From the NCBI RefSeq assembly GCF_003918875.1, contig NW_025767371.1:372001-436000 (forward strand): a stretch of 64,000 nt of DNA. Reading direction: 5' to 3'. Shown in pieces: positions 1 to 64,000 of the stretch (position 1 is the stretch's first letter; each line of letters begins with the position of its first letter). The notes beneath the pieces were generated by a model. That model was given only the letters and a program-made list of their open reading frames with translations, did no database searches and had not been told where the DNA came from. The position numbers and the translations under genes are program-made. This DNA comes from Haliotis rubra. Lineage: Eukaryota.

Positions 1-195
1 CAGAAGAATGTATACAGATAGACAGGTAGCCGAGAACTAGCCGGTCCTATACAGTCAAGATATGACCCTGTATACATGACCCGGCATGTCTTGACTGTAC
101 TCTGAGTATAGGACGGTGTCGTGGCTCTCGGCTAATAGTCATGTTGACTAAATCTGTAAGATTACCAAAGACATTGCATAATTTCGATAACTTAC

Positions 196-268
196 TGATA
201 TAAAACTTCTGTTGAGTGCTGAAAATATCCTCTGTTGAGGATCTCGACCCATTACTTGTGTCCGTCAT
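196..268 (-). CDS. Possible first coding exon of a divergently transcribed gene running off the window
   Basis: ATG at 268 gives MTDTSNGSRSSTEDIFSTQQKFYI, followed by a consensus donor CA|GTAAGT at 195-190. Head-to-head with the gene at 881. No homology recognised. Confidence 0.3.
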
Positions 269-719
269 GACGAGGTGAAACAGTCAGTCTCGTTTTAACC
301 TTATCTGTCAGTTGTGAAACATCAACATGATAAACCACACTTCCTCATTCTGTCTCCAGCCGACCCGACAGTTTTAAAACTGTGATAATACGCATACAAA
401 ATCCAGATAAACAAATCCTTTAGTTACAGATAATTCATCTCTTCAAAATTGACAATTTTGTACAGGTTTCATAACATGTCACATCATTAAACAATCCAAG
501 GTGGAGACACGTGTTCAGATTGGGAGTATTTGTTGTGAGAGAAGACAAGGGTAGATAACTCTAATTAACCCCCACACATACGACGCTTCTTTGATCCCTC
601 CGTATTAACTGTTTGGGGCTTTTAATAGTCAATTTCATTTCGTCTAAATTGATTGACATTGTTATGAATGTGAAATTCATACTCTTTGATCATTTACATA
701 TTGACATATCATGATGACA

Positions 720-880
720 AGAATTCGGTTCAGGAGCGATGACCACGCCCCCTCGTGTGGACCCGGAAGCAATCGACGTATTGCACCATGTATTCGAAAC
801 CCGAATACATATGTAGTCGTCGGAGTTGGAGACCCACGATAGCATGTAAGGATTGAAGACGGTAACAGTTGTTTCAGGAA
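720..880 (+). promoter_or_regulatory. CpG-rich promoter/5' UTR region with GC-box and ETS-like motif
   Basis: CCACGCCCCC near 742 and CCGGAAG near 763, immediately upstream of the ATG at 881. Confidence 0.4.
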
Positions 881-3800
881 ATGATGGATAACGAAGAAGT
901 TCCACCCTTATCACCTGTAAAGCAAGTCGTGCGTAAAACTCTACTAATTGGTAAGTTAGTCACTATAGCAACTAGGGGAAGTAGAAGTAATTCACAGGTA
1001 ATAATATTGAAATTATTGCATGCTTAAATAGTTTTAAATGTCCAAGAGTTGATGCTGATGTTTTGGAAATTCCTGATTATTATATCCTGTAATATTTGTA
1101 CAACGTGTCAAGACATGTTGTTGTTAGCACGAATATTGTTCGTTAACCTTTATGGAACACCTTCACGCGCATGATCAATGCTGTTTACCGATTTTAAGAA
1201 CATTAAGGAAATAATAAAGAATTTAGTTTAGTCTGCCCTAAAGACATCCTCGCGACATAGTCAATGAGTGAGATTTTGTGCTTCTAGGAGCAAAATACCT
1301 GCCCTGTCCGAATGGGACGCCAGTGAGGGGCTGCCCATTTTTTACACACTTCCTGGTGGAATTCTAAATTAACATGACCCATTGTAATTCTAGTTAACAG
1401 CTAGTTAAATGTTACCTCACTATAAATAGCTAGGATTATTAAAGCCTACCTCATACAGTTATTATTGAATTTGGCTTATGTTTACACTGGAGAAGTTTGT
1501 TGCCCTAATTCAATATTATCATGTTACTACCATATTGGCATTAGCATCACATATTGGTATTATTAAATCTTGCTTACTTGAGACAGTAAGTTTTACCTGG
1601 AACTCAAAGAACATACCAGAGAGGGGCACACTGATTCTTGGAAACTTTAATCACCTGATATTTCACAGTGAAGTCAAGGTTAGAATTGCTCCCTACTACC
1701 TATGCTATTCAGACAGCTGCCAACTGATGACTTGGTTGTGAGTGTGTCATCATGACCTGACAGGAATCGTTGCTCATCCTGTCAACCACTGGTTTATCCG
1801 GTTCATGGCTTGTGGCTGACATCATGCTGGAATATTGGTGATTGTGTGGTGAATTAGAAGATGAATAAACCTCTAATGTACTTCACATTAACACAAGTCA
1901 TATGGACTTATATTTCATGTTGAGACCCATGAAGATCATTAGATCATTAGATTGGTATTCAACAACCTATGCTTGCTGAAAGAGGCGATTAACTGGATAG
2001 GATGGTCACTGGCTCGGTTGACACATGTCATTGTATCCTATTTGCATAGAGCGAAGCTCATGATAATAATTTGCGGCGCTTTTAATCAGATCTGATTCTT
2101 ATTACCCGGAAAACCCAAGCTGCCTGTTAGGCTAGAAGGTTATAGTCACATGACTTTATCCAACCGGGTACCCATTTTCTGCTGGGTGAACAGAGGCAAT
2201 TTGAACAAACTCACTTGCCTAAGGTGAGACCACATGTATCACATGTGCTTCATTGTGGGGCAGGACTAAAGTCCTAGAAACTCTCAGGAGTCAAGGTGCC
2301 AAACACGGTCATTATCCAAGGATTGTCTGAGCTCGACGTTGCTTAACTTCAACTGATTCGTGACCTGAGCTCTGTGCCCACAATCTGTGATGATAATTAC
2401 AGGATTGTCAGGTCCAGACTTGATAATTTACAGACTGCTGCCATATAGCTGGAATATTGCTGTATGACAACAATCAAACCAAACCAACCTTTTTTTGTAG
2501 AGAACATCGGTGTGGCAACAACAGTTGATGATCTGACTCGGTGTTTCGCCCCGGCCCTACAGAAGTGTGGTAAGGACCGCCCCCCAATACAGCTGGCTGT
2601 TGACAGGAAGGGGAGGTCCCTGGGGTATGCTACTGTCACTGTGCCCCTCAGCACGGTCGAGCTTTTCCTGGACTTCAATGACAGGTGAGTGACGACATTG
2701 GTGACATTGTTTCATGACTGAGTGAACAGGTCAGTAAGGGATTGAGTGGATAGGTCAGCAGGTGAGTGAGTCAGTGGGTGTGGCATGAGGGCATGATGGG
2801 TGTTATGAGGGGTAGGGCAGTGGGTGGTTGATTCAGATAGGTCAGTGGGTGAGCAGGGGTTGATGGGTGTTATCAGGGGGTAATCACAGTGGATGGTTGA
2901 TTCAGTAGGTCAGTGGGTGAGTGAGGGGTCTGATGGGTGTTATGAGGGGGTAGGGCAGTGGGTGGTTGATTCAGTAGGTCAGTGGGTGAGTGAAAGGTTG
3001 ATGGGTGTTATGAGGGGGTAGGGCAGTGGATGGTTGATTCAGTAGGTCAGTGGGTGTATGAGGGGGTTGATGGGTGTTATGAGGGGGTGGGTTAGTGTGT
3101 GGTTAATTCAGTAGGTCAGTGGGTGAGTGAGGGGGTTGATGGGTGTTGATGAGGGTAGGTCAGTGGATGGTTGAGTCAGTGGGTCAGTGTGTGGTTAGTC
3201 CAGTAGGTCAGTGGGTGAGTGAGGGGTTGATGGGTGGTGAGATGAGGGCAGTGGAGTAGTTGAGTTAGGAGGTCAGTGGGTGAGTGAGGGGGTTGAAGGG
3301 TGAGTGAGAGGAGGTAAGTGAGTGGGTGGTTAAGTCAGTGGGTGAGTGAGAGGTAGGTAGTGGATGGGTGGGTGGTGAGATGTTGGTGAATGAGTGGTAG
3401 GGCAGTGAGTAGTTGAGTCAGGTCAGTGGGTGAGTGAGAGGGTTGATAGGTGTTATGAGAGGGTAGGTCAGTGGATGGTTGAGTCAGTAGGTGAGTGGGT
3501 GAGTGAGAGAGGGTTGATGGGTGTTATGAGGGGGTAGGTCAGTGGGTGAGTGAGGGGGTAGGTGAGTGGGGGTTAAGTCAGTGGGTGAGTGAGGGGTAGG
3601 GCAGTGGGTGCATGGGTAGGTCAGTGGTAAGTGAGAGGTTGGTGAATGAGTGGTAGTCAGCAGTGAGTAGTGAGTCAGTAGGTCAGTGGGTGAGTGAGGG
3701 GTTGTAGGGTTAGTGAGAATGCATGGAAAGGGTTGATGAGAGTCTGAATGAGTAAGTCAGCAAGTGATTAAGGGCTGGAATCATGAATGGCTTGCTTGCA

Positions 3801-6800
3801 GCCTGCGTTGCCTCTGCCGTTTCATACAATAAACAATCCAAGTTATGAAATACACAATGCCATTTAGAAAATGTTCAAATGTAACATGTCAAATTTGTGA
3901 ATAAACTTTTTCAGTAAAGTACAGATTCTAGTATTTTGTTGGGATGGGTCTCATCCGGAATTCGAATCCACAACCTCAGAGTCAGACACCTAATAGCCAG
4001 CACACAATTCAGATGTCTAAGCCAGTCCGCCACAAAAGTCAGACAACTGGTAGTCTATCCAACTAAATAGTGATATTGTTACTAAGCCCCAGTCTGATTG
4101 AAAGAAAATGCTACCATCACATTTGAGGTGCCTGTGTTGCCAAACTTGTTTCAAGTAAAAAGCAACATTTCATCATTTACCAAGACTTCTATTAACATTC
4201 GCAGCAATATTACATAGGGGAGAGGGTAGCAAGTGTTATAAAACTACAGATCCCTATGTTCTAGGTACATCAACAATGACAAGATCAGAGTGACACTGGG
4301 AGACAAGCGTGTTGGCACTTGGCAGTCCGTAGGGAATGGGGTGTTCATGTCCTCAAAAGCCAGGAGGTCGACTGTGGACACCGTCACCTGCAACACCATG
4401 CTCAATCATGGCCTCATCGATGGTGGAATGTATCTCACACACAAGAAGGTCAAGGTGCCCGATCATGTCGTAGCAGCGGCTCTCACAGATGGTACGCTGA
4501 GACTAGTGTCATCATTCATATCTGGAACGTCTTGAAGACTCCTGTTGGCATGTATTGTTTAAAAATTAAACAACTGACAATCGGTTTTACAAGTCATGGT
4601 TCCAGGAAATATGTTTGTGTTCCAGGATATATATACTGAGGGAAACAAATACAGGAACACTACTTCATGGCAGTGTTTCGTTATTTATTCTCAAATGTCC
4701 TCCCTCAGCGCTATTCAAATCTGGTTATGAAAACTGGAAAATATTAAAGGAACTCTTAAATTTTCCTGGGTTCCTTTATTTGTTTCTCTCAGTATATATA
4801 CTGTACTGTTCACTATGGTCAGTATCCACCTGAAGAAGGGGCAAGAACTAGTTGTTGTTATCCATAAGATTTGTCTTGTATTCACTACACCAACTTCTAA
4901 ATGCCTTTAGAGTGGTGGGGTAGCCTAGTGGTTAAAGTGTTTGCTTGTCATGCCGAAGACCCGGGTTCAATTCCCCACATGGATACAATGTGTGAAACCC
5001 ATTTCTTGTGTTCCCCCGCTGTGATATTGCTGCAATATTGCTAAAAGCGGGGTAAAACTTTACTCACCCCACTCTAAATGCCTGTGAATAATTTCCATGA
5101 TGTTGGTGAGGAAAGTATGAGTTCTACTGCCTTGTAGACAGGGTCATGAAGGTATTTCCTTAGACATGCATTTAACTTACAATCGTGGGTTTGAATCCTT
5201 TTCAGGTCTGTCTGCTCGGACATGGCCTTTACTACCTCAGGCTATCCTCACACTTTAAGAATAAATGTCACAATATTTAATAAATAAATTGCTGTTGAAA
5301 GCTACATTTAGGCAAATTCACAGAAGCTCTATCTCGGTGATTCTAGGCAAAGCCATTTTGTTTTAGTTGTTTGTTTAAACGATACACTCAATATTGTGCC
5401 AGCTACATGATTTGTAATCATTCAAGTTTGGACCTGACATCCGGTGATCATGAGCATTTATCTACACAGTTGGGATATAATGATATACATCAACCACTCA
5501 GTAAGCTTGATCACCTGATCCTGTTAGTCACCTCTTACTGCAAGCACCAGGGTTGCTGAATATCAGTTCTAACCCAGACCCTCATCAGTCTTGTAGGTAG
5601 TATGTTCATACACTGGCCATATTCTTGACAGGTACAGAGAAGCTGGTGTCCTTAGGAAAGTCTGTCTTTCACAGCCAGGAGGCCCTAAAGCTCACCCGAC
5701 TATTTTCTGGGACAGTCTATTGTACAACAGGTAGGTCATGTCAGTCAGGGAACAGTCTACTGTACAAGAGGCGAAGTCTTACCCAGGAACAGTCTGATAT
5801 TACAAAAGACAGCCTGGCATTACTTGCTGTGGTCCTCACAATACTGCTGACAAATCAAATGTCATATGATGATTGAACCTGTACAGCGTTACCAAAATAT
5901 TGGAGGATTCTTGTACATCATGCCTGTAGAATATTGTATCATTGAACTGCTTCCGTGGTGAGACCGTCGGCCGGAATTGTCCCGTTAAAATATGGTATGC
6001 TTCATGTACTTGTTGGTCCCTGCCTGGCGTTCGGGATTAATGGGTACAACAAGGACTGGTCGGCTCGGAGTCAGTATAATGTGTCTGATTGGGGTATTCA
6101 TGCTTAACTGCGGCATGGTATCTCAGTGGGCTAGCACTATAAAACCAGCTTAAGTCTGGTCTAGTAGAAACAGCCACACATACACACGCATACATGTCAT
6201 ATGAATGAAATATTCGTAAGTGCGGCGTTTATACCTCATGTCACCTCACCTATTGTATCATTGAGTAGCTTCAATGTAAAATAATGCTAGGTATTGAAAT
6301 ATATACAGTGGTCAGAGAACGGAGTTATCCACATGCCTTCCCTGGTGTTGTAGGTGTCAGCCCACAGAATGCTGTGTTCTGGACAGATGAAACCTCACAC
6401 CAACTAGAGGAGGTTGCCAAGAGCCCAGGCTGTGTCGCCATTGGCCCGTGTGGGTATGACCTGAGTACGGACAAGATGGTCGACACAGCTGTTCAACAGC
6501 TGCAGGCGTTTGAAGCACAGGTAACAACCGGGAGGTTTGGTCAGGTTGACGTTGCTTGAAGATCACGTGGTGGCAATTGTGTGACGTATCTATGTGAAAC
6601 TGTCACACCGTGATAGCGTTGGTTGTTGCTTACACTGTCTAGCACTGTTTTTCCTCACTGTCTCAGAATAGATCACTGTGTCATGGTAGAAAAAATACTG
6701 GCTGCACTTTTTCAATTTCACATTCCTACTTACTTCTTGACAGATGTTCAGTGAATGTCTGCAAGAACTCTTTGTTCTTTGTAAAATGCAAACTATATTT

Positions 6801-9096
6801 CAGTATTACTAGCTATATACCGGTAGTTAATGTTTTAACTGATGGGCTGTCTGGCTGTGTGGCAAGAGTTGCTTCCCTTGTTTCAAGTTGGAAATGCCAC
6901 TAACCTTGTGAAAGGTGGCCCCACTATTGCACTGACAGCATGAGGTGAACTCCCCTGATCTTGTATCTCCAGCCACATTGACCTTCACAGTGGGTGTACT
7001 GGCTTGTTGTGGGCCACTCATGTTGCTTTGCATCTGTTACAATGTTACCTGTTGACAGCAGCTGTTTCACCCACAAATACACCAGATTGATCATCAGATA
7101 GTATAAATGCCTCCTATTTATATATCTTGGTTGATCAGGAGCCATTTTTAAAGTGTTTAATTATGAAATAAGTGCAAATTAACCGGATAATCATGCATTA
7201 TTCGGACAAACATATGTGTGAAGCTTATTTCCTTATTATTTGTAAGTTTTCAGACCTTATATGTTGCTCTCGTCATGTCTACTTGTCAAATTAAACACTA
7301 GACATAGTTCTTGAAATACAAAATGAAAGATGACAACAATGCTGGCATCCCTCGCTATAACCCGGGTCTTGAGGTCCATGAATGAACCTCCCCGTTATGA
7401 GACACCTGCGTATTAAACACGGAATAAAGACCAAGTAATATGATATTTTCCACGAGGACTGCAAAACTGCTATTTAGTACGTAAGTAGGACTTAAAGTGA
7501 CAGAACGTTCCTATGTTTAGCATCAATGGACTCTGTGCGTGCGTGTGTATGTGGGTGTGTGCGTGTGTGCAAGTGTGTACCAAGTGTTATACTGACTTTA
7601 TCTGTCCCCAGATTCAGCTGGCTATCCGTCTTAACATGCCCCTCGTTGTGTGTGAGACCATGGCCAAATCGGAGGTGATGTCGCTCCTCACATCATACAA
7701 GGACAAGCTGCCACGGGTTGCAATCCTCACGAAACCAGCCAGCTTAGATGTGATCACAGACTATTTGGATCATGGGTTTTACTTCTTTGTACATGGTTAG
7801 TTCTTGATTTGTCTGTCTACTGAACATCTGAATGGCTCATCAGAGTTTAAAATTCTCCATAAAATCTACAAGTCTAGATTCAGTGAAATAGAAACAAACA
7901 GGACACCACCGAGGCCATGGCATGTGGACTCGTGGGAGACTCTGTTACATTAATGCTAATTGTTCTTTGAATATGTGTAAACGTTGGTCTTAATGGTGGT
8001 GAGAAATTAAGACCTCAATTCAATTGTCCACAGGAAACAGTTATAATCAGTTACCAATGTGTAAGCTATAAAGCCTCTGTGGCAGACAGATTAGTGATGT
8101 CATTTGATTGTGATGTCATAGTTAAAGTGATATCTCATAGGAGATTGTGCCATCTCAGCCATCTGATGTCGGTGGTTGATAAGTTGATAAACATTACACA
8201 TAGAATACACATTGTATGAAGTTTGCAATCTTGTAGGTCACTTGTGGCTGCCCGGGTCAAGCAGCCCTGTCTGGATTTGGCTCAAGAACTGTACCCCAGA
8301 ACAGCTGACTAGAGTGGTGGTGTCCAGCCAGATGCCAACGTCAGGATGCCCGACCAGGATGTCCGTCCTGTGTGACATCATCATTCAAGCACTGGAGAAA
8401 GATGAGGGTGATGTGAGGGGAATCCTCAGGGACAACACTGTCAGGTTTTATGGTCTATCTGACAGGGAGACTGATGGTGTTACTGAGGATGGAGGTAGCA
8501 ATGTTGTTGCTGCTGAAGTTGGATCACATGGAGAGGAAGAGGGTGGTATAAGTATTGACAGTAGCCTTGTTCATCCAACTGTGAGCTGTGAAGTAGCAGA
8601 GAGTGACAGTGTCCAAGTGTCAGCTGATGTCAAGGTTGTACCTGCTGATGATGAGTGTGAATGTCTAGGTGATGTTCACTCCACTTCATCACTTGTTGGG
8701 GAGGAAGATCGAAGTGTAGAGGACAGATATTCTGACCATGAAACAGGACATCTTGTGTCTGATGAAGCAGACGTCAGTTCTTCAAAAGTCAGAACAAAGG
8801 CACAACATGATGAGGGACAAGCAGACGTCAGTTCTTCAAAAGTCGGAACAAAGGCTCAACATGATGAGGGACAAGCAGACGTCAGTTCTTCAAAAGTCAG
8901 AACAAAGGCACAACATGATGAGGGACAAACAGATGTCAGTTGTTCCAGTGTTGGATCAAACATTAGTGTGCCAGAAGTCTGTAGCCAGAAAGATAGAGAT
9001 GGAACTGTGAATGTTGAAACTAATTGGACCTACAGGATTCTGTTGTGGTTGGCTTTCATCAGTGGACTAACAGCAATGTATTTCTATGGCAACTGA
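881..9096 (+). CDS. 7-exon gene: RRM + catalytically degenerate TatD-like domain + acidic repeat linker + C-terminal transmembrane anchor (596 aa)
   Basis: Exons 881-950, 2501-2684, 4265-4491, 5632-5730, 6354-6520, 7612-7795, 8237-9096. All introns are GT-AG with matching phases; total 1791 nt. RRM: RNP2-like TLLIENI..TTVDDLTRCF, RNP1-like RSLGYATV, then FNDRYINNDKIRV. TatD-like blocks: LIDGGMYLT, TGVSP, VAIGPCGYD, QLQAFEAQIQLAIRLNMPLVV, DKLPRVAI, DNTVRFYGL. Ends ILLWLAFISGLTAMYFYGN. AATAAA at 9186-9191. Confidence 0.9.
2065..2395 (-). mobile_element. 5S rRNA-derived SINE nested in a family B element
   Basis: Minus strand contains 5S-like GAAGTTAAGCAACGTCGAGCTCAGACAATCCTTGGATAATGACC, then a CORE/Deu-like segment (CCTTAGGCAAGTG...CACCCAGCAGAAAATGGGTACC); TSD atgataat. 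Confidence 0.6.
2740..3720. repeat. G/T-rich degenerate minisatellite (about 60-bp period) in intron 2 of the RRM-TatD gene
   Basis: Recurrent taggtcagtgggtgagtgagggggttgatgggtgttatgagg. Confidence 0.9.
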
Positions 9097-9354
9097 GCAT
9101 GGCTTGTCTTATTCCAATGCTGGTTCCAGCAAGGGTAGGGGGTTCTGTGGCTGGTTCTTGGTGTCAGGTTGACACAAAACTGTACAATAAACCTATGTAT
9201 TTGTTGTGTTTATAAACTTGATAAAATTTAATAAATCTAAATTCATATATATTTATGTTTGAGTGGCATCTAGGGAATAGTGATTGTGGTTATGCATTTC
9301 CTGCGGGTAAATTCAACCTATAGTAAAGGACATGGGACCTATTGGGACAAACAT

Positions 9355-10440
9355 GAGTGAGGAAGGAAGGATGGGTTGGTGGATGTGTTGTTGGTTGGGT
9401 GAGTGAGGTAGAGGAAGGAAGGGGGGTTAGTGGATGGGTTGTTGGTTGGGTGAGTGAGGTAGAGGAAGGAAGGGGGGGTTAGTGGATGGGTTGTTGGTTG
9501 GGTGAGTGAGAGGTAGAGGAAGGAGGGGGGTTAGTGGATGGGTTGTTGGTTGGGTGAGTGAGGTAGAGGAAGGAGGGGGTTAGTGGAAGGGGGTTGTTGG
9601 ATGGGTGAGGTAGAGGTTGGAAGGGGAGTGAGTGGATGGGTTGTTGGTTGGGTGAGGAGTTAGAGTGAAGGAGGGGGTTGGTGGAATGGGTTGTTGGTTG
9701 GGTGAGTGAGGTAGAGGAAGGAGGGGGGGTTGGTGAATGGGTTGTTGGTTGGGTGAGTGAGGTAGAGAAAGGAAGGGGGATTGGTAGATGGGTTGTTGGT
9801 TGGGTGAGTGAGTGAGAGGGATGTGTGGTGGCTTGGTGGATGGGTTGTTGGTTGGGCGAGTGAGTGAGAGGGATGTATGGTGGGTTGGTGGATGGGTTGT
9901 TGGTTGGGTGAGTGAGGTAGAGGCAGGAAGGGTTGGTTGGTGGATGGGTTGATGGTTGGGTGAGTGAGGTAGAGGAAGGAAGGGGGTTGGTGGATGGGTT
10001 GTTGGTTGGGTGAGTGAGGTGAGGTGAGGTGAAATTGGGTTTTATGTCGTGCTTGAGAATATTTTGCTCATATGTGTGTATGTGTATGTGCGGCTGCTTG
10101 TACTAGCCCAGACTTAAGCTGGTTTTATAGTGCTAGCCCACTGAGATACCATGCCACAGTGAAGCATGAATACCCCACTCAGACACATTATACTGACTCC
10201 GAGCCGACCAGTCCTTGTTGTACCCATTATTCCCGAGCGCCAGGCAGGGACCAACAAGTACCATATTTTAACGTCTTTTGGTATGAAGCGTTCGTGAATC
10301 GAACCCGCGACCTTCCGCTCTCCCGGCGGACGCTCTAACCACTACACCATGGAGGCGGTCTGGGTGAGTGAGGTAGAGAAAGGAAGGGTGGGTTGGGTTG
10401 TTGGTTGGGTGAGTGAGAAGGATATGTGGTGTGTTGGTGG
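9355..10440. repeat. G-rich minisatellite (about 45-bp period) interrupted by a family C SINE
   Basis: Recurrent gtggatgggttgttggttgggtgagtgaggtagaggaaggagggg. Confidence 0.9.
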
Positions 10441-10645
10441 ATGGACATCTGGGCTGGTAACTTCAAACACTTAACAGCCCGGAAGAGATTTAACCAGTCC
10501 TTGTTAAATACTAAATAGACAGTGCCAATGGACACATTATCTGAATATGTTTTTTCACCTGTCCATCGGGTTGGCTAGCTGTAATATTAGACCCTCCGGC
10601 AAAAATCTAGCCCGTCTTGCGCTGTCGGACGGGCCTTATTTCATA

Positions 10646-11834
10646 CACTGAGTATTCCCTGAAATTATTGAGAAAGTTGTTTCAGCAAATATCTAATACA
10701 TGTATATAACTATAGAAGTTTTACTTAAATAAATATGTTGAGATATATGATTCTCTTACAGTCTTAGTGTCATTCCAGTACGTTGTGAGACTTAATATTC
10801 GACAATATCCTCAATATTGTAAAGTTCTTTTTGGTTTATTCTGACCTTCAGTCTGAAACTTGAACATTTTCGTCCGACAACCACTGTTTTGTGTAGCCCG
10901 CAGTGTATTTTGGGTCGTTATCACGCTAGAAAATCCAATTATATTCACACAGTGTTCGGGTCGATGGAAGGAGGTGACCATTTAAGATCTCAACATATCG
11001 TTCCTTTGTCAAATTTCCAGTGAAAACACACAACGGCGTCACTCCATATGATGATGTCATGTAATGAATGCCTGTATTATCATTATCTCCATAAATATAT
11101 CTACATGTGAAACTTCGGGTTATGTTTTGGGCGTTGGTAGATAGGATTAACAGTATCTTTTGTCAAAATTTTCACACAGTTCGAAAAAAGCCAGACAGAA
11201 CTTTCATCAGAAAAGATAACTTTATACCTATCTTGATTTTTGTGAACCCTACACTAGTTTAAACGTCTTTCTTTTTGCTCATCTTTCATCAATGGTGAGG
11301 GAATTCCGTGCTTTTTCTCCTAGTTAAGTCTTTGTAATTCTTGTCTAAGAGTTTCATTACATACCTGAGGACTTCCTCTATTAATCGTCTCGTTTCTGAT
11401 ATTCTCAACGCTTTCAATTTTCCCCTTCTCACAATCTGTCCAAGTCGCCGGCAATCCCTGAACTTCCGTGGCCTCCCTGCCCCTGTCTTGTGCTTAATCC
11501 CAACTCTTGACTGAATATTCTTCAAAGTTCTGTATACTGTAGACAGAGGAATCTCATGTCTACCAGCTAACTCTTTTGCATTAGTCACACCCCATTCAAA
11601 ATCATCTAGAATCAGCTTTCTTTGTCTTCTGCTGTCAAATTTGCCGTGTCAACGAAGAAAGCCATTGTTACACCGGGGGGAGATAACTCTCGACGTAGTA
11701 AGGTTCATTCTTAAGCCTACAAGAGTTGCCTCCCATGTTGAGTACCCATACTACATATTGTAACACCTATTTTAATATTCTATTATCAGTATTAGGAAAC
11801 AAAGATTTTCTCAATAATTTCTGGGAAAACTGTG
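10646..11834 (-). mobile_element. Decayed Tc1/mariner DNA transposon
   Basis: Imperfect TIRs (ttccc(t/a)gaaattattgagaaa) at both ends; HTH transposase N-terminus in ORF 11289-11588 (LSTVYR...GAGRPRK); FSDES remnant. Confidence 0.8.
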
Positions 11835-14059
11835 TGACGTTGCAGTCCGCAATATTTGAACTAAATCACAGCAGCCCGTAGATGATCCATTCAAGACTAA
11901 ACAAACTGGTGGTTGATAGTATGACCATGGTTCATTCAAATGGAACATGACTGGTGATACATATTTATGACAAGGCAATTTGACCACTCTATTTCCTTAT
12001 TCTATTTTTGTACAAAATGTTGTTGCTTGGAAAATAGTATTCATATTTTTCATAGTATTAAGACATAACCATTAAAAATAGAAAAGGAACATTATTCAGA
12101 TATCCCATTAACTTAATATCCGAATAACTTGACCTTCAATGAATAATTAGAACACAATTCGCAAAAAGAACGAACACTTTGGTTTATTCAGAGAAGCAAA
12201 CATGGCAATAATTAACTCATTTTGTATTGCTGATAACTATGGCCATTTTCAAGATCCTGGTATACAATCCGGAAAAACTCACATATCCATCAATAACCAA
12301 CAATGTTGTTATCTGGTGGAACTGACTTTCCAAGATACCGAGTTTTAAGAACAGTTTACTGAAATGTGATATTTGCTTAATGACGGGTACACGTATTTGC
12401 ACGCGATGCTCGCCTTTGACTTAGAAAATGCATACCTAAAATAATAAAACACAAACAACAATGATATGAATATAAATGGCTAGATGGGAGTTAAAAACAG
12501 GTGTTGCAATACATTTTATGAATTCTCTGACACGGAATTTTACGTAATGCGCCTATGGCAGAGAAACATTTCCAATTGTTTTAACCCTAACAAACACGGG
12601 GACTGCAAAGAGTCGTGTCCTTTGTGGTCGTATCTTGCTGTCTTGGTCAAACTACAATCACATCAAATAAGTTAAATTATATTACCGTGTAAATAAATTA
12701 GATGAAATTTGATTGGTTGATCGTCGGTGAACATGTGAAACCGTACTCTAAAGTGTCACGGGTAGTATGGATCCGTCTTACCCAGCTCCAACGGGTACCA
12801 TGGATCACGACCGTTTGACAGTTTGCGACCTTTGACATTAAAATCCAACTCACTTGGAGAATTCAACTATATTAGTACGAAATGTTTTATTCATCATGCT
12901 GTAAAGAATATGCCATGTTTTACTATGAATGGAAAGAAATAGTACCTAAAGATATATTCTAAACGATGGTATTATTTGAACACCCCCCACCCCCACCCCC
13001 AATCTATGTCTCTTAGAACATATATATTACGCCAGCAAGACTTGTGTCCTTCGAATATCGAACAATAATGTCCGTCTGTGACAACAATGATGGCGAAACG
13101 CTGTGCGTTCAAAACCGTAACAGAAATATATAGTTAAAAAATCAAAGGGTAATTAATGTCGTTACACGGCCATTTACCAGGTAGTATGGGATTGTACGAC
13201 CCGTTTATTTCCTCGGCCAGAAGTAACTAGTAATGTACATATGTTGCATCATCATCATCGTTTATCATAGTATGTATGGTATATCACAGAAGTTTATTTC
13301 AGTATGTATGGTAATGTACAAACGAGAGTATCCCTGCATGTAGAACAGCAGATGGACGTGACTTACATCTTGATAAATGTATAATTTCAGATTTCTATAT
13401 AAACCAAAGATATGAGACCTTTCTATAATCACCAAATACGAAAATCTGTCTGATAGAATCAAGTCGGTATGTACAGAATCGTGTAGCAAATTGAATGTCA
13501 TATATTTAAACAAGCTTGCAATTTATTAATAGGACACCTGCGAGCAACAATGGCCCAGCCGTGAAGATCAGGGTCGGAATTGGTCTTCAGCAACCCATGC
13601 TTGTTGTAAGAGGCGACTAACGGGATCGGCTGGTTAGACTCGCTGATTGGTTGACACGTAACAGTATCCCGATTGCGTAGATCAAAGGTCATGGTGTCAA
13701 TCACTGGGTTTTCTGGTGCAGACTCAATTATGTACAAACTCATACAGATGGGATATTGCTGAGGGCTGCGTAAAGCAATACAGAGACGATGTGCACCCAG
13801 ATAGTCATGGAGGTCTACACAGACATACTCGGTAAGAAAATATTGGAACACACTTGGACACATGTGCTGGTATGATACACCGTAAACACCTGGACAATAG
13901 TTAGTTTGGCGAGTTGCCTAGTTTGACATTGGTCAGAACAATGAAAAGGTGCCCGTCACATTGGATGACGTCTCGTGGCTACGTCATGAGCTGCTGACGT
14001 CAACATCAACCTGTCGCACGTTGAGTGTGTGTTGTTGATGTTGCTGTTGTTGATGCTGA

Positions 14060-17000
14060 TCACCCTGGGGTAATTACTGATAATAATTCGTGAATGTCTC
14101 CCCAATCAGATAATCCTGCTGTACAAACACAAAAAAAAATCACTACAATTCGCAACATCATGTGAGTAGAATCCGCCGTCGAAGAGGACGACCTCTCATC
14201 GAAGTGTTGAGGGCCGTTGCAGTAACTCTGGTCACACAGCGTCATACACACTACAATCCCCATGTAGACGGCGCACGTGGTCTGGTTGGTTGGGCTGAGG
14301 CCTTTGAACAACTTGACGTCGGTGAAGGAGAAGATGTAGCCGTTGCTGCAGCCGCGAATAATGGTCTTCAGTTCACCTGCAAATATATCAAATCATCGAA
14401 ATATACCAGGTCATCTAAATATACGTACTTTACAACGTCAAGGTATACAATGTTTTCAAACATATACACGGCTTTAAATGATTCAACATGACTGTACAAT
14501 ATTCAAGCATCATAATGGAGGATTTATCCAACAAAACTTTGGAGAATCGAACTTGCACCTCCAGTCATAACCTCTACCTAAAGGAGGGGGCGTTGGGGTG
14601 GCATAGTGGTTCAAGCGTTCGCACGTCACGCCGAAGACCTGGGTTCGATTTCCCACATGGGTACAATGTGTGAAGCCCATTTGTGGTGTCCCCCGCCGTG
14701 ATATTGCTGGAATATTACTAAAAGCGGCGTAAAACTAAAGTCACTCACTCACTTTACCCATCAGTAGCGGTGTCATGTGGTCAGGCTCGATGTCATATCA
14801 TTGTGACTGATTGTCATGACATGCATCTGTGAGCTTATTGTCAATAACCGGATTGTCTGGTCCAGACTCAGTTTTTTACAGACCGCCGGCATACAGGACG
14901 GGGATTGCTGAGTTTGGCGTTAAACAACAAACAACCGGAAATTGTATTGTAAGTGTGTATCTTGTAGCAGCGTGTGTGTTTTGGGCCATGCTGTCGGTTC
15001 TTGAAGGTGACGTTCCAAGATAAATATGTCACACCTAACGGTTGAAGTTTGACGATGACGTTAGAAAATATTTTCACACCTAACGGTTGACGGTGGCATT
15101 ACAAGATATTGTCAGAACTGAGGGTTGACAGTTGATGATGACGTTAGAATATATTGCCTGAAAACAGACGGTGACGTTAGAATATATTGTCACACCTAAC
15201 GGTTGTCGGTGGGATTGCAATATATTATCACACCTGACGGCTGTCGGTGGCATTGCAATTTATTGTCATACCTGACGGTTGACGGTGGCATTGCAATATA
15301 TTGTCATACCTGGCGGTTGACGGTGGCATTGCAATATATTGTCACACCTGACGGTTGACGGTGGCATTGCAGTATATTGTCACAATAGATCGTAAATTTA
15401 ACGCGTCACATTTACACCTTTGTTTTCATTGTAACACTTTTCTCGGCGTCCGGCTGTATCAAATAGTTAAATCCGCTCTTGGTTGCGAATATAATAATCA
15501 GGGAGGGTACGACGATCCTTACGCTACGTAGATGTTACGTTACGATCGGTGAAAGTAACATGGATGCGTCATCAACAATGACGTAATATCCTGAAGCGCT
15601 GAGTAAATCTCCAGTAGACTGTCTGTGACGTAATACCGACACATGCGCATAACCTACCACTAGAAGCCGATGTCTCAATGACACACATTGTCTGGTTGAT
15701 CTCCAGGTCGCAGTCCTTGCTGAATTCGCCGCCGTAGTTGACCCTCGACGTCATCATCCCGTTCACATCATGCAAGCACGACGAGTTTTGGTCGGAACCG
15801 GAACACGAGTAACAGCTCAGGCCTGCTGAAAGGGAAGAATAGACTTGTGACGTAGCTGCACATTGTTGTCATATATACAGATGGAACTTAATTAAGAACC
15901 CCCCAAGTTTTTCATATCGCCATGAACCTGAGCAACCATTATCATTAGTATGTATACTGGAAATCTCAAAGGCCATTGTTTCTTGAAAGTTAACATTTTG
16001 GACTGAACAATAACAACAAAATCATGGAAATTTGCAGTATTTTAATTTACAAAATGACATGAAAACGTCAACGATGTTTTGTCTACAAAATGTATCCCTG
16101 TACAACCATGGGGCTGCAGAGTTCCAAAATGGGAGAGGTGAGTGTCTCTCAGTCTGAAAATGTTCTCTGTCATCTTCAGACAACAAATCACATGGAATAT
16201 GTTGATAGCGTGCATATCCACCTTGTGCATGGATGACTGCTTTGAGCCTCCTCCTCATGCTTGTCGTGAGTCTCCGGATTCGCTCCAGAGGCAGCTGCTG
16301 CCACTTCCAGCGCAAAGCTGCTTCCAAACATGCCAGATCTTGTACAGGCGGATCCAGTGCTTGCACTCGGCGTCCAATAATGCCGCAGGCAGGCTCCAAA
16401 GGGTTCATAGCAGGAGGTTGGATTACAGCGTTGTTGGAGAAAAATTGTCGGGCGACTGGCCAATGGGTGGTTATCAAAATGTGACACAAGAACAGGATCT
16501 AGAATGTCCCGGATGTCGTGGTCGCCTTTGAGATTTCCACGAACAGTTACCAAGTACAGTTTACAGTCATGGAGAGAGACAACCCGAGACTATGACAGAT
16601 CCACGACCGTAAGGAACTGATGCTTTGATGTTCTCAAGCTCATAGACACTGTTCTTTTTCCTTCAGACTCGCAGGCGCCCGTCTGTGACGTGCAATACAA
16701 AGTGACTCTCATCCGAACAATGCACCTTCCTCCATGACGTCAAATTCCAATGACGTCTGAGTAAACACCATTCCAAATGAGCTCTCTTGTGAAGATTGGT
16801 CAAGGCTGGACGCTTGATCAACCTTCTTGCCCTAATCCCATGCGCCTTTGCGGTTTCTTACAGTCCTATTGTACAGACGTCTCTTTAGGAGCCATGGGTG
16901 CTTCAGGACGCCATTTGTAGTGAAAGGATGACTCTCACAAGGCTTGCTAAACGCCCAATAGCCCTGCATGACATCCCGGTTTCGTGCATTCCAATAATTT

Positions 17001-20000
17001 GCCGTCTTCTTGCTTCCGGTAGTCTCCTTCGTGCCATTGTAACAGATACTGGTAAAATCATTAAAAAGTTTTGGCGTTTTATACAGTTAGCCGCATTGAG
17101 TTAATAGTGCTTTTTGAAACAATCGCGGGTAGTATGTTTCAAATGCATATTGGGATGTGTTTTGACGATTGATTTAGCAAAACCATTAATCAATATTGAA
17201 AGGAATTAATACAGTTCAAATAATAGTCATTGTTACAAATCAGGATTTATCATTAGGTAAGTCAGTAACTTAAAACATGTTAGGGGATGCTTAATTAAGA
17301 ACCATGTGTATATCTAATAAGGACAACCTTTATGGATAGATAGATAGATAATTAAAAGTTTAATAGGTGTTCGGGCAACAGGGCCCATTTACATCTTGCC
17401 CATCATACAGGTTTGCTAAGTTTCTAAACTTTTATAAAGTACACATTCTTTAATATAATCAATAATGACATTCTGTACATCATTGCGAGTGATATTCCTT
17501 GAGCACAACAGTCCAGTCAATGAGATGTCAATGTTGAGGGATGTAAGACATTCCACCATCGCCTTACGTTGGTTTACAAAAGACCACAATGCCCAAGACG
17601 AACCTCTTCTCTACGGTTTCTTCTGGATAATTTTGATTTAGTTACAAAAGGCTCGATGCCATAGAGATGGTGTCCTTTTAAGGATGAGGTCCATCTCTGT
17701 TGCCATTTAGTTTGAGTGAGTGAGTGAGAACTTAGTTTTACGCCGCACCCAGCAATATTCCAGCGGCGGTCTGTAAATAATCGAGTCATGACCAGACAAT
17801 CCAGTGATCAACAACAGGAGCATCGATCTGCCCAATTGGGAACCGATGACATGTGTCAACCAAGTCAGCGAGCCTGACCACCCGATCCCGTTAGTCGCCT
17901 CTTACGACAAGCATAGGTTACTGAAGTCTCATTCTTACCCGGATCTTCACGGGTCATTTCGTTTGAGCATGGATCTTATGAAGTTCATAATTCTGCAGGA
18001 GAGGGCAATATTGTCTCATCCTGTTCTGGTACATCAAAGTCTAATGCAGCTTTTACCAATTTATCAGCCTTTTCATTTCCAAATAGTCCAACATGAGCAG
18101 GTATGCATGAAAATTCAACATCTAAAAGATTTTTACTTAATTCATTAAAAAGGTCGAGTATAATATTGATCAAGTCTTGCCTTGCTGAGGAGGAACTTGT
18201 CCGAATTGGTTATAAAGCCCTGACAGAATCACTTTAAATGGCCGCTGATACAGGTCTCAAAAAATGAATCCAACGCAAAGCTTCAATGATTGCTGCAAGT
18301 TCAGCAGAGAATACTGATAAGAGATCAGCTAATCGTATAGAAATGTTTCTTTAATCAGTGGCTGTGAAGATACCTGGGGGTCCTTTCACGAAGCAACCTT
18401 TACTAAGGTTAACCTTAACTCCCATTCTTTAACATTGCACTGAGGTTACCTTAGTGACTTACGATCACCTTAGTGCTTTGTGAAAGGAGGCCCTGCACCA
18501 ACACGACCGGACACTGGGCACTTAGATCCATCAGTGTAAATCTGCATACCATTGATCCACTGTAAACTCCGGATATGTTCCTCGGTTAGAGCTTTAACAC
18601 GAGGTGCTGGCTCAGATTCATTTGCTTGTTCCAGGACATCAAGGCAAACTGATGGAAGTTCAAGCAACCATGGTAGCTTCTTTGGCAGAACACTAACATC
18701 ATCTATGGCAACATCACGTACATTATGAAGGAAAGCAGTTCTCTGAGAACGCATCCCATAAGGCCGCATACCGTCTTTCCAAGGATCTAGAAAATACTCG
18801 ACACAATCTCCCAATACAGCTGAAGTTTAGCATGTATCTAACTTCTAACAGTTCACGTCTGAGATCTAAAGGCATTTCACCCGATCCAAGATGTAGAGCC
18901 TCAACAGAGGTAGTTCTGAATGCTCCAAGGCATATTCGTAGGGCTTTTGACTGAACAACATCTAGTCTTGCCTTTTGTGTAGCACATGCAGCTCCATAGG
19001 CTTGACTACCGAAATCAAGTCGTGATCTAATGCGGGCACGATATAACAGGAGTAAACACTTCCTGTCTGCACCCCATTTGGTACTGGAAATACTTCTCAG
19101 AAGGTTCAGGATTTTAGTGCACGTCTGAATCAAATAGTCTATATGAGGTTTCCAGGTAAGCGTCTTATCAAACCAGAGTCCAGAAAACTTGACTTTATCC
19201 ACAAACTCCAAATGAGAACCACAAAAACCAATTTTGAATCATGAGGAATCTTCTTCCGAGTTAAAATGATTGCAGACGATTTAGAAGCAGAAATCTTAAA
19301 ACCCCAATGGACACACCAAGTCTGTACAAGATGGAGAGATTGTTGAATGCCGTTGAAGACAGTTTCCGTTTCCACAACGCTCCATCATCTGCAAACTGTG
19401 GTGTTTCAACCAGTACATTGATATTCTCAAACAGGTAATTAATCATAACATTAAATAAAGTTGGGCTGATTACACCACCTTGAGGTGTTCCATTCTCAAA
19501 CATGTATATATCCGACAGAGAAGTTCCAGTACGAACTTTTATCCAATCAAGCATGCGACCACAAACTCCACGTTTCTACAGTTATATTACCAAACCGTCC
19601 CTCAATATCATGTCATAGGTTTTTTCAATGTCCATGAACCACAGCCATTAGATATTCAGTCCTTCCTAGTGCCTTTTTAATTTCGGTTTCAAGTCGCACT
19701 AAATCTTTTTTCCGAAAGCCTGAGTGGACACCTGAAAAGAGATTGTTCTTTTCCGTGAAGTAAACCAGACGGTTATTTACCATTCTCTCCATTATTTTGC
19801 ACATGTTTTAAGTAAGAGCAATAGGCCTGTAGGATGTGGCTTGAGTAGGATCTTTACCAGGCTTTGGAATAGGAACTACAATTGCCTTTTTCCAAGAAAT
19901 GGGAAGCTTTTAAACCAAATGTGATTAAAAAGTAAAAGCACAGTTTCAAGGTTGATAATTGGCAGATGTTTGAACATAGCATAGCACAATGTATCGTCAC

Positions 20001-23000
20001 CTGGAGAGGTAATTTGTTCGTCCATAAATGGCGTTCCTTAATTCTTGTAAACTAAATAAAGAGTTGTAGTCTGCGATATGATGTGTTAGACAATTTAAGA
20101 TATTATCTGAATACTCTGATTCAAGTGACTCTTTAATGAGTCGGAAATCTGAACTAAAGTTACCTGTACTAGATACGTTTTGGAAGGACTCTGCCAGTGC
20201 ATTACTCTGGTCAATATGTGTTGTTGCTGGTGTGTCTTTACCAATAGATGGAATAGCACGTTTGGAACATGAACTACCAGAAATATGGTTTATGGATGAG
20301 CAACTCTTTATTCGGGTGATGCGACGTTTCGATACAGATTCTTATACCGTTGTCAAGCGATACAAGAATCTGTATCTAAACGTCGCATCACTCGAATAAA
20401 GAAGTTATTCATCCATAACATTTGTCCTTATCTGATTCATCAACTTCTAAATATGCCACTCAAAGAAGAAGTCATTCATCTTACATTCAAGGAACACTGT
20501 GTTCGTCACAGGAACGATAACATAAAGATAAATTAGGGGGGAAGATATCTATTAATTTAAGGTCACAAAAATGGCTTAAACCGTTTATTCGTTGTTTTAG
20601 AAAGAGTGATTCGACATACATCATTTTAGCAAATGTAGCGAGTGAGTATGTTTTAAAGCGAGTTCGTTTCAATATTCCAGTGATGTCACACCAGAGAAAA
20701 CCAGAAATGCACCTCACATATTGTTTACGCTTTGGGGAATCGAACCCAGGACTACGGTGTGTTATCGAATTATTTGAGTATGTCGATGCGGCACTGCCCT
20801 TCATCATGAATATTTGAAGAAGGGGAAGCCCAAAACAACCACCTCTCTATTGTGGATATTTGGGAAGGAAACGATGACTTTCAGACTGGATGTATTTTTA
20901 ATGAGCGGAATGAACAAAACCTTTCATTGTGTACTCGTCATTACTTACTTGCTAATGGTAAAGGGATAATGATAACTCAGTGGTAGAATATAGCGTTCGT
21001 TTGTCACGTCAAAGGCGCGAGTTTAATTCCCCCTTTAGTGGCCCTCCTGATATTGCGGGAATGTTTCTATACGCGGCGTAAAACAATACCCAGTCTGGTA
21101 GTCAGATTGTTTTAGATAGATTCTCTATCAAATACAATTGTATTCTAGGCTACGAGGCCGAAATACTGAATAAATATATATCCTATCATATCATTACGTA
21201 ACTGCCAGTTTGTTTGTTGTTTATGTACTGGTGGTCTGTAAACAATCGAGTCTCGACTAGACAATCCGGTGATTGGCATCGTGGGCAAATTGGATACAAT
21301 GACATGACAAAGCCAAGTCAGCGAACCTGACCTCTGATCCCGTTAGTCGCCTCTTGCAACATGGGTTGCTAATCCGAATCTTCATTGCCAAAGAATGCTG
21401 TACACTGGTTTAGTTGATATTATCAAAAACTCATTATTTTCAGTCTGTTTCATTTGTTGTGGTGTAGATCTCGTCAAAATCTCTTCTTACTCTTTTGAAG
21501 CCTACACGTGTGGCCTAAATGAGGACGTGGATGTTTAAGGCTGCTGTTATCAGTAGTTAAATTACACCTTGCCGTGCCAACATAATGTGCCTGAAGTGAT
21601 GCTGGTCTCGGGTGTTTGACATACGAGTAGACGAAGAAGAAGAAGCAGAAGAAGAAGACGAAGAAGAAGAAGAAGAAATTAAGTGTAGTTTACGCCTCCA
21701 ACCCAAATACAAAGTAAACCAAATATACTGTAACTTACACAGTTACATGCAATTTTACATCAGTTTGGATCTAAAATATTTTTCAATACGCTATTCTTAA
21801 GATTCCTGCATGCTTAAAGCATAAAGTGACAGGTGTGAAATCACTTCTAGGGGTCTGTCATACAGACCCTGAAACAAATATATCCAAGGAAGCCCACGCA
21901 GGTCTACTAGAATATGACAAGTCTAGATTTCCACAATTTATATGTATATATCCACAAATATATATTTTAACTATGTACGTTTTTCTGTAAAAGAGACAAT
22001 TTCTGGTTGTTTGTTTACGTACTTTATAGCTGTATACAGAATTCTAAGGTTATTAAGAGTAGAACATGTAAAGACAATGTGGATTTCATTATGTATACCT
22101 CTGTTACATAATATGTAATCTCTCTCATTTTCAGTATTCCCTATTTTTCTTCTTTCGTTGATCATTAATTCTGAGGGCTTGCTTCGACCACACCCCCGTT
22201 TTGTCCGGACATTTCGTCATCCATTTGTGTCAAGATCGTTTAGTTGAGGGTCACAATCCTGTTTCACTCAACTCGCAGAAATAACAATAAAGAATTGGAA
22301 GGTGTCATGAATGGTGATCGATAGGCCAATCATCCATGATTATGTTTTAATTGATTGCATGCGATGGTAGCATAGCGATCGGCAAAACAGGCGGGTGGGG
22401 TACACCGAAGTGTCCGGACTTGTCATGATATACGGCGAAGCATTTCGAGTCGGGGGGGTCATCTCAATTTTTTTAAATATTTTCAAAATCTTTAATCCTC
22501 GCAAAGACACGAGGTCCTGTGCATTGATCGGGGCGAGACTGGGGTTCGAACCAACCACTATCGACCCCCGGAACTGATAGTCGGAGTGTGACACTCGGAA
22601 AGACTCGGTTATCAGTCACACCCTCTCGAAGTACAGCTGTTTGTAAAGGGAGTGATGTGCTTCGTGTTTTCACAATACTTGTTAAGAAATCGTGTTGTTT
22701 TGTTGAATCTGTGAATCAGTCATAGCTTATATATACAACGACTTTTAGTGCACCTGATGACATGATGACCTGTAATCACCCCCACCCCCCATGGACATAC
22801 TTATCCCCCTCCATCCGCTTCACCATCATTGAGCAACAATGAGCACATATATCGAAAATTAGCTTGCAGTTTTACATTCACAAATAACTTTCAAAACCGT
22901 CCAGAATTCTCCATCGCTACGAAACCAGAACATGTACAGGCGTCACACACAGACATGCAACAGGAAGTTGCTCTTGTGTCCTTGTTTGACTTGAACCAAA

Positions 23001-26000
23001 ATACACATTAACGACATCTGGGTGCTAATACTACCCAGACATGCTGATTACCCGTGCTGTCGTTCATTATGGAGTCAGTGACGTCTAGAAAGATACTGTT
23101 AGCCAACATTCATCATCTTGACGAATGTGGAATTCGAACACTGGTTTTGTGTAATAATGTGATGTTTATAGGAAACGTACTATGTTATCACTGATATCGT
23201 CACGCCCCGGGTTTGATACCTCATATTGGCACAATGGGTGAAGTCCATTCTAAAGTCCTTCATTGCCATATTGAGCGATGCTAACAGTGAGTTATTTAAA
23301 TAAATAACTCACCCACTAAATACAGCTCTGACCAGCTAGAGATGTTTATAGTTTCCTTAAACGTTTCTTCAGCTGTGACGTTATGTCTGGAAAGAGTTAT
23401 TATATCGTTCAACGCAAATATTTCAAAGTGCACTGCTTTGTCTGTTCTCAGTATTCATTTAGAAAGACAAATGTATTTACTTACTTACAAACCCATGTCG
23501 ACCCTACCCACAAAAACAACACTCCACCCACGTCACCGCGATAGGTGTGAAATTAATCTCTCTTTGGATTGCAAAATCTTGGCATATATTTGGAACAAGG
23601 TCCTCATAATATCTCCCTACCTGGGAACTAAGCCACGTCTCTCCACCCCCTGGCTCGTGTTACTTGGGGGGAGGAGCAACGGTCATGTTTGATGGCATCT
23701 GTTGAGCTTGAGCATTTCGCTTCCATGTCGGCCAGTATCTGACAGGAAGTATATTCCTATAGTCGTCCACAGCTCGGTTAATGATCGACTGACAGCGGTA
23801 TCAATATTTTCATGTAGACCATGGGCCAAAGTACAAATCTTGATACAAAAAATTAAACCATGACTTGGTAAATACTGCATTGTGATTGGTTAATTAAAGT
23901 CATTCAGAGGTATATATAACACAGCATTTATCTTTTTAAAATCTTAATAACGCGGTTATGGTAGAATGGAGATTAACATAGTGTTGGAAAATCAGAGGTA
24001 TATAACGAATAATAGCTCTATTTTTTTTAATTTAAAACCTCACTCTACGCGGTCGGTTTCAAATCAGATTTAGAGCTATTATAATTTCGTTATATACCTC
24101 TGATTTTCCAACACATTATGTTTATCTCCTAAAACCCGTAGTGCATTCGCAATGTATCTTGTGGAGAGATATAAATACAAGTTCCTGCCAATCCCAACTC
24201 CCTGAGATCCCGACCCTGGTGGCATATAGATGCAAAACAAAACCCCTAAGCACCCGGTGTCTTAACACTGAAATGTTTAGTACAGGTGGAGGGAGTGTGA
24301 ATTTACGCCGCTTTGAGCAATATTGCAACAATATGGTGTGGGACACCAGAAGCTAGTACACTGTACCCGAATCCACCGATTTGGTTGCAGATCCCAAATG
24401 TAGGCGGCGCAAGGGCACAAATAAACTAACGCTTAGTCCCTGAATATATATAATTTTGATAGTAACAAAAAACCCCATTAAAATTGAAAAGGAGCCCCAG
24501 TGAGTTGGGAGATTCAGAACCCGGGGAAATCTAGACTTGCTTCATTTAGGGCTTTAGCATTGCAGGAGGACTTGGCATTAGGGAAAATAATGTGGTTCAG
24601 GGACTGTGAGACAGACTAGGGCACATCTAACATTTGTATTTGTATAGTGCCAATATCCAGCTCAGCTGAGCTGCTCAAAGGCGCTATGACACACATGTAC
24701 AGACACCCTACATGTTGATCTATCAAGGGCCCTACCATGGTGTTTCAATAACACTGTTTTGAGTTTGCACTATGCTTGGACATATGCACGCGGTGAATGG
24801 CTCTATGTGACGCTGATACTGAGAAATGTCGTCCTGGACCCCGTTTCACAAAGATCTCGTATGCCTATGATCTCGTAACTTTTCTCGTAGCATTTGTTCC
24901 TCCTATACTGTAACATAGGGGGTACGAATGCTACGAGAACAGTTACGAGATCATAGGCTTACGAGAGCTTTGTGAAACGGATCCCCGGGCTTCCTTTCAC
25001 AAAGCACTAAGGTGATCGTAAGTCACTAAGGTAACCTTAGTGCAATGTTAAAGAATGGGAGTTAAGGCTAACCTTAATAAAGGTTGCTTCGTGAAAGGAG
25101 ACCCAGGTCAATAAACCAATGCTTTCATAACCAAGGTGAGCACTTTTATCAATCACACACACACCACTAAACCATGTTAATGGACCTTCATACATGCAAC
25201 ATGGGCGGTGGGGTAGCCTTGTGGTTACAGCGTTCGCTCGTCACGCCGAAGACCCGGGTTCGATTCCCCACATGGGTACAGTGTGTGAAGCCCATTTGTG
25301 GTGTCCCCCGCCATGATATTGCTGGAATATTGCTAAAAGGGGCGTAAAACCATACTCACTCACTCTCTCATACATGTAATAAGCTTTACACCTTATCAAG
25401 AACACAATTATTCCTTTCAACACATAAACGTGATATTTAGAATAACATACCGCATTAAACAAAACTGTTCCTGTTCATAAACGGAATACGCAAAAGGCTT
25501 GACATCAGTAAATGTTGCAATGTTTTTGCTACAGTATTTCATTCATGTCGCCTAGTCAGCATCAATGCATAGAAGATTGACGGTCGTGATCTCAAAATGG
25601 TGTTCAACTAAAAAAACAACCCAATAAATCAATCAGCGACTAGTGTATGGTCAGTCTGCAGACAACGTGATGGTTCGGCACGGCAGGACAGACATGCCTT
25701 GGACAAAATACTTCTGTGTATGGATTTTTAAGAACTCCAACAATTAAAAAACATACTCTTGAAATCGTGTTAGAATGTAAGAATTTATGACTTTATCGCT
25801 GTGGAACTTTATCAATCAACAAAGATACTAAACATCGAGTTTTAGCTGATAATGATGAACCTGGAAATAATGACAAAGGTGTGTTCAGGTATGGTACATA
25901 CATGTGTACCTGGTAGGTAACGCAAACGTGAAAACATTGGTTAGTTGATGCAAGACTTACTAGTAGTTCCTAGCATACACATCAACAGCAGACAGTATCC

Positions 26001-26021
26001 TTCGTCCCTCAAACCCCACAT
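14060..26021 (-). CDS. 3-exon Ly6/uPAR (three-finger, Quiver/Sleepless-like) protein, secreted and probably membrane- or GPI-anchored (181 aa)
   Basis: Exons 26021-25961 (signal peptide MWGLRDEGYCLLLMCMLGTT, donor GTAAGT), 15825-15658 (LSCYSC...) and 14376-14060 (IIRGC...LCDQSYCNG plus hydrophobic tail). Both introns phase 1. Ten Cys in the mature domain with the Ly6 start (L-x-C-Y-x-C) and end (C-x4-C-N) motifs. Confidence 0.85.
15020..15385. repeat. Degenerate tandem repeat, about 39-bp unit
   Basis: Recurrent tattgtcacacctgacggttgacggtggcattgcaata. Confidence 0.8.
15878..17308 (-). mobile_element. Decayed Tc1-like DNA transposon
   Basis: TIRs cagatggaacttaattaagaacccc / ggggatgcttaattaagaaccatgtg flanked by TA; transposase remnants (IIGMHETGMSCRAI; MNPLEPACGIIGRRVQ...MRRRLKAVIHAQGGYARY). 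Confidence 0.85.
17335..20285 (-). mobile_element. 5'-truncated, decayed non-LTR retrotransposon of the I/Nimb group (RT + RNase H)
   Basis: Frameshifted ORF2 fragments WKKAIVVPIPKPGKD..SYRPIAL, GTPQGGVISPTLFN, QFADDG, WGADRKCLLLLYRARIRSRLDFG and RNase H IYTDGSK. (CTAT)n tail near 17335-17350. Interrupted by a family B element (17714-17954) and a MITE (18377-18493). Confidence 0.9.
21630..21678. repeat. (GAA)n microsatellite
   Basis: gaagaagaagaagcagaagaagaagacgaagaagaagaagaagaa. Confidence 0.85.
23975..24122. repeat. AT-rich palindrome (about 45-bp arms)
   Basis: gtgttggaaaatcagaggtatataacgaa...ttcgttatatacctctgattttccaacac. Confidence 0.75.
24836..25104. mobile_element. Two adjacent Harbinger-like MITEs
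   Basis: Near-perfect palindrome at about 24838-24985 (ccgtttcacaaag...ctttgtgaaacgg) next to a second element at 24987-25104 (cctttcac...gtgaaagg). The second recurs at 18377-18493 and 49306-49790 with CWG flanks. Confidence 0.7.
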
Positions 26022-26329
26022 AGCTCCCCTGGGTCCGTCAGACGTCTTCAGGGCTTAATACATTGTCCCACTGAACCACGTCCCCCGGGTTATAGAGTCT
26101 GACTCCCACCATCAGTACACAGTGACGTGATGCAGGACATAACTCGGTTGTTGAAGAGTGCCTGTTGTCTGGACTAGCATTAATACCCGACACTCCTCCT
26201 TCATCTGTGTCAGTGAGGTGGGATCTTCGCCTCCTTACAGAGGCAGGTAGGGCTCGCGATGTGTTGCCCAATTGCTTATGTTTCAAAACATCGCCCCATG
26301 TACCTGTCTTGTGTTCCCAACGTGACTGT

Positions 26330-26995
26330 CTCGTGTGCCTGTGTCCTTTGTTTTCCCAGTGTGCCTGTATCCTTTGTTTTCCCAGTGTGCCTGTGTCCTT
26401 TGTTTTCCCAGTGTGCCTGTGTCCTTTGTATTCCCAGTGTGCCTGTGTCCTTTGTTTTCCCAGTGTGCCTGTGTCCTTTGTTTTCCCAGTGTGCCTGTGT
26501 CCTTTGTTTTCCCAGTGTGCCTGTGTGCCTGTGTCCTTTGTATTCCCAGTGTGCCTGTGTCCTTTGTATTCCCAGTGTGCCTGTGTCCTTTGTATTCCCA
26601 GTGTGCCTGTGTCCTTTGTATTCCCAGTGTGCCTGTGTCCTTTGTTTTCCCAGTGTGCCTGTGTCCTTTGTATTCCCAGTGTGCCTGTGTCCTTTGTTTT
26701 CCCAGTGTGCCTGTGTCCTTTGTTTTCCCAGTGTGCCTGTGTCCTTTGTTTTCCCAGTGTGCCTGTGTCCTTTGTTTTCCCAGTGTGCCTGTGTCCTTTG
26801 TATTCCCAGTGTGCCTGTGTCCTTTGTATTCCCAGTGTGCCTTCCCAGTGTGCCTGTGTCCTTTGTATTCCCAGTGTGCCTGTGTCCTTTGTATTCCCAG
26901 TGTGCCTGTGTCCTTTGTTTTCCCAGTGCCTGTGTCCTTTGTATTCCCAGTGTGCCTGTGTCCTTTGTATTCCCAGTGTGCCTGTGTCCTTTGTT
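26330..26995. repeat. 26-bp minisatellite (about 25 copies)
   Basis: (cccagtgtgcctgtgtcctttgtWtt)n; produces the overlapping spurious ORFs at 26165-27077. Confidence 0.95.
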
Positions 26996-29900
26996 TACGT
27001 TTTTTTGCTTATTAAGATATTGGTACATGTATGAACACACGATCGCTGCCATTCACACACGTCCTTTCCGGCGGTAATCCTTTGCCCTGCTGTGGTCGCT
27101 ATACCAGTGTTGTTCTACAGATCTATGCATTGTACGACAAGTCACTTAACAAAACCATTTGTATGGTTCTTGTTTGATGCAGGATCCGAAAACGCATAGA
27201 ATTTCCCCACTCTAGTTTGTCACTAAATGAAACCCGTAGCCCTCAACAGGGTCCTGTATTTGCTGTTAAGTAGAATTAAGTAGAGTTGCCAGTACTTGGT
27301 TATGTCTTGTGTTTGTATTGCAAAAGCCGATGATTATCGGAAAACCTGAATATCATTTCACATACTGTGAATGCTGTTTTACGCCGCGACACAGCGGCTT
27401 CATATCTTCATGGTTGAGTGCGTTTAGTTGTACGCCGCACTTTGCAATATTCTAGCTATATGACGGCGGTCTGTAAATAATCAAGTCTGGACCTGACAAT
27501 CCAGTGATCAACAGCATGAGCATCGATATCCGCAACTGGGATACGATGACATGTGTCATTCAAGTCAGCCAACCTGACCACGTGCACCCGATCCCGTTAG
27601 TCGCCTCTTACGACAAGCATGGGTTGCTGAAGATCAATTCTAACCCGGATCTTCACGGGTATCATAGCTTCATGAGGGAAACAAATAGTTGGTAGCGCAT
27701 GGAACGAACCTGGACGAACGTGGAACGAACAGTACCCGAAAAAAATTGTTGACGGTTTTTGTGACCAAGGTGAATACTGGGACCTAGTTTCGCCAAACAG
27801 TCTGTTTGTTGTTAACACTCGGCATTACTTAAACAAAATGGGAGCTCTATAAACGAGCGTTAACCAGACAATGAGATGAGTGTGAAACCACTGCACTTAC
27901 TGAATCCAATCAATCTTCCCTACACGTCTCCCCTACACAGTAACTGCGGGATGGAGACTTAACGCTAACACACCTTGAGCTGCGGGACAACATGCTCAAC
28001 ACCACACACACACAGACGGAAAATATGGAGTTGTGATTCTTCAAATTCTAGGCGGAAAGAAATACATCATCACGTCATATGAAAAATAACCATTTGTTGC
28101 CACGTTATGCTGTATCAAAGAGTGCTTTGTTTTCATCCACCATTACACGTGTGTGGCAACGATGGGATGCGTGCCACGTGTCTGTGGCTACTGAGACATT
28201 GGGTCCTGGTTACAGACCTCATATTGTCACGATTAGTTTGTTTGCTTATTACACATAGGAACACGAGGCTGAAGCATCTCTTTTGAACCTGATCGGACTG
28301 TCGGGTAATATAGGTTTACAAACACTCCTGGTCCATATATTCGCCTCGTCCGAAAAGCATTGGTTGCTTGGGGATCATGATCCTACGGACATGTGTCAAA
28401 CCGTCGCCCTTGAGTTCACACAGTTAGGGAGGTCAGATGACGCCATTCTCAGATGTTGACCACTTCACATATATCCACGGAAATACTGCTGGCATGCCCA
28501 AGGGACGCATCTCAGTACATCGAATTATGTGAGAGTTAAGTCTTCCTTGAACAGTGTTCTTTTCTTTGATTGTTTCAACGCCGTACTCAGCATCTTCCAG
28601 CTATATGACCGAGGTCTCTGCACAACCGAGTCTGGACCAGACAATCTAGTGATTGACACCATAAGCATCGATTTACACACATCTGGTACGATGACGTGTC
28701 AACTAAGTCAGCGAGAAGCACTTCCCGATCCCGTTGGTCGCCTCTGACATGCATGGCTTGAAGATCATTTGTAACACGGATCTTCATGGGAGGACAGTGG
28801 TAATTACGGAAGGAACTATTGACTGACAACAATGTACCTTGGGCACAAGTGTTTCATCCGTTATACATTGTACCTGTGGACTCAGTAGTGAGTTTAGTTT
28901 TACGCCGCACTCAGCAATTCCCAGCTATATGGCGGCGGTCTGTAAATAATCGGGTCTGGACCAGACAATCCAGTGATCAAAACACAAGCACATCGATCTA
29001 CGCAATTGGGAACCGATGACATGTGTCAAACAAGTCAGCGAGTCTGACCACCCGATCCCGTTAGTCGCCTCTTACAAGCATGGGTTACAGAAGACCAATT
29101 CTAACCCGGATCTTCACGGGACTGTTGACTCAGTAAGAGGCAGTGGTGTGCGATATTTAGAACTGTTCTGGATTCGGACAGAATGATTTGGAAAAGGCTA
29201 CAAGGACCTTGTTCCAGAATTAGCTGCATACGGAGAGGCATATAAGGGGGCAACTCTTGCCTCTCCTCTCTTATTACATCTCAAGCAACAAAGAGACCAG
29301 CTGTATATGTGATGATACATGGCATTGTGTATTCAAGTAAAAGGTAACTCGATATAAATGTTTATGTCAAAGCCATCATAAAGTCACTGAAACAAAAACC
29401 CTGTTAAAGTAATAAGTGTGAGCAGTGATGTGAGTGACAACTGAAACAACTAACTGGGGAAATACGTTCCCCTTACCTTAGTTTAAACGAGAAATTTCAT
29501 TAGAGAATCACCTCCTTCAGTCTTGACCAGTCCGTCGTATTTAATATTGTCTATGGCTATGTGTATGCCTGCAGGAATTATGTCAGTAAGTACGATTGGG
29601 TCTTGACCAAGGTACGAGGAGAATATAAAAAAAAATTCATGTGCCATCCTCGATGATCTTTCTTGAAATAACCTTATTCCACTTAGCGTCTCAGCTTCGT
29701 TCTGGCAGTGACGTCACTATCTCCATACTCCCATCAGTAACATAACACTGCGTTCTCCCGTTCATGAAACTGGACAACGCAAACAAATCAATAATTTCCA
29801 CTTCATATATTCACTTCCAAGATTATTTGTTCAAACGTGTTTTGACCGCCTCCGTGGTGTAGTGGTTAGTGAGTCCGCCCGTCGATCCCCGACCACGTCA

Positions 29901-30844
29901 TACCAAAAGACCTTAAAATATGGTACTTGTTGGTCCCTGCCTGGCGCTCGGCATTAATTGGTACAAGGACTGGTCGGTTCGGAGTCAGTATAATGTGTCT
30001 GAGTGGGGTATTCGTGCTTCACTGCGGCATGGTATCTCAGAGGGCTAGCACTATAAAACCAGCTTTAGTCTGGGCTGGTACAAGCAGCCGCACATACACA
30101 TACACACTCATGCACGTGGTCATATGAGCGAAATATTTTCAAGCACCACTTAAACCCAATTTCACCTCACCACAAAGATGTGTTAACTTATAGTCAGAAA
30201 CACACAGAAGAGTCCTACAATCACACCTTCCACAGACATCTCCTTATAAGAAACATGATTCTTATTGAATCAAATTACTTCAGCAGCAATGACCCCAGCT
30301 CGTTCCCTTGGACATATAAACCTGTCTTCATCAGTTTATTGGTCTTTATAAACTGAACGTAGTGTGTCGTCGTGTTCCCAAGAGAGCAACCAGTAAATAA
30401 GTGGGTGATACCATGACCAAGCCATGCAAGCAAGTGGTTGCCACCCTCAACAGCCACACAAGCAAGTGATTGATACCATGGAACAGATGAGTGTACCAGT
30501 GATTGCTATGAACAAGCATGTGAGAAGGTGGTCGACCTCACTAACAAATGACTGTTACTATAAACACTGACTGACTGACTGAGTTTGGTTTTACGCCGCT
30601 TTTAGCAATATTCCAGCAACATCACGGCGGGGGGACACCAGAAATGGGCTGCACACATTGTACCCATGTGGGGATTCGAACCCGGGTCTTCGGCGTGACG
30701 AGCCAACGCTTTAACCATTAGGCTACCCCACCGCCCCGTTACTATAAACAACCATTGCAACCTTGTGGTTGATGCTATGAACAGCCATGCCAGCAAGTGC
30801 CTGACAGCATGAACAATCAGAAAATGAGATGGAAACATTTATAT

Positions 30845-31160
30845 ATATACAAAATGCCTTTATTACAATAGTCACAATGTACATGACACAATGAGAGGCT
30901 TCAGCATGAGAGAATGAAAACCATAAAAATATAAAAGACTGAGGTATTAGGATAATAATAAGCCGCCAGCAGGGTGTCACAAAACATACACAGTAGTTCC
31001 CAGAAATGCCACCAGGTGGGCAGGTCACATGACCCTGGTCAGTATACTCAGGTCCGGAGATTCATCAAGTACACATCATGGTGCCTCGTCTGTGGCAGGT
31101 CTCGGATCACTGGTGTAGTTATGTGGAAACACTGGCACTGGCAGCCATAAACAGGGACAG
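30845..31160 (-). other. Non-coding terminal exon of PRXL2B (carries SECIS and polyA signal)
   Basis: Donor AG|GTAC 3 nt after the stop (intron starts 32723); acceptor ttttcAG at 31161-31167; AATAAA on the minus strand at 30859-30864. The 3' end is approximate. Confidence 0.7.
31030..31090 (-). promoter_or_regulatory. SECIS element (type II-like) in the 3' UTR of PRXL2B
   Basis: Minus strand reads AUGAU-GUGUACUUG-AUG-AA-UC(UCCG)GA-CC-UGAGUAUAC-UGAC. It has the AUGA/GA core (31079-31075 and 31041-31038), a 9-bp helix II, AA 12 nt after the core and an apical mini-stem. It lies downstream of an in-frame UGA. Confidence 0.85.
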
Positions 31161-31560
31161 CTGAAAATAGAGGCATCACTTAAGAAATACTTATAAAATT
31201 CGAAATAATTTCTGATAAAAAACAGTTTTTAACTAACCACAAACAAGACAAATGGGGCAGATATGGCAGATCTTATTTTTAAAATTTCAAGTGAAAAAGT
31301 AAGCAGACACTTTGTATGAGCAATGATTAAGACTGCCCATTGTACAGCGCAATATGGGAATATTGTACATTCCTTTGCTTGTTGCTTCACTCAGGAATAT
31401 TTCAGCTATATGGCGTCTGTCATCAACAATATGCACATGTGATACGATGACGATGACGTGTGTCTATCAAGTCACCAGGCCTGACCACCCGATCCCGTTA
31501 GTCGCCTCTGACCCGGATCTTCACGGGTCCATTGTACATTCAGTGAGACCATTGCAAACT

Positions 31561-32690
31561 TACAGAACTGTTGTACACTGGACAATACAGAACTGTTGTA
31601 CACTGGACAATGCAGAACTGTTGTACACTCGACAATGCAGAACTGTTGCACACTCACCAATACGGAACTGTTGTACATCGACAATGCAGAACTGTTGTAC
31701 ACTCGACAATGCAGAACTGTTGCACACTCACCAATACGGAACTGTTGTACAACGACAATACAGAACTGTTGTACAACGACAATACAGAACTGTTGTACAC
31801 TTGACAATACAGAACTGTTGTACACTCACCAATACAGAACTGTTGTACACATGACAATACAGAACTGTTGTACAACGACAATACAGAACTGTTGTACACA
31901 TGACAATACAGAACTATTGTACACTGGACAATACAGAACTGTTGTACACTGGACAATACAGAACTGTTGTATACATGACAATACACAACTGTTGTACATT
32001 GACAATGCAGAACTGTTGTACGGCTCACGACAATGCAGAACTGTTGCACACTCACCAATACGGAACTGTTGTATAACGACAATACAGAACTGTTGTACAA
32101 CGACAATACAGAACTGTTGTACATGGACAATACAGAACTGTTGTACACTGGACAATACAGAACTGTTGTACACATGACAATACTGAACTGTTGTACACTC
32201 AACAATACAGATCTGTTGTACACATGATAATACAGAACTGTTGTACACTCATCAATACTGAACTGTTGTACATCGGCAAAACAGAACTGTTGTACACTCG
32301 ACAATACAGAACTGTTGTACATCGGCAAAACAGAACTGTTGTACACTCGACAATACAGAACTATGAAATACACAATGCCATTTAGAAAGTGGTCAAATGT
32401 AACATATGATATATTTGGGATTACACTTTCTTTGTAAAGTACAGATCCTAGTATTTTGTTGGATTGAGTAGAAGCCGCAGTGGCTGAGCGGTCCAGGCGT
32501 CTGACTTTGTGTGCTGGCCATTAGGTGCCAGACTCTGAGGGTGTGGGTTCGAATCCCGGATGGGACTCAACCCAACAAAGTACTAGAATCTGTACTTAAC
32601 AAAGAAAGTGTAATCCCAAAAATAACATATGTTAAATACAGAACAGTTGTACACTGGACAATACAGAACTGTTGTACACTCAACAATGCT
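31561..32690. repeat. 23-26 bp minisatellite in the 3'-UTR intron of PRXL2B
   Basis: (acaatacagaactgttgtacacNNN)n, split by the SINE pair at 32364-32635. Confidence 0.95.
32364..32635. mobile_element. Head-to-head pair of a tRNA-like SINE forming an inverted repeat
   Basis: tRNA-like head 32474-32557 (TGGCTGAGCGG, GGTTCGAATCCC) flanked by inverted body arms at about 32401-32469 and 32565-32633. A single copy lies at about 3843-4035 (-). Confidence 0.65.
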
Positions 32691-32726
32691 GGACCATTGG
32701 AATAAAACAATATGGTACTGTACCTG

Positions 32727-35700
32727 TTATTTCATCTGGCAGACATCACCCTCACACTGAACCTCTGGCTTGGGCTTGTCCTTCTTAGGCATCTCACAAA
32801 CATCGTCCTTGCACGTCACCTCCGTTCCCCCACTTGCCTCGCCACCATCAGCCGTCACCTGAGTTCCCTCCCCATCTGTAGATACCATCTTTTCCACATC
32901 AACGGTGCCCTCGATGCCCAACGCTTTCAACACTTCGTTTGGGTCCACATGATCAGCTGGGTTTTCCTGCTTGAAGTTGAGCAGTACCTTGCCTCCTGAA
33001 GTGAATCACGCATGGTTCTTAAAATATCCTTCAATATGTTCATTGTTTCTAATTCCACAAACAATTCTAAAACCAGAACTTCTGATATTTCAAGCACCTG
33101 TTAGTGTGAACTTTCATGGTCATTCACATCAATTTTCATTCAGTTCTTATATTTTCATTTTTGTTGATATCATTTTAACGTTATGTTTATCTTCCCTAGT
33201 TGGTGTATCTCGATCAACCAAAGTTTCGCTTCCGCATATCAGCCATATTTAAATGAATAGAGTCTGATCTTACTGAGGACAGTAAATATAACATTTTGAA
33301 AATGAAAACACGAACAAGGCTATACAAACAATACAGGGCTACACAAACAATACAAGGCAACACAAACAATACAAGGCTACGCTATACAAACAATACAGGG
33401 CTACACAAACAATACAAGGCTACACAAACAATACAAGGCTACACAAACAATACAGGGGTACACAAACAATACAGGGCTACACAAACAATACAAGGCTACA
33501 CACACAATACAAGGCTACACAAACAATACAAGGCTACACAAACAATACAAGGCTACACACACAATACAAGGCTACACACACAATACAAGGCTACACAAAC
33601 AATACAAGGCTACACACACAATACAAGGCTACACAAACAATACAAGGCTACACAAACAATACAAGGCTACACAAACAATACAAGGCTACACACACAATAC
33701 AAGGCTACACAAACAATACAAGGCTACACACACAATACAAGGCTACACAAACAATACAAGGCTACACACACAATACAAGGCTACACACACAATACAAGGC
33801 TACACAAACAATACAAGGCCACTACACAAACAATACAAGGCTACACAAAACAATACAAGGCTACACACACACATACAAGGCTACACAAACAATACAAGGC
33901 TACACACACAATACAAGGCTACACACACAATACAAGGCTACACACACAATACCTTTAGCAACCACTACTGTGCCCCCGTTCTGCATCCCATCACCCTTGA
34001 AGTTTCCTTCAATCTTCTCAGTCTTTGCCTGGAAGGAATTGGGTCTTACATAAGTTGGACACTACTTCTGTTATAAGTATTACTGTTGTATTGCTCATCC
34101 GTGGAAGATACTGCAGTGTTATAAGTTTACGGCAATATTACACTAGTGTAATACTGTTAGATGTATGACGTCATAATGGTTTACAGTTATGACGTCACAA
34201 TGCTAATACCTGTCACAATAGTATTAGACCTTGCTTGATTAGCGGAAAGCTGAGAGTCATCACACTGTTGGCAGTTTCTATCAATTTATGTTGGAGAGAA
34301 ATAAACAGAACACTAAACTTGCTTCTGTGAAATACCATTTTTATTAAACTTGTGGAAGATTTGGTATCAAACCTGATTTCGCTTATTTAATACCAAATCA
34401 ACAACTCATTTAATAAAAGTCGTACTGTACAGAAGTTCGGTTCGTATTCTCTATATTTCACAAAAGAAATAGATACAGTATCTCCACTGGTGGCAAAATT
34501 ATTGATACGATGTTTCAGCAAGTTTGGGTGCGACATTTATCAAATCATCCAGACAATGCTATGATTGGTTTCAGATTTAAAAAACCTTCCTCGTCATACA
34601 TGGAATAAGTCAAGCATTGTATATGTGCAAGAGTTAGCAGGATAGGAACAGTGAATGATAGATCAGGTGAGCTTAAGATTTCATCTCCGATGAAATCATC
34701 ATGACAATTATGAACAGGATATTTGCTGCCTCACTGCTTGTATTTAACAGCACAAGCATTTCAACACATGCTTTCTTCGGGGTAATATTCCCAATACAAC
34801 CACAGCTGGTGTATAACAGAATATACTTCAGGCATGTGTATCACGCAGACCAGATACTGGAATCACAGCCAGGTTAATATAATAATAATAATGTCAAACC
34901 AATATCACACAGCTGGTGTATAACAGAATATACTACATGCGTATCAAGCAGACCAGATACTGGAATCACAGCCAGGTTAATATAATAATAATAATGTCAA
35001 ACCAATATCACACAGCTGGTGTATAACAGAATATACTACATGCGTATCAAGCAGACCAGATACTGGAATCACAGCCAGGTTAATATAATAATAATAATGT
35101 CAAACCAATATCACACAGCTGGTGTATAACAGAATATACTACATGCGTATCAAGCAGACCAGATACTGGAATCACAGCCAGGTTAATATAATAATAATAA
35201 TGTCAAACCAATATCACACAGCTGGTGTATAACAGAATATACTACATGCGTATCAAGCAGACCAGATATTGGCATCACAGCCAGGTTAATATAATAATAA
35301 TAATGTCAAACCAATATCACACAGCTGGTGTATAACAGAATATACTACATGCATTATCAAGCAGACCAGATACTGGAATCACAGCCAGGTTAATATAATA
35401 ATAATAATGTCAAACCAATATCACACAGCTGGTGTATAACAGAATATACTACATCGCATTATCAAGCAGACCAGATACTGGAATCACAGCCAGGTTAATA
35501 TAATAATAATAATGTCAAACCAATATCACACAGCTGGTGTATAACAGAATATACTACATGCATTATCAAGCAGACCAGATACTGGAATCACAGCCAGGTT
35601 AATATAATAATAATAAATGTCAAACCAATATCACACAGCTGGTGTATAACAGAATATACTACATGTATCAAGCAGACCAGATACTGGAATCACAGCCAGG

Positions 35701-38700
35701 TTAATATAATAATAATGTCAAACCAATATCACACAGCTGGTGTATAACAGAATATACTACATGCGTATCATAAGACCAGATACTGGAATCACAAGTCAGG
35801 TTAATATAATAATAATAATGTCAAACCAATATCACACAGCTGACCAGGTGTATAACAGAATATACTACCATGCGTATCGCTAAGCAGAATACTACCAGAC
35901 CAGATACTGGAATCACAGCCAGGTTAATATAATAATAATAATGTCAAACCAATATCACACAGCTGGTGTATAACAGAATATACTACATGCGTATCAAGCA
36001 GACCAGATACTGGAATCACAGCCAGGTTAATATAATAATAATAATGTCAAACCAATATCACACAGCTGGTGTATAACAGAATATACTACATGTATCAAGC
36101 AGACCAGATACTGGAATCACAGCCAGGTTAATATAATAATAATAATGTCAAACCAATATCACACAGCTGGTGTATAACAGAATATACTACATGCGTATCA
36201 AAGCAGACCAGATACTGGAATCACAGCCAGGTTAATATAATAATAATAATGTCAAACCAATATCACACAGCTGGTGTATAACAGAATATACTACATGCAT
36301 TATCAAGCAGACCAGATACTGGAATCACAGCCAGGTTAATATAATAATAATAATGTCAAACCAATATCACACAGCTGGTGTATAACAGAATATACTACAT
36401 CGCGTATCAAAGCAGACCAGATACTGGAATCACAGCCAGGTTAATATAATAATAATAATGTCAAACCAATATCACACAGCTGGTGTATAACAGAATATAC
36501 TACATGTATCAAGCAGACCAGATACTGGAATCACAGCCAGGTTAATATAATAATAATAATGTCAAACCAATATCACACAGCTGGTGTATAACAGAATATA
36601 CTACATGCATATCAAGCAGACCAGATACTGGAATCACAGCCAGGTTAATATAATAATAATAATGTCAAACCAATATCACACAGCTGGTGTATAACAGAAT
36701 ATACTACATGCGTATCAAGCCAGACCAGATACTGGAATCACAGCCAGGTTAATATAATAATAATAATGTCAAACCAATATCACACAGCTGGTGTATAACA
36801 GAATATACTACATGCATTATCAAGCAGACCAGATACTGGAATCACAGCCAGGTTAATATAATAATAATAATGTCAAACCAATATCACACAGCTGGTGTAT
36901 AACAGAATATACTACATCGTATCAAGCAGACCAGATACTGGAATCACAGCCAGGTTAATATAATAATAATAATGTCAAACCAATATCACACAGCTGGTGT
37001 ATAACAGAATATACTACATGCATCAAGCAGACCAGATACTGGAATCACAGCCAGGTTAATATAATAATAATAATGTCAAACCAATATCACACAGCTGGTG
37101 TATAACAGAATATACTACATGCGTATCAAGCAGACCAGATACTGGAATCACAGCCAGGTTAATATAATAATAATAATGTCAAACCAATATCACACAGCTG
37201 GTGTATAACAGAATATACTACATGCGTATATCGCTAGACCAGATACCGGAATCACAGTTTCAGGTTAATATAATAATAATAATGTCAAACCAATATCACA
37301 CAGCTGGTGTATAACAGAATATACTACATGAAGTATCAAGCAGACCAGATACTGGAATCACAGCCAGGTTAATATAATAATAATAATGTCAAAACCAATA
37401 TCACACAGCTGGTGTATAACAGAATATACTACATGCATGTGTATCACGCAGACCAGATACTGGAATCACAGCCAGGTTAATATAATAATAATAATGTCAA
37501 ACCAATATCACACAGCTGGTGTATAACAGAATATACTACATGCGTATCAAGCAGACCAGATACTGGAATCACAGCCAGGTTAATATAATAATAATAATGT
37601 CAAACCAATATCACACAGCTGGTGTATAACAGAATATACTACATGCGTATCAAGCAGACCAGATACTGGAATCACAGCCAGGTTAATATAATAATAATAA
37701 TGTCAAACCAATATCACACAGCTGGTGCATAACAGAATATACCACATGCATCGCTAAGACCAGATACCTGAATACTGGAATACAGCCAGGTTATAATAAT
37801 AATAATAATGTCAAACCAATATCACACAGCTGGTGTATAACAGAATATACTACATCAACATCACAGACCAGATACTGGAATCACAGCCAGGTTAATATAA
37901 TAATAATAATGTCAAACCAATATCACACAGCTGGTGTATAACAGAATATACCACATGTATCAAACAGACCAGATACCTGAATCCACAGTCAGGTTAATAT
38001 AATAATAATAATATCAAAACCAATATCACACAGCTGGTGTATAACAGAATATACTACATCGCACGTATCAAGCAGACCAGATACTGGAATCACAGCCAGG
38101 TTAATATAATAATAATAATGTCAAACCAATATCACACAGCTGGTGTATAACAGAATATACTACATGCGTATCAAGCAGACCAGATACTGGAATCACAGTT
38201 TCAGGTTAATATAATAATAATAATGTCAAACCAATATCACACAGCTGGTGTATAACAGAATATATATACATGATCATGACCAGATACCGAATCATTAAGC
38301 CAGGTTAATATAATAATAATAATAATGTCAAACCAACATCACACAGCTGGTGTATAACAGAATATACTACTATGCGATCAAGCAGACCAGATACTGGAAT
38401 CACATTCAGGTTAATATAATAATAATAATGTCAAACCAATATCACACAGCTGGTGTATAACAGAATATACTACATGCGTATCAAGCAGACCAGATACTGG
38501 AATCACAGTTTCCAGGTTAATATAATAATAATAATGTACCAGATACTGGAATCACAGCCAGGTTAATATAATAATAATAATGTCAAACCAACATCACACA
38601 CAGCTGGTGTATAACAGAATATACTACATGCATCAAGCAAGACCCAGATACTGGAATCACAGCCAGGTTAATATAATAATAATAATGTCAAACCAATATC

Positions 38701-41700
38701 ACACAGCTGGTGTATAACAGAATATCCACATCCAATACATGCGTATCAAGCAGACCAGATACTGGAATCACAGCCAGGTTAATATAATAATAATAATGTC
38801 AAACCAATATCACACAGCTGGTGTATAACAGAATATACTACATGCGTATCACGCAGACCAGATACTGGAATCACAGCCAGGTTAATATAATAATTAATGT
38901 CAAACCAATATCACAGCTGGTGTATAACAGAATATACTACATAAGTATCAAGCAGACCAGATACTGGAATCACAGCCAGGTTAATATAATAATTAATGTC
39001 AAACCAATATCACACAGCTGGTGTATAACAGAATATACTAAATGCATTATCAAGCAGACCAGGGTATTGTACATCACAGCTAAGGTGACCGTAACTCCCA
39101 TACTTTAACAAAGACTAAGGTAGCCACACAGGTTGTTTTGTACAACAGATCAGATACTGGAATCACAGCCAGGTTAATACGTCAAACTGGTGCATAAAAC
39201 AGTATAGTACTGACATGAGTATCAAGCAGACCAGTTATTGGAATCTACAACTGGTGAATAACCCTGAGGGTCAGTGTCTAATCAATGGCCTCACCTGTGA
39301 CATGGCATCTCTGGCTTTTTTGGCAAAGATGGCAGGAAATAGACTGAAAACGCCGAGTCTGAAATCACAGAAAGACACAACTGTTTTCGTATGTGAATAG
39401 TGTTAAATGTTCTTAAATCAAGAGTATCACCAGGTGTTAGCCTGATAACAGGTGCAGTCCCCACTTCATCGTAAAAATGAAGAATTTCATACTTAAGAAT
39501 ACCACTGAATTGTATTATTAGTATACCATAAAACACCTAGAAAACAACACTTATTGCAATCTTTTTCCATGTATCGTTATATTTGGTAATGCAAATTTTA
39601 AGCCAAGAAGACTTCCCTAAAACAGCAGAAGTGATCATTCTCTCACATTATCTCCCCAGTGACCATTCTGACTTTGATATCTTAATATTTACTTTAAACC
39701 TTGTGGTTCTGAATACCTGAGCTACCCCATACGTGCTTCCAACCATAATGTTTTTATCTGTTACTTAAATAGACTTTGCTCTGTCGTTTTCTCAACTGCA
39801 ATTTCCTTTGCAGTGAAAATTTGCAGCCTCACTTGTCATCTGTGAATGAACATTTTGTCAGCTCCATGCAGTGGTGTAAGAATTTAGTAATGCTAAATTA
39901 TCAAAATATGTGAAGTGCATCAAGTTATCAAACTTGTGACATGCATAGATCACTTTGCTCTCCTTTACACCACAGAGAAATACTTAGGCCAGACCAATTT
40001 TATTTCTTGTTTTACAGATTTTTGTCCTCAGAAAACCTAAAGGCAGGAGGGAAAAAAATAAAAAAATAAAAATCACCAGTCAAAGTAATATTGCTTTTGC
40101 ATACTAAAAGTATTTTATTTTTGGCAAGTTATGAAGTGTATATGGAGCACAAAAAAATCAAATTTTTGGGGGGTAAGTTTACATTCTTTGCCCATAAAAA
40201 CATGAGGATTTTATTTTTGGAGCGGGGAAATTTTTTTTATATTTTTTTTCTTATTCTTGAAAAAATACGACCAGCAGATCCGTAAAACAAGAAATGAAAC
40301 TGGTCTGGCCTTATTCACTTTCTCACAGTAGGAAAATAACTAAACATGTACAGTGGAACACTTTAACTCCCAATATTACTGACCACAATATGCCTCACAA
40401 TATGGATGCCTGTATTGTAAGATACAACTCCTCTGCCAACACGCAGCCCTCAAAGCCCTGTATAAGCCTCAAAACACTTTCAAATATTCTACCTGTCTAA
40501 TCATGTATGAAAATGTTGTATTATGAGAAATGAAGGTTTTTATGATTGATGTTTTGTTCGTGGTCGATCCTGTGTGCTACAATACACTACATGGGTTATA
40601 GTTCAAATTACTGTTAATCAACACTCCCATCGGACAACCCTCACATGCCTACCTCAGAAAGCAACACCTTATTCAGACAACCCTGCCTACCTTCTGACAA
40701 TGCCTACCTTCGGCAACCAAACCTCAATAAGACAACCATGTGATAGCCTTCTGACAATGTGCCTACCTTCGGCAGCCAAACCTCAATAAGACAACCATCT
40801 GACAACCTTCTGACAATGCCTACCTTCGGCAACCAAACCTCAATAAGACAACCATGTGACAACCTTCTGACAATGCCTACCTTCGGCAGCCAAACCTCAA
40901 TAAGACAACCATGTGACAACCTTCTGACAATGCCTACCTTCGGCAGCCAAACCTCAATAAGACAACCATGTGATAGCCTTCTGACAATGTGCCTACCTTC
41001 GGCAGCCAAACCTCAATAAGACAACCCTGACAACCTTCTGACATGCCTACCTTGCCAAACCTCAATGCCTACCTTCGCAGCCAAACCTCAATAAGACAAC
41101 CATGTGACAACCTTCTGACAATGTGCCTACCTTCGCAGCCAAACCTCAATAAGACAACCATGTGACAATGTGCCTTCTGACAATGTGCCTACCCTTTGAC
41201 AATGACAGCCAAACCCCAATAAGACAACCCTGACAACCTTCTGACAATGTGCCTACCTTCGGAAGCCCAGGTCCTTGTAGCACTGCTTTTTTAGATCTAT
41301 ATACAGTTCTGAAAGAAAACATGAAAAAATCATGGCTTCCATTCAACAAAAACTGAAACTGTAGTGGTGGGGAAGTTGTTGAATGATGTAAGCTGTCAAA
41401 CAGAATAATCACTGTACCCTTACATGGTTGGTTGGTTGTTGTTAAATGCCGCACTCAGCAACGTTCCAGAGATATGGTGGCGGTCTGAACCAGACAATCC
41501 AGAGACCAACACTGGACCCCCCAACCCCCACAAAGGCTGTGAAGCAATATATAGGCTGTCCTAAAAGATCAATAATCAGAAATATTGTCGATGGGAAGAA
41601 TTATTAATGATTATAAATAAGAAAATTGCGTCATCAATAATATCTTTAATAAACTGTTGTTATGGAATAAACTTTTAATTTACACACACAATACACAAAT

Positions 41701-44700
41701 GTAAGTATCTGTTCACTGCCACTTTAAAATTATGTTCAGAAAACTGTTCTGCTGCAATCCGCGCATAAGGGTGTCCTCACTCCCCTGTGACATGAAACAT
41801 ATCATTTCTTGCTGACCTTTTGTAAATTCTCTGATATTTATTGATAACCGATTGACATTTAGTTCATGATTATCAATCTGTCTTATCTATATCAACAGCC
41901 AGTACTACGAAATACTTGAGTCTGTTTCCGTGGTATTGGAATGGTCTGAGTTAGTTCAAGTGACTTAATGCCATGCTTTTCTGTTTTCACTTTCAGTCAC
42001 GTGAGTGAGTATGGTTTTATGCCGCTTTTAGCAATATTCCAGCAATATCACGGTAGGGAACACCAGCAATGGGCTTCACACACTGAACCCGGGTCTTTGG
42101 CGTGACTAGCAAACACATTAACCACTAGGCCACCCCACCACCCCTCAGTCACGTGAACCGAACAGTGAATGTTCAAGCTATATTCCTACAGCCTACAACC
42201 CCCATGATGTCATGATCAACAAGTATACATTACAGAGAAAGAAATGCAACTTTTTTAAAGGGTACCATTGGGCACAGACATAATTTACACCTGCCCTTGT
42301 GAAAATAAGCGTGCCCATACCTTTTGATTGTCCAAATAGACTTAAACCATCTCAACAATTACGTCATTTCAATTTATTATTTCTTTAAATAAATCAGTAA
42401 AAATCATGTAAACATCCAAACATGAGAGCCGGGTTTCCTGAACACTATCATGACTGCAAGTAGCAGCTATAGTTCAGCTTCATTTGCGTGTGATTTGCCC
42501 CGATAAACTAACCCACAAACTACGTTACCAAGACATGGGATTCCCTGTTATGCACAGTGGCATTCAAAATGGTCACGCCCTTTATTAAGCTGTGAATATG
42601 AGAATGCCACCGATAAACAGTTTGATGGGCTGCAAAAATAGGTATTGAATCATTTCAGTTTGTCAAATTTATCACATTTTCCAGGGCTCGATTTAGTTTT
42701 TTGTTACTTGCACTGGTGCAACACAATATTACAAAGTGCAACCTAGTTATGAGTCTTATCTTGCACAAGGTGCAAGTCAATTTTTGAGAAATAGATAAAT
42801 AAATCTAACACTATAAGCATAAATATGTCAGCTAATTTTTCTTCTAAACTTTGAATAGCTATGGCACTGAAATATTGCTATTCATATACACGTTTCGTCT
42901 ATGACAGCTCTTGTAAACAGGGATCAGCTGTGTCTCTGTGTTGCTATGCTTTCATAGGTACTACATCACGGAAATAAGTTTATGTGCACCGAAACCTCTT
43001 GCGTTTTAACACACAACGTTGCAACTGGAATTTTTGCTGGTGCAACTAGGGTTTTATCTTAGGTTGCACCTAGTGCAAGTAGGTTAACCTCTCTTAAATC
43101 GAGCCCTGTTTTCCATTAAATGAATCATGGTGAGTATTATTTTTTAATTTTAGTCGTGTCATCAGGGCACAATGAAAACATATCCACCATGCCATTTCAA
43201 TATTTACTGTGGCATGGCAAATTAAGGACTATTTTGATCCCTCACATAACATGAGAAGTGCTGTTGTCTGTAAACCTGTGATAGGACAGGTATAGAACTG
43301 TATTTTCACATTACAGTCTACAAGTCTTGAACAATGTTGACGTTTCATCATTTGCATCAGAAATTGACATTGTAGATTTTATGCAATATAAATGATTAAA
43401 AATATCTCACCCCCCATTAAAAAACTTCCCTTCCACGAACTCCTCCACCCCTATCTCCTCCAAGCCGATTGCGATCAACCTGACGTTGTTGGCATCCAGC
43501 TGAGGTTTCAAGGTGGAAAGTTGCCTCGCTCCGAGGCGACAGAAAGGTCATCCAAACCTCCGCATAAACGTGATAACACAGGAGCCTTTCTGCCAGAACG
43601 TCTCCAGCGCCACCATCTGACAACAGCAAAACGAGGTTAAACAAATTTAACAGGAATAATCAGAAAGGCAAAAATTTATCGATGTCAACTTCTCTATTGT
43701 TTTTCTTTTTTTCAATCACCTGTTGAAGCCTTCAGCCTTTCGTTGAAGGAGTAAGAATATACTATGAAATGTCATGTTCCTCAAAATAAAGTTGACAACA
43801 ATAAACTCTTGCCTTCTAAATGCCATCCAAAGTAGGAATAATTACGTTTTGTTAACTTTTACATGGCAGTTATGTGACAAGCAACACTGCTATAGGCAAC
43901 AACATCTTTATCAAACACCTGTAACGTCTCTAGGCTAACTTCTTACCCTTCGTATCTGATGACTGATCTTTCGTCTCACGCACACACTTCACGCTACTTA
44001 GCTTTATGGACAAAATCATATGAAATAGCTTGCTTCTGGCAAATGGCCCAACCAACAATAGACATTGGATATGCAGATGTATCAGTTACCATGGTTACTT
44101 TGTATCCCTTTTATAACCATTTATCATATACATGATCATGATGATATAGACATTTTTCAAGGATAAACAGAGGTTATTGCATGAGTGTGTGTGTGTACAC
44201 AAGGATATACTCAGGGATTTATAGCATGCGATTCCTGTGTCCTATACTCATAAAATTTGACAATGGACGCAACACAATTTATTAGCGCGTCCACAGGGAC
44301 GCAGAAAAAGTCCAAATACTTTCTGTAACAATTCCGATCAAGAGACAATAAGGTATCACTGAGTTTGCTACTACTTGGGTTGTGGTATTAATTGCAATTT
44401 AATTCCTGTAACAATGTGATGATCATGATACACAATACAATAACAGTATTAATAACAATATTTAAGTGTCTGGGACCCCATGTTTAGGGTATGAGTCCCA
44501 GGGACCTGCAAATACAGGACTCAATCATGTAGATCCCTGTATACTGCATTACTAGATTTAGTTTCATAACCCTTTTATCATATAATATTGTTATCAAATA
44601 TATATATCAGCAAAATAGGTCAATTAGTACAGCTGGCAGACAGATGAACTTATCGCTGACAAAGCTGAAACGTTACGCAAGCAATTGTCATTTTGCATTT

Positions 44701-47700
44701 ATCACTGTATATGGGAGTTAAGTCACTGTCGAAATGACAGGGTTTCATGGGGACAACACTGTCATGGTTTGACTGTCAATCAGTGATGTGACGCCATACA
44801 TCAATATGCACGATCCAGCATACTACAAACAGGGTTTTACATAACTCTTCCGAAACTGGGAGTCCTGGAGAATCAGCGCATATGTATTCTGAGAGTCCAT
44901 TTCCAAAATTGGGAGTCCATTAATTTGCATGAAATCAATGATCATGGATGCTTCCCTTTTGATAAAGATTAGGTTATAATATGTGTTACTTTCAATGTCA
45001 TTGAAATAATGATTGTAAACATAATGTTTATATGTATTGTGGGACATCACTTATTCAATACAAACTCATAAAGTTATTCCCATAATTTTTTTTTATTGCA
45101 TCCACAAGGATGCAGGATTTTAGTTTAGGGGTACTTCATCATATTTCTACGTCCAATACGCAGGAATCCTCCGTCCCGTAAAACCCTGTACAAAGTCAAC
45201 TTTGTCTCACGGGTATGTGATGGTTATCAGATAAATATGGTCACGGCAGACAGGGCATGCACAGATACTGAACAAAGATGCCATTATCGTTATATCTTCT
45301 ATAAAGATCATGACAGAGAGATCATATAAAGTCCTGAAACATCAAAATTCAGCAGCAAATACAGATTTGACTACCAAATGTATTAGCACTCCAAACCTAT
45401 TGCACTGAATAAACAATTCAGTGCTAACAGTGCTGTATTCCCCATTCCGCTCTGGATACAGTTACATACTCGAGTGGCACTTGTAAACTGTGGTATGACA
45501 AATGAATTTCAACTTCCTTCATTGAGACCTTTTGAGTGGAGTAGCAGCCATACTGTAATTCACAAATAAGTTGAAATTTGTAATCCCTGTCTTCAGTAGA
45601 GTTTTGTTTTAAACATATTTTATTTACAAAATGATTGGGTACAATTTCTCAAAGCTACGAGACCTTCTCTGACACATGCTCTTTAAATATTAATACCAGT
45701 GACATAAAACCTTGTTTGTGGTTAGACCTGCACAAGTGTCTAAGGTTTGTGGTTTCAGATCTCATTTTAAGTAACTACTGTAATAACTAAGGCTGTTACG
45801 ATTCACTCGCATATTCAGTGAATCGAACCGTAGCCCTTCATGAATTCAATTCGTTATTCGTGGCCACCAGAACCGAATATTCATGAATATTTACAATTTT
45901 TTTAAAGGTGTCCCTTTTACTTGAACCCTTATGTCCTTTTTCAAAATGAGATATGCAAGAATGAAATATGTACTAGCCTTGTAGTACCGCAAGTCATGTT
46001 AGTTTTCCAAGGCCACACATGTTACTGTCAGCTATAAGATTAGATACCAAATTTGAGTGTCATGAGATCACTGGTTATTGCTGTGACAAATTAACACAGT
46101 CAACTTTGGCATTTAATATTGTGCATCAATCACTTAACTTCAATATTGTATTCATGAATAATTATTTGTATTAGTTACCCAATATTCGTGATACGTATCA
46201 TATTCGCCACACAGTGTATTCGTTACAGCCCTAGTAATAACCTTAAATAAACCATAAGAAATAACAGAAGCTATGGCAAACACAAGATCAAATACCATGA
46301 TGAAACATACAATGTTATCGATGAAAACTTCTTATTTATTGCATAAAGCGACATTTGATGTAGATCCTTACATGTAAATAAATAAGAAGTTGTCATCCAT
46401 AAAATTATATATTTAATTTTTGAGTCATCAATTTCTAAAATGCTGATCAAACAATTAAAATACAATGATTCACTCCTAGTTGCTGTTGTGCTACCAAACC
46501 AAGGACCTTAACCTGAGGAGTAGTGAGTGAGGTTAGTTTTATGCCGCTTCTAGCAATACTCCAGCAATATCACGACAGGGGACACCAGAAATGGGTTTCA
46601 CACATTGTACCCATGCGGGGAATTGAACCGTGGTCTTCAGCGTGACGTGCAAACGCTTTAACCACTAGGCTACCCCACCCACATACAACAACAGAATCCT
46701 GGCTAGTCCAAGGGACACGATTCTGCACATCAAAATTGTAGTGCATGTGGCCTAGCTGGGGTATTACTAGTCTGTCGTACAGACCCTGAAGCAAATATAT
46801 CCAAGAAAGCCCACGCTAGTCTAGAAAACGTGGCAAGTCTAGATTTCCTCAGCTTCAGAAAATGAAGAAAGTCTCAGGGCTCTTTTCATTATATTATATT
46901 TTTACTATGAACTTTTTTCAGTAAAATATGTTCATTTCAGAGACTAGTTGTTAGTCTAGGGTATTACTGCAAAGCTCCACCCAGTCGACATGAAATCAGC
47001 ACCATGTACTGGTGATAAACATTCTAGTCTACAAGATTTGGGGAAAAACAATTTTTTTCTCCTTCTTTCACTCCCAGCGGGCTTGAGATCCTATTGATTA
47101 CAGTTGCATGCTAGAAAACATGGTGCATATCGTCTCACATGTGTCCTTGAGCTACTCCTATAAACAATTTCTCGTGACCTGATTACTGTATACAACACTA
47201 TGTGACAGAAAGAACTGTGTTGGAAATAGAACATAACAGTAAAAGTGTCTGTGTTACAACTCCAATGTGACAGGGGTTGAAGGGGTGGGCCTGTCCGGAA
47301 TCTGGGCAAATGCTATGGCATCAAAGTTGACAGGTCTTGGGTGATAAACCTTTTCAAACAAGTCACTCTCTTGAACTGGGGTCGATTCTGTGAGGTTAAT
47401 TTATGCACTGTTTCAGTGAGTTTTACACTGCTTTTCGCAATATTCCAGCAATATCATGGTAAGGGACACTAGAAATGGACTTCACACATTGTACCCATGT
47501 GGGGAATCGAACCCGGGTATTTGGTGTGACAAGCGAACGCTTTAACCACTAGGCTACCCCACCACCCTATGTGCACGGTATGAAGTAAACAAGTTCCAAT
47601 TCAGAGAAGTATTTCAAGATCCAAGCAAACATGAGCTAACTGTTATGGCTGCCTTTGATTTACGAGTGATATGCCTACATAGACAGTAACTCTGTAAGTG

Positions 47701-50379
47701 GTGACAATCATGGCCTACATAGTTAACCTTCAAGAGGCGGGGCTCTTGTGAGTAATGTTTATATTGTCAGGAGGATTTGTGAATAACACTCCTAAATGTT
47801 AGAATTCAATCCTGTTAACTAAATAAACAGGAAACATGCTGCATTTCTGTGAAGACGCACACTGGATAATTGGGCGCTGCACAATGCATCACGCAGATTG
47901 CGGTCAAGGATGGGAAGGATGGAGACGGAAGCTGAGTCAACCTGGATCTATGCAGTTAATGTGGTCTACAGTGGTATCAAAGTCATTAAATGGCATTTAG
48001 AAGAAATACACGTAAAGCAGAAAATATCCCAACACGAGCTGAATTCAACATTCTGGTGATTTCGACGATTGCATTGCACGCGCTATCGGGGGAGTATGTG
48101 TGCGATCAGAGTGCACAAACAGTTTCACTGGTAGGGTGGTTGCCCAGTTGCTGTCGTGAGAAACTATTGACAATGGAAATCGAGAAGTAAAGTTATATAA
48201 AAAGCAAACAAACATTGATATTAAACTATTGAAATATGATCTGTTTGACTGGAATTTTAGAATGACGAATGGTAAGGAAGGTATGATGCTTTCTGGATGA
48301 CAACTTTAGTACCTAACTCGTTAGGATGTGAAAGCCACAACTTGGTGGGCCTTGTGGCTGTAAGAGTTGTATACTCCCTAGGGAGTTGAGATTGATAATA
48401 TGATGTGCCGTTAAGACTGACACCTAATGATCGAGGGAAAAAACACCAGCGACCTGAGCATGCACAAGTTGCCTGGACATGTGCGCTATATAAATATCCC
48501 ATAATATAAAGAAGTATAATTATGATGCAAGGTTTTGGTATAGATTCTTATACTGATTTCTTAGTTAACAACGGTATAAGAATCGATACCAAAATGTTGC
48601 ATCATGATATCATGAAGGAGTTGTCATCCATATAGTACCCTACCTTTCTCAGGAAAATGATGTTGTGGAGTATGAAGAAAACTACAATGCAGATAGTTAT
48701 ATAAGAGCATTTGAAATAACAACAGTGATGAGGAACAAAGCTGGATGATTAACAAGGGAAGCTGGCAGTAAAATATCTGCTGACTGGTAATGTCAAAGAG
48801 AAACCAGGAATATTTCAGGAGTAAATAGTCCTGATAGGAAAGGGGGATGGGGATGGGGGTTGAGCTGTGGGGCAGGTGTTACTGGATTGATTGGTGACAG
48901 TCAAAACAAGGAACCCAGCACACACACAAAAAAAAAATCAGTAAATGCAAGGCAGATAGGTTACCTGGTGATAGTTGATTGCAAGTTGGGACCTCCTGAT
49001 GTCTATGTGAATATACTTATATGCTTATGGGTAAAATTATATATTCAGAGACTAAGCATTAGTCTAAGCCATAACCTGCAACCTTTATTCACATAACAGA
49101 GTAATCAGAAATTTTTCATCTGTATATGACGGTGAAGAAATCATCAAGACTGGACCAGACATGCCAGTGATTTCCATTGTGACAAAGGGTATAGGGAGGC
49201 ATTGGGGGAGGGTCTGTAGCGGGGCTGGCTTCACCACCCTGATTTTACATCTGATTGTATGCATGTACCATCGTGTTTCCTATCATGATAACATCGTGAT
49301 AACCTGGGGCTCTTCTCAAGAAGCAACCTTTACTAAGGTTAACCTTAACTCCCATTCTTTAACATTGCACTAAGGTGAGGTGAGGTGAAATTGGGTTTAA
49401 CGTTGTGCTTGAGAATATTTCGCTCATATGACAACGTGTATGCGTGTGTAAGTGTAGGTACAGCTGCTTGTACTAGCCCAGACTGAAGCTGGTTTTATAG
49501 TGCTAGCCCACTGAGATACCATGCCGCAGTGAAGCATGAATACCCCACTCAGACACATTATACTGACTCCGAGCCGACCAGTCCTTGTTGTACCCATTAA
49601 TGCCGAACGCCAGACAGGGACCAACAAGTACCATATTTTAACGTCTTTTGGTATGACGCGGTCTGGGATCGAACACACGACCTTCTGCTCTCCGGGCAGA
49701 CGCTCAAACCACTACACCACTGAGGCGGTCTTACACTAAGGTTACCATAGTGACTTACATTCACGTTTGTGCTTTGTGAAAGGAGGCCCTGGTAGTTACA
49801 GTACTGGCTAGCGAACAGTTATCGCCACGTAACAGGTATCGCCAATACATTAGTATCACACATGCGCAGAAAATTAATTCGGTTTCATTAAGTCAACGAA
49901 CGGCTGAGTAATTTTGTAAATAGCTCTAAAATATGGCAATAACTGTTGGGTAGCCAGTACAGTTATTGATAGTTTATGTGACATGTATACATTGTATTTG
50001 TGAATTTGGTGTATTAATTTGGGATGGATTTTTAAAATCCTGCAGCGACCCCTGCACCCGGTGCGTTAGATAATCAGCTGAATCTCTCTGGATGTACATG
50101 TTCAATGGCAAGATCGTTACATAAAACTAAAATAATCCCCAGAAAAACATGAGATGCGTTTTGGTGAATATAAAACCACTAGCGCGTCTCAGAATAAACG
50201 CAGGTTTAGTTCAATCCCAAGTTAATACTGTATGAACGAAAATAATCATCATTATCGTCGCGATAGATTTTAACACCTTATATAACATCGCATTCTGAGT
50301 CTTGCATGCATATTATTAAACTTACCTCTTTCGATTCAACGCTTTTGACAGCATTTTTAGCAATCTTAGAGACGTCCAT
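32727..50379 (-). CDS. PRXL2B: Peroxiredoxin-like 2B / prostamide-prostaglandin F synthase (FAM213B, SelU family), selenocysteine form with UxxC, about 239 aa
   Basis: Coding exons 50379-50326 (Kozak ccaccATGg; MDVSKIAKNAVKSVESKE), 43616-43411 (FMRRFG-UGA-PFCR...VRLIAIGLEEIGVEEFVEGKFFNG), 41308-41257 (ELYIDLKKQCYKDLGFR), 39358-39295, 34028-33953 (GNFKGDGMQNGGTVVVAKG), 32995-32727 (KVLLNFKQENPADHV...). Collinear, from recall, with vertebrate PRXL2B (LRRFGCVVCR...GELYLDESKQLYKELGFKR...GDLLQSGG). One surplus G at the exon 2 donor breaks the frame (see findings). Confidence 0.9.
33313..33952. repeat. 19-bp minisatellite
   Basis: (caatacaaggctacacaMa)n, ending at the exon 5 donor. Confidence 0.95.
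34795..39240. repeat. 103-bp satellite array (about 41 copies, 4.3 kb) in PRXL2B intron 4
   Basis: Unit cacagctggtgtataacagaatatactacatgcgtatcaagcagaccagatactggaatcacagccaggttaatataataataataatgtcaaaccaatatca; period measured from 34912 to 35015. Confidence 0.97.
39987..40310. mobile_element. MITE with about 35-bp TIRs and TTA target duplication (PIF/Harbinger-like)
   Basis: ggccagaccaattttatttcttgttttac ... gtaaaacaagaaatgaaactggtctggcc, with TTA on both sides. Confidence 0.75.
40690..41268. repeat. 57-59 bp minisatellite overlapping the PRXL2B exon 3 donor
   Basis: (tgcctaccttcggcagccaaacctcaataagacaaccatgtgacaaccttctgacaa)n, about 10 copies. Confidence 0.95.
42682..43108. mobile_element. 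Non-autonomous hAT-like element, 14-bp TIR, 5-bp TSD
   Basis: cagggctcgattta ... taaatcgagccctg flanked by ttttc; subterminal tgcaac/tgcacc repeats. Confidence 0.7.
44212..45188. mobile_element. Two non-autonomous CAGGG...CCCTG elements with 6-bp TSDs
   Basis: 44212-44539 (TSD tatact) and 44830-45188 (cagggttttac/gtaaaaccctg, TSD tacaaa). Confidence 0.65.
45788..46233. mobile_element. Non-autonomous hAT element with 8-bp TSD
   Basis: taaggctgttacgatt ... attcgttacagcccta flanked by gtaataac on both sides. Confidence 0.75.
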
Positions 50380-50399
50380 GGTGGACAACTCTACTGATC

Positions 50400-50650
50400 C
50401 TGCGACTGTCGTGAGGAAACTTTGTACAAATGTCAAACCCGCCTGACCAGCTTTCCAGCACACCCACACTGAAACTACACAGATCTCCTTTACTGTGTCA
50501 AACATGTCACGTGCCCTCCGACACTTCCTGTAATCAGGTAGTGATCTAAATGCCGGAATTCGGAGAATTCTAAAACGGAAACTGACACATACATTCGCGC
50601 TTGCTGTATTTTATACATGGGCCTCGCGCGTGATAGGCGAATAAATCGTG
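50400..50650 (-). promoter_or_regulatory. Putative promoter/5' UTR of PRXL2B
   Basis: CpG-rich stretch upstream of the ATG at 50379, with ETS-like (ACTTCC, CCGGAA), CACGTG and CGCGCG motifs. Confidence 0.4.
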
Positions 50651-51759
50651 CTTTACAGTTGAGTACATTTATCAGATAGTGTTTAATATCGTGTTGTTTG
50701 GCCGAGCCCATTTTCACATATCCTGGAAAGATCGTGTTTTCTGGGTGTAAGATCAAGGAACATTATCTTGACAAAATTGCTTGGCCGGGTGGACAACGCG
50801 CGATGGTGTTTGACTCACTAAAAAGTACCTCTTTTAGTAGACAAACATTATCTGTAAGATAGAACGCTATTGACACCAGATAACGCTATATAATGCTAAT
50901 TGTTTTAATTCGTTGTGTTTATGTCGACTAACGTGTTTAAATTATTGAAACGACAGAAGAAAAAACAACTTATTTTTTTATCTGCTTCCATATTTGATCT
51001 GATTTATCTAGCGATTACAAATGACACATGATCCACAAGATAATTGTGCGCATGCGAAATACGTATTCGCATTATGTCGGAAAATGTACGTTAAATCTTC
51101 AAATCATCTTCACCATCATCTGGGTTATAGCCATATTGTCGCAGTGCTTATAATTAACGATTGTGTCCCCAACGAACGCTGCATACAACTGCCTCACCCA
51201 CTGAATTGTCTACTCGTAATTGTGCGTCAACAGACTCATGTACATGTGAATAAGTTTGAGATGTTCAGGTCATTACCATTAGTGAGTGAGGTTAGCTTTA
51301 CGCCGCACCCATTCATATTCCAGCGGCGGTCTGTAAATAATCGAGTCTGGACCGGACAATCCAGTGATCAACAGATACGGTAGCTCTACACATAAACAAA
51401 ACAGGTCGTTAAGTACACATTCGTGAACTTTTAAACAAGACAATTATAACTAATTTAAGTGACCATGGTAACGTACTGGGTCGGCGCTGTTGTTATTGAG
51501 CACGTGTATTAATGAGTTAGCGAAACATATCAAACGGATACAGCAGTTGCATTAAGTCGCACTGACAATCATAAAACAACTGATGTTTAAGGATGCATTA
51601 ACACTAAAGAATAACAAACCAATTTATTGAACACCAGGGAGACAGTGCTAAGGGTATGTGACAATGAATGCGACATTTCTGTAGACACTGATGCGATATC
51701 AAGCCATTGGTGTGGAGACGTGACAGAGACATATACACGAAGATAGGTGACGCTAGTAC

Positions 51760-52225
51760 AGAGCAGAACAGAACAGAACATTTTATTCTCTAAAACCCCA
51801 CCCACGGTGGTACATGAGAATATAATGATATACAATTTAACATAAGTATACAATCAAGATGGCGGATAATAGAATAGTTAGAGTATCATTATCACAATTC
51901 CTTTACAATTTCAGGGCATTTGACAAGGCATTTAAATATTTAGCTAGGTTTTTCAAATGCTTTGTTTTCTTTATTGAAAATCGCCGTTTAAGTTTGAACA
52001 GATTAGGCCATTCGTAGTAATAATTTGGAATATACATTATCCGCTGTTGGAGAAGAGTTTCGCATTTACAAAGGTAATGGAATTCGTCCCCAACAGACGG
52101 AATATCGCAAGTTTACAGAGTCTATTTTCTCTAAGAATGTTGTACCAGCGACCTGTTTCTATCGGTAAATTGTGATTTGATAACTTAAATCTAAGAATTG
52201 GACTATGTATACATTTAGGAAGGAA
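51760..52225 (-). mobile_element. 3' fragment of a non-LTR retrotransposon
   Basis: Minus-strand remnants LSNHNLPIETGRWYNI and GDEFHYLCKC; AATAAA followed by a (GTTCT)n tail. A more degraded relative lies at about 21700-22165. Confidence 0.65.
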
Positions 52226-55200
52226 TCAAGGTAGCATGCATGAGAAATATAACACGGAGGTGGTCGCTAAATCTAGGGCCTCGTCACGACTAACATGTGG
52301 GGCGGGTTAGTTGCACAGTGGTTCATGCGTTCGCTCGTCGACGCCGTTACTCAGTTGACCTGGTTATTCAGTGTAGACCCATGTGTTCTTTAGCGGCAGG
52401 GCGATCTTTCCTCTGCGAGAGAAAAGCTATAAACTTACGTTAGAATATATACAATTTTAGTAGTAACAGATAAACCCATTTAAGTTGAAAATGAACCCCA
52501 GTGAGTTGGGAGATTTAGGAACCTGGGAAAATCTAGACTTGCTTCACTTAGGGCTTTAGTTCTGTAGGGTTAGGCAGTAGGGAAAATAATATGGTCCAGG
52601 GACTGTGAGACAGACTAGCGATAAACACGCAAACACTGTTTCAGTGTAGCATTTTTCTCTAGTTCTTGAGTTCTGAGATTATATGCCAAAATCTTTTCAA
52701 AGCTCCCAGTTGTTGACGTTCTGCCGTGCTATTGCTGGAATACGTCGCTTGAAACCATACATTTTGACACGCACGCCTGATGACGTCAAAAGGAGGAAAT
52801 GCATATATGTAAAAGAGAAGGTTAGAAACCACAATCCTAACACGCCTGTGAAAGAAAATAATGCTTTTCTTTTATATTTAACCACGTTAAGATTCGTTGC
52901 AATTAAGATCCTTTTAACACCGCGTCCCTTCTCGTGTAGCTTCCTTCCCGTGGTGATCGTAACCAAAAGGAAATATCTGGAGGAATATGATAAAGAGGAA
53001 GCTTGACAATGTGCCTGATATATCTTGAGTTTATCTGAATGACAGCACAAACATATGGACAGAGGGACAAGTCAGATAGCGAGTATTTAACGCCCTAGTA
53101 GTGAGTGAGTGAGTATGGGTTTACGGCGCGTTTAGCAGTATTCCAGCAATATCACGGCGGGGGACACGAGAAATGGGCTTCACACATTGTACACATGTGG
53201 GGAATCGAGCCCGGGTCTTCGTCTTCGCTCTAACCACTAGGCTACCCCTTCGCCCACAACGCCGCAGTAGATTATACCAAGTCGGACGTTAGCGAGTAGA
53301 CAGAGTATCTGGATCTATTGACTGAGGTCAATATTGGGCCAGTGTTTCGTTGATTGATGTTGGTTGATACGATGACCAAGTGTTCGAGCCTGACCACCCG
53401 ATCACGTTAGTCGCCTCTTAAGACAAGCATCCATGGGTTACTGAAGATCAATTCCAACCCGGATCTTCACGGGTACAGTAAAACAACACCCCAATTGACC
53501 AGAGAACCTGTTTTAAAAGTACACTTATGGAACATGAGAACTTACACTGCCAAGTATATGAAGATATTAAAGTTGAAGTAATTTTCCAGTGGTACAATGG
53601 CTGATAATTTCGCTTGGCGCCAGGATGCAGAAAATGTTTATTTTATCAACATGTTATTATGATATTCAATATTTAAGTATTATATGGATCATAATATGAA
53701 CTGGCAAACAAGGATAAGTTGGACCGGCGCAGAGAACGCCTTTAAGAGAAGTATCGCGGACAACCTGGTGCTAGCAATGGCAAGCGCCAGTGAGCGGCAC
53801 TTATAGTTGCTAATACGGATCACTTGTCAGGTCGGTGCTAAACTTATGCAGGTCCAGCTTATGTAAAAAGTTTAGATTGCCACAGTTTCTGAGAAAGAAG
53901 AAAGTGTCTAGGCTCCTTTTAAATATATGAATATACTTCAGGAACCGTGATGTTTGTAGCATACGTTCAATTCAGATGTTAGACTAGATATTAGACTAAA
54001 TCACGCCGTGCCGGGCTCTGATCCGCAAAGCTAGTCGCGTCCAAAGTATCTGTTCCTGAAGGCTACGCATGTCTTCTAAACCATATGCGTGTTGACAGAA
54101 AGCAATTCAGAAAGGTAAAGCGGTTCGTCATAGTTTTTCAGGCGTTTTGAGGTGATAGGGTAGTCAAGTGAATGAAGCGTTGGTTCGTCTCGCCGAATAC
54201 TCGGGTTCGATTCCACTAATGGGTATAATGCGTGAACGCCCATTTCTGGTGTTTCCAGGTGTTTCCAGAAATCATATCCCTGTAATGTTGCTAAACGTAG
54301 AGTGAGTGAGTGAGGTTAGTTTTACGCCACACTCAGCAATATTCCAGCTATATGGCGTCGGTCTGTAAATAAACGAGTCTGGACTAAACAATCCAGTGAT
54401 CAACATCATGACCATCGATCTACGCAATTGGGATACGATGGCTTGTGTCAACAAAGTCGGCGAGCCTGACCACCCGATCCCGTTAGTCGCCCCTTGCAGT
54501 GAGAATAGGTAACTGAAGATAAGTTCTAACCCATATCTTCAGGCATTATAGAATGGAGATATAATACATTGTATAAGCGAGGGCAACCGATGACATCTAG
54601 GCGTAGAGCAAAACCATACTGACAAACTCACATATCTGTTTGTTGCTGAACGCCGCACTTGGAAATATTCCAGCTACAAGGCGAGATGTGAAACAAATTC
54701 GAAACCCTGGATTCCATTCCCAGCATGTCAACTGGCATAAAACCATACTCACTCACTCAACCCTCTACCCAACAACTCACTCACCCATACCCACTCACTC
54801 ACTACCAGTTGAGACAGTAACGACTGTAACACCTTCACTATTCCAAAGATAGTGGAACCCTTAGCTATTGTGAAACATACGATCTATTGTAACCCGGAGA
54901 CGTGATGGTTCTTGGATGACAGCTTGAATCCTCCTCCTCATGCTACTGGCCCAAGATCACTATGCATGTCGGGTGTGGGAGGCCAATTCTATGACTCGTC
55001 GGTCGTTACTGACGGTCGGACATGTCGGATGTCGCTGACCATCAAGTGACCCGTGAAAGTCCGGGCTAGATATATTGATCTTCAGTAACCCATGCTTCAG
55101 GTTTGTAGACGTCGTCTCTTCAGGAGGGCGACTAACTGGGGATGCCCTAAGGCGATTTCAGACGGTCAGGCTGTTGCTTGACTTGGTTGACCAGACATGT

Positions 55201-55961
55201 CATCGGATCTCTTCCCGATTGCGCAAATCGATGCTCATGCTATTGATCACCGGATTGTCTGGTCCATACTGCACGATTATACTAGCTGGAATATTGCGAT
55301 GGTTGTTGTGCGGCGTATAAACTAAACTCACGGTCGGACACTCGGAGAGACCCTCTATTATCTTACAGTGCACGTGTACTGCAACCTGACGATGCTCATG
55401 CTATTTCGTACATATTATGCCATATGGCTGAGAGTGTTTTAATGTTTGAGCAAGTGAGTTTGAGCAAGTGAGGCAGTGTGGTGTTTGTGTGTCTGTCTAT
55501 GCGTGTGTGAGCTTGAGTGGGGAGGCAGAGAGGCAGGATGTACCCAAGTTGAATGTGTATAGGTAGTACCTGTGTACTGAAGGAACGGGTTAACTCGTCT
55601 CCCATCTCTCCACACACATGTACTCTAGTGAATTGGAATATTTATATTGACATATCATCGACCATGTCATTCGGACAACCCAACCTGATGCAACAACCGA
55701 TTTAATCTATTTGGATCCAGATTGTGACCTCTCCAGCCAAAGGTTGCTGGAAACTCTTTTCTCGCCCCGTGTCGAACGGGTATGTGAGAATCTTATCTTC
55801 TCGCGGTGACTGGTGTTACCCCCCTTGGACTTTGGACAGTGACATGGCGCTAAGCAGGACGCTTAGAGAACCGACACCTGATTACCCACGCGTCCAGCTG
55901 TCACTGGCTACAACCTGAACGGCAAGTTACAACATCCACAGCAGCAACATCGTCAGTGAAC

Positions 55962-58900
55962 ATGGACATGGTGCTCGGCTGCCGCTTCCTGGTGGTCCTA
56001 GCGGGGTGGGTCTTAATGACCCAGGCTTCCCCATTAACTTTCTCCCCGAGAGGCGGCTACAGGGCGGCTGTGTATGAACACGCGGTCCACATACCCTGGA
56101 GCTGTCTGCTGGTACCTGTGTCGAGGGGAGAGGCTGTCAGACAGATGATGAAGAACATACAAGTCTACAAGATGCAGGCGGCTGCTGCTGCTAGAGAGGT
56201 AAGCTGACCCATGTCGAACACAACACAAGTTGTGAAGCGTGATCGAGCTGGTGAGGCTCTACACGGGGGGTGTTGTCTGATGTTTTCAATTTATATCAAG
56301 ATTCCAAGCACAGTCGCATGAAGAGGTGTAGATTTATAAAGTTGATTCATAGTTTGAGGTCCTTGGTGTCTCTCTTAGTTTGTGAGTGTATATACCAGAG
56401 TGGAAAGGTTAAGGTAACATATCTTGAACCACAGTCCACTAACGCATGGCTTGTCTATAACAAAGTGCATTATATTACGCAATTCATGACGGTAGAACTG
56501 ATAGTGCTATTCACATATTCATACATGTGTTAATAAGCTACAGTCTGGTGTATACTGGAATATATATCCCTCTCGTAAGACGTCTATTATGTATGGTGGC
56601 CGAGAAGGGCTTATGTGAAACGAGATATAAACTCGACCAATTGTTGTTTGGCTAGCACTTTGTTCAAGTAGGATTGTACATAATGTCTTTGTTCACGCGT
56701 CCCACGTGATGATAATATGATAGACGGAAAATCATAGTAATGCATATACTATACACAAAGAACTTAAGTAAGCACCCCTTGTATTTTTGCAATGATAGGT
56801 TTACAAAAAGTACATAAAGCTTCTCATGGTGACCACGATGGAAAAGCATGGGTTTTTCTTACCCATATGACCCTTCGACTTATAAACAACGACTAAAAGA
56901 TTGGAACCCATGTTGATGTTATGATGATAATTGCTCAATAAAAACAAATCACACTGATTTTAATACAAAACCATGTCTGTACAAGTATGACCGTGGAATG
57001 TTTAATGTTGAATTTATTGTTGAATGTGAGCATTCAAAATGTCATTTGTGTGTCTTACACGAATCAAGGTAACTACCGAGGGTAACCTCCATGTGACTGT
57101 ATGACAGCAAGCACTCTCCTCCTCATACCCTCTGTCAGCCTCCTGATCCCCTGAAGGGGCAGTCTACGCCGTTCCTCGTGTAAAGCAGCTTCTAATTGGG
57201 CCAGGTTCTGTACAGGAGGATCCCTGTGTTGCACACGACGACCAATCATGTCCCAGATATGGGTAAAGGGTAAAGATCGGGGCTCGTTCAATTGTGAGAT
57301 ATGTCAGGGGGTGCGTAACTAAGGTCTTTGTGTATATTATCAGGGTTTACTGTGTAATTACGCCAATTAAAAAGTCTCTCAATATGTGTTGTTTATCCAA
57401 ATACACACATCATTTGTGATAAGACAGTTGTAACAGCTGTGTTTGTCCAGCTTTATACGACCCGTGAAGATCCGGGTTAGAATATTCATCTTCAGTAACC
57501 CATGCTTGTCGTAAGAGGCGACAAACGGGATCGGGTGGTCAGGCTCGCTGACTTTGGTGAAACATGTCATCGGTTCCCAATTGCGCAGATCGATGCTCAT
57601 GCTGTTGATCACTTGATTGTCTGGTCCAGACTCGATTATTAACAGACCGCTGCCATATATCTGGAATATTGCTAAATGCGGCGTAAAACTAAACTCACTC
57701 CAACTTTGTACAAGGACATTTTCATGTAGATTTGCACATGGAACATTGCAGGTTGGTCCTCAGTAAAGCAAATGTCGAAATGGATGTTTATGAACAATAC
57801 TATAATGTTATTTACAGTGTAACACCCGATACTACTCAAATCAATTTAAAGAGCACTCACAGTTAGAGTGCAGTGGTATATATTTGTGTTCCAACCTGAT
57901 TGACCGCCTCCGTGGTGTAGTGGTTAGAGCGTCCGCCCGGAGAGCGGAAGGTCGCGGGTTCGATCCCCGACCGCGTCATACCAAAAGACGTTAAAATATG
58001 GTACTTGTTGGTGTCTGATGTGTCTGAGTGGGTTATTCATGCTTCACTGCGGCATGGAATCTCGGTGGGCTAGCACTATAAAACCAGCTTAAGTCTGGAC
58101 TAGTACAAGCAGCCACACATACACATACACACGCATGCACGTCGTCATATGAGCGAAATATTCTCAAGCACGACGTTAAACCCAAATTCACCTGACCTCA
58201 CCCAACCTGATTGATTTAGAGAGTATTGCCACGACCGACCACGCGCTGACGGCGTGAGAGATCGTCCCTTGAAACTAATTGGGACTGTGAACTAAATCAG
58301 ATCATATCTGTGTAGTTATTATCTAAATAGTGAGAAAATTTCAACCTTCATTGCATACACATGATTTGAAATGGAACTGGAAAATATCAGCTCTGACCCC
58401 AGCGCCTCACATCCAGGGAACCAGTCTGACGATTTCCCTGTGTGGTTTGTTCTCATCTTTGTCTACCCGTGATGATCCGGGTTAGAATGGGTCTTCAGTA
58501 ACCCATGCTTGTAAGAGGCGACTAACGGGATCGGGTGGTCAAGCTCGCTGACCTGAATGGCACTTGTCATTGTATCCCAATTGGGTAGATCGATGCTCAT
58601 GGTGCCGATCACTGGGTTGTCTGGTCCCGACTCGATTATTTACTGACGGCCTTGATATAGTATAGGGCGACTCGCCTAGTGTTTGTCATCATTTTGCTGA
58701 CCAACCTGGTACTATCCTCAAATGGTTCTTATTGGGTTAGCACTGAACAGATCAGTAGCAGCACACCAACAGTCAATTAGTTATTGAAAACGTATTGACA
58801 CTTTCACTTAAACTTTATAGATCCAATTTCCCCTGAAATTTAATGTTATATCTAAAATTGTCCAGATTGCATGTAGACCACTAGAATCGAATTATGACCT

Positions 58901-61900
58901 TGTGAACCATGTTTTCATACCATCTTCCAAGAGTGAGTGAGTGAGTTTAGTTTTACGCCGCACTCAGCAATATCCCAGCTATATGGCGGCGGTCTGTAAA
59001 TAATCGAGTCTGGACCAGACAATCCAGTGATCAACAGCATGAGCATCGATCTGCGCAATTGGGAACCGATAACATGTGTCAACCAAGTCAGCGAAACTGA
59101 CCACCCGATCCCGTTAGTCGCCTCTTACGACAAGATAGTCGCCTTTTATGGCAAGCACATGGGTTGCTGAAGACCTATTCTACCCCGGATCTTCACGGGT
59201 CTCTTCCAAGAACATGTCAGAGAGAGACGAACTGTTTGTAAAAGTATTTGACTTGATGGATGTCAAATGCTTTGCCCACTTATGGTCAAAAGATGACGAC
59301 TCCATCATCTCATTCTTCCTTGGTGGATTCCCAGACTGTATGGAAGAGATGCAGTTTGATACCTGGTGCCAAATAATATTAATTGTGGCTTATTTCGTCA
59401 GTAAATGCAATTTCCTGTTTCATTAACTTTCTGATGCATTCATATATTCACTTGTCTGTAAATATCACGTGATGTTTAAATGCTTGTAATCTTCATATCT
59501 GGAGGAAACAAAGCCAATCTATCTATCTATCATTCAACGGGCGTTTATTGTTGTCGTGTGTTGAGAGAATAATAAGAACTTATCAAAATCTATATCATAT
59601 AAATGTATGCAGTACTGAAAATAATAAAATATTATTGTATGTAATAAAAATGGTGACTAACACAAAATCAATTACTAAGTGATATGGGTTTCACGTGCTG
59701 TCCGTTTCCATGGCAATGCGGGCTGTTGCCGCGTTGTGACTTAGTGTGCTGTTAAACTGTTTCTGTTTTCCATTTGAGCTGTCTCGGGGCATGTCTGACA
59801 CACATATAATATGAAGTCATCCTTGATTCCTTCGGCAATAATATATATCAATTCCTTGGTGCTAAATACCAAGGGCACATAACCCAGTCAGCTCCGTGTG
59901 TTGAGTGAAGCCACGTTCTCAGGCTCTCACCAACTCAGCAGTTTTTCATTGCATGGCTATATTTGGCGTTTCTGTATCCAAAGGACGATGCCACCACAGG
60001 GGCGTGTCACGCTTAGAAACAGCGTTAGAAAGACATATAGGTATATAGACCCTACCCTAGTACTATAGAAAAGGAAAGGGATGTAACGACGGAACCACCC
60101 CCTCCGCAATCAAAGTTAGATTTCACCATCTATGGCCGATAAGTGAGTATGATTGCCGATTGTTTTGGTGAAAATGCCTGCTTACTGTCGAGAAAATGAT
60201 TTGTAGATGTTGCAATAAGTTTTTAGACCCGTGGAATGCCGCTGCCTATCGAATCTAGCCCTACATAGGTGTTGTCAGCGTGGCTGGAATTAATAAACGA
60301 ATTATAAACGTGAGTTTTCGCTGTCTTGGCTGATCCATGATTTTGGCTTGGAATTGCGAAGGTAGCTGTTCTCGGTGAGTCGTGGCGTATAACTTTTGAA
60401 ATAATGATCCGATTGTGACCATTTATAGCTCATCTTGTAGGGAAATCATCTAGCTTTCGATCCACGAGCCTCGACAGCGCCTTAGTAATAGCTGACGTGG
60501 TGAAATCTAACTTTGATTGAGGAGGGGTGGTTCCGTCGTTACATCCTTTTCCTTTTATATAGTACTAGGGTAGGGTCTATGTACCTATATGTCTTTCTAA
60601 CGCTGTTTCTAAGCGTGACACGCCCCTATAGAAATTTTGATTGGTTTGTTGTTTAATGCCACACTCAGCAATATGCCAGCTATGTGGCGGTGTAAATACT
60701 CGAGTCTGGACCAGACAATCTAGTGACCAACATCATGACCATCGATCTTCGCAATTTGGATACGATGGCTTGTGACGACCAAGTCAACCACCCTGACCGA
60801 TTCGTTAGTCGCCTCTTACGACAAGCATGGGTTCCTGAAGATCAATTCTCACGGATCTTCACGGGTGTACAGAATGGAGGTATAATGCATTGTATCAGCG
60901 AGGATGCATGTTAAACTATTAGTAAAAATTTAAAAAAATAATTTTTGACCACAATAACGGTTTCCTTTAAATATATTGATATTGTTAAAACGTTGGGTTT
61001 TTGTCCTTCAGGGTGCTGATATCATAGTATTTCCTGAAGATGGGATATATGGCATGATATTCAGCCGGAATACCATCAAACCATTCCTGGAAGAAATCCC
61101 CGACCCCCGCATTACCGAATGGAATCCATGCGTGACTTCCGGTAGCGACATCGACGTCACAATACAACGGGAGCTAAGCTGTATAGCGAGGGATAACGCA
61201 ATGTATGTTGTAGCAAACATGGGTGACAGGAAACCATGTAACCATAGCAACGACCCTAAGTGCCCAGAAGATGATCAGTATCAGTACAACACCGATGTAA
61301 CCTTTAACCCGGAAGGAGTTCTCGTCGCCAGGTATCACAAGCGTCATCTGTTCAAGGAAAATCAGTTTGATACGCCGCCATTAGAACTGGCCACTTTTGA
61401 GACACCGTTTGGGAAGTTCGGTCTAATCACTTGTTTTGATATCTTGTTCTACGATCCTAGTGTAGAGCTGATCCAGAAGGAAGGGGTGCGAAACATCATC
61501 TTCCCGACGGCCTGGATGGACCGACTTCCATATCTGGCAGCGGTGGAGTTTCACTCTGCTTTCGCCAAGGGCCTTGGGGTCAACGTCCTCGGGGCCAATA
61601 TACACTACCCGGTGTATAAATTCCACGGCAGCGGCATCTACACTCCAAAGGGGTCGGTAACATACTACTACAACGACAGTATCTTCAGCGGGGGTAAATT
61701 GTTGGTTGCTGATGTAGATTCTATAGAGACAGATATGCAATATCCGCTTGGGTATTTGCAGAGGAATAGAGAAAAATGGCGTGTTGTTAAAATGAAACAA
61801 AATAAGAGAGAGACGTCAGAGGACAGAATTCCATCTCTTGTATCTGAAGAACGTTTAGCTGACACGACTGACACGCTTGTTGACAGGTTTAATGTCTCCA

Positions 61901-62370
61901 GATTGTCTTCCCTGCCACGTGAGAACTACACGTTTGTGGCCCTGGAACACCATGCTGGGAATCAAAGTGCTTGTAGAGACGAGGTGTGTTGCACGGTGGT
62001 GTACAGCAGGGAGAACACCTCTGCCCATGAAGATTTATTTGTTTTGGCAGTATTTAATGGTTTAGATGACGGGCGTTTCACCCAGATCTGTTCCGTGTTG
62101 ATGTGCCCGGGTAATAATATGTCCAATTGTGGGGAACCAGTGACACGATCAAGCTCTATGTTTAACTTCGTGGAAATTAGTGGGAACTTATCAACACCAT
62201 ATATTTTCCCAGAAGTGCTTGTTTCTAATGGAGACTATATCGGACTTGTGCAAGGAGAATGGACTTTTACAGACAGAGTTCTTCATGGAGGAAATGGATT
62301 TTCCAAACCACTTATCACTGCATCTTTGTTCGGTCGCCTATACTCTAGAGACAACTCCACTCTGACGTAG
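55962..62370 (+). CDS. Biotinidase/vanin (pantetheinase)-family carbon-nitrogen hydrolase, secreted, 2 coding exons (531 aa)
   Basis: Exon 55962-56198 (signal peptide, YRAAVYEH; donor GAG|GTAAG) and exon 61012-62370 (GADIIVFPEDG, YNTDVTF, ARYHKRHLF, ITCFDILF, FPTAWM, vanin base domain, LFGRLYSRD). Glu-Lys-Cys triad intact. Confidence 0.93.
57073..57291 (-). mobile_element. Tc1 transposase C-terminal fragment
   Basis: HIWDMIGRRVQHRDPPVQNLAQLEAALHEE...MRRRVLAVIQSHGGY, closely similar to the 16 kb element. Confidence 0.8.
57459..57700 (+). mobile_element. Headless SINE-like non-autonomous retro-element, family B (about 240 bp; representative copy)
   Basis: Starts GACCCGTGAAGATCCGGG, shares its 3' tail with family A, and has variable 10-14 bp TSDs. 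About 19 full or partial copies, e.g. 1922-2489, 13558-13775, 17714-17954, 21190-21385, 27415-27660, 28570-28790, 28885-29120, 31370-31529, 53340-53475, 54300-54543, 55048-55330, 58464-58650, 58933-59201, 60640-60866. Confidence 0.85.
57902..58202 (+). mobile_element. tRNA-derived SINE, family C (300-350 bp, Meta/V-domain-like body; representative copy)
   Basis: A and B boxes, body GTCATACCAAAAGACGTTAAAATATGGTAC...GCTAGCACTATAAAACC, (CACCT)n tail. Other copies at about 5950-6252, 10011-10361(-), 29844-30172, 49371-49731(-). Confidence 0.85.
59998..60627. mobile_element. 630-bp foldback/MITE with about 130-bp TIRs
   Basis: aggggcgtgtcacgcttagaaacagcgttagaaagac...gatttcacca is mirrored at about 60499-60627. 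Confidence 0.85.
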
Positions 62371-63164
62371 ATCCTTGTAATGAGCGAATGATTTTACGCC
62401 GCTTCATGCAATATCAGCAACATCACAGCAAGTGAGTGAGTGAGTTTAGTTTTACGCCGCTTTGAGCAGTATTTCAGCAATATGGGCTACAGAAATGATG
62501 GGCTTCACACATTGCCCCCATGTGGGGAATAGAACCTGGGTCTTCGTCTTGACGAGCGACGCTTAACCACTTGGCTTTTCCACTACCACCACCACGGCAA
62601 GGGAAATATAGGTTTTCAAACCTTAGGTGACGATCGAACGCTTCCACCACAGGGCCATTCCACCAACCTCACCGCAGGTCGTTCAGCGTTACCTTCAGAA
62701 TCCCCATAATTCATTTAGCCGCAGTGCAGGGAAATGAAAGAAGATAAACTTTTACCGGATTTTTAAGGTAGTCAACAAAACAAGATATCTGTTTACACTC
62801 GACGGTCGTGGTTGTCTGGACAGTTTTATGTGATATCTTCAATAAACTTCCAATCTGACACATACACATATGTAATTGTACATTAAATATACTGCAGCAA
62901 GACTTACGTCTTATAGAAGCTTTCACAAGATGAAGATTAAAACCAAGTTCCCTAACCAAACATTTGTTTGATTTCGTCTTTAAATAAAACAATATGTCCA
63001 AACAAACAAGAAAAGACACAACAAACCTAAACCTTATGTTAGAGGTAGCCCACTGGATTGTAAAACAAACCATAATCACATGAAAACTACAACGACAAGG
63101 TACAAATGCACAACATAATCAAACTTTGTGAACAGTTCTGTCTCGTTTGTCGACGCTGTACACA

Positions 63165-63336
63165 GGGGCGATGGGGTAGTCTAGTGGTTAAAGCGTTGGC
63201 TCGTCACGCCGAAGACCCGGGTTCGAATCCCCACATGGGTACAACGAGTGAAGCCCATTTCTGGTGTCCCCCGCCGTGATATTGCTGGAATATTGCTAAA
63301 AGCGGCGTAAAACCAAACTCAGTCAGTCAGTCAGTC
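63165..63336 (+). mobile_element. tRNA-Asp-derived SINE, family A (about 165 bp; representative copy)
   Basis: A box (TAGTCTAGTGG), GTC anticodon-like loop, B box (GGTTCGAATCC), tail GCGGCGTAAAAC plus tetranucleotide repeats. Other copies at about 4908-5072, 14586-14752, 25203-25366, 30566-30737, 42001-42144, 46522-46680, 47415-47567, 53100-53256, 54150-54300, 62431-62590. Confidence 0.85.
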
Positions 63337-63834
63337 AAGAACTCGTGTCGCTGGTAGGCTGTATGTGAAAGGCTAGTAGCACAAGCGAAGTTCCCACCAG
63401 GAGGAAGATGTATAACATTCAGTGTATAGGTAAACTGTATTGTCTGATCAGGTTTTAAGTTGTCTTTCAGTCGCTTATGTGAATACTCTCGTGCAATAGT
63501 TTCAAATAAGGGACCGTTGATAATTTATGGTTGTCTCTGTGATGATTTTAAGGGGAGGGGTTCCCCATTTTGTTCTGGGAGATGGGGGGAAGGGGAGTGA
63601 ATATAAATTTTGTACACAGGTACTGGAGGGTCAGTAATTTTGTACGTAATTTTATTAAAATTGTATGCTTAAAAATATGGGAAGGGTGGGGTGTGGGACG
63701 TGGGGTATGGTGGTACATAAATTATAGGTGTGGGGGGTACACTCACAGTGTACAAGCTTCTCCACAAATCACCATCAAACCCCAGCTATAAAGTATGAAC
63801 GGTCACTAATATCCAGATTTTTTGTCAGGCTGTA

Positions 63835-64000
63835 CTTCGTATACTTATCACGTACTCTGTGTAATGCCAAGATATACTTTGTATAACGCCTATCATGTAC
63901 TCTGTGTAATGCCAGGATATACTTTGTATAACGCCTATCATGTACTCTGTGTAATGCCAAGATATACTTTGTATAACGCCTATCATGTACTCTGTGTAAT
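63835..64000. repeat. 45-bp tandem repeat running off the window
   Basis: (tactctgtgtaatgccaagatatactttgtataacgcctatcatg)n. Confidence 0.9.

What the first reader, a model, noticed from the sequence alone, without database searches (positions are those of the whole stretch)
881..9096. Membrane-anchored RRM-pseudoTatD fusion: a candidate tethered RNA-binding pseudonuclease
Seen: seven phase-consistent exons encode RRM, TatD fold, an acidic linker of about 190 aa and a single hydrophobic helix at the extreme C-terminus. Established: TatD proteins are typically soluble metal-dependent nucleases using GxHP, GExGLD, HxR, HC and ETDxP motifs (E. coli H62, E91, H127, H152, E201, D203). Here every one is replaced (GVSP, GPCGYD, VVCET, AILTK, SSQMP), yet the ORF and splice sites are intact. 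Inference: a dead nuclease scaffold repurposed to bind RNA or nucleic acid at an organelle surface, conceptually like membrane-tethered small-RNA or immune factors. I do not recognise this architecture from any characterised protein.
Basis: partly seen in the sequence, partly recalled or inferred. Interest (0 to 1): 0.85.

Follow-up and report, generated by a model that had tools for sequence, protein, structure and literature searches.

The report
Abalone RRM–dead TatD tail-anchored protein
This is a real, expressed and selectively conserved abalone gene whose protein joins a divergent RNA-recognition-type domain to a TatD nuclease barrel that has lost all its metal-binding residues and ends in a short membrane anchor; the combination has not been described, and its function is still unknown.

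Summary
Seven GT-AG exons (881-9096, +) give a 596-aa protein identical to RefSeq XP_046547511.1, an "uncharacterized protein" of Haliotis rubra. Intron-less contigs from two runs join exons 3 to 7 at the model's junctions. Exon 3 alone encodes the last RRM strand and the first TatD strand, so the fusion is not a model artefact.

- **TatD barrel:** Pfam E=4e-23; the fold matches E. coli TatD at TM 0.85.
- **Metal ligands:** all five are replaced (N7Y, E91P, H127C, H152L, D203Q), as are H62S and E201S. The replacements are conserved in three abalone species.
- **N-terminal domain:** Pfam misses it, but a family profile hits only RRMs and the model has an RRM fold (Z 8-9). Only one of three RNP aromatic positions survives.
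- **Tail:** 17 moderately hydrophobic residues followed by two more.
- **Selection:** dN/dS is 0.22-0.27 overall, 0.12 in the RRM and 0.05 in the tail.
- **Linker:** the acidic linker is dispensable and almost absent in H. rufescens.

New here: divergent paralogues ("B", 22-30% identical) with the same architecture and intron phases sit head-to-head, and keep H62 and E91. An earlier scan note (s1-325298) had flagged these upstream copies.

The most likely role is a non-catalytic, membrane-tethered binding module. RNA binding and localisation are untested.

The parts
881..950 (+). Exon 1: start codon and residues 1-23; RNP2-like strand begins (TLLIENI)
   Evidence: Model; identical to RefSeq isoform X1; donor TTG|gtaagt
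2501..2684 (+). Exon 2: core of the RRM-like domain (residues 24-84), including the RNP1-like LGYATVTV
   Evidence: the family profile aligns it to RRMs of PABP and nucleolin; AF2 gives beta-alpha-beta-beta-alpha
4265..4491 (+). Exon 3: last RRM strand (YINNDKIRV), conserved beta-hairpin/helix extension, and first TatD strand (LIDGGMYL, with Y141 at 4431-4433 replacing Asn7). The fusion lies inside this one exon
   Evidence: RNA contigs cover 4266-4492 and splice on to exon 4
5632..5730 (+). Exon 4: TatD strands/helices 2-3 (residues 161-193); 99 nt, the same size and phases as in paralogue B
6354..6520 (+). Exon 5: GVSP (S196 at 6359-6361, for His62) and GPCGYD (P225 at 6446-6448, for Glu91)
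   Evidence: Pfam TatD_DNase on this exon alone E=5e-5; alignments; RNA contigs
7612..7795 (+). Exon 6: VVCET (C263 at 7651-7653, for His127) and AILTK (L288 at 7726-7728, for His152); KDKLP motif shared with E. coli TatD
8237..8460 (+). Exon 7, first part: last TatD strands and helices, SSQMP (S340 at 8323-8325 for Glu201; Q342 at 8329-8331 for Asp203); the loop that carries RNEP in TatD/TATDN1 and in paralogue B is deleted
   Evidence: AF2 strand 337-340 and helices 352-382
8461..9015 (+). Exon 7, middle: acidic Ser/Val/Asp/Glu-rich linker (residues 386-570, net charge -27) with a 54-nt x 3.4 repeat at 8765-8945
   Evidence: dN/dS about 0.46; nearly absent in H. rufescens
9016..9096 (+). Exon 7, end: conserved tail NVETNWTYR-ILLWLAFISGLTAMYFY-GN (hydrophobic core residues 578-594 = 9037-9087) and stop codon at 9094-9096
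   Evidence: Kyte-Doolittle 1.76-1.91 over 17 aa, the highest in the protein; dN/dS 0.04-0.07
196..268 (-). First exon of the head-to-head paralogue B (MTDTSNGSRSSTEDIFSTQQKFYI, donor gtaagt)
   Evidence: tblastn with the H. asinina B protein; sequence; same arrangement in L001 and L002
269..880 (.). 612-bp region between the two divergent start codons; presumed shared bidirectional promoter (inferred, not tested)
   Evidence: the spacing is conserved, with the B start about 580 bp upstream in H. rufescens and 294 bp in H. asinina measured to the annotated A start

Best explanation
LOC124257487 of Haliotis rubra encodes a cytosol-facing protein. From the N-terminus it has a divergent RRM with a conserved beta-hairpin/helix extension, a complete class-I TatD (beta/alpha)8 barrel in which all five metal ligands are substituted, a variable acidic spacer, and a short, highly conserved C-terminal hydrophobic anchor.

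Shown:
- The gene model and the splicing of exons 3 to 7.
- Both folds.
- The ligand losses and their conservation across species.
- Purifying selection on the RRM, the barrel and the tail.
- Head-to-head paralogues with the same architecture.

Inferred:
- The barrel cannot perform two-metal phosphodiester hydrolysis and is kept as a binding scaffold (a pseudonuclease).
- The tail inserts post-translationally into an internal membrane, so that RRM plus barrel act as a tethered binding module for single-stranded nucleic-acid ends or for a protein partner.
- It probably works together with the co-located B paralogue.
For: **Gene model.** It equals the RefSeq protein. Intron-less contigs from two runs join exons 3-7, while DNA runs keep the introns.

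**TatD barrel.** Pfam gives E=4e-23. The AF2 model has eight strand-helix units, with pLDDT about 86-97 through most of the barrel. It matches E. coli TatD 1xwy at TM 0.85, rmsd 2.9.

**Ligand map**: N7 to Y141, E91 to P225, H127 to C263, H152 to L288, D203 to Q342, and also H62 to S196 and E201 to S340. These are the residues that bind the two metals in human TATDN1 (Glu112, His149, His174, Asp222, Asn12; PMC10085689). The replacements are the same in H. rubra, H. asinina and H. rufescens, except P225Q.

**RRM.** The family profile hits only RRM chains in the PDB. The Foldseek top 50 are all RRMs. VIA gives Z 8.1-8.9 over 75-81 residues.

**Selection.** dN/dS is 0.22-0.27 overall, 0.11-0.14 in the RRM, 0.21-0.35 in the barrel and 0.04-0.07 in the tail.

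**Tail.** It is the most hydrophobic stretch of the protein. There is no N-terminal hydrophobic signal. Paralogue B has an unambiguous transmembrane segment at the same place (Kyte-Doolittle 2.2-2.8).
Against: - No binding, localisation or activity data exist.
- The RRM keeps only one (Y66) of the three canonical RNP aromatic positions, and Pfam RRM_1 fails. Such RRMs often bind proteins rather than RNA.
- The tail is short and scores only 1.37-1.50 in a 19-residue Kyte-Doolittle window, below the usual 1.6 cut-off.
- His127 is replaced by a Cys that is invariant in all eight family members and could still bind a metal.
- I could not inspect model coordinates, so shifted ligands are not excluded.
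- The exon 1-2-3 junctions rest on the RefSeq model and on contig length, not on laid reads.
Confidence: 0.55

Rival explanations
1. Regulatory partner of an enzyme. Copy A is the dead subunit of a pair and works by binding the co-expressed paralogue B, which keeps His62, Glu91 and Asp/Glu203 and may retain some nuclease activity. This would resemble CPSF100 with CPSF73. The degenerate RRMs would serve as protein-protein modules, and both tails would place the pair in the same membrane.
For: - Head-to-head A and B genes lie about 300-600 bp apart in three species.
- They share architecture and intron phases.
- B keeps part of the active site and is itself constrained (dN/dS 0.28).
- The RNP motifs are degenerate in both (alignment).
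Against: - B also lacks His127, His152, Glu201 and Asn7, so it may be inactive too.
- No evidence of co-expression or interaction was obtained.
- To my knowledge (not checked here), E. coli TatD acts as a monomer.
- The A and B tails differ strongly in hydrophobicity and could target different membranes.
Confidence: 0.2
2. Remodelled enzyme. The barrel is still catalytic, with a new site built around the family-invariant Cys263, Tyr141, Asp137 and neighbouring acidic residues. It would use a chemistry other than two-metal phosphodiester hydrolysis; the amidohydrolase superfamily is chemically versatile.
For: - Cys263 and Tyr141 replace ligands and are invariant in both clades.
- The barrel is constrained at dN/dS 0.21-0.35.
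- The fold is complete.
Against: - Five of five metal ligands are lost in A, and the RNEP loop is deleted.
- There is no precedent that I know of for a Cys-based TatD.
- Position 225 varies (Pro/Gln) among the three species.
Confidence: 0.13
3. Artefact or decaying gene: a mis-joined gene model, or a pseudogene on its way out.
For: Loss of all catalytic residues; variable repeat-rich linker; only computational annotation.
Against: - Spliced contigs from two runs match the model.
- The RRM end and the TatD start lie in one exon.
- The open frame is intact in three species with dN/dS 0.22-0.27, and the tail is near 0.05.
- Independent RefSeq/GenBank models in three species agree.
Confidence: 0.02

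Closest known systems
Class I TatD nucleases (E. coli TatD; animal TATDN1)
   Same: - Homologous (beta/alpha)8 barrel: Pfam PF01026 E=4e-23.
- 33% identity to E. coli TatD over 178 aa; TM 0.85 to 1xwy.
- The first-strand motif is of class I type (G-x-N position) rather than the HxH of class II (PMC10085689).
   Different: - All metal ligands are replaced: N7Y, E91P, H127C, H152L, D203Q.
- H62S and E201S are also replaced, and the RNEP loop is deleted.
- It carries an N-terminal RRM, an acidic linker and a C-terminal anchor, none of which occur in TatD or TATDN1.
- It is not filed as a functional TatD nuclease.
Haliotis paralogues 'B' (P0010-P0014, annotated "3'-5' ssDNA/RNA exonuclease TatD-like")
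   Same: - Same RRM-like, TatD and C-terminal transmembrane architecture.
- Same seven-exon structure and intron phases.
- Adjacent and divergently transcribed.
- Shared N7Y, H127C and loss of H152 and E201.
   Different: - Only 22-30% identical.
- B keeps His62, Glu91, Asp/Glu203 and the RNEP loop.
- B has a short linker and a much more hydrophobic anchor.
Pseudonuclease RNA-binding proteins (fungal Ssd1 of the RNase II family, PMC8097288 and PMC8934651; Drosophila Exuperantia)
   Same: A nuclease fold that has lost its catalytic residues but is kept under selection and re-used as a binding protein. This is the way I propose copy A works.
   Different: Unrelated folds, no membrane anchor and no RRM fusion. 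RNA binding is demonstrated for Ssd1 and not for this protein.
Membrane-anchored RNA enzymes and RNA anchors (PNLDC1 trimmer with a C-terminal TM; PARN with an RRM; tail-anchored SYNJ2BP, PMC8370977)
   Same: An RNA-handling module held on the cytosolic face of an organelle by a single terminal helix. PARN combines a 3'-exonuclease fold with an RRM. The PNLDC1 and PARN facts are from my own knowledge; SYNJ2BP is from the paper's abstract.
   Different: No homology. Those nucleases are active, and localisation and RNA binding are untested here.
Active/inactive nuclease paralogue pairs (CPSF73/CPSF100, INTS11/INTS9; PMC7980224)
   Same: A dead paralogue is retained next to a less degenerate one. 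This is a possible model for the A/B pair.
   Different: Metallo-beta-lactamase fold. Heterodimerisation is proven there and only conjectured here, and B itself lacks several ligands.

Membership tests
TatD_DNase (PF01026) | Sequence match to the family profile above the curated threshold | tested here: met
   82.5 bits against a cut-off of 27, E=4e-23, residues 137-312 to profile positions 2-177 of 253
TatD_DNase (PF01026) | (beta/alpha)8 TIM-barrel fold of TatD type | tested here: met
   AF2 model with eight strand-helix units; 1xwy TM 0.85, rmsd 2.9; all top 15 PDB hits are TatD proteins; Atlas TatD clusters at TM 0.77-0.88
TatD_DNase, class I (TatD/TATDN1) | (G/A)xN motif on strand 1, whose Asn binds metal A (PMC10085689) | tested here: not met
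   G-M-Y in A and G-A-Y in B; Tyr141 is invariant in the family
TatD_DNase (functional nuclease) | Metal ligands Glu91, His127, His152 and Asp203 (E. coli numbering; Glu112, His149, His174 and Asp222 in TATDN1) | tested here: not met
   Pro225, Cys263, Leu288 and Gln342; conserved in three species except P225Q
TatD_DNase (functional nuclease) | Mg/Mn-dependent 3'-5' exonuclease or AP-endonuclease activity | not testable with these tools
   Needs a recombinant protein assay
RRM (RNA recognition motif) | Match to Pfam RRM_1 | tested here: not met
   No hit at E<=1 for the full protein or for residues 1-135, nor at E<=10 for any of seven family members
RRM (RNA recognition motif) | Profile-level homology to known RRMs | tested here: met
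   The profile of alignment A3 gives 31 PDB hits, all RRM proteins: PABP 1.7e-9, nucleolin 2.8e-9, single-RRM chains 0.002-0.1
RRM (RNA recognition motif) | beta1-alpha1-beta2-beta3-alpha2-beta4 fold | tested here: met
   AF2 elements E18-24, H32-45, E53-57, E63-72, H73-80, E91-96; Foldseek top 50 all RRMs; Z 8.1-8.9, rmsd 2.1-2.7 over 75-81 aa
RRM (RNA recognition motif) | Aromatic residues at RNP2 position 2 and RNP1 positions 3 and 5 | tested here: not met
   By the alignment: RNP2 L-L-I-E-N-I (Leu at position 2) and RNP1 L-G-Y-A-T-V-T-V (Tyr66 at position 3, Thr at position 5), so one of three is kept. B keeps only the RNP2 Tyr
RRM (RNA recognition motif) | Binds single-stranded RNA or DNA | not testable with these tools
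   Needs EMSA or CLIP
Tail-anchored membrane proteins | Single hydrophobic segment within about 30 residues of the C-terminus, no signal peptide and no other TM | tested here: inconclusive
   The only strongly hydrophobic stretch is 578-594, with two residues after it: Kyte-Doolittle 1.76-1.91 over 17 aa but 1.37-1.50 over 19 aa. The N-terminus is hydrophilic. No dedicated TM predictor was available
Tail-anchored membrane proteins | Post-translational insertion, cytosolic orientation | not testable with these tools
   Needs localisation and carbonate extraction
Pseudoenzyme (pseudonuclease) | Catalytic residues lost while the fold and purifying selection are kept | tested here: met
   Ligand map; barrel dN/dS 0.21-0.35; fold. 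Absence of activity was not tested

The most novel reading that the evidence does not exclude
The A/B pair is a membrane-bound RNA 3'-end handling module peculiar to abalone. B would be a residual TatD-type 3'-5' exonuclease on the cytosolic face of an organelle. A would be its catalytically dead RNA-holding or gating partner, with both driven from one bidirectional promoter. This would be a convergent counterpart of the PARN/PNLDC1 trimmer system, built from a TatD barrel. A further open point is that the barrel scores closer to bacterial TatD than to human TATDN1, so a bacterial origin is not excluded.
Probability: 0.1. Interest if true: 0.8.

Novelty: new variant of a known kind. Interest (0 to 1): 0.5.

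Why it matters
TatD/TATDN nucleases are ancient, soluble repair and degradation enzymes. I found no description of a TatD barrel that has lost every metal ligand yet stays under selection, nor of one fused to an RRM and a membrane anchor.

If the protein is a tethered binder, or the dead partner of paralogue B, it would:
- add the TatD fold to the short list of nuclease folds recycled as pseudonucleases;
- give a natural A/B series (B keeps two of five ligands, A none) for asking how a TIM-barrel nuclease is converted into a binding scaffold.

It is also a lineage-restricted gene family in a farmed mollusc with no assigned function. The practical value is modest until binding, location and expression are measured.

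Tried and rejected
- **Brute-force exon enumeration** timed out twice. I replaced it with phase-guided junction lists.
- **Pfam on single exons** gave only weak TatD hits and no RRM.
It returned only the gene's own cluster plus two low-complexity hits. It gave me a usable protein id but said nothing about distant relatives.
- **Word-indexed searches** with the whole protein and with the TatD part found only Haliotis proteins and one bacterial TatD. The B paralogues appeared only after I added their exon translations to the query alignment. "Haliotis-only" is therefore a detection-limited statement.
- **Origin of the barrel (animal TATDN1 or bacterial TatD) is unresolved.**
  - PDB sequence scores favour E. 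coli TatD: 72 bits against 18 for A and 33 for B with human TATDN1.
  - Atlas features put an arthropod TATDN1 cluster first, tied with bacterial clusters.
  - The C-terminal insert of B hit nothing meaningful in the PDB.
  - The genome-contig scan used Haliotis-specific patterns and returned two irrelevant loci.
  - The five bacterial TatDs retrieved are all class II, so the tree could not test origin.
- **Read laying.** I avoided the intron-2 minisatellite, so the exon 2-3 junction was not observed directly.
- **Literature searches** for the architecture found nothing relevant.


Full report
**1. What is in the sequence**

Three-frame reading and phase-guided choice of splice sites give seven + strand exons: 881-950, 2501-2684, 4265-4491, 5632-5730, 6354-6520, 7612-7795 and 8237-9096. 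Every intron is GT-AG. The phases are 1, 2, 1, 1, 0, 1 and the sum is 1791 nt = 596 aa.

An exhaustive HMMER search with exon 7 returned a 578-aa protein that matches it 100%. Cluster look-up names it LOC124257487 of Haliotis rubra (blacklip abalone), "uncharacterized protein". My model is letter-for-letter its 596-aa isoform X1, XP_046547511.1. Isoforms X2 to X4 each lack one 18-aa unit of the linker repeat, in three different registers. That looks more like repeat copy-number variation than splicing.

**2. Is it expressed as modelled?**

I laid four public runs on 3700-9300. Two of them, from one study and guessed to be RNA, each hold a contig (1569 and 1649 nt) whose pieces are 4266-4492, 5634-5728, 6352-6517, 7609-7794 and 8236-8790 (to 8821 in the second). 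The pieces are contiguous in the contig, so these are exons 3 to 7 with the introns removed. Two DNA-type runs of the same organism keep the intron sequence.

The contigs run on 339 and 388 nt beyond the 5' end of exon 3, enough for exon 2 (184 nt), exon 1 (70 nt coding) and a 5'UTR. I did not include exon 2 in the laid stretch because of the minisatellite in intron 2, so junctions 1-2 and 2-3 rest on that length and on the RefSeq model.

The fusion does not depend on a junction in any case. Exon 3 alone encodes the last RRM strand (YINNDKIRV) and the first TatD strand (LIDGGMYL).

**3. The TatD barrel and its lost ligands**

- The full protein matches Pfam TatD_DNase at E=4e-23, above threshold.
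- Its best solved relative by sequence is E. coli TatD: 72 bits, and 33% identity over 178 aa by BLASTP.
- An AlphaFold2 model of residues 1-400, built on 13 sequences, has eight strand-helix units and pLDDT of about 86-97 through most of the barrel.
- The model superposes on E. coli TatD 1xwy at TM 0.85, rmsd 2.9 Å. The next hits are all TatD-family structures.

According to the TATDN1-dAMP-Zn structure paper (PMC10085689), the two metals are held by Glu112, His149, His174, Asp222 and Asn12 of the class I (G/A)xN motif. These correspond to E. coli Glu91, His127, His152, Asp203 and Asn7.

| E. coli position | Clade A (this gene) | Clade B |
|---|---|---|
| Asn7 | Tyr141 | Tyr |
| His62 | Ser196 | His |
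| Glu91 | Pro225 (Gln in H. rufescens) | Glu |
| His127 | Cys263 | Cys |
| His152 | Leu288 | Ser |
| Glu201 | Ser340 | Ala |
| Asp203 | Gln342 | Glu or Asp |

The one qualification is that His127 became a cysteine, and that cysteine is invariant in the whole family.

**4. The N-terminal domain**

Pfam RRM_1 does not match the protein or any of its relatives. A profile of seven family members, however, retrieves only RRM proteins from the PDB. PABP scores 1.7e-9, nucleolin 2.8e-9, and single-RRM chains score 0.002 to 0.1.

The AF2 model has the beta-alpha-beta-beta-alpha-beta order. All top 50 Foldseek hits are RRMs. Re-alignment gives Z 8.1-8.9 at rmsd 2.1-2.7 Å over 75-81 residues, nearly the whole of each target domain. 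So it is an RRM by descent and by fold.

By the alignment, RNP2 is L-L-I-E-N-I and RNP1 is L-G-Y-A-T-V-T-V. Only Tyr66 remains of the three canonical stacking aromatic positions. Canonical RNA binding is therefore uncertain. To my knowledge, degenerate RRMs often bind proteins instead.

A beta-hairpin plus helix (residues 99-129) follows the RRM. Its Trp104 and Gly110-Val-Phe112 are invariant in the family.

**5. Linker and tail**

Residues 386-570 are Ser/Val/Asp/Glu-rich with net charge -27. They contain a 54-nt repeat and evolve fastest (dN/dS about 0.46). H. rufescens has only about 25 residues in their place. The linker is thus a dispensable spacer.

The last 26 residues are almost identical in three species (dN/dS 0.04-0.07). 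Their core, ILLWLAFISGLTAMYFY, is the most hydrophobic stretch of the protein. It scores Kyte-Doolittle 1.76-1.91 over 17 residues but only 1.37-1.50 over 19, and two residues follow it. The N-terminus is hydrophilic.

This fits a tail anchor of moderate hydrophobicity. I could not run a dedicated predictor and cannot say which membrane it targets.

**6. Relatives and selection**

Orthologues were found in H. asinina (623 aa, 79-83% identity depending on the alignment) and H. rufescens (434 aa). Their loci show a second TatD gene on the opposite strand immediately upstream.

I rebuilt the H. asinina copy (490 aa, seven exons, same phases). It proved identical to the deposited protein P0010. 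Adding its exon translations to the query brought in the whole B clade:
- two proteins in H. asinina;
- two in H. rubra;
- one cluster from H. cracherodii.

B has the same RRM-like, TatD and C-terminal TM architecture, with a far more hydrophobic anchor (Kyte-Doolittle 2.2-2.8). It is 22-30% identical to A.

A and B are each monophyletic on long stems. The split is therefore much older than the abalone species sampled, and relatives outside Haliotis may have been missed. The first exon of the H. rubra B gene lies in this window at 268-196 on the minus strand, 612 bp from the A start codon.

Nei-Gojobori dN/dS among the three A orthologues:

| Region | dN/dS |
|---|---|
| Whole protein | 0.22-0.27 |
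| RRM | 0.11-0.14 |
| TatD barrel | 0.21-0.35 |
| Tail | 0.04-0.07 |

B gives 0.28 over exons 2-5. Neither gene is decaying.

**7. How it most likely works**

With no metal ligand left, copy A cannot use the two-metal mechanism of TatD enzymes. That follows from the ligand map and PMC10085689, but it is an inference, not an assay. The barrel, RRM and tail are all constrained, so the protein does something.

The reading I favour (confidence 0.55) is a non-catalytic binding module held on the cytosolic face of an internal membrane. Nuclease folds are re-used as RNA binders in a similar way in Ssd1 (PMC8097288, PMC8934651).

- The main rival (0.2) is that A is the dead partner of the co-located, less degenerate B, as in CPSF100 with CPSF73.
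- A remodelled Cys-based active site cannot be excluded (0.13).
- An artefact or pseudogene is contradicted by sections 2 and 6 (0.02).

**8. What it is not, and what stays open**

It is a member of the TatD family by sequence and fold. It fails the family's catalytic definition, so I do not file it as a nuclease.

Whether the barrel descends from animal TATDN1 or from a bacterial TatD is unresolved. PDB scores favour E. coli TatD. Protein-language features put an arthropod TATDN1 cluster first, tied with bacterial clusters. B has a long insert before RNEP; from memory TATDN1 has a comparable one, which I did not verify here, and the insert hit nothing in the PDB. I could not fetch mollusc TATDN1 for a tree.

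No paper in the library describes this architecture. No Atlas cluster covers both domains.

**9. Verdict**

This is a new variant of a known kind: a lineage-restricted, membrane-tailed RRM-pseudoTatD family. It is interesting as a clean natural case of nuclease-to-scaffold conversion with a graded paralogue series, but there are no functional data.

Noticed in passing
window 2786-3692 (intron 2) and 9359-10024 (260 nt after the stop): Two G-rich minisatellites with strong GC skew (up to 0.86-0.98). Units are 69/137/92/71 nt in the first and 52 nt x 13 in the second, and both are full of GGTGAGT donor-like words. The first starts about 30 nt after the exon-2 donor. Earlier scan notes describe similar splice-site-derived satellites in the paralogous introns upstream.
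   Followed up: partly
window 8765-8945: A coding 54-nt repeat x 3.4 (18-aa unit DVSSSKV[R/G]TKAQHDEGQA). RefSeq isoforms X2-X4 each drop one unit in a different register, and the RNA contigs break inside it. H. asinina has more units and H. rufescens has none. This is probably copy-number variation rather than alternative splicing.
   Followed up: partly
window 4822-5195 and 5944-6317 (introns 3 and 4); related copy at about 10072-10338: Very high-copy interspersed repeats. Summed contig depth reaches 10^5-10^6 in the DNA runs and thousands in the RNA-like runs. The ORF fragment PAWRSG(L/I)MGTTRTGRLGVSIMCL recurs in opposite orientation downstream of the gene.
   Followed up: no
window 196-268 (-) and 269-880: First exon of the divergently transcribed paralogue B, and a 612-bp inter-ATG region. 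GC is 0.40 and CpG is at expectation, so it is not a CpG island. The head-to-head arrangement is conserved in H. asinina and H. rufescens.
   Followed up: partly
window 3913-4721, 6177-6565, 8096-8794: All four public runs differ from the window by about 2-5% at the same positions, in introns and exons alike. No 100%-identical contig appears. The runs therefore come from a divergent haplotype, population or very close species rather than from a second paralogue.
   Followed up: no
L001 10001-10370 (H. asinina copy A): The deposited H. asinina model starts with an extra 24-nt upstream coding exon (MRRFFDLS...) that is absent from the H. rubra and H. rufescens models. It is either an alternative start or an annotation difference.
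   Followed up: no
P0004/P0010 against PDB: Both abalone clades score much closer to bacterial TatD (E. coli 72 bits; structure-based identity 25% for A) than to human TATDN1 (18 bits for A and 33 for B; 16-17% identity for A). They also share the KDKLP motif with E. coli TatD. Either TATDN1 sits on a long branch or the barrel has a bacterial origin.
   Followed up: partly

What the first reader, a model, noticed from the sequence alone, without database searches (positions are those of the whole stretch)
43411..43616. Hidden selenoprotein: PRXL2B with UGA-encoded Sec in a UxxC motif
TGA at 43550-43548 (codon 41) falls exactly where vertebrate PRXL2B has the first Cys of its CxxC (RRFG-U-PFC versus RRFG-C-VVC). 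Homology continues through four more exons and a SECIS is present. The ORF track misses this frame, and automated annotation would probably truncate the gene or call it a pseudogene. Established: the SelU family mixes Sec and Cys forms, and mammalian PRXL2B is a Cys enzyme. Inference: a selenium-dependent prostaglandin/prostamide F synthase-like reductase in this animal.
Basis: partly seen in the sequence, partly recalled or inferred. Interest (0 to 1): 0.75.

Follow-up and report, generated by a model that had tools for sequence, protein, structure and literature searches.

The report
Abalone selenocysteine PRXL2B (SelU3) gene
This is a real, expressed blacklip-abalone gene for a prostaglandin-F-synthase-like redox enzyme that uses selenocysteine (encoded by UGA) where the human enzyme has its catalytic cysteine. 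Public annotation cuts the gene off at that codon, but the same selenium form was already described in another gastropod in 2012.

Summary
The window is the Haliotis rubra assembly GCA_003918875.1. On its minus strand lies a six-coding-exon gene for a 239-residue PRXL2B/SELENOU3-type protein.

Evidence that the UGA encodes selenocysteine:
- Codon 41 is TGA (43550-43548). It sits in RRFG-U-PFC, exactly where human prostamide/prostaglandin F synthase has Cys44 of RRFG-C-VVC.
- The TGA is kept in H. rufescens, in another gastropod contig and in arthropod-like transcripts.
- Between the two abalone species, codons on both sides of the TGA change mostly synonymously.
- A spliced contig from a run guessed to be RNA carries the TGA.
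- One AUGA..AA..GA hairpin, the only such pattern match in 128 kb, lies on a 3' non-coding exon and is conserved in H. rufescens. No Rfam SECIS model matches it.

One flaw was missed. The assembly has six G at the exon 2 donor, which breaks the frame. The RNA-type contig and H. rufescens indicate five, so this is probably a homopolymer error.

A Sec-form SelU3 was already reported for the gastropod Lottia in 2012. This is therefore a new member of a known kind, mainly useful for fixing the annotation. The scan earlier noted other abalone selenoproteins in the same genome.

The parts
50326..50379 (-). Coding part of exon 1: ccaccATGG start, 18 codons (MDVSKIAKNAVKSVESKE), donor GAG|gtaagt, phase 0. 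By contig arithmetic the 5'UTR reaches about 50472.
   Evidence: tblastn of N-termini of relatives; sequence. Versus H. rufescens: 5 synonymous and 1 non-synonymous codon changes. The RNA-type contig has 145 letters upstream of its exon 2 match.
43411..43616 (-). Exon 2, as given in the finding. Acceptor ttgtcag|ATGGTG. In the mRNA it ends at 43412.
   Evidence: Contigs X11 record 16 and X17 record 24 match 43618-43412 only.
43548..43550 (-). TGA, codon 41: the inferred selenocysteine codon. It is followed by Pro-Phe-Cys, with the Cys codon TGT at 43541-43539, giving a UxxC motif.
   Evidence: Aligned with Cys44 of human PGFS. Conserved in H. rufescens, the gastropod contig L001 and transcript contigs L004, L006, L008 and L009.
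43410..43415 (-). Run of six G at the exon 2 donor. Five are expected (AATGGGG|GTGAG). The extra G breaks the frame between exons 2 and 3.
   Evidence: H. rufescens has five G; L001 is phase 1. The RNA-type contig ends at 43412. DNA contig X1 record 8 has one gap somewhere in 43115-43800, position not shown.
41257..41308 (-). Exon 3 (E)LYIDLKKQCYKDLGFR(R), 52 nt.
   Evidence: X11 depth in bin 41230-41315 equals 52 letters of the 38.2-depth contig.
39295..39358 (-). Exon 4 LGVFSLFPAIFAKKARDAMSQ, 64 nt.
33953..34028 (-). Exon 5 AKTEKIEGNFKGDGMQNGGTVVVAK(G), 76 nt.
32727..32995 (-). Exon 6: GKVLLNFKQENPADHV... plus an acidic tail with two C-x4-C motifs. Stop TAA at 32729-32727. A donor-like CAG|GT follows 3 nt after the stop (GT at 32723-32722).
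   Evidence: A donor shortly after the stop is also present in H. rufescens.
30845..31160 (-). Inferred non-coding terminal exon. Acceptor ctattttcag|CTGTCC at 31161/31160. AATAAA at 30864-30859.
Evidence: Sequence. 86% column identity with H. rufescens, with a conserved acceptor and AATAAA. The 1122-nt RNA-type contig has 770 letters after exon 2, against 461 coding letters, which leaves about 309 for the 3'UTR and fits 3 + about 306 nt of this exon (arithmetic only).
31039..31079 (-). SECIS-like hairpin: AUGA-U, a 9-bp helix (GUGUACUUG/UGAGUAUAC), a 15-nt apical loop AUGAAUCUCCGGACC with AA 13 nt after the core, then U-GA.
   Evidence: Pattern scans. MFE folding recovers the helix. Conserved in H. 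rufescens with structure-compatible changes. Rfam is negative.

Best explanation
This is the blacklip abalone orthologue of PRXL2B / SELENOU3 (prostamide/prostaglandin F synthase family, thioredoxin fold). It is a 239-residue protein whose codon 41 UGA is decoded as selenocysteine.

Shown here:
- The UGA occupies the position of the catalytic Cys44 of the human enzyme, inside a conserved Arg-Arg-Phe-Gly-[U/C]-x-x-Cys motif.
- It is conserved in orthologues.
- It is flanked on both sides by coding sequence under purifying selection.
- It is present in a spliced transcript-type contig.

Inferred:
- A SECIS hairpin on a separate 3' non-coding exon recruits the Sec-insertion machinery so that the ribosome reads through the UGA.
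- The selenolate of Sec41 attacks a peroxide or endoperoxide substrate (PGH2 or prostamide H2 in the vertebrate enzyme).
- A selenenylsulfide then forms with Cys44 and is reduced by a thioredoxin/NADPH system.
- The six-G run at the exon 2 donor is most likely a homopolymer error of the assembly, not a lesion in the gene.
For: Position and homology of the UGA:
- In-frame TGA in RRFG-U-PFC.
- The downstream part matches human PGFS 9US9 over residues 47-186 with E = 2.6e-36. PGFS reads RRFGCVVCR at the aligned place.
- Cys44 is the residue placed to attack the PGH2 peroxide, and Arg40/Arg41 are strictly conserved (PMC12938796). Abalone keeps Arg-Arg.

Conservation of the UGA:
- Present in H. rufescens, in gastropod contig L001 and in transcript contigs L004, L006, L008 and L009, where the upstream ORF runs in the same frame.
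- Many database relatives show W at this place, or start just after it. These are gene-caller artefacts of a TGA.
- Cys forms also exist (P0014, P0022, P0031, P0041).

Selection, H. rubra against H. rufescens:
- 11 synonymous and 3 non-synonymous codon changes upstream of the TGA.
- 27 and 5 downstream.

Expression:
- The 1122-nt contig of run X11 covers the exons only, with zero depth in the flanking intron bins. It has 0 differences over exon 2, so it holds the TGA, and it joins exon 2 after four G, which is in frame.

SECIS:
- It is the only AUGA..AA..GA site with a helix II of at least 9 bp in 128 kb. It lies on the right strand, downstream of the stop. Expectation is 0.63 per 64-kb strand.
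- The H. rufescens copy differs by G-U to G-C at the top of the helix and U.U to C.C at the N.N pair next to the core. The loop is unchanged.
- Elements of the same architecture lie behind the relatives' genes in L005 and L009.

Annotation:
- RefSeq models in three Haliotis species start at the codon after the TGA.
Against: - No Rfam SECIS model matches the hairpin, even in a 161-nt search at E up to 10. The same scan also misses the best SECIS-like hairpins of a relative (L004), so the model set seems insensitive here.
- The folding energy of the hairpin is unremarkable (z = 0.42 and -0.31), and helix I is weak.
- The pattern thresholds were tuned after I had seen the candidate.
- The assembly as written has a +1 frame break at the exon 2 donor. 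I could not see where the single gap of the DNA contig lies.
- Runs X11 and X17 are only guessed to be RNA.
- No protein-level evidence for Sec exists.
- Placement in the PRXL2B branch rather than the PRXL2A or PRXL2C branch rests on best matches and names, not on a tree.
Confidence: 0.87

Rival explanations
1. The H. rubra copy is a frameshifted pseudogene or null allele. The sixth G at the exon 2 donor is real, so the product is out of frame after residue 86.
For: The assembly reads GGGGGGT at 43415-43409. With the only GT donor, exon 2 is 206 nt, one too many. A look-up of an ORF spanning the run found no independent contig, which is uninformative.
Against: - A spliced contig with 0 differences over exon 2 joins exon 3 after four G, which is in frame.
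- H. rufescens has five G.
- The RefSeq H. rubra model reads FFNGELYIDL without a low-quality flag.
- DNA contig X1 record 8 is one letter shorter than the window over 43115-43800.
- All exons are intact and match the H. rufescens protein closely.
Confidence: 0.07
2. The TGA is an ordinary stop. Only a 40-residue peptide is made, or the functional protein starts downstream as in the RefSeq partial models, without selenocysteine.
For: RefSeq models start after the TGA. Rfam finds no SECIS.
Against: - The product would lack the catalytic residue and the first strands of the fold.
- Codons upstream of the TGA are under purifying selection in the same frame (11 synonymous, 3 non-synonymous), and they are homologous to the N-termini of full-length Cys forms.
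- No ATG follows the TGA closely.
- The TGA is conserved from gastropods to arthropod-like transcripts at the Cys44 position.
Confidence: 0.03
3. It is a selenoprotein but belongs to the SELENOU1/PRXL2A branch, the only branch in which a 2026 survey found Sec forms, and not to PRXL2B.
For: PMC13134290 states that all Sec-encoding SELENOU genes in its data set were SELENOU1. No tree with PRXL2A and PRXL2C anchors was built here.
Against: - Full-length match to human PGFS/PRXL2B at E = 2.6e-36.
- The RRFG-x-xxCR and ELY.D...Y..LGF+R blocks are shared with PGFS.
- NCBI names all close relatives prostamide/prostaglandin F synthase(-like).
- Jiang et al. list Lottia, Capitella and Nematostella Sec forms as SelU3, which they equate with the prostamide/PGF synthase group.
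Confidence: 0.04

Closest known systems
Lottia gigantea SelU3 (Lg.SelU3) and other invertebrate Sec-form SelU3 proteins (Jiang et al. 2012, PMC3473315)
   Same: It is a Sec-containing member of the prostamide/PGF synthase subfamily of SelU in a gastropod, predicted from an in-frame UGA plus a SECIS. In that paper all Cys forms of SelU3 were deuterostome.
   Different: It comes from a different gastropod lineage. I did not compare the sequence with Lg.SelU3, because no tool result gave me that sequence. The abalone gene has a long acidic tail with two C-x4-C motifs, and its SECIS-like element lies on a separate non-coding exon.
Human prostamide/prostaglandin F synthase, PRXL2B/SELENOU3 (PDB 9US9/9USA; PMC12938796)
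   Same: It has the thioredoxin-like AhpC-TSA_2 fold. It aligns over about 140 residues at E = 2.6e-36. Both share the Arg-Arg-Phe-Gly-[C/U]-x-x-Cys active site and an S/N-Pro-x-D motif near the C-terminus.
   Different: Human has Cys44 where abalone has UGA/Sec41. The dipeptide inside the motif is Val-Val in human and Pro-Phe in abalone. Abalone has a C-terminal extension of about 55 residues. The substrate in abalone is untested.
Fish and bird SELENOU1 (PRXL2A-type selenoprotein U)
   Same: It belongs to the same SelU/Prx-like2 family, with Sec at the first position of UxxC and a mixture of Sec and Cys forms across lineages.
   Different: It is a different paralogue branch (SELENOU1/PRXL2A). 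A tree was not built here, so the separation rests on best matches and on the literature.

Membership tests
Eukaryotic selenoprotein gene (UGA-Sec plus SECIS) | In-frame UGA aligned with Cys (or Sec) in homologues at a redox-active site | tested here: met
   The TGA at 43550-43548 aligns with Cys44 of human PGFS and with Cys in P0014, P0022, P0031 and P0041.
Eukaryotic selenoprotein gene (UGA-Sec plus SECIS) | UGA conserved in orthologues, with coding conservation on both sides | tested here: met
   The TGA is present in H. rufescens, L001, L004, L006, L008 and L009. Synonymous/non-synonymous codon changes are 11/3 upstream and 27/5 downstream.
Eukaryotic selenoprotein gene (UGA-Sec plus SECIS) | SECIS element in the 3'UTR (AUGA core, helix II, unpaired AA, GA) | tested here: inconclusive
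   A consensus-pattern match at 31079-31039 is the only one in 128 kb, and it is conserved with compatible changes in H. rufescens. No Rfam SECIS model hits it, helix I is weak, and the folding z-score is about 0. SECISearch3 was not available.
Eukaryotic selenoprotein gene (UGA-Sec plus SECIS) | Transcript carries the UGA and is spliced in frame | tested here: met
   Contig X11 record 16 (1122 nt) has 0 differences over exon 2, covers exons only, and joins exon 3 after four G. That the run is RNA is a guess, supported by the exon-only coverage.
Eukaryotic selenoprotein gene (UGA-Sec plus SECIS) | Selenium actually incorporated at the UGA | not testable with these tools
   This needs 75Se labelling, mass spectrometry or ribosome profiling.
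PRXL2B / SELENOU3 (prostamide/prostaglandin F synthase) | Prx-like2 (AhpC-TSA_2) thioredoxin-fold domain | tested here: met
   PF13911 matches the 45-residue exon piece (28.8 bits against a cut-off of 27). It is also recorded for P0165 and P0166.
PRXL2B / SELENOU3 (prostamide/prostaglandin F synthase) | Arg-Arg-Phe-Gly-C-x-x-C active-site block, with Arg40/Arg41 next to the CxxC | tested here: met
   Abalone has MRRFG-U-PFCR and human has LRRFGCVVCR.
PRXL2B / SELENOU3 (prostamide/prostaglandin F synthase) | Groups with PRXL2B rather than PRXL2A or PRXL2C in a phylogeny | not tested
   No tool result gave me PRXL2A or PRXL2C sequences. Support comes only from the PDB best match, from NCBI names and from Jiang et al..
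PRXL2B / SELENOU3 (prostamide/prostaglandin F synthase) | Reduces PGH2 or prostamide H2 to the F2alpha form | not testable with these tools
   This needs an enzyme assay.

The most novel reading that the evidence does not exclude
The abalone enzyme is a true selenium-dependent prostaglandin H2 reductase. It would tie selenium status and peroxide tone to the prostaglandin pathway through which hydrogen peroxide triggers abalone spawning. It would also show that Sec, not Cys, is the ancestral and still widespread state of the PRXL2B/SELENOU3 branch in protostomes, contrary to the 2026 statement that all Sec-encoding SELENOU genes in that survey's data set were SELENOU1.
Probability: 0.2. Interest if true: 0.5.

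Novelty: new member of a known kind. Interest (0 to 1): 0.22.

Why it matters
- **Annotation.** RefSeq proteins of three abalone species (XP_046547532.1, XP_046335662.2, XP_071111752.1) lack the first 41 residues, including the catalytic selenocysteine. Many public predicted proteins of this family show a false Trp at that place or start just after it.
- **Assembly.** The case points to a probable 1-nt homopolymer error in the H. rubra assembly.
- **Evolution.** It adds a gastropod data point for Sec use in the PRXL2B branch. One paper reports Sec forms in that branch (2012), and a recent survey found none in its own data set (2026).
- **Aquaculture.** Abalone are farmed with selenium-supplemented feed and spawned with peroxide, so a selenium-dependent prostaglandin-pathway enzyme would have practical interest. 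That function is untested.

Tried and rejected
- **Rfam.** I scanned the whole window at gathering score, then 38500-46000, 29000-33100 and 30980-31140 at E up to 10. No SECIS family matched. The same kind of scan on a relative's 3'UTR (L004) also found none, so I gave this negative little weight.
- **First exon 1 candidate.** ATG 43775 with a donor at 43720 was rejected because it ends in phase 2, while exon 2 needs phase 0. The true exon 1 was found at 50379-50326 with relatives' N-termini.
- **Structural alignment of SECIS-like elements.** MAFFT misaligned the five elements, so no covariance model was built.
- **L001.** The locus ended before exon 6. A look-up of a downstream ORF failed because the contig had been called with TGA read as Trp. 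A clean 40-residue ORF extended the locus as L005.
- **G run.** A look-up of the 82-residue plus-strand ORF spanning the run found nothing on record, which is uninformative.
- **L010.** This turned out to be genomic DNA of a H. rufescens-like species, not mRNA.
- **Gap in DNA contig X1 record 8.** The output does not show its position. The listed 1-nt omission at 43182 lies in a repeat-rich bin and may belong to other contigs.
Full report
**What is in the sequence**

Read on the minus strand, 43616-43411 is an exon bounded by ttgtcag| and |gtgaga. It translates as MVALETFWQKGSCVITFMRRFG*PFCRLGARQLSTLKPQLDANNVRLIAIGLEEIGVEEFVEGKFFNG, with TGA at 43550-43548.

The 45 residues after the TGA pass the Pfam gathering score for AhpC-TSA_2. 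Their best solved relative is human prostamide/prostaglandin F synthase, PDB 9US9. Stop-to-stop reading of the minus strand, followed by inspection of the splice sites, gives four further coding exons:
- 41308-41257
- 39358-39295
- 34028-33953
- 32995-32727, ending in TAA at 32729-32727

Exon 1 was found with the N-termini of full-length relatives. It lies at 50379-50326 and encodes MDVSKIAKNAVKSVESKE, 18 codons behind ccaccATGG, with donor gtaagt in phase 0.

**Identity of the window and state of public annotation**

The locus fetched for the RefSeq protein XP_046547532.1 is letter-for-letter the window's minus strand. It comes from Haliotis rubra, GCA_003918875.1, contig QXJH01000662.1.

That protein, and its counterparts in H. 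rufescens (XP_046335662.2) and H. cracherodii (XP_071111752.1), are all named "prostamide/prostaglandin F synthase-like, partial". All three begin with PFCRLGARQ, the codon right after the TGA. Each window exon peptide downstream of the TGA is an exact substring of the H. rubra protein.

**Is the TGA a selenocysteine codon?**

Five lines of evidence bear on this.

1. *Position.* The H. rubra partial protein aligns with human PGFS residues 47-186 at E = 2.6e-36. A sea-urchin Cys form aligned with the same chain shows RRFGCPICR over RRFGCVVCR. The abalone RRFG-TGA-PFC therefore puts the TGA on Cys44. The structure paper for 9US9/9USA places Cys44 next to the PGH2 peroxide and calls Arg40/Arg41 strictly conserved (PMC12938796). 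Abalone keeps Arg-Arg.

2. *Conservation.* The TGA is present at the same place in:
   - H. rufescens.
   - A 29.7-kb gastropod-like contig from ENA, with nearly the same neighbouring codons.
   - Transcript-type contigs from metatranscriptomes and Logan assemblies, where the upstream ORF with a full N-terminus runs in the same frame into ...RRFG*[LV]FCRQ.

   In the 1.8-billion-protein library, 178 proteins match the 45-residue piece. Among the 33 whose sequences I read, many show W at the site or begin just after it. Contig L001 was indeed called with TGA read as Trp. Cys forms also occur.

3. *Selection.* Between H. rubra and H. rufescens, exon 1 plus the pre-TGA part of exon 2 show 11 synonymous and 3 non-synonymous codon changes. 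The post-TGA exons 2b to 5 show 27 and 5. Both sides are therefore translated in this frame.

4. *Expression.* Laying Logan contigs on 41230-43800 gives the following for run X11:
   - A 1122-nt contig matches 43618-43412 with no differences.
   - Depth is zero in the adjacent intron bins.
   - Depth in the exon 3 bin corresponds to 52 letters.

   This is a spliced transcript that holds the TGA. A second species (run X17) gives the same exon limits, with nine differences. The RNA label of both runs is a guess, but the exon-only coverage supports it.

5. *SECIS.* See the section on the SECIS below.

The assembly reads AATGGGGGGTGAGA at the end of exon 2. With the only GT, at 43410-43409, exon 2 is 206 nt and exon 3 falls out of frame. 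Homology needs phase 1, that is AAT GGG G|GT. Four observations point to an error in the assembly rather than in the gene:
- H. rufescens has five G (AATGGGG|GTGAGG).
- The other gastropod has GGA G|gtaaaa.
- Both transcript-type contigs stop matching at 43412, after four G.
- The RefSeq H. rubra protein reads FFNGELYIDL.

A DNA contig of run X1 covers 43115-43800 with no mismatches but one gap. Its position is not shown in the output, and the only listed 1-nt omission nearby, at 43182, lies in a repeat-rich bin. I read the sixth G as a probable homopolymer error (about 85%). A real null allele in the reference animal is not excluded.

**SECIS**

Rfam finds no SECIS anywhere in the window, nor in short stretches at E up to 10. 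A consensus-pattern scan has exactly one hit in both strands of the 64-kb window. The pattern was an AUGA core, at least 9 ungapped pairs of helix II, AA 10-14 nt after the core, a loop of 7-30 nt, and GA. The hit lies at 31079-31039 on the minus strand, against 0.63 expected per 64-kb strand in Markov-2 simulations. The thresholds were tuned after I had seen the candidate, so the true odds are weaker than those numbers suggest.

The hairpin sits in a stretch that looks like a separate non-coding exon:
- A donor-like CAG|GT follows the stop by 3 nt.
- ctattttcag| precedes 31160.
- AATAAA lies at 30864-30859.

The H. rufescens homologue keeps the acceptor, the AATAAA and a donor 9 nt after its stop. 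The length of the X11 contig fits a spliced 3'UTR: 770 letters after exon 2, of which 461 are coding, leaving about 309. That is arithmetic, not a junction read.

Within the hairpin, H. rufescens differs at three places:
- G-U becomes G-C at the top of helix II.
- The two bases flanking the core pair change together from U.U to C.C.
- The 15-nt loop is unchanged.

MFE folding recovers helix II in both species. The energies are ordinary, however, and helix I is weak.

Hairpins of the same build lie behind the relatives' genes in L005 and L009. That build is AUGA-N, 9-12 bp, a 13-17-nt loop and AA at +13. Rfam also reports no SECIS in the 3'UTR of relative L004, where my pattern scan finds such hairpins. 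Its silence here therefore carries little weight. I rate the SECIS as probable, not proven.

**Mechanism**

- Shown: the gene, its frame, the conserved UGA at the catalytic position, and the transcript.
- From established knowledge of the family: Cys44 attacks the endoperoxide and forms a disulfide with Cys47, which is then re-reduced.
- Inferred for abalone: Sec41 does the attack, a selenenylsulfide forms with Cys44 of the abalone numbering, and a thioredoxin system recycles it. Whether the substrate is PGH2 is unknown.

**Comparison with what is known**

SELENOU3 is PRXL2B (PMC13134290). Jiang et al. 2012 equate SelU3 with the prostamide/PGF synthase group. They report it as the most abundant invertebrate SelU group, with all its Cys forms in deuterostomes, and they list Lg.SelU3 for the gastropod Lottia gigantea (PMC3473315). 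The abalone gene is therefore a new member of a described kind.

The 2026 survey states that all Sec-encoding SELENOU genes in its data set were SELENOU1. The Sec forms seen here in gastropod and arthropod-like sequences named PGFS-like sit oddly with that statement. I did not build the tree that would settle the branch.

**Limits**

No full-length fold or full-length search was made.
The 3'UTR junction is therefore unverified.

**Verdict**

Interest is low to moderate. The main value is a corrected annotation, a flagged assembly error, and one more data point for Sec use in the PRXL2B branch.

Noticed in passing
window 40685-41260, minus strand: The exon 3 donor decamer GAAG|GTAGGC (41260-41251) recurs nine more times in the 57-58-nt satellite that fills the start of intron 3 (40675-41261). 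Only 0.05 matches are expected by chance. The satellite seems to have been seeded from the exon/intron boundary, and it places nine decoy donor sequences downstream of the real one.
   Followed up: partly
window 31561-32362, 33314-33952, 34801-39062: Three more tandem arrays lie inside this gene's introns. A 25-nt unit (32 copies) lies in the inferred 3'UTR intron. A 19-nt unit (33 copies) starts right after the exon 5 donor. A 103-nt satellite (about 41 copies, 4.3 kb) lies in intron 4. The H. rufescens gene spans 5.1 kb from the codon after the TGA to the stop, against 10.8 kb here.
   Followed up: partly
window 32730-32870, minus strand (C-terminal tail of exon 6): The tail carries two C-x4-C motifs (CKDDVC and CEGDVC). 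A single C-x4-C or similar pair near the C-terminus recurs in relatives (L005 VCEEDVC, P0022 CNEVTC, P0043 CTEDTC, P0093 CDDAC). This may be a second, conserved redox-active or metal-binding site. Human PGFS ends differently.
   Followed up: no
proteins P0001, P0003-P0005, P0008, P0017, P0020, P0023, P0028, P0029, P0034, P0036, P0039, P0136; loci L001/L005: Many public predicted proteins of this family show RRFGW. The Sec codon was translated as Trp because the contig was called with a TGA=Trp code (all called genes of L001 are clean only under table 4). Others start at the residue after the TGA. This is a systematic database artefact that marks hidden selenoproteins.
   Followed up: partly
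window 30668-30726 (-), 32473-32567 (+), 42001-42175: There are tRNA-derived SINE-like copies. A tRNA-like match of 28.6 bits falls just under the Rfam cut-off, and a weak tRNA-Sec-like match lies on the plus strand inside the 3'UTR intron. The 42004-42089 bin draws by far the greatest contig depth in all four runs laid. This is a high-copy repeat of abalone genomes.
   Followed up: no
literature: PMC13134290 versus PMC3473315: The 2026 vertebrate selenoproteome survey says all Sec-encoding SELENOU genes it detected are SELENOU1. The 2012 metazoan survey lists several Sec-form SelU3 (PRXL2B-type) genes in invertebrates. The sequences seen here agree with the 2012 report.
   Followed up: partly
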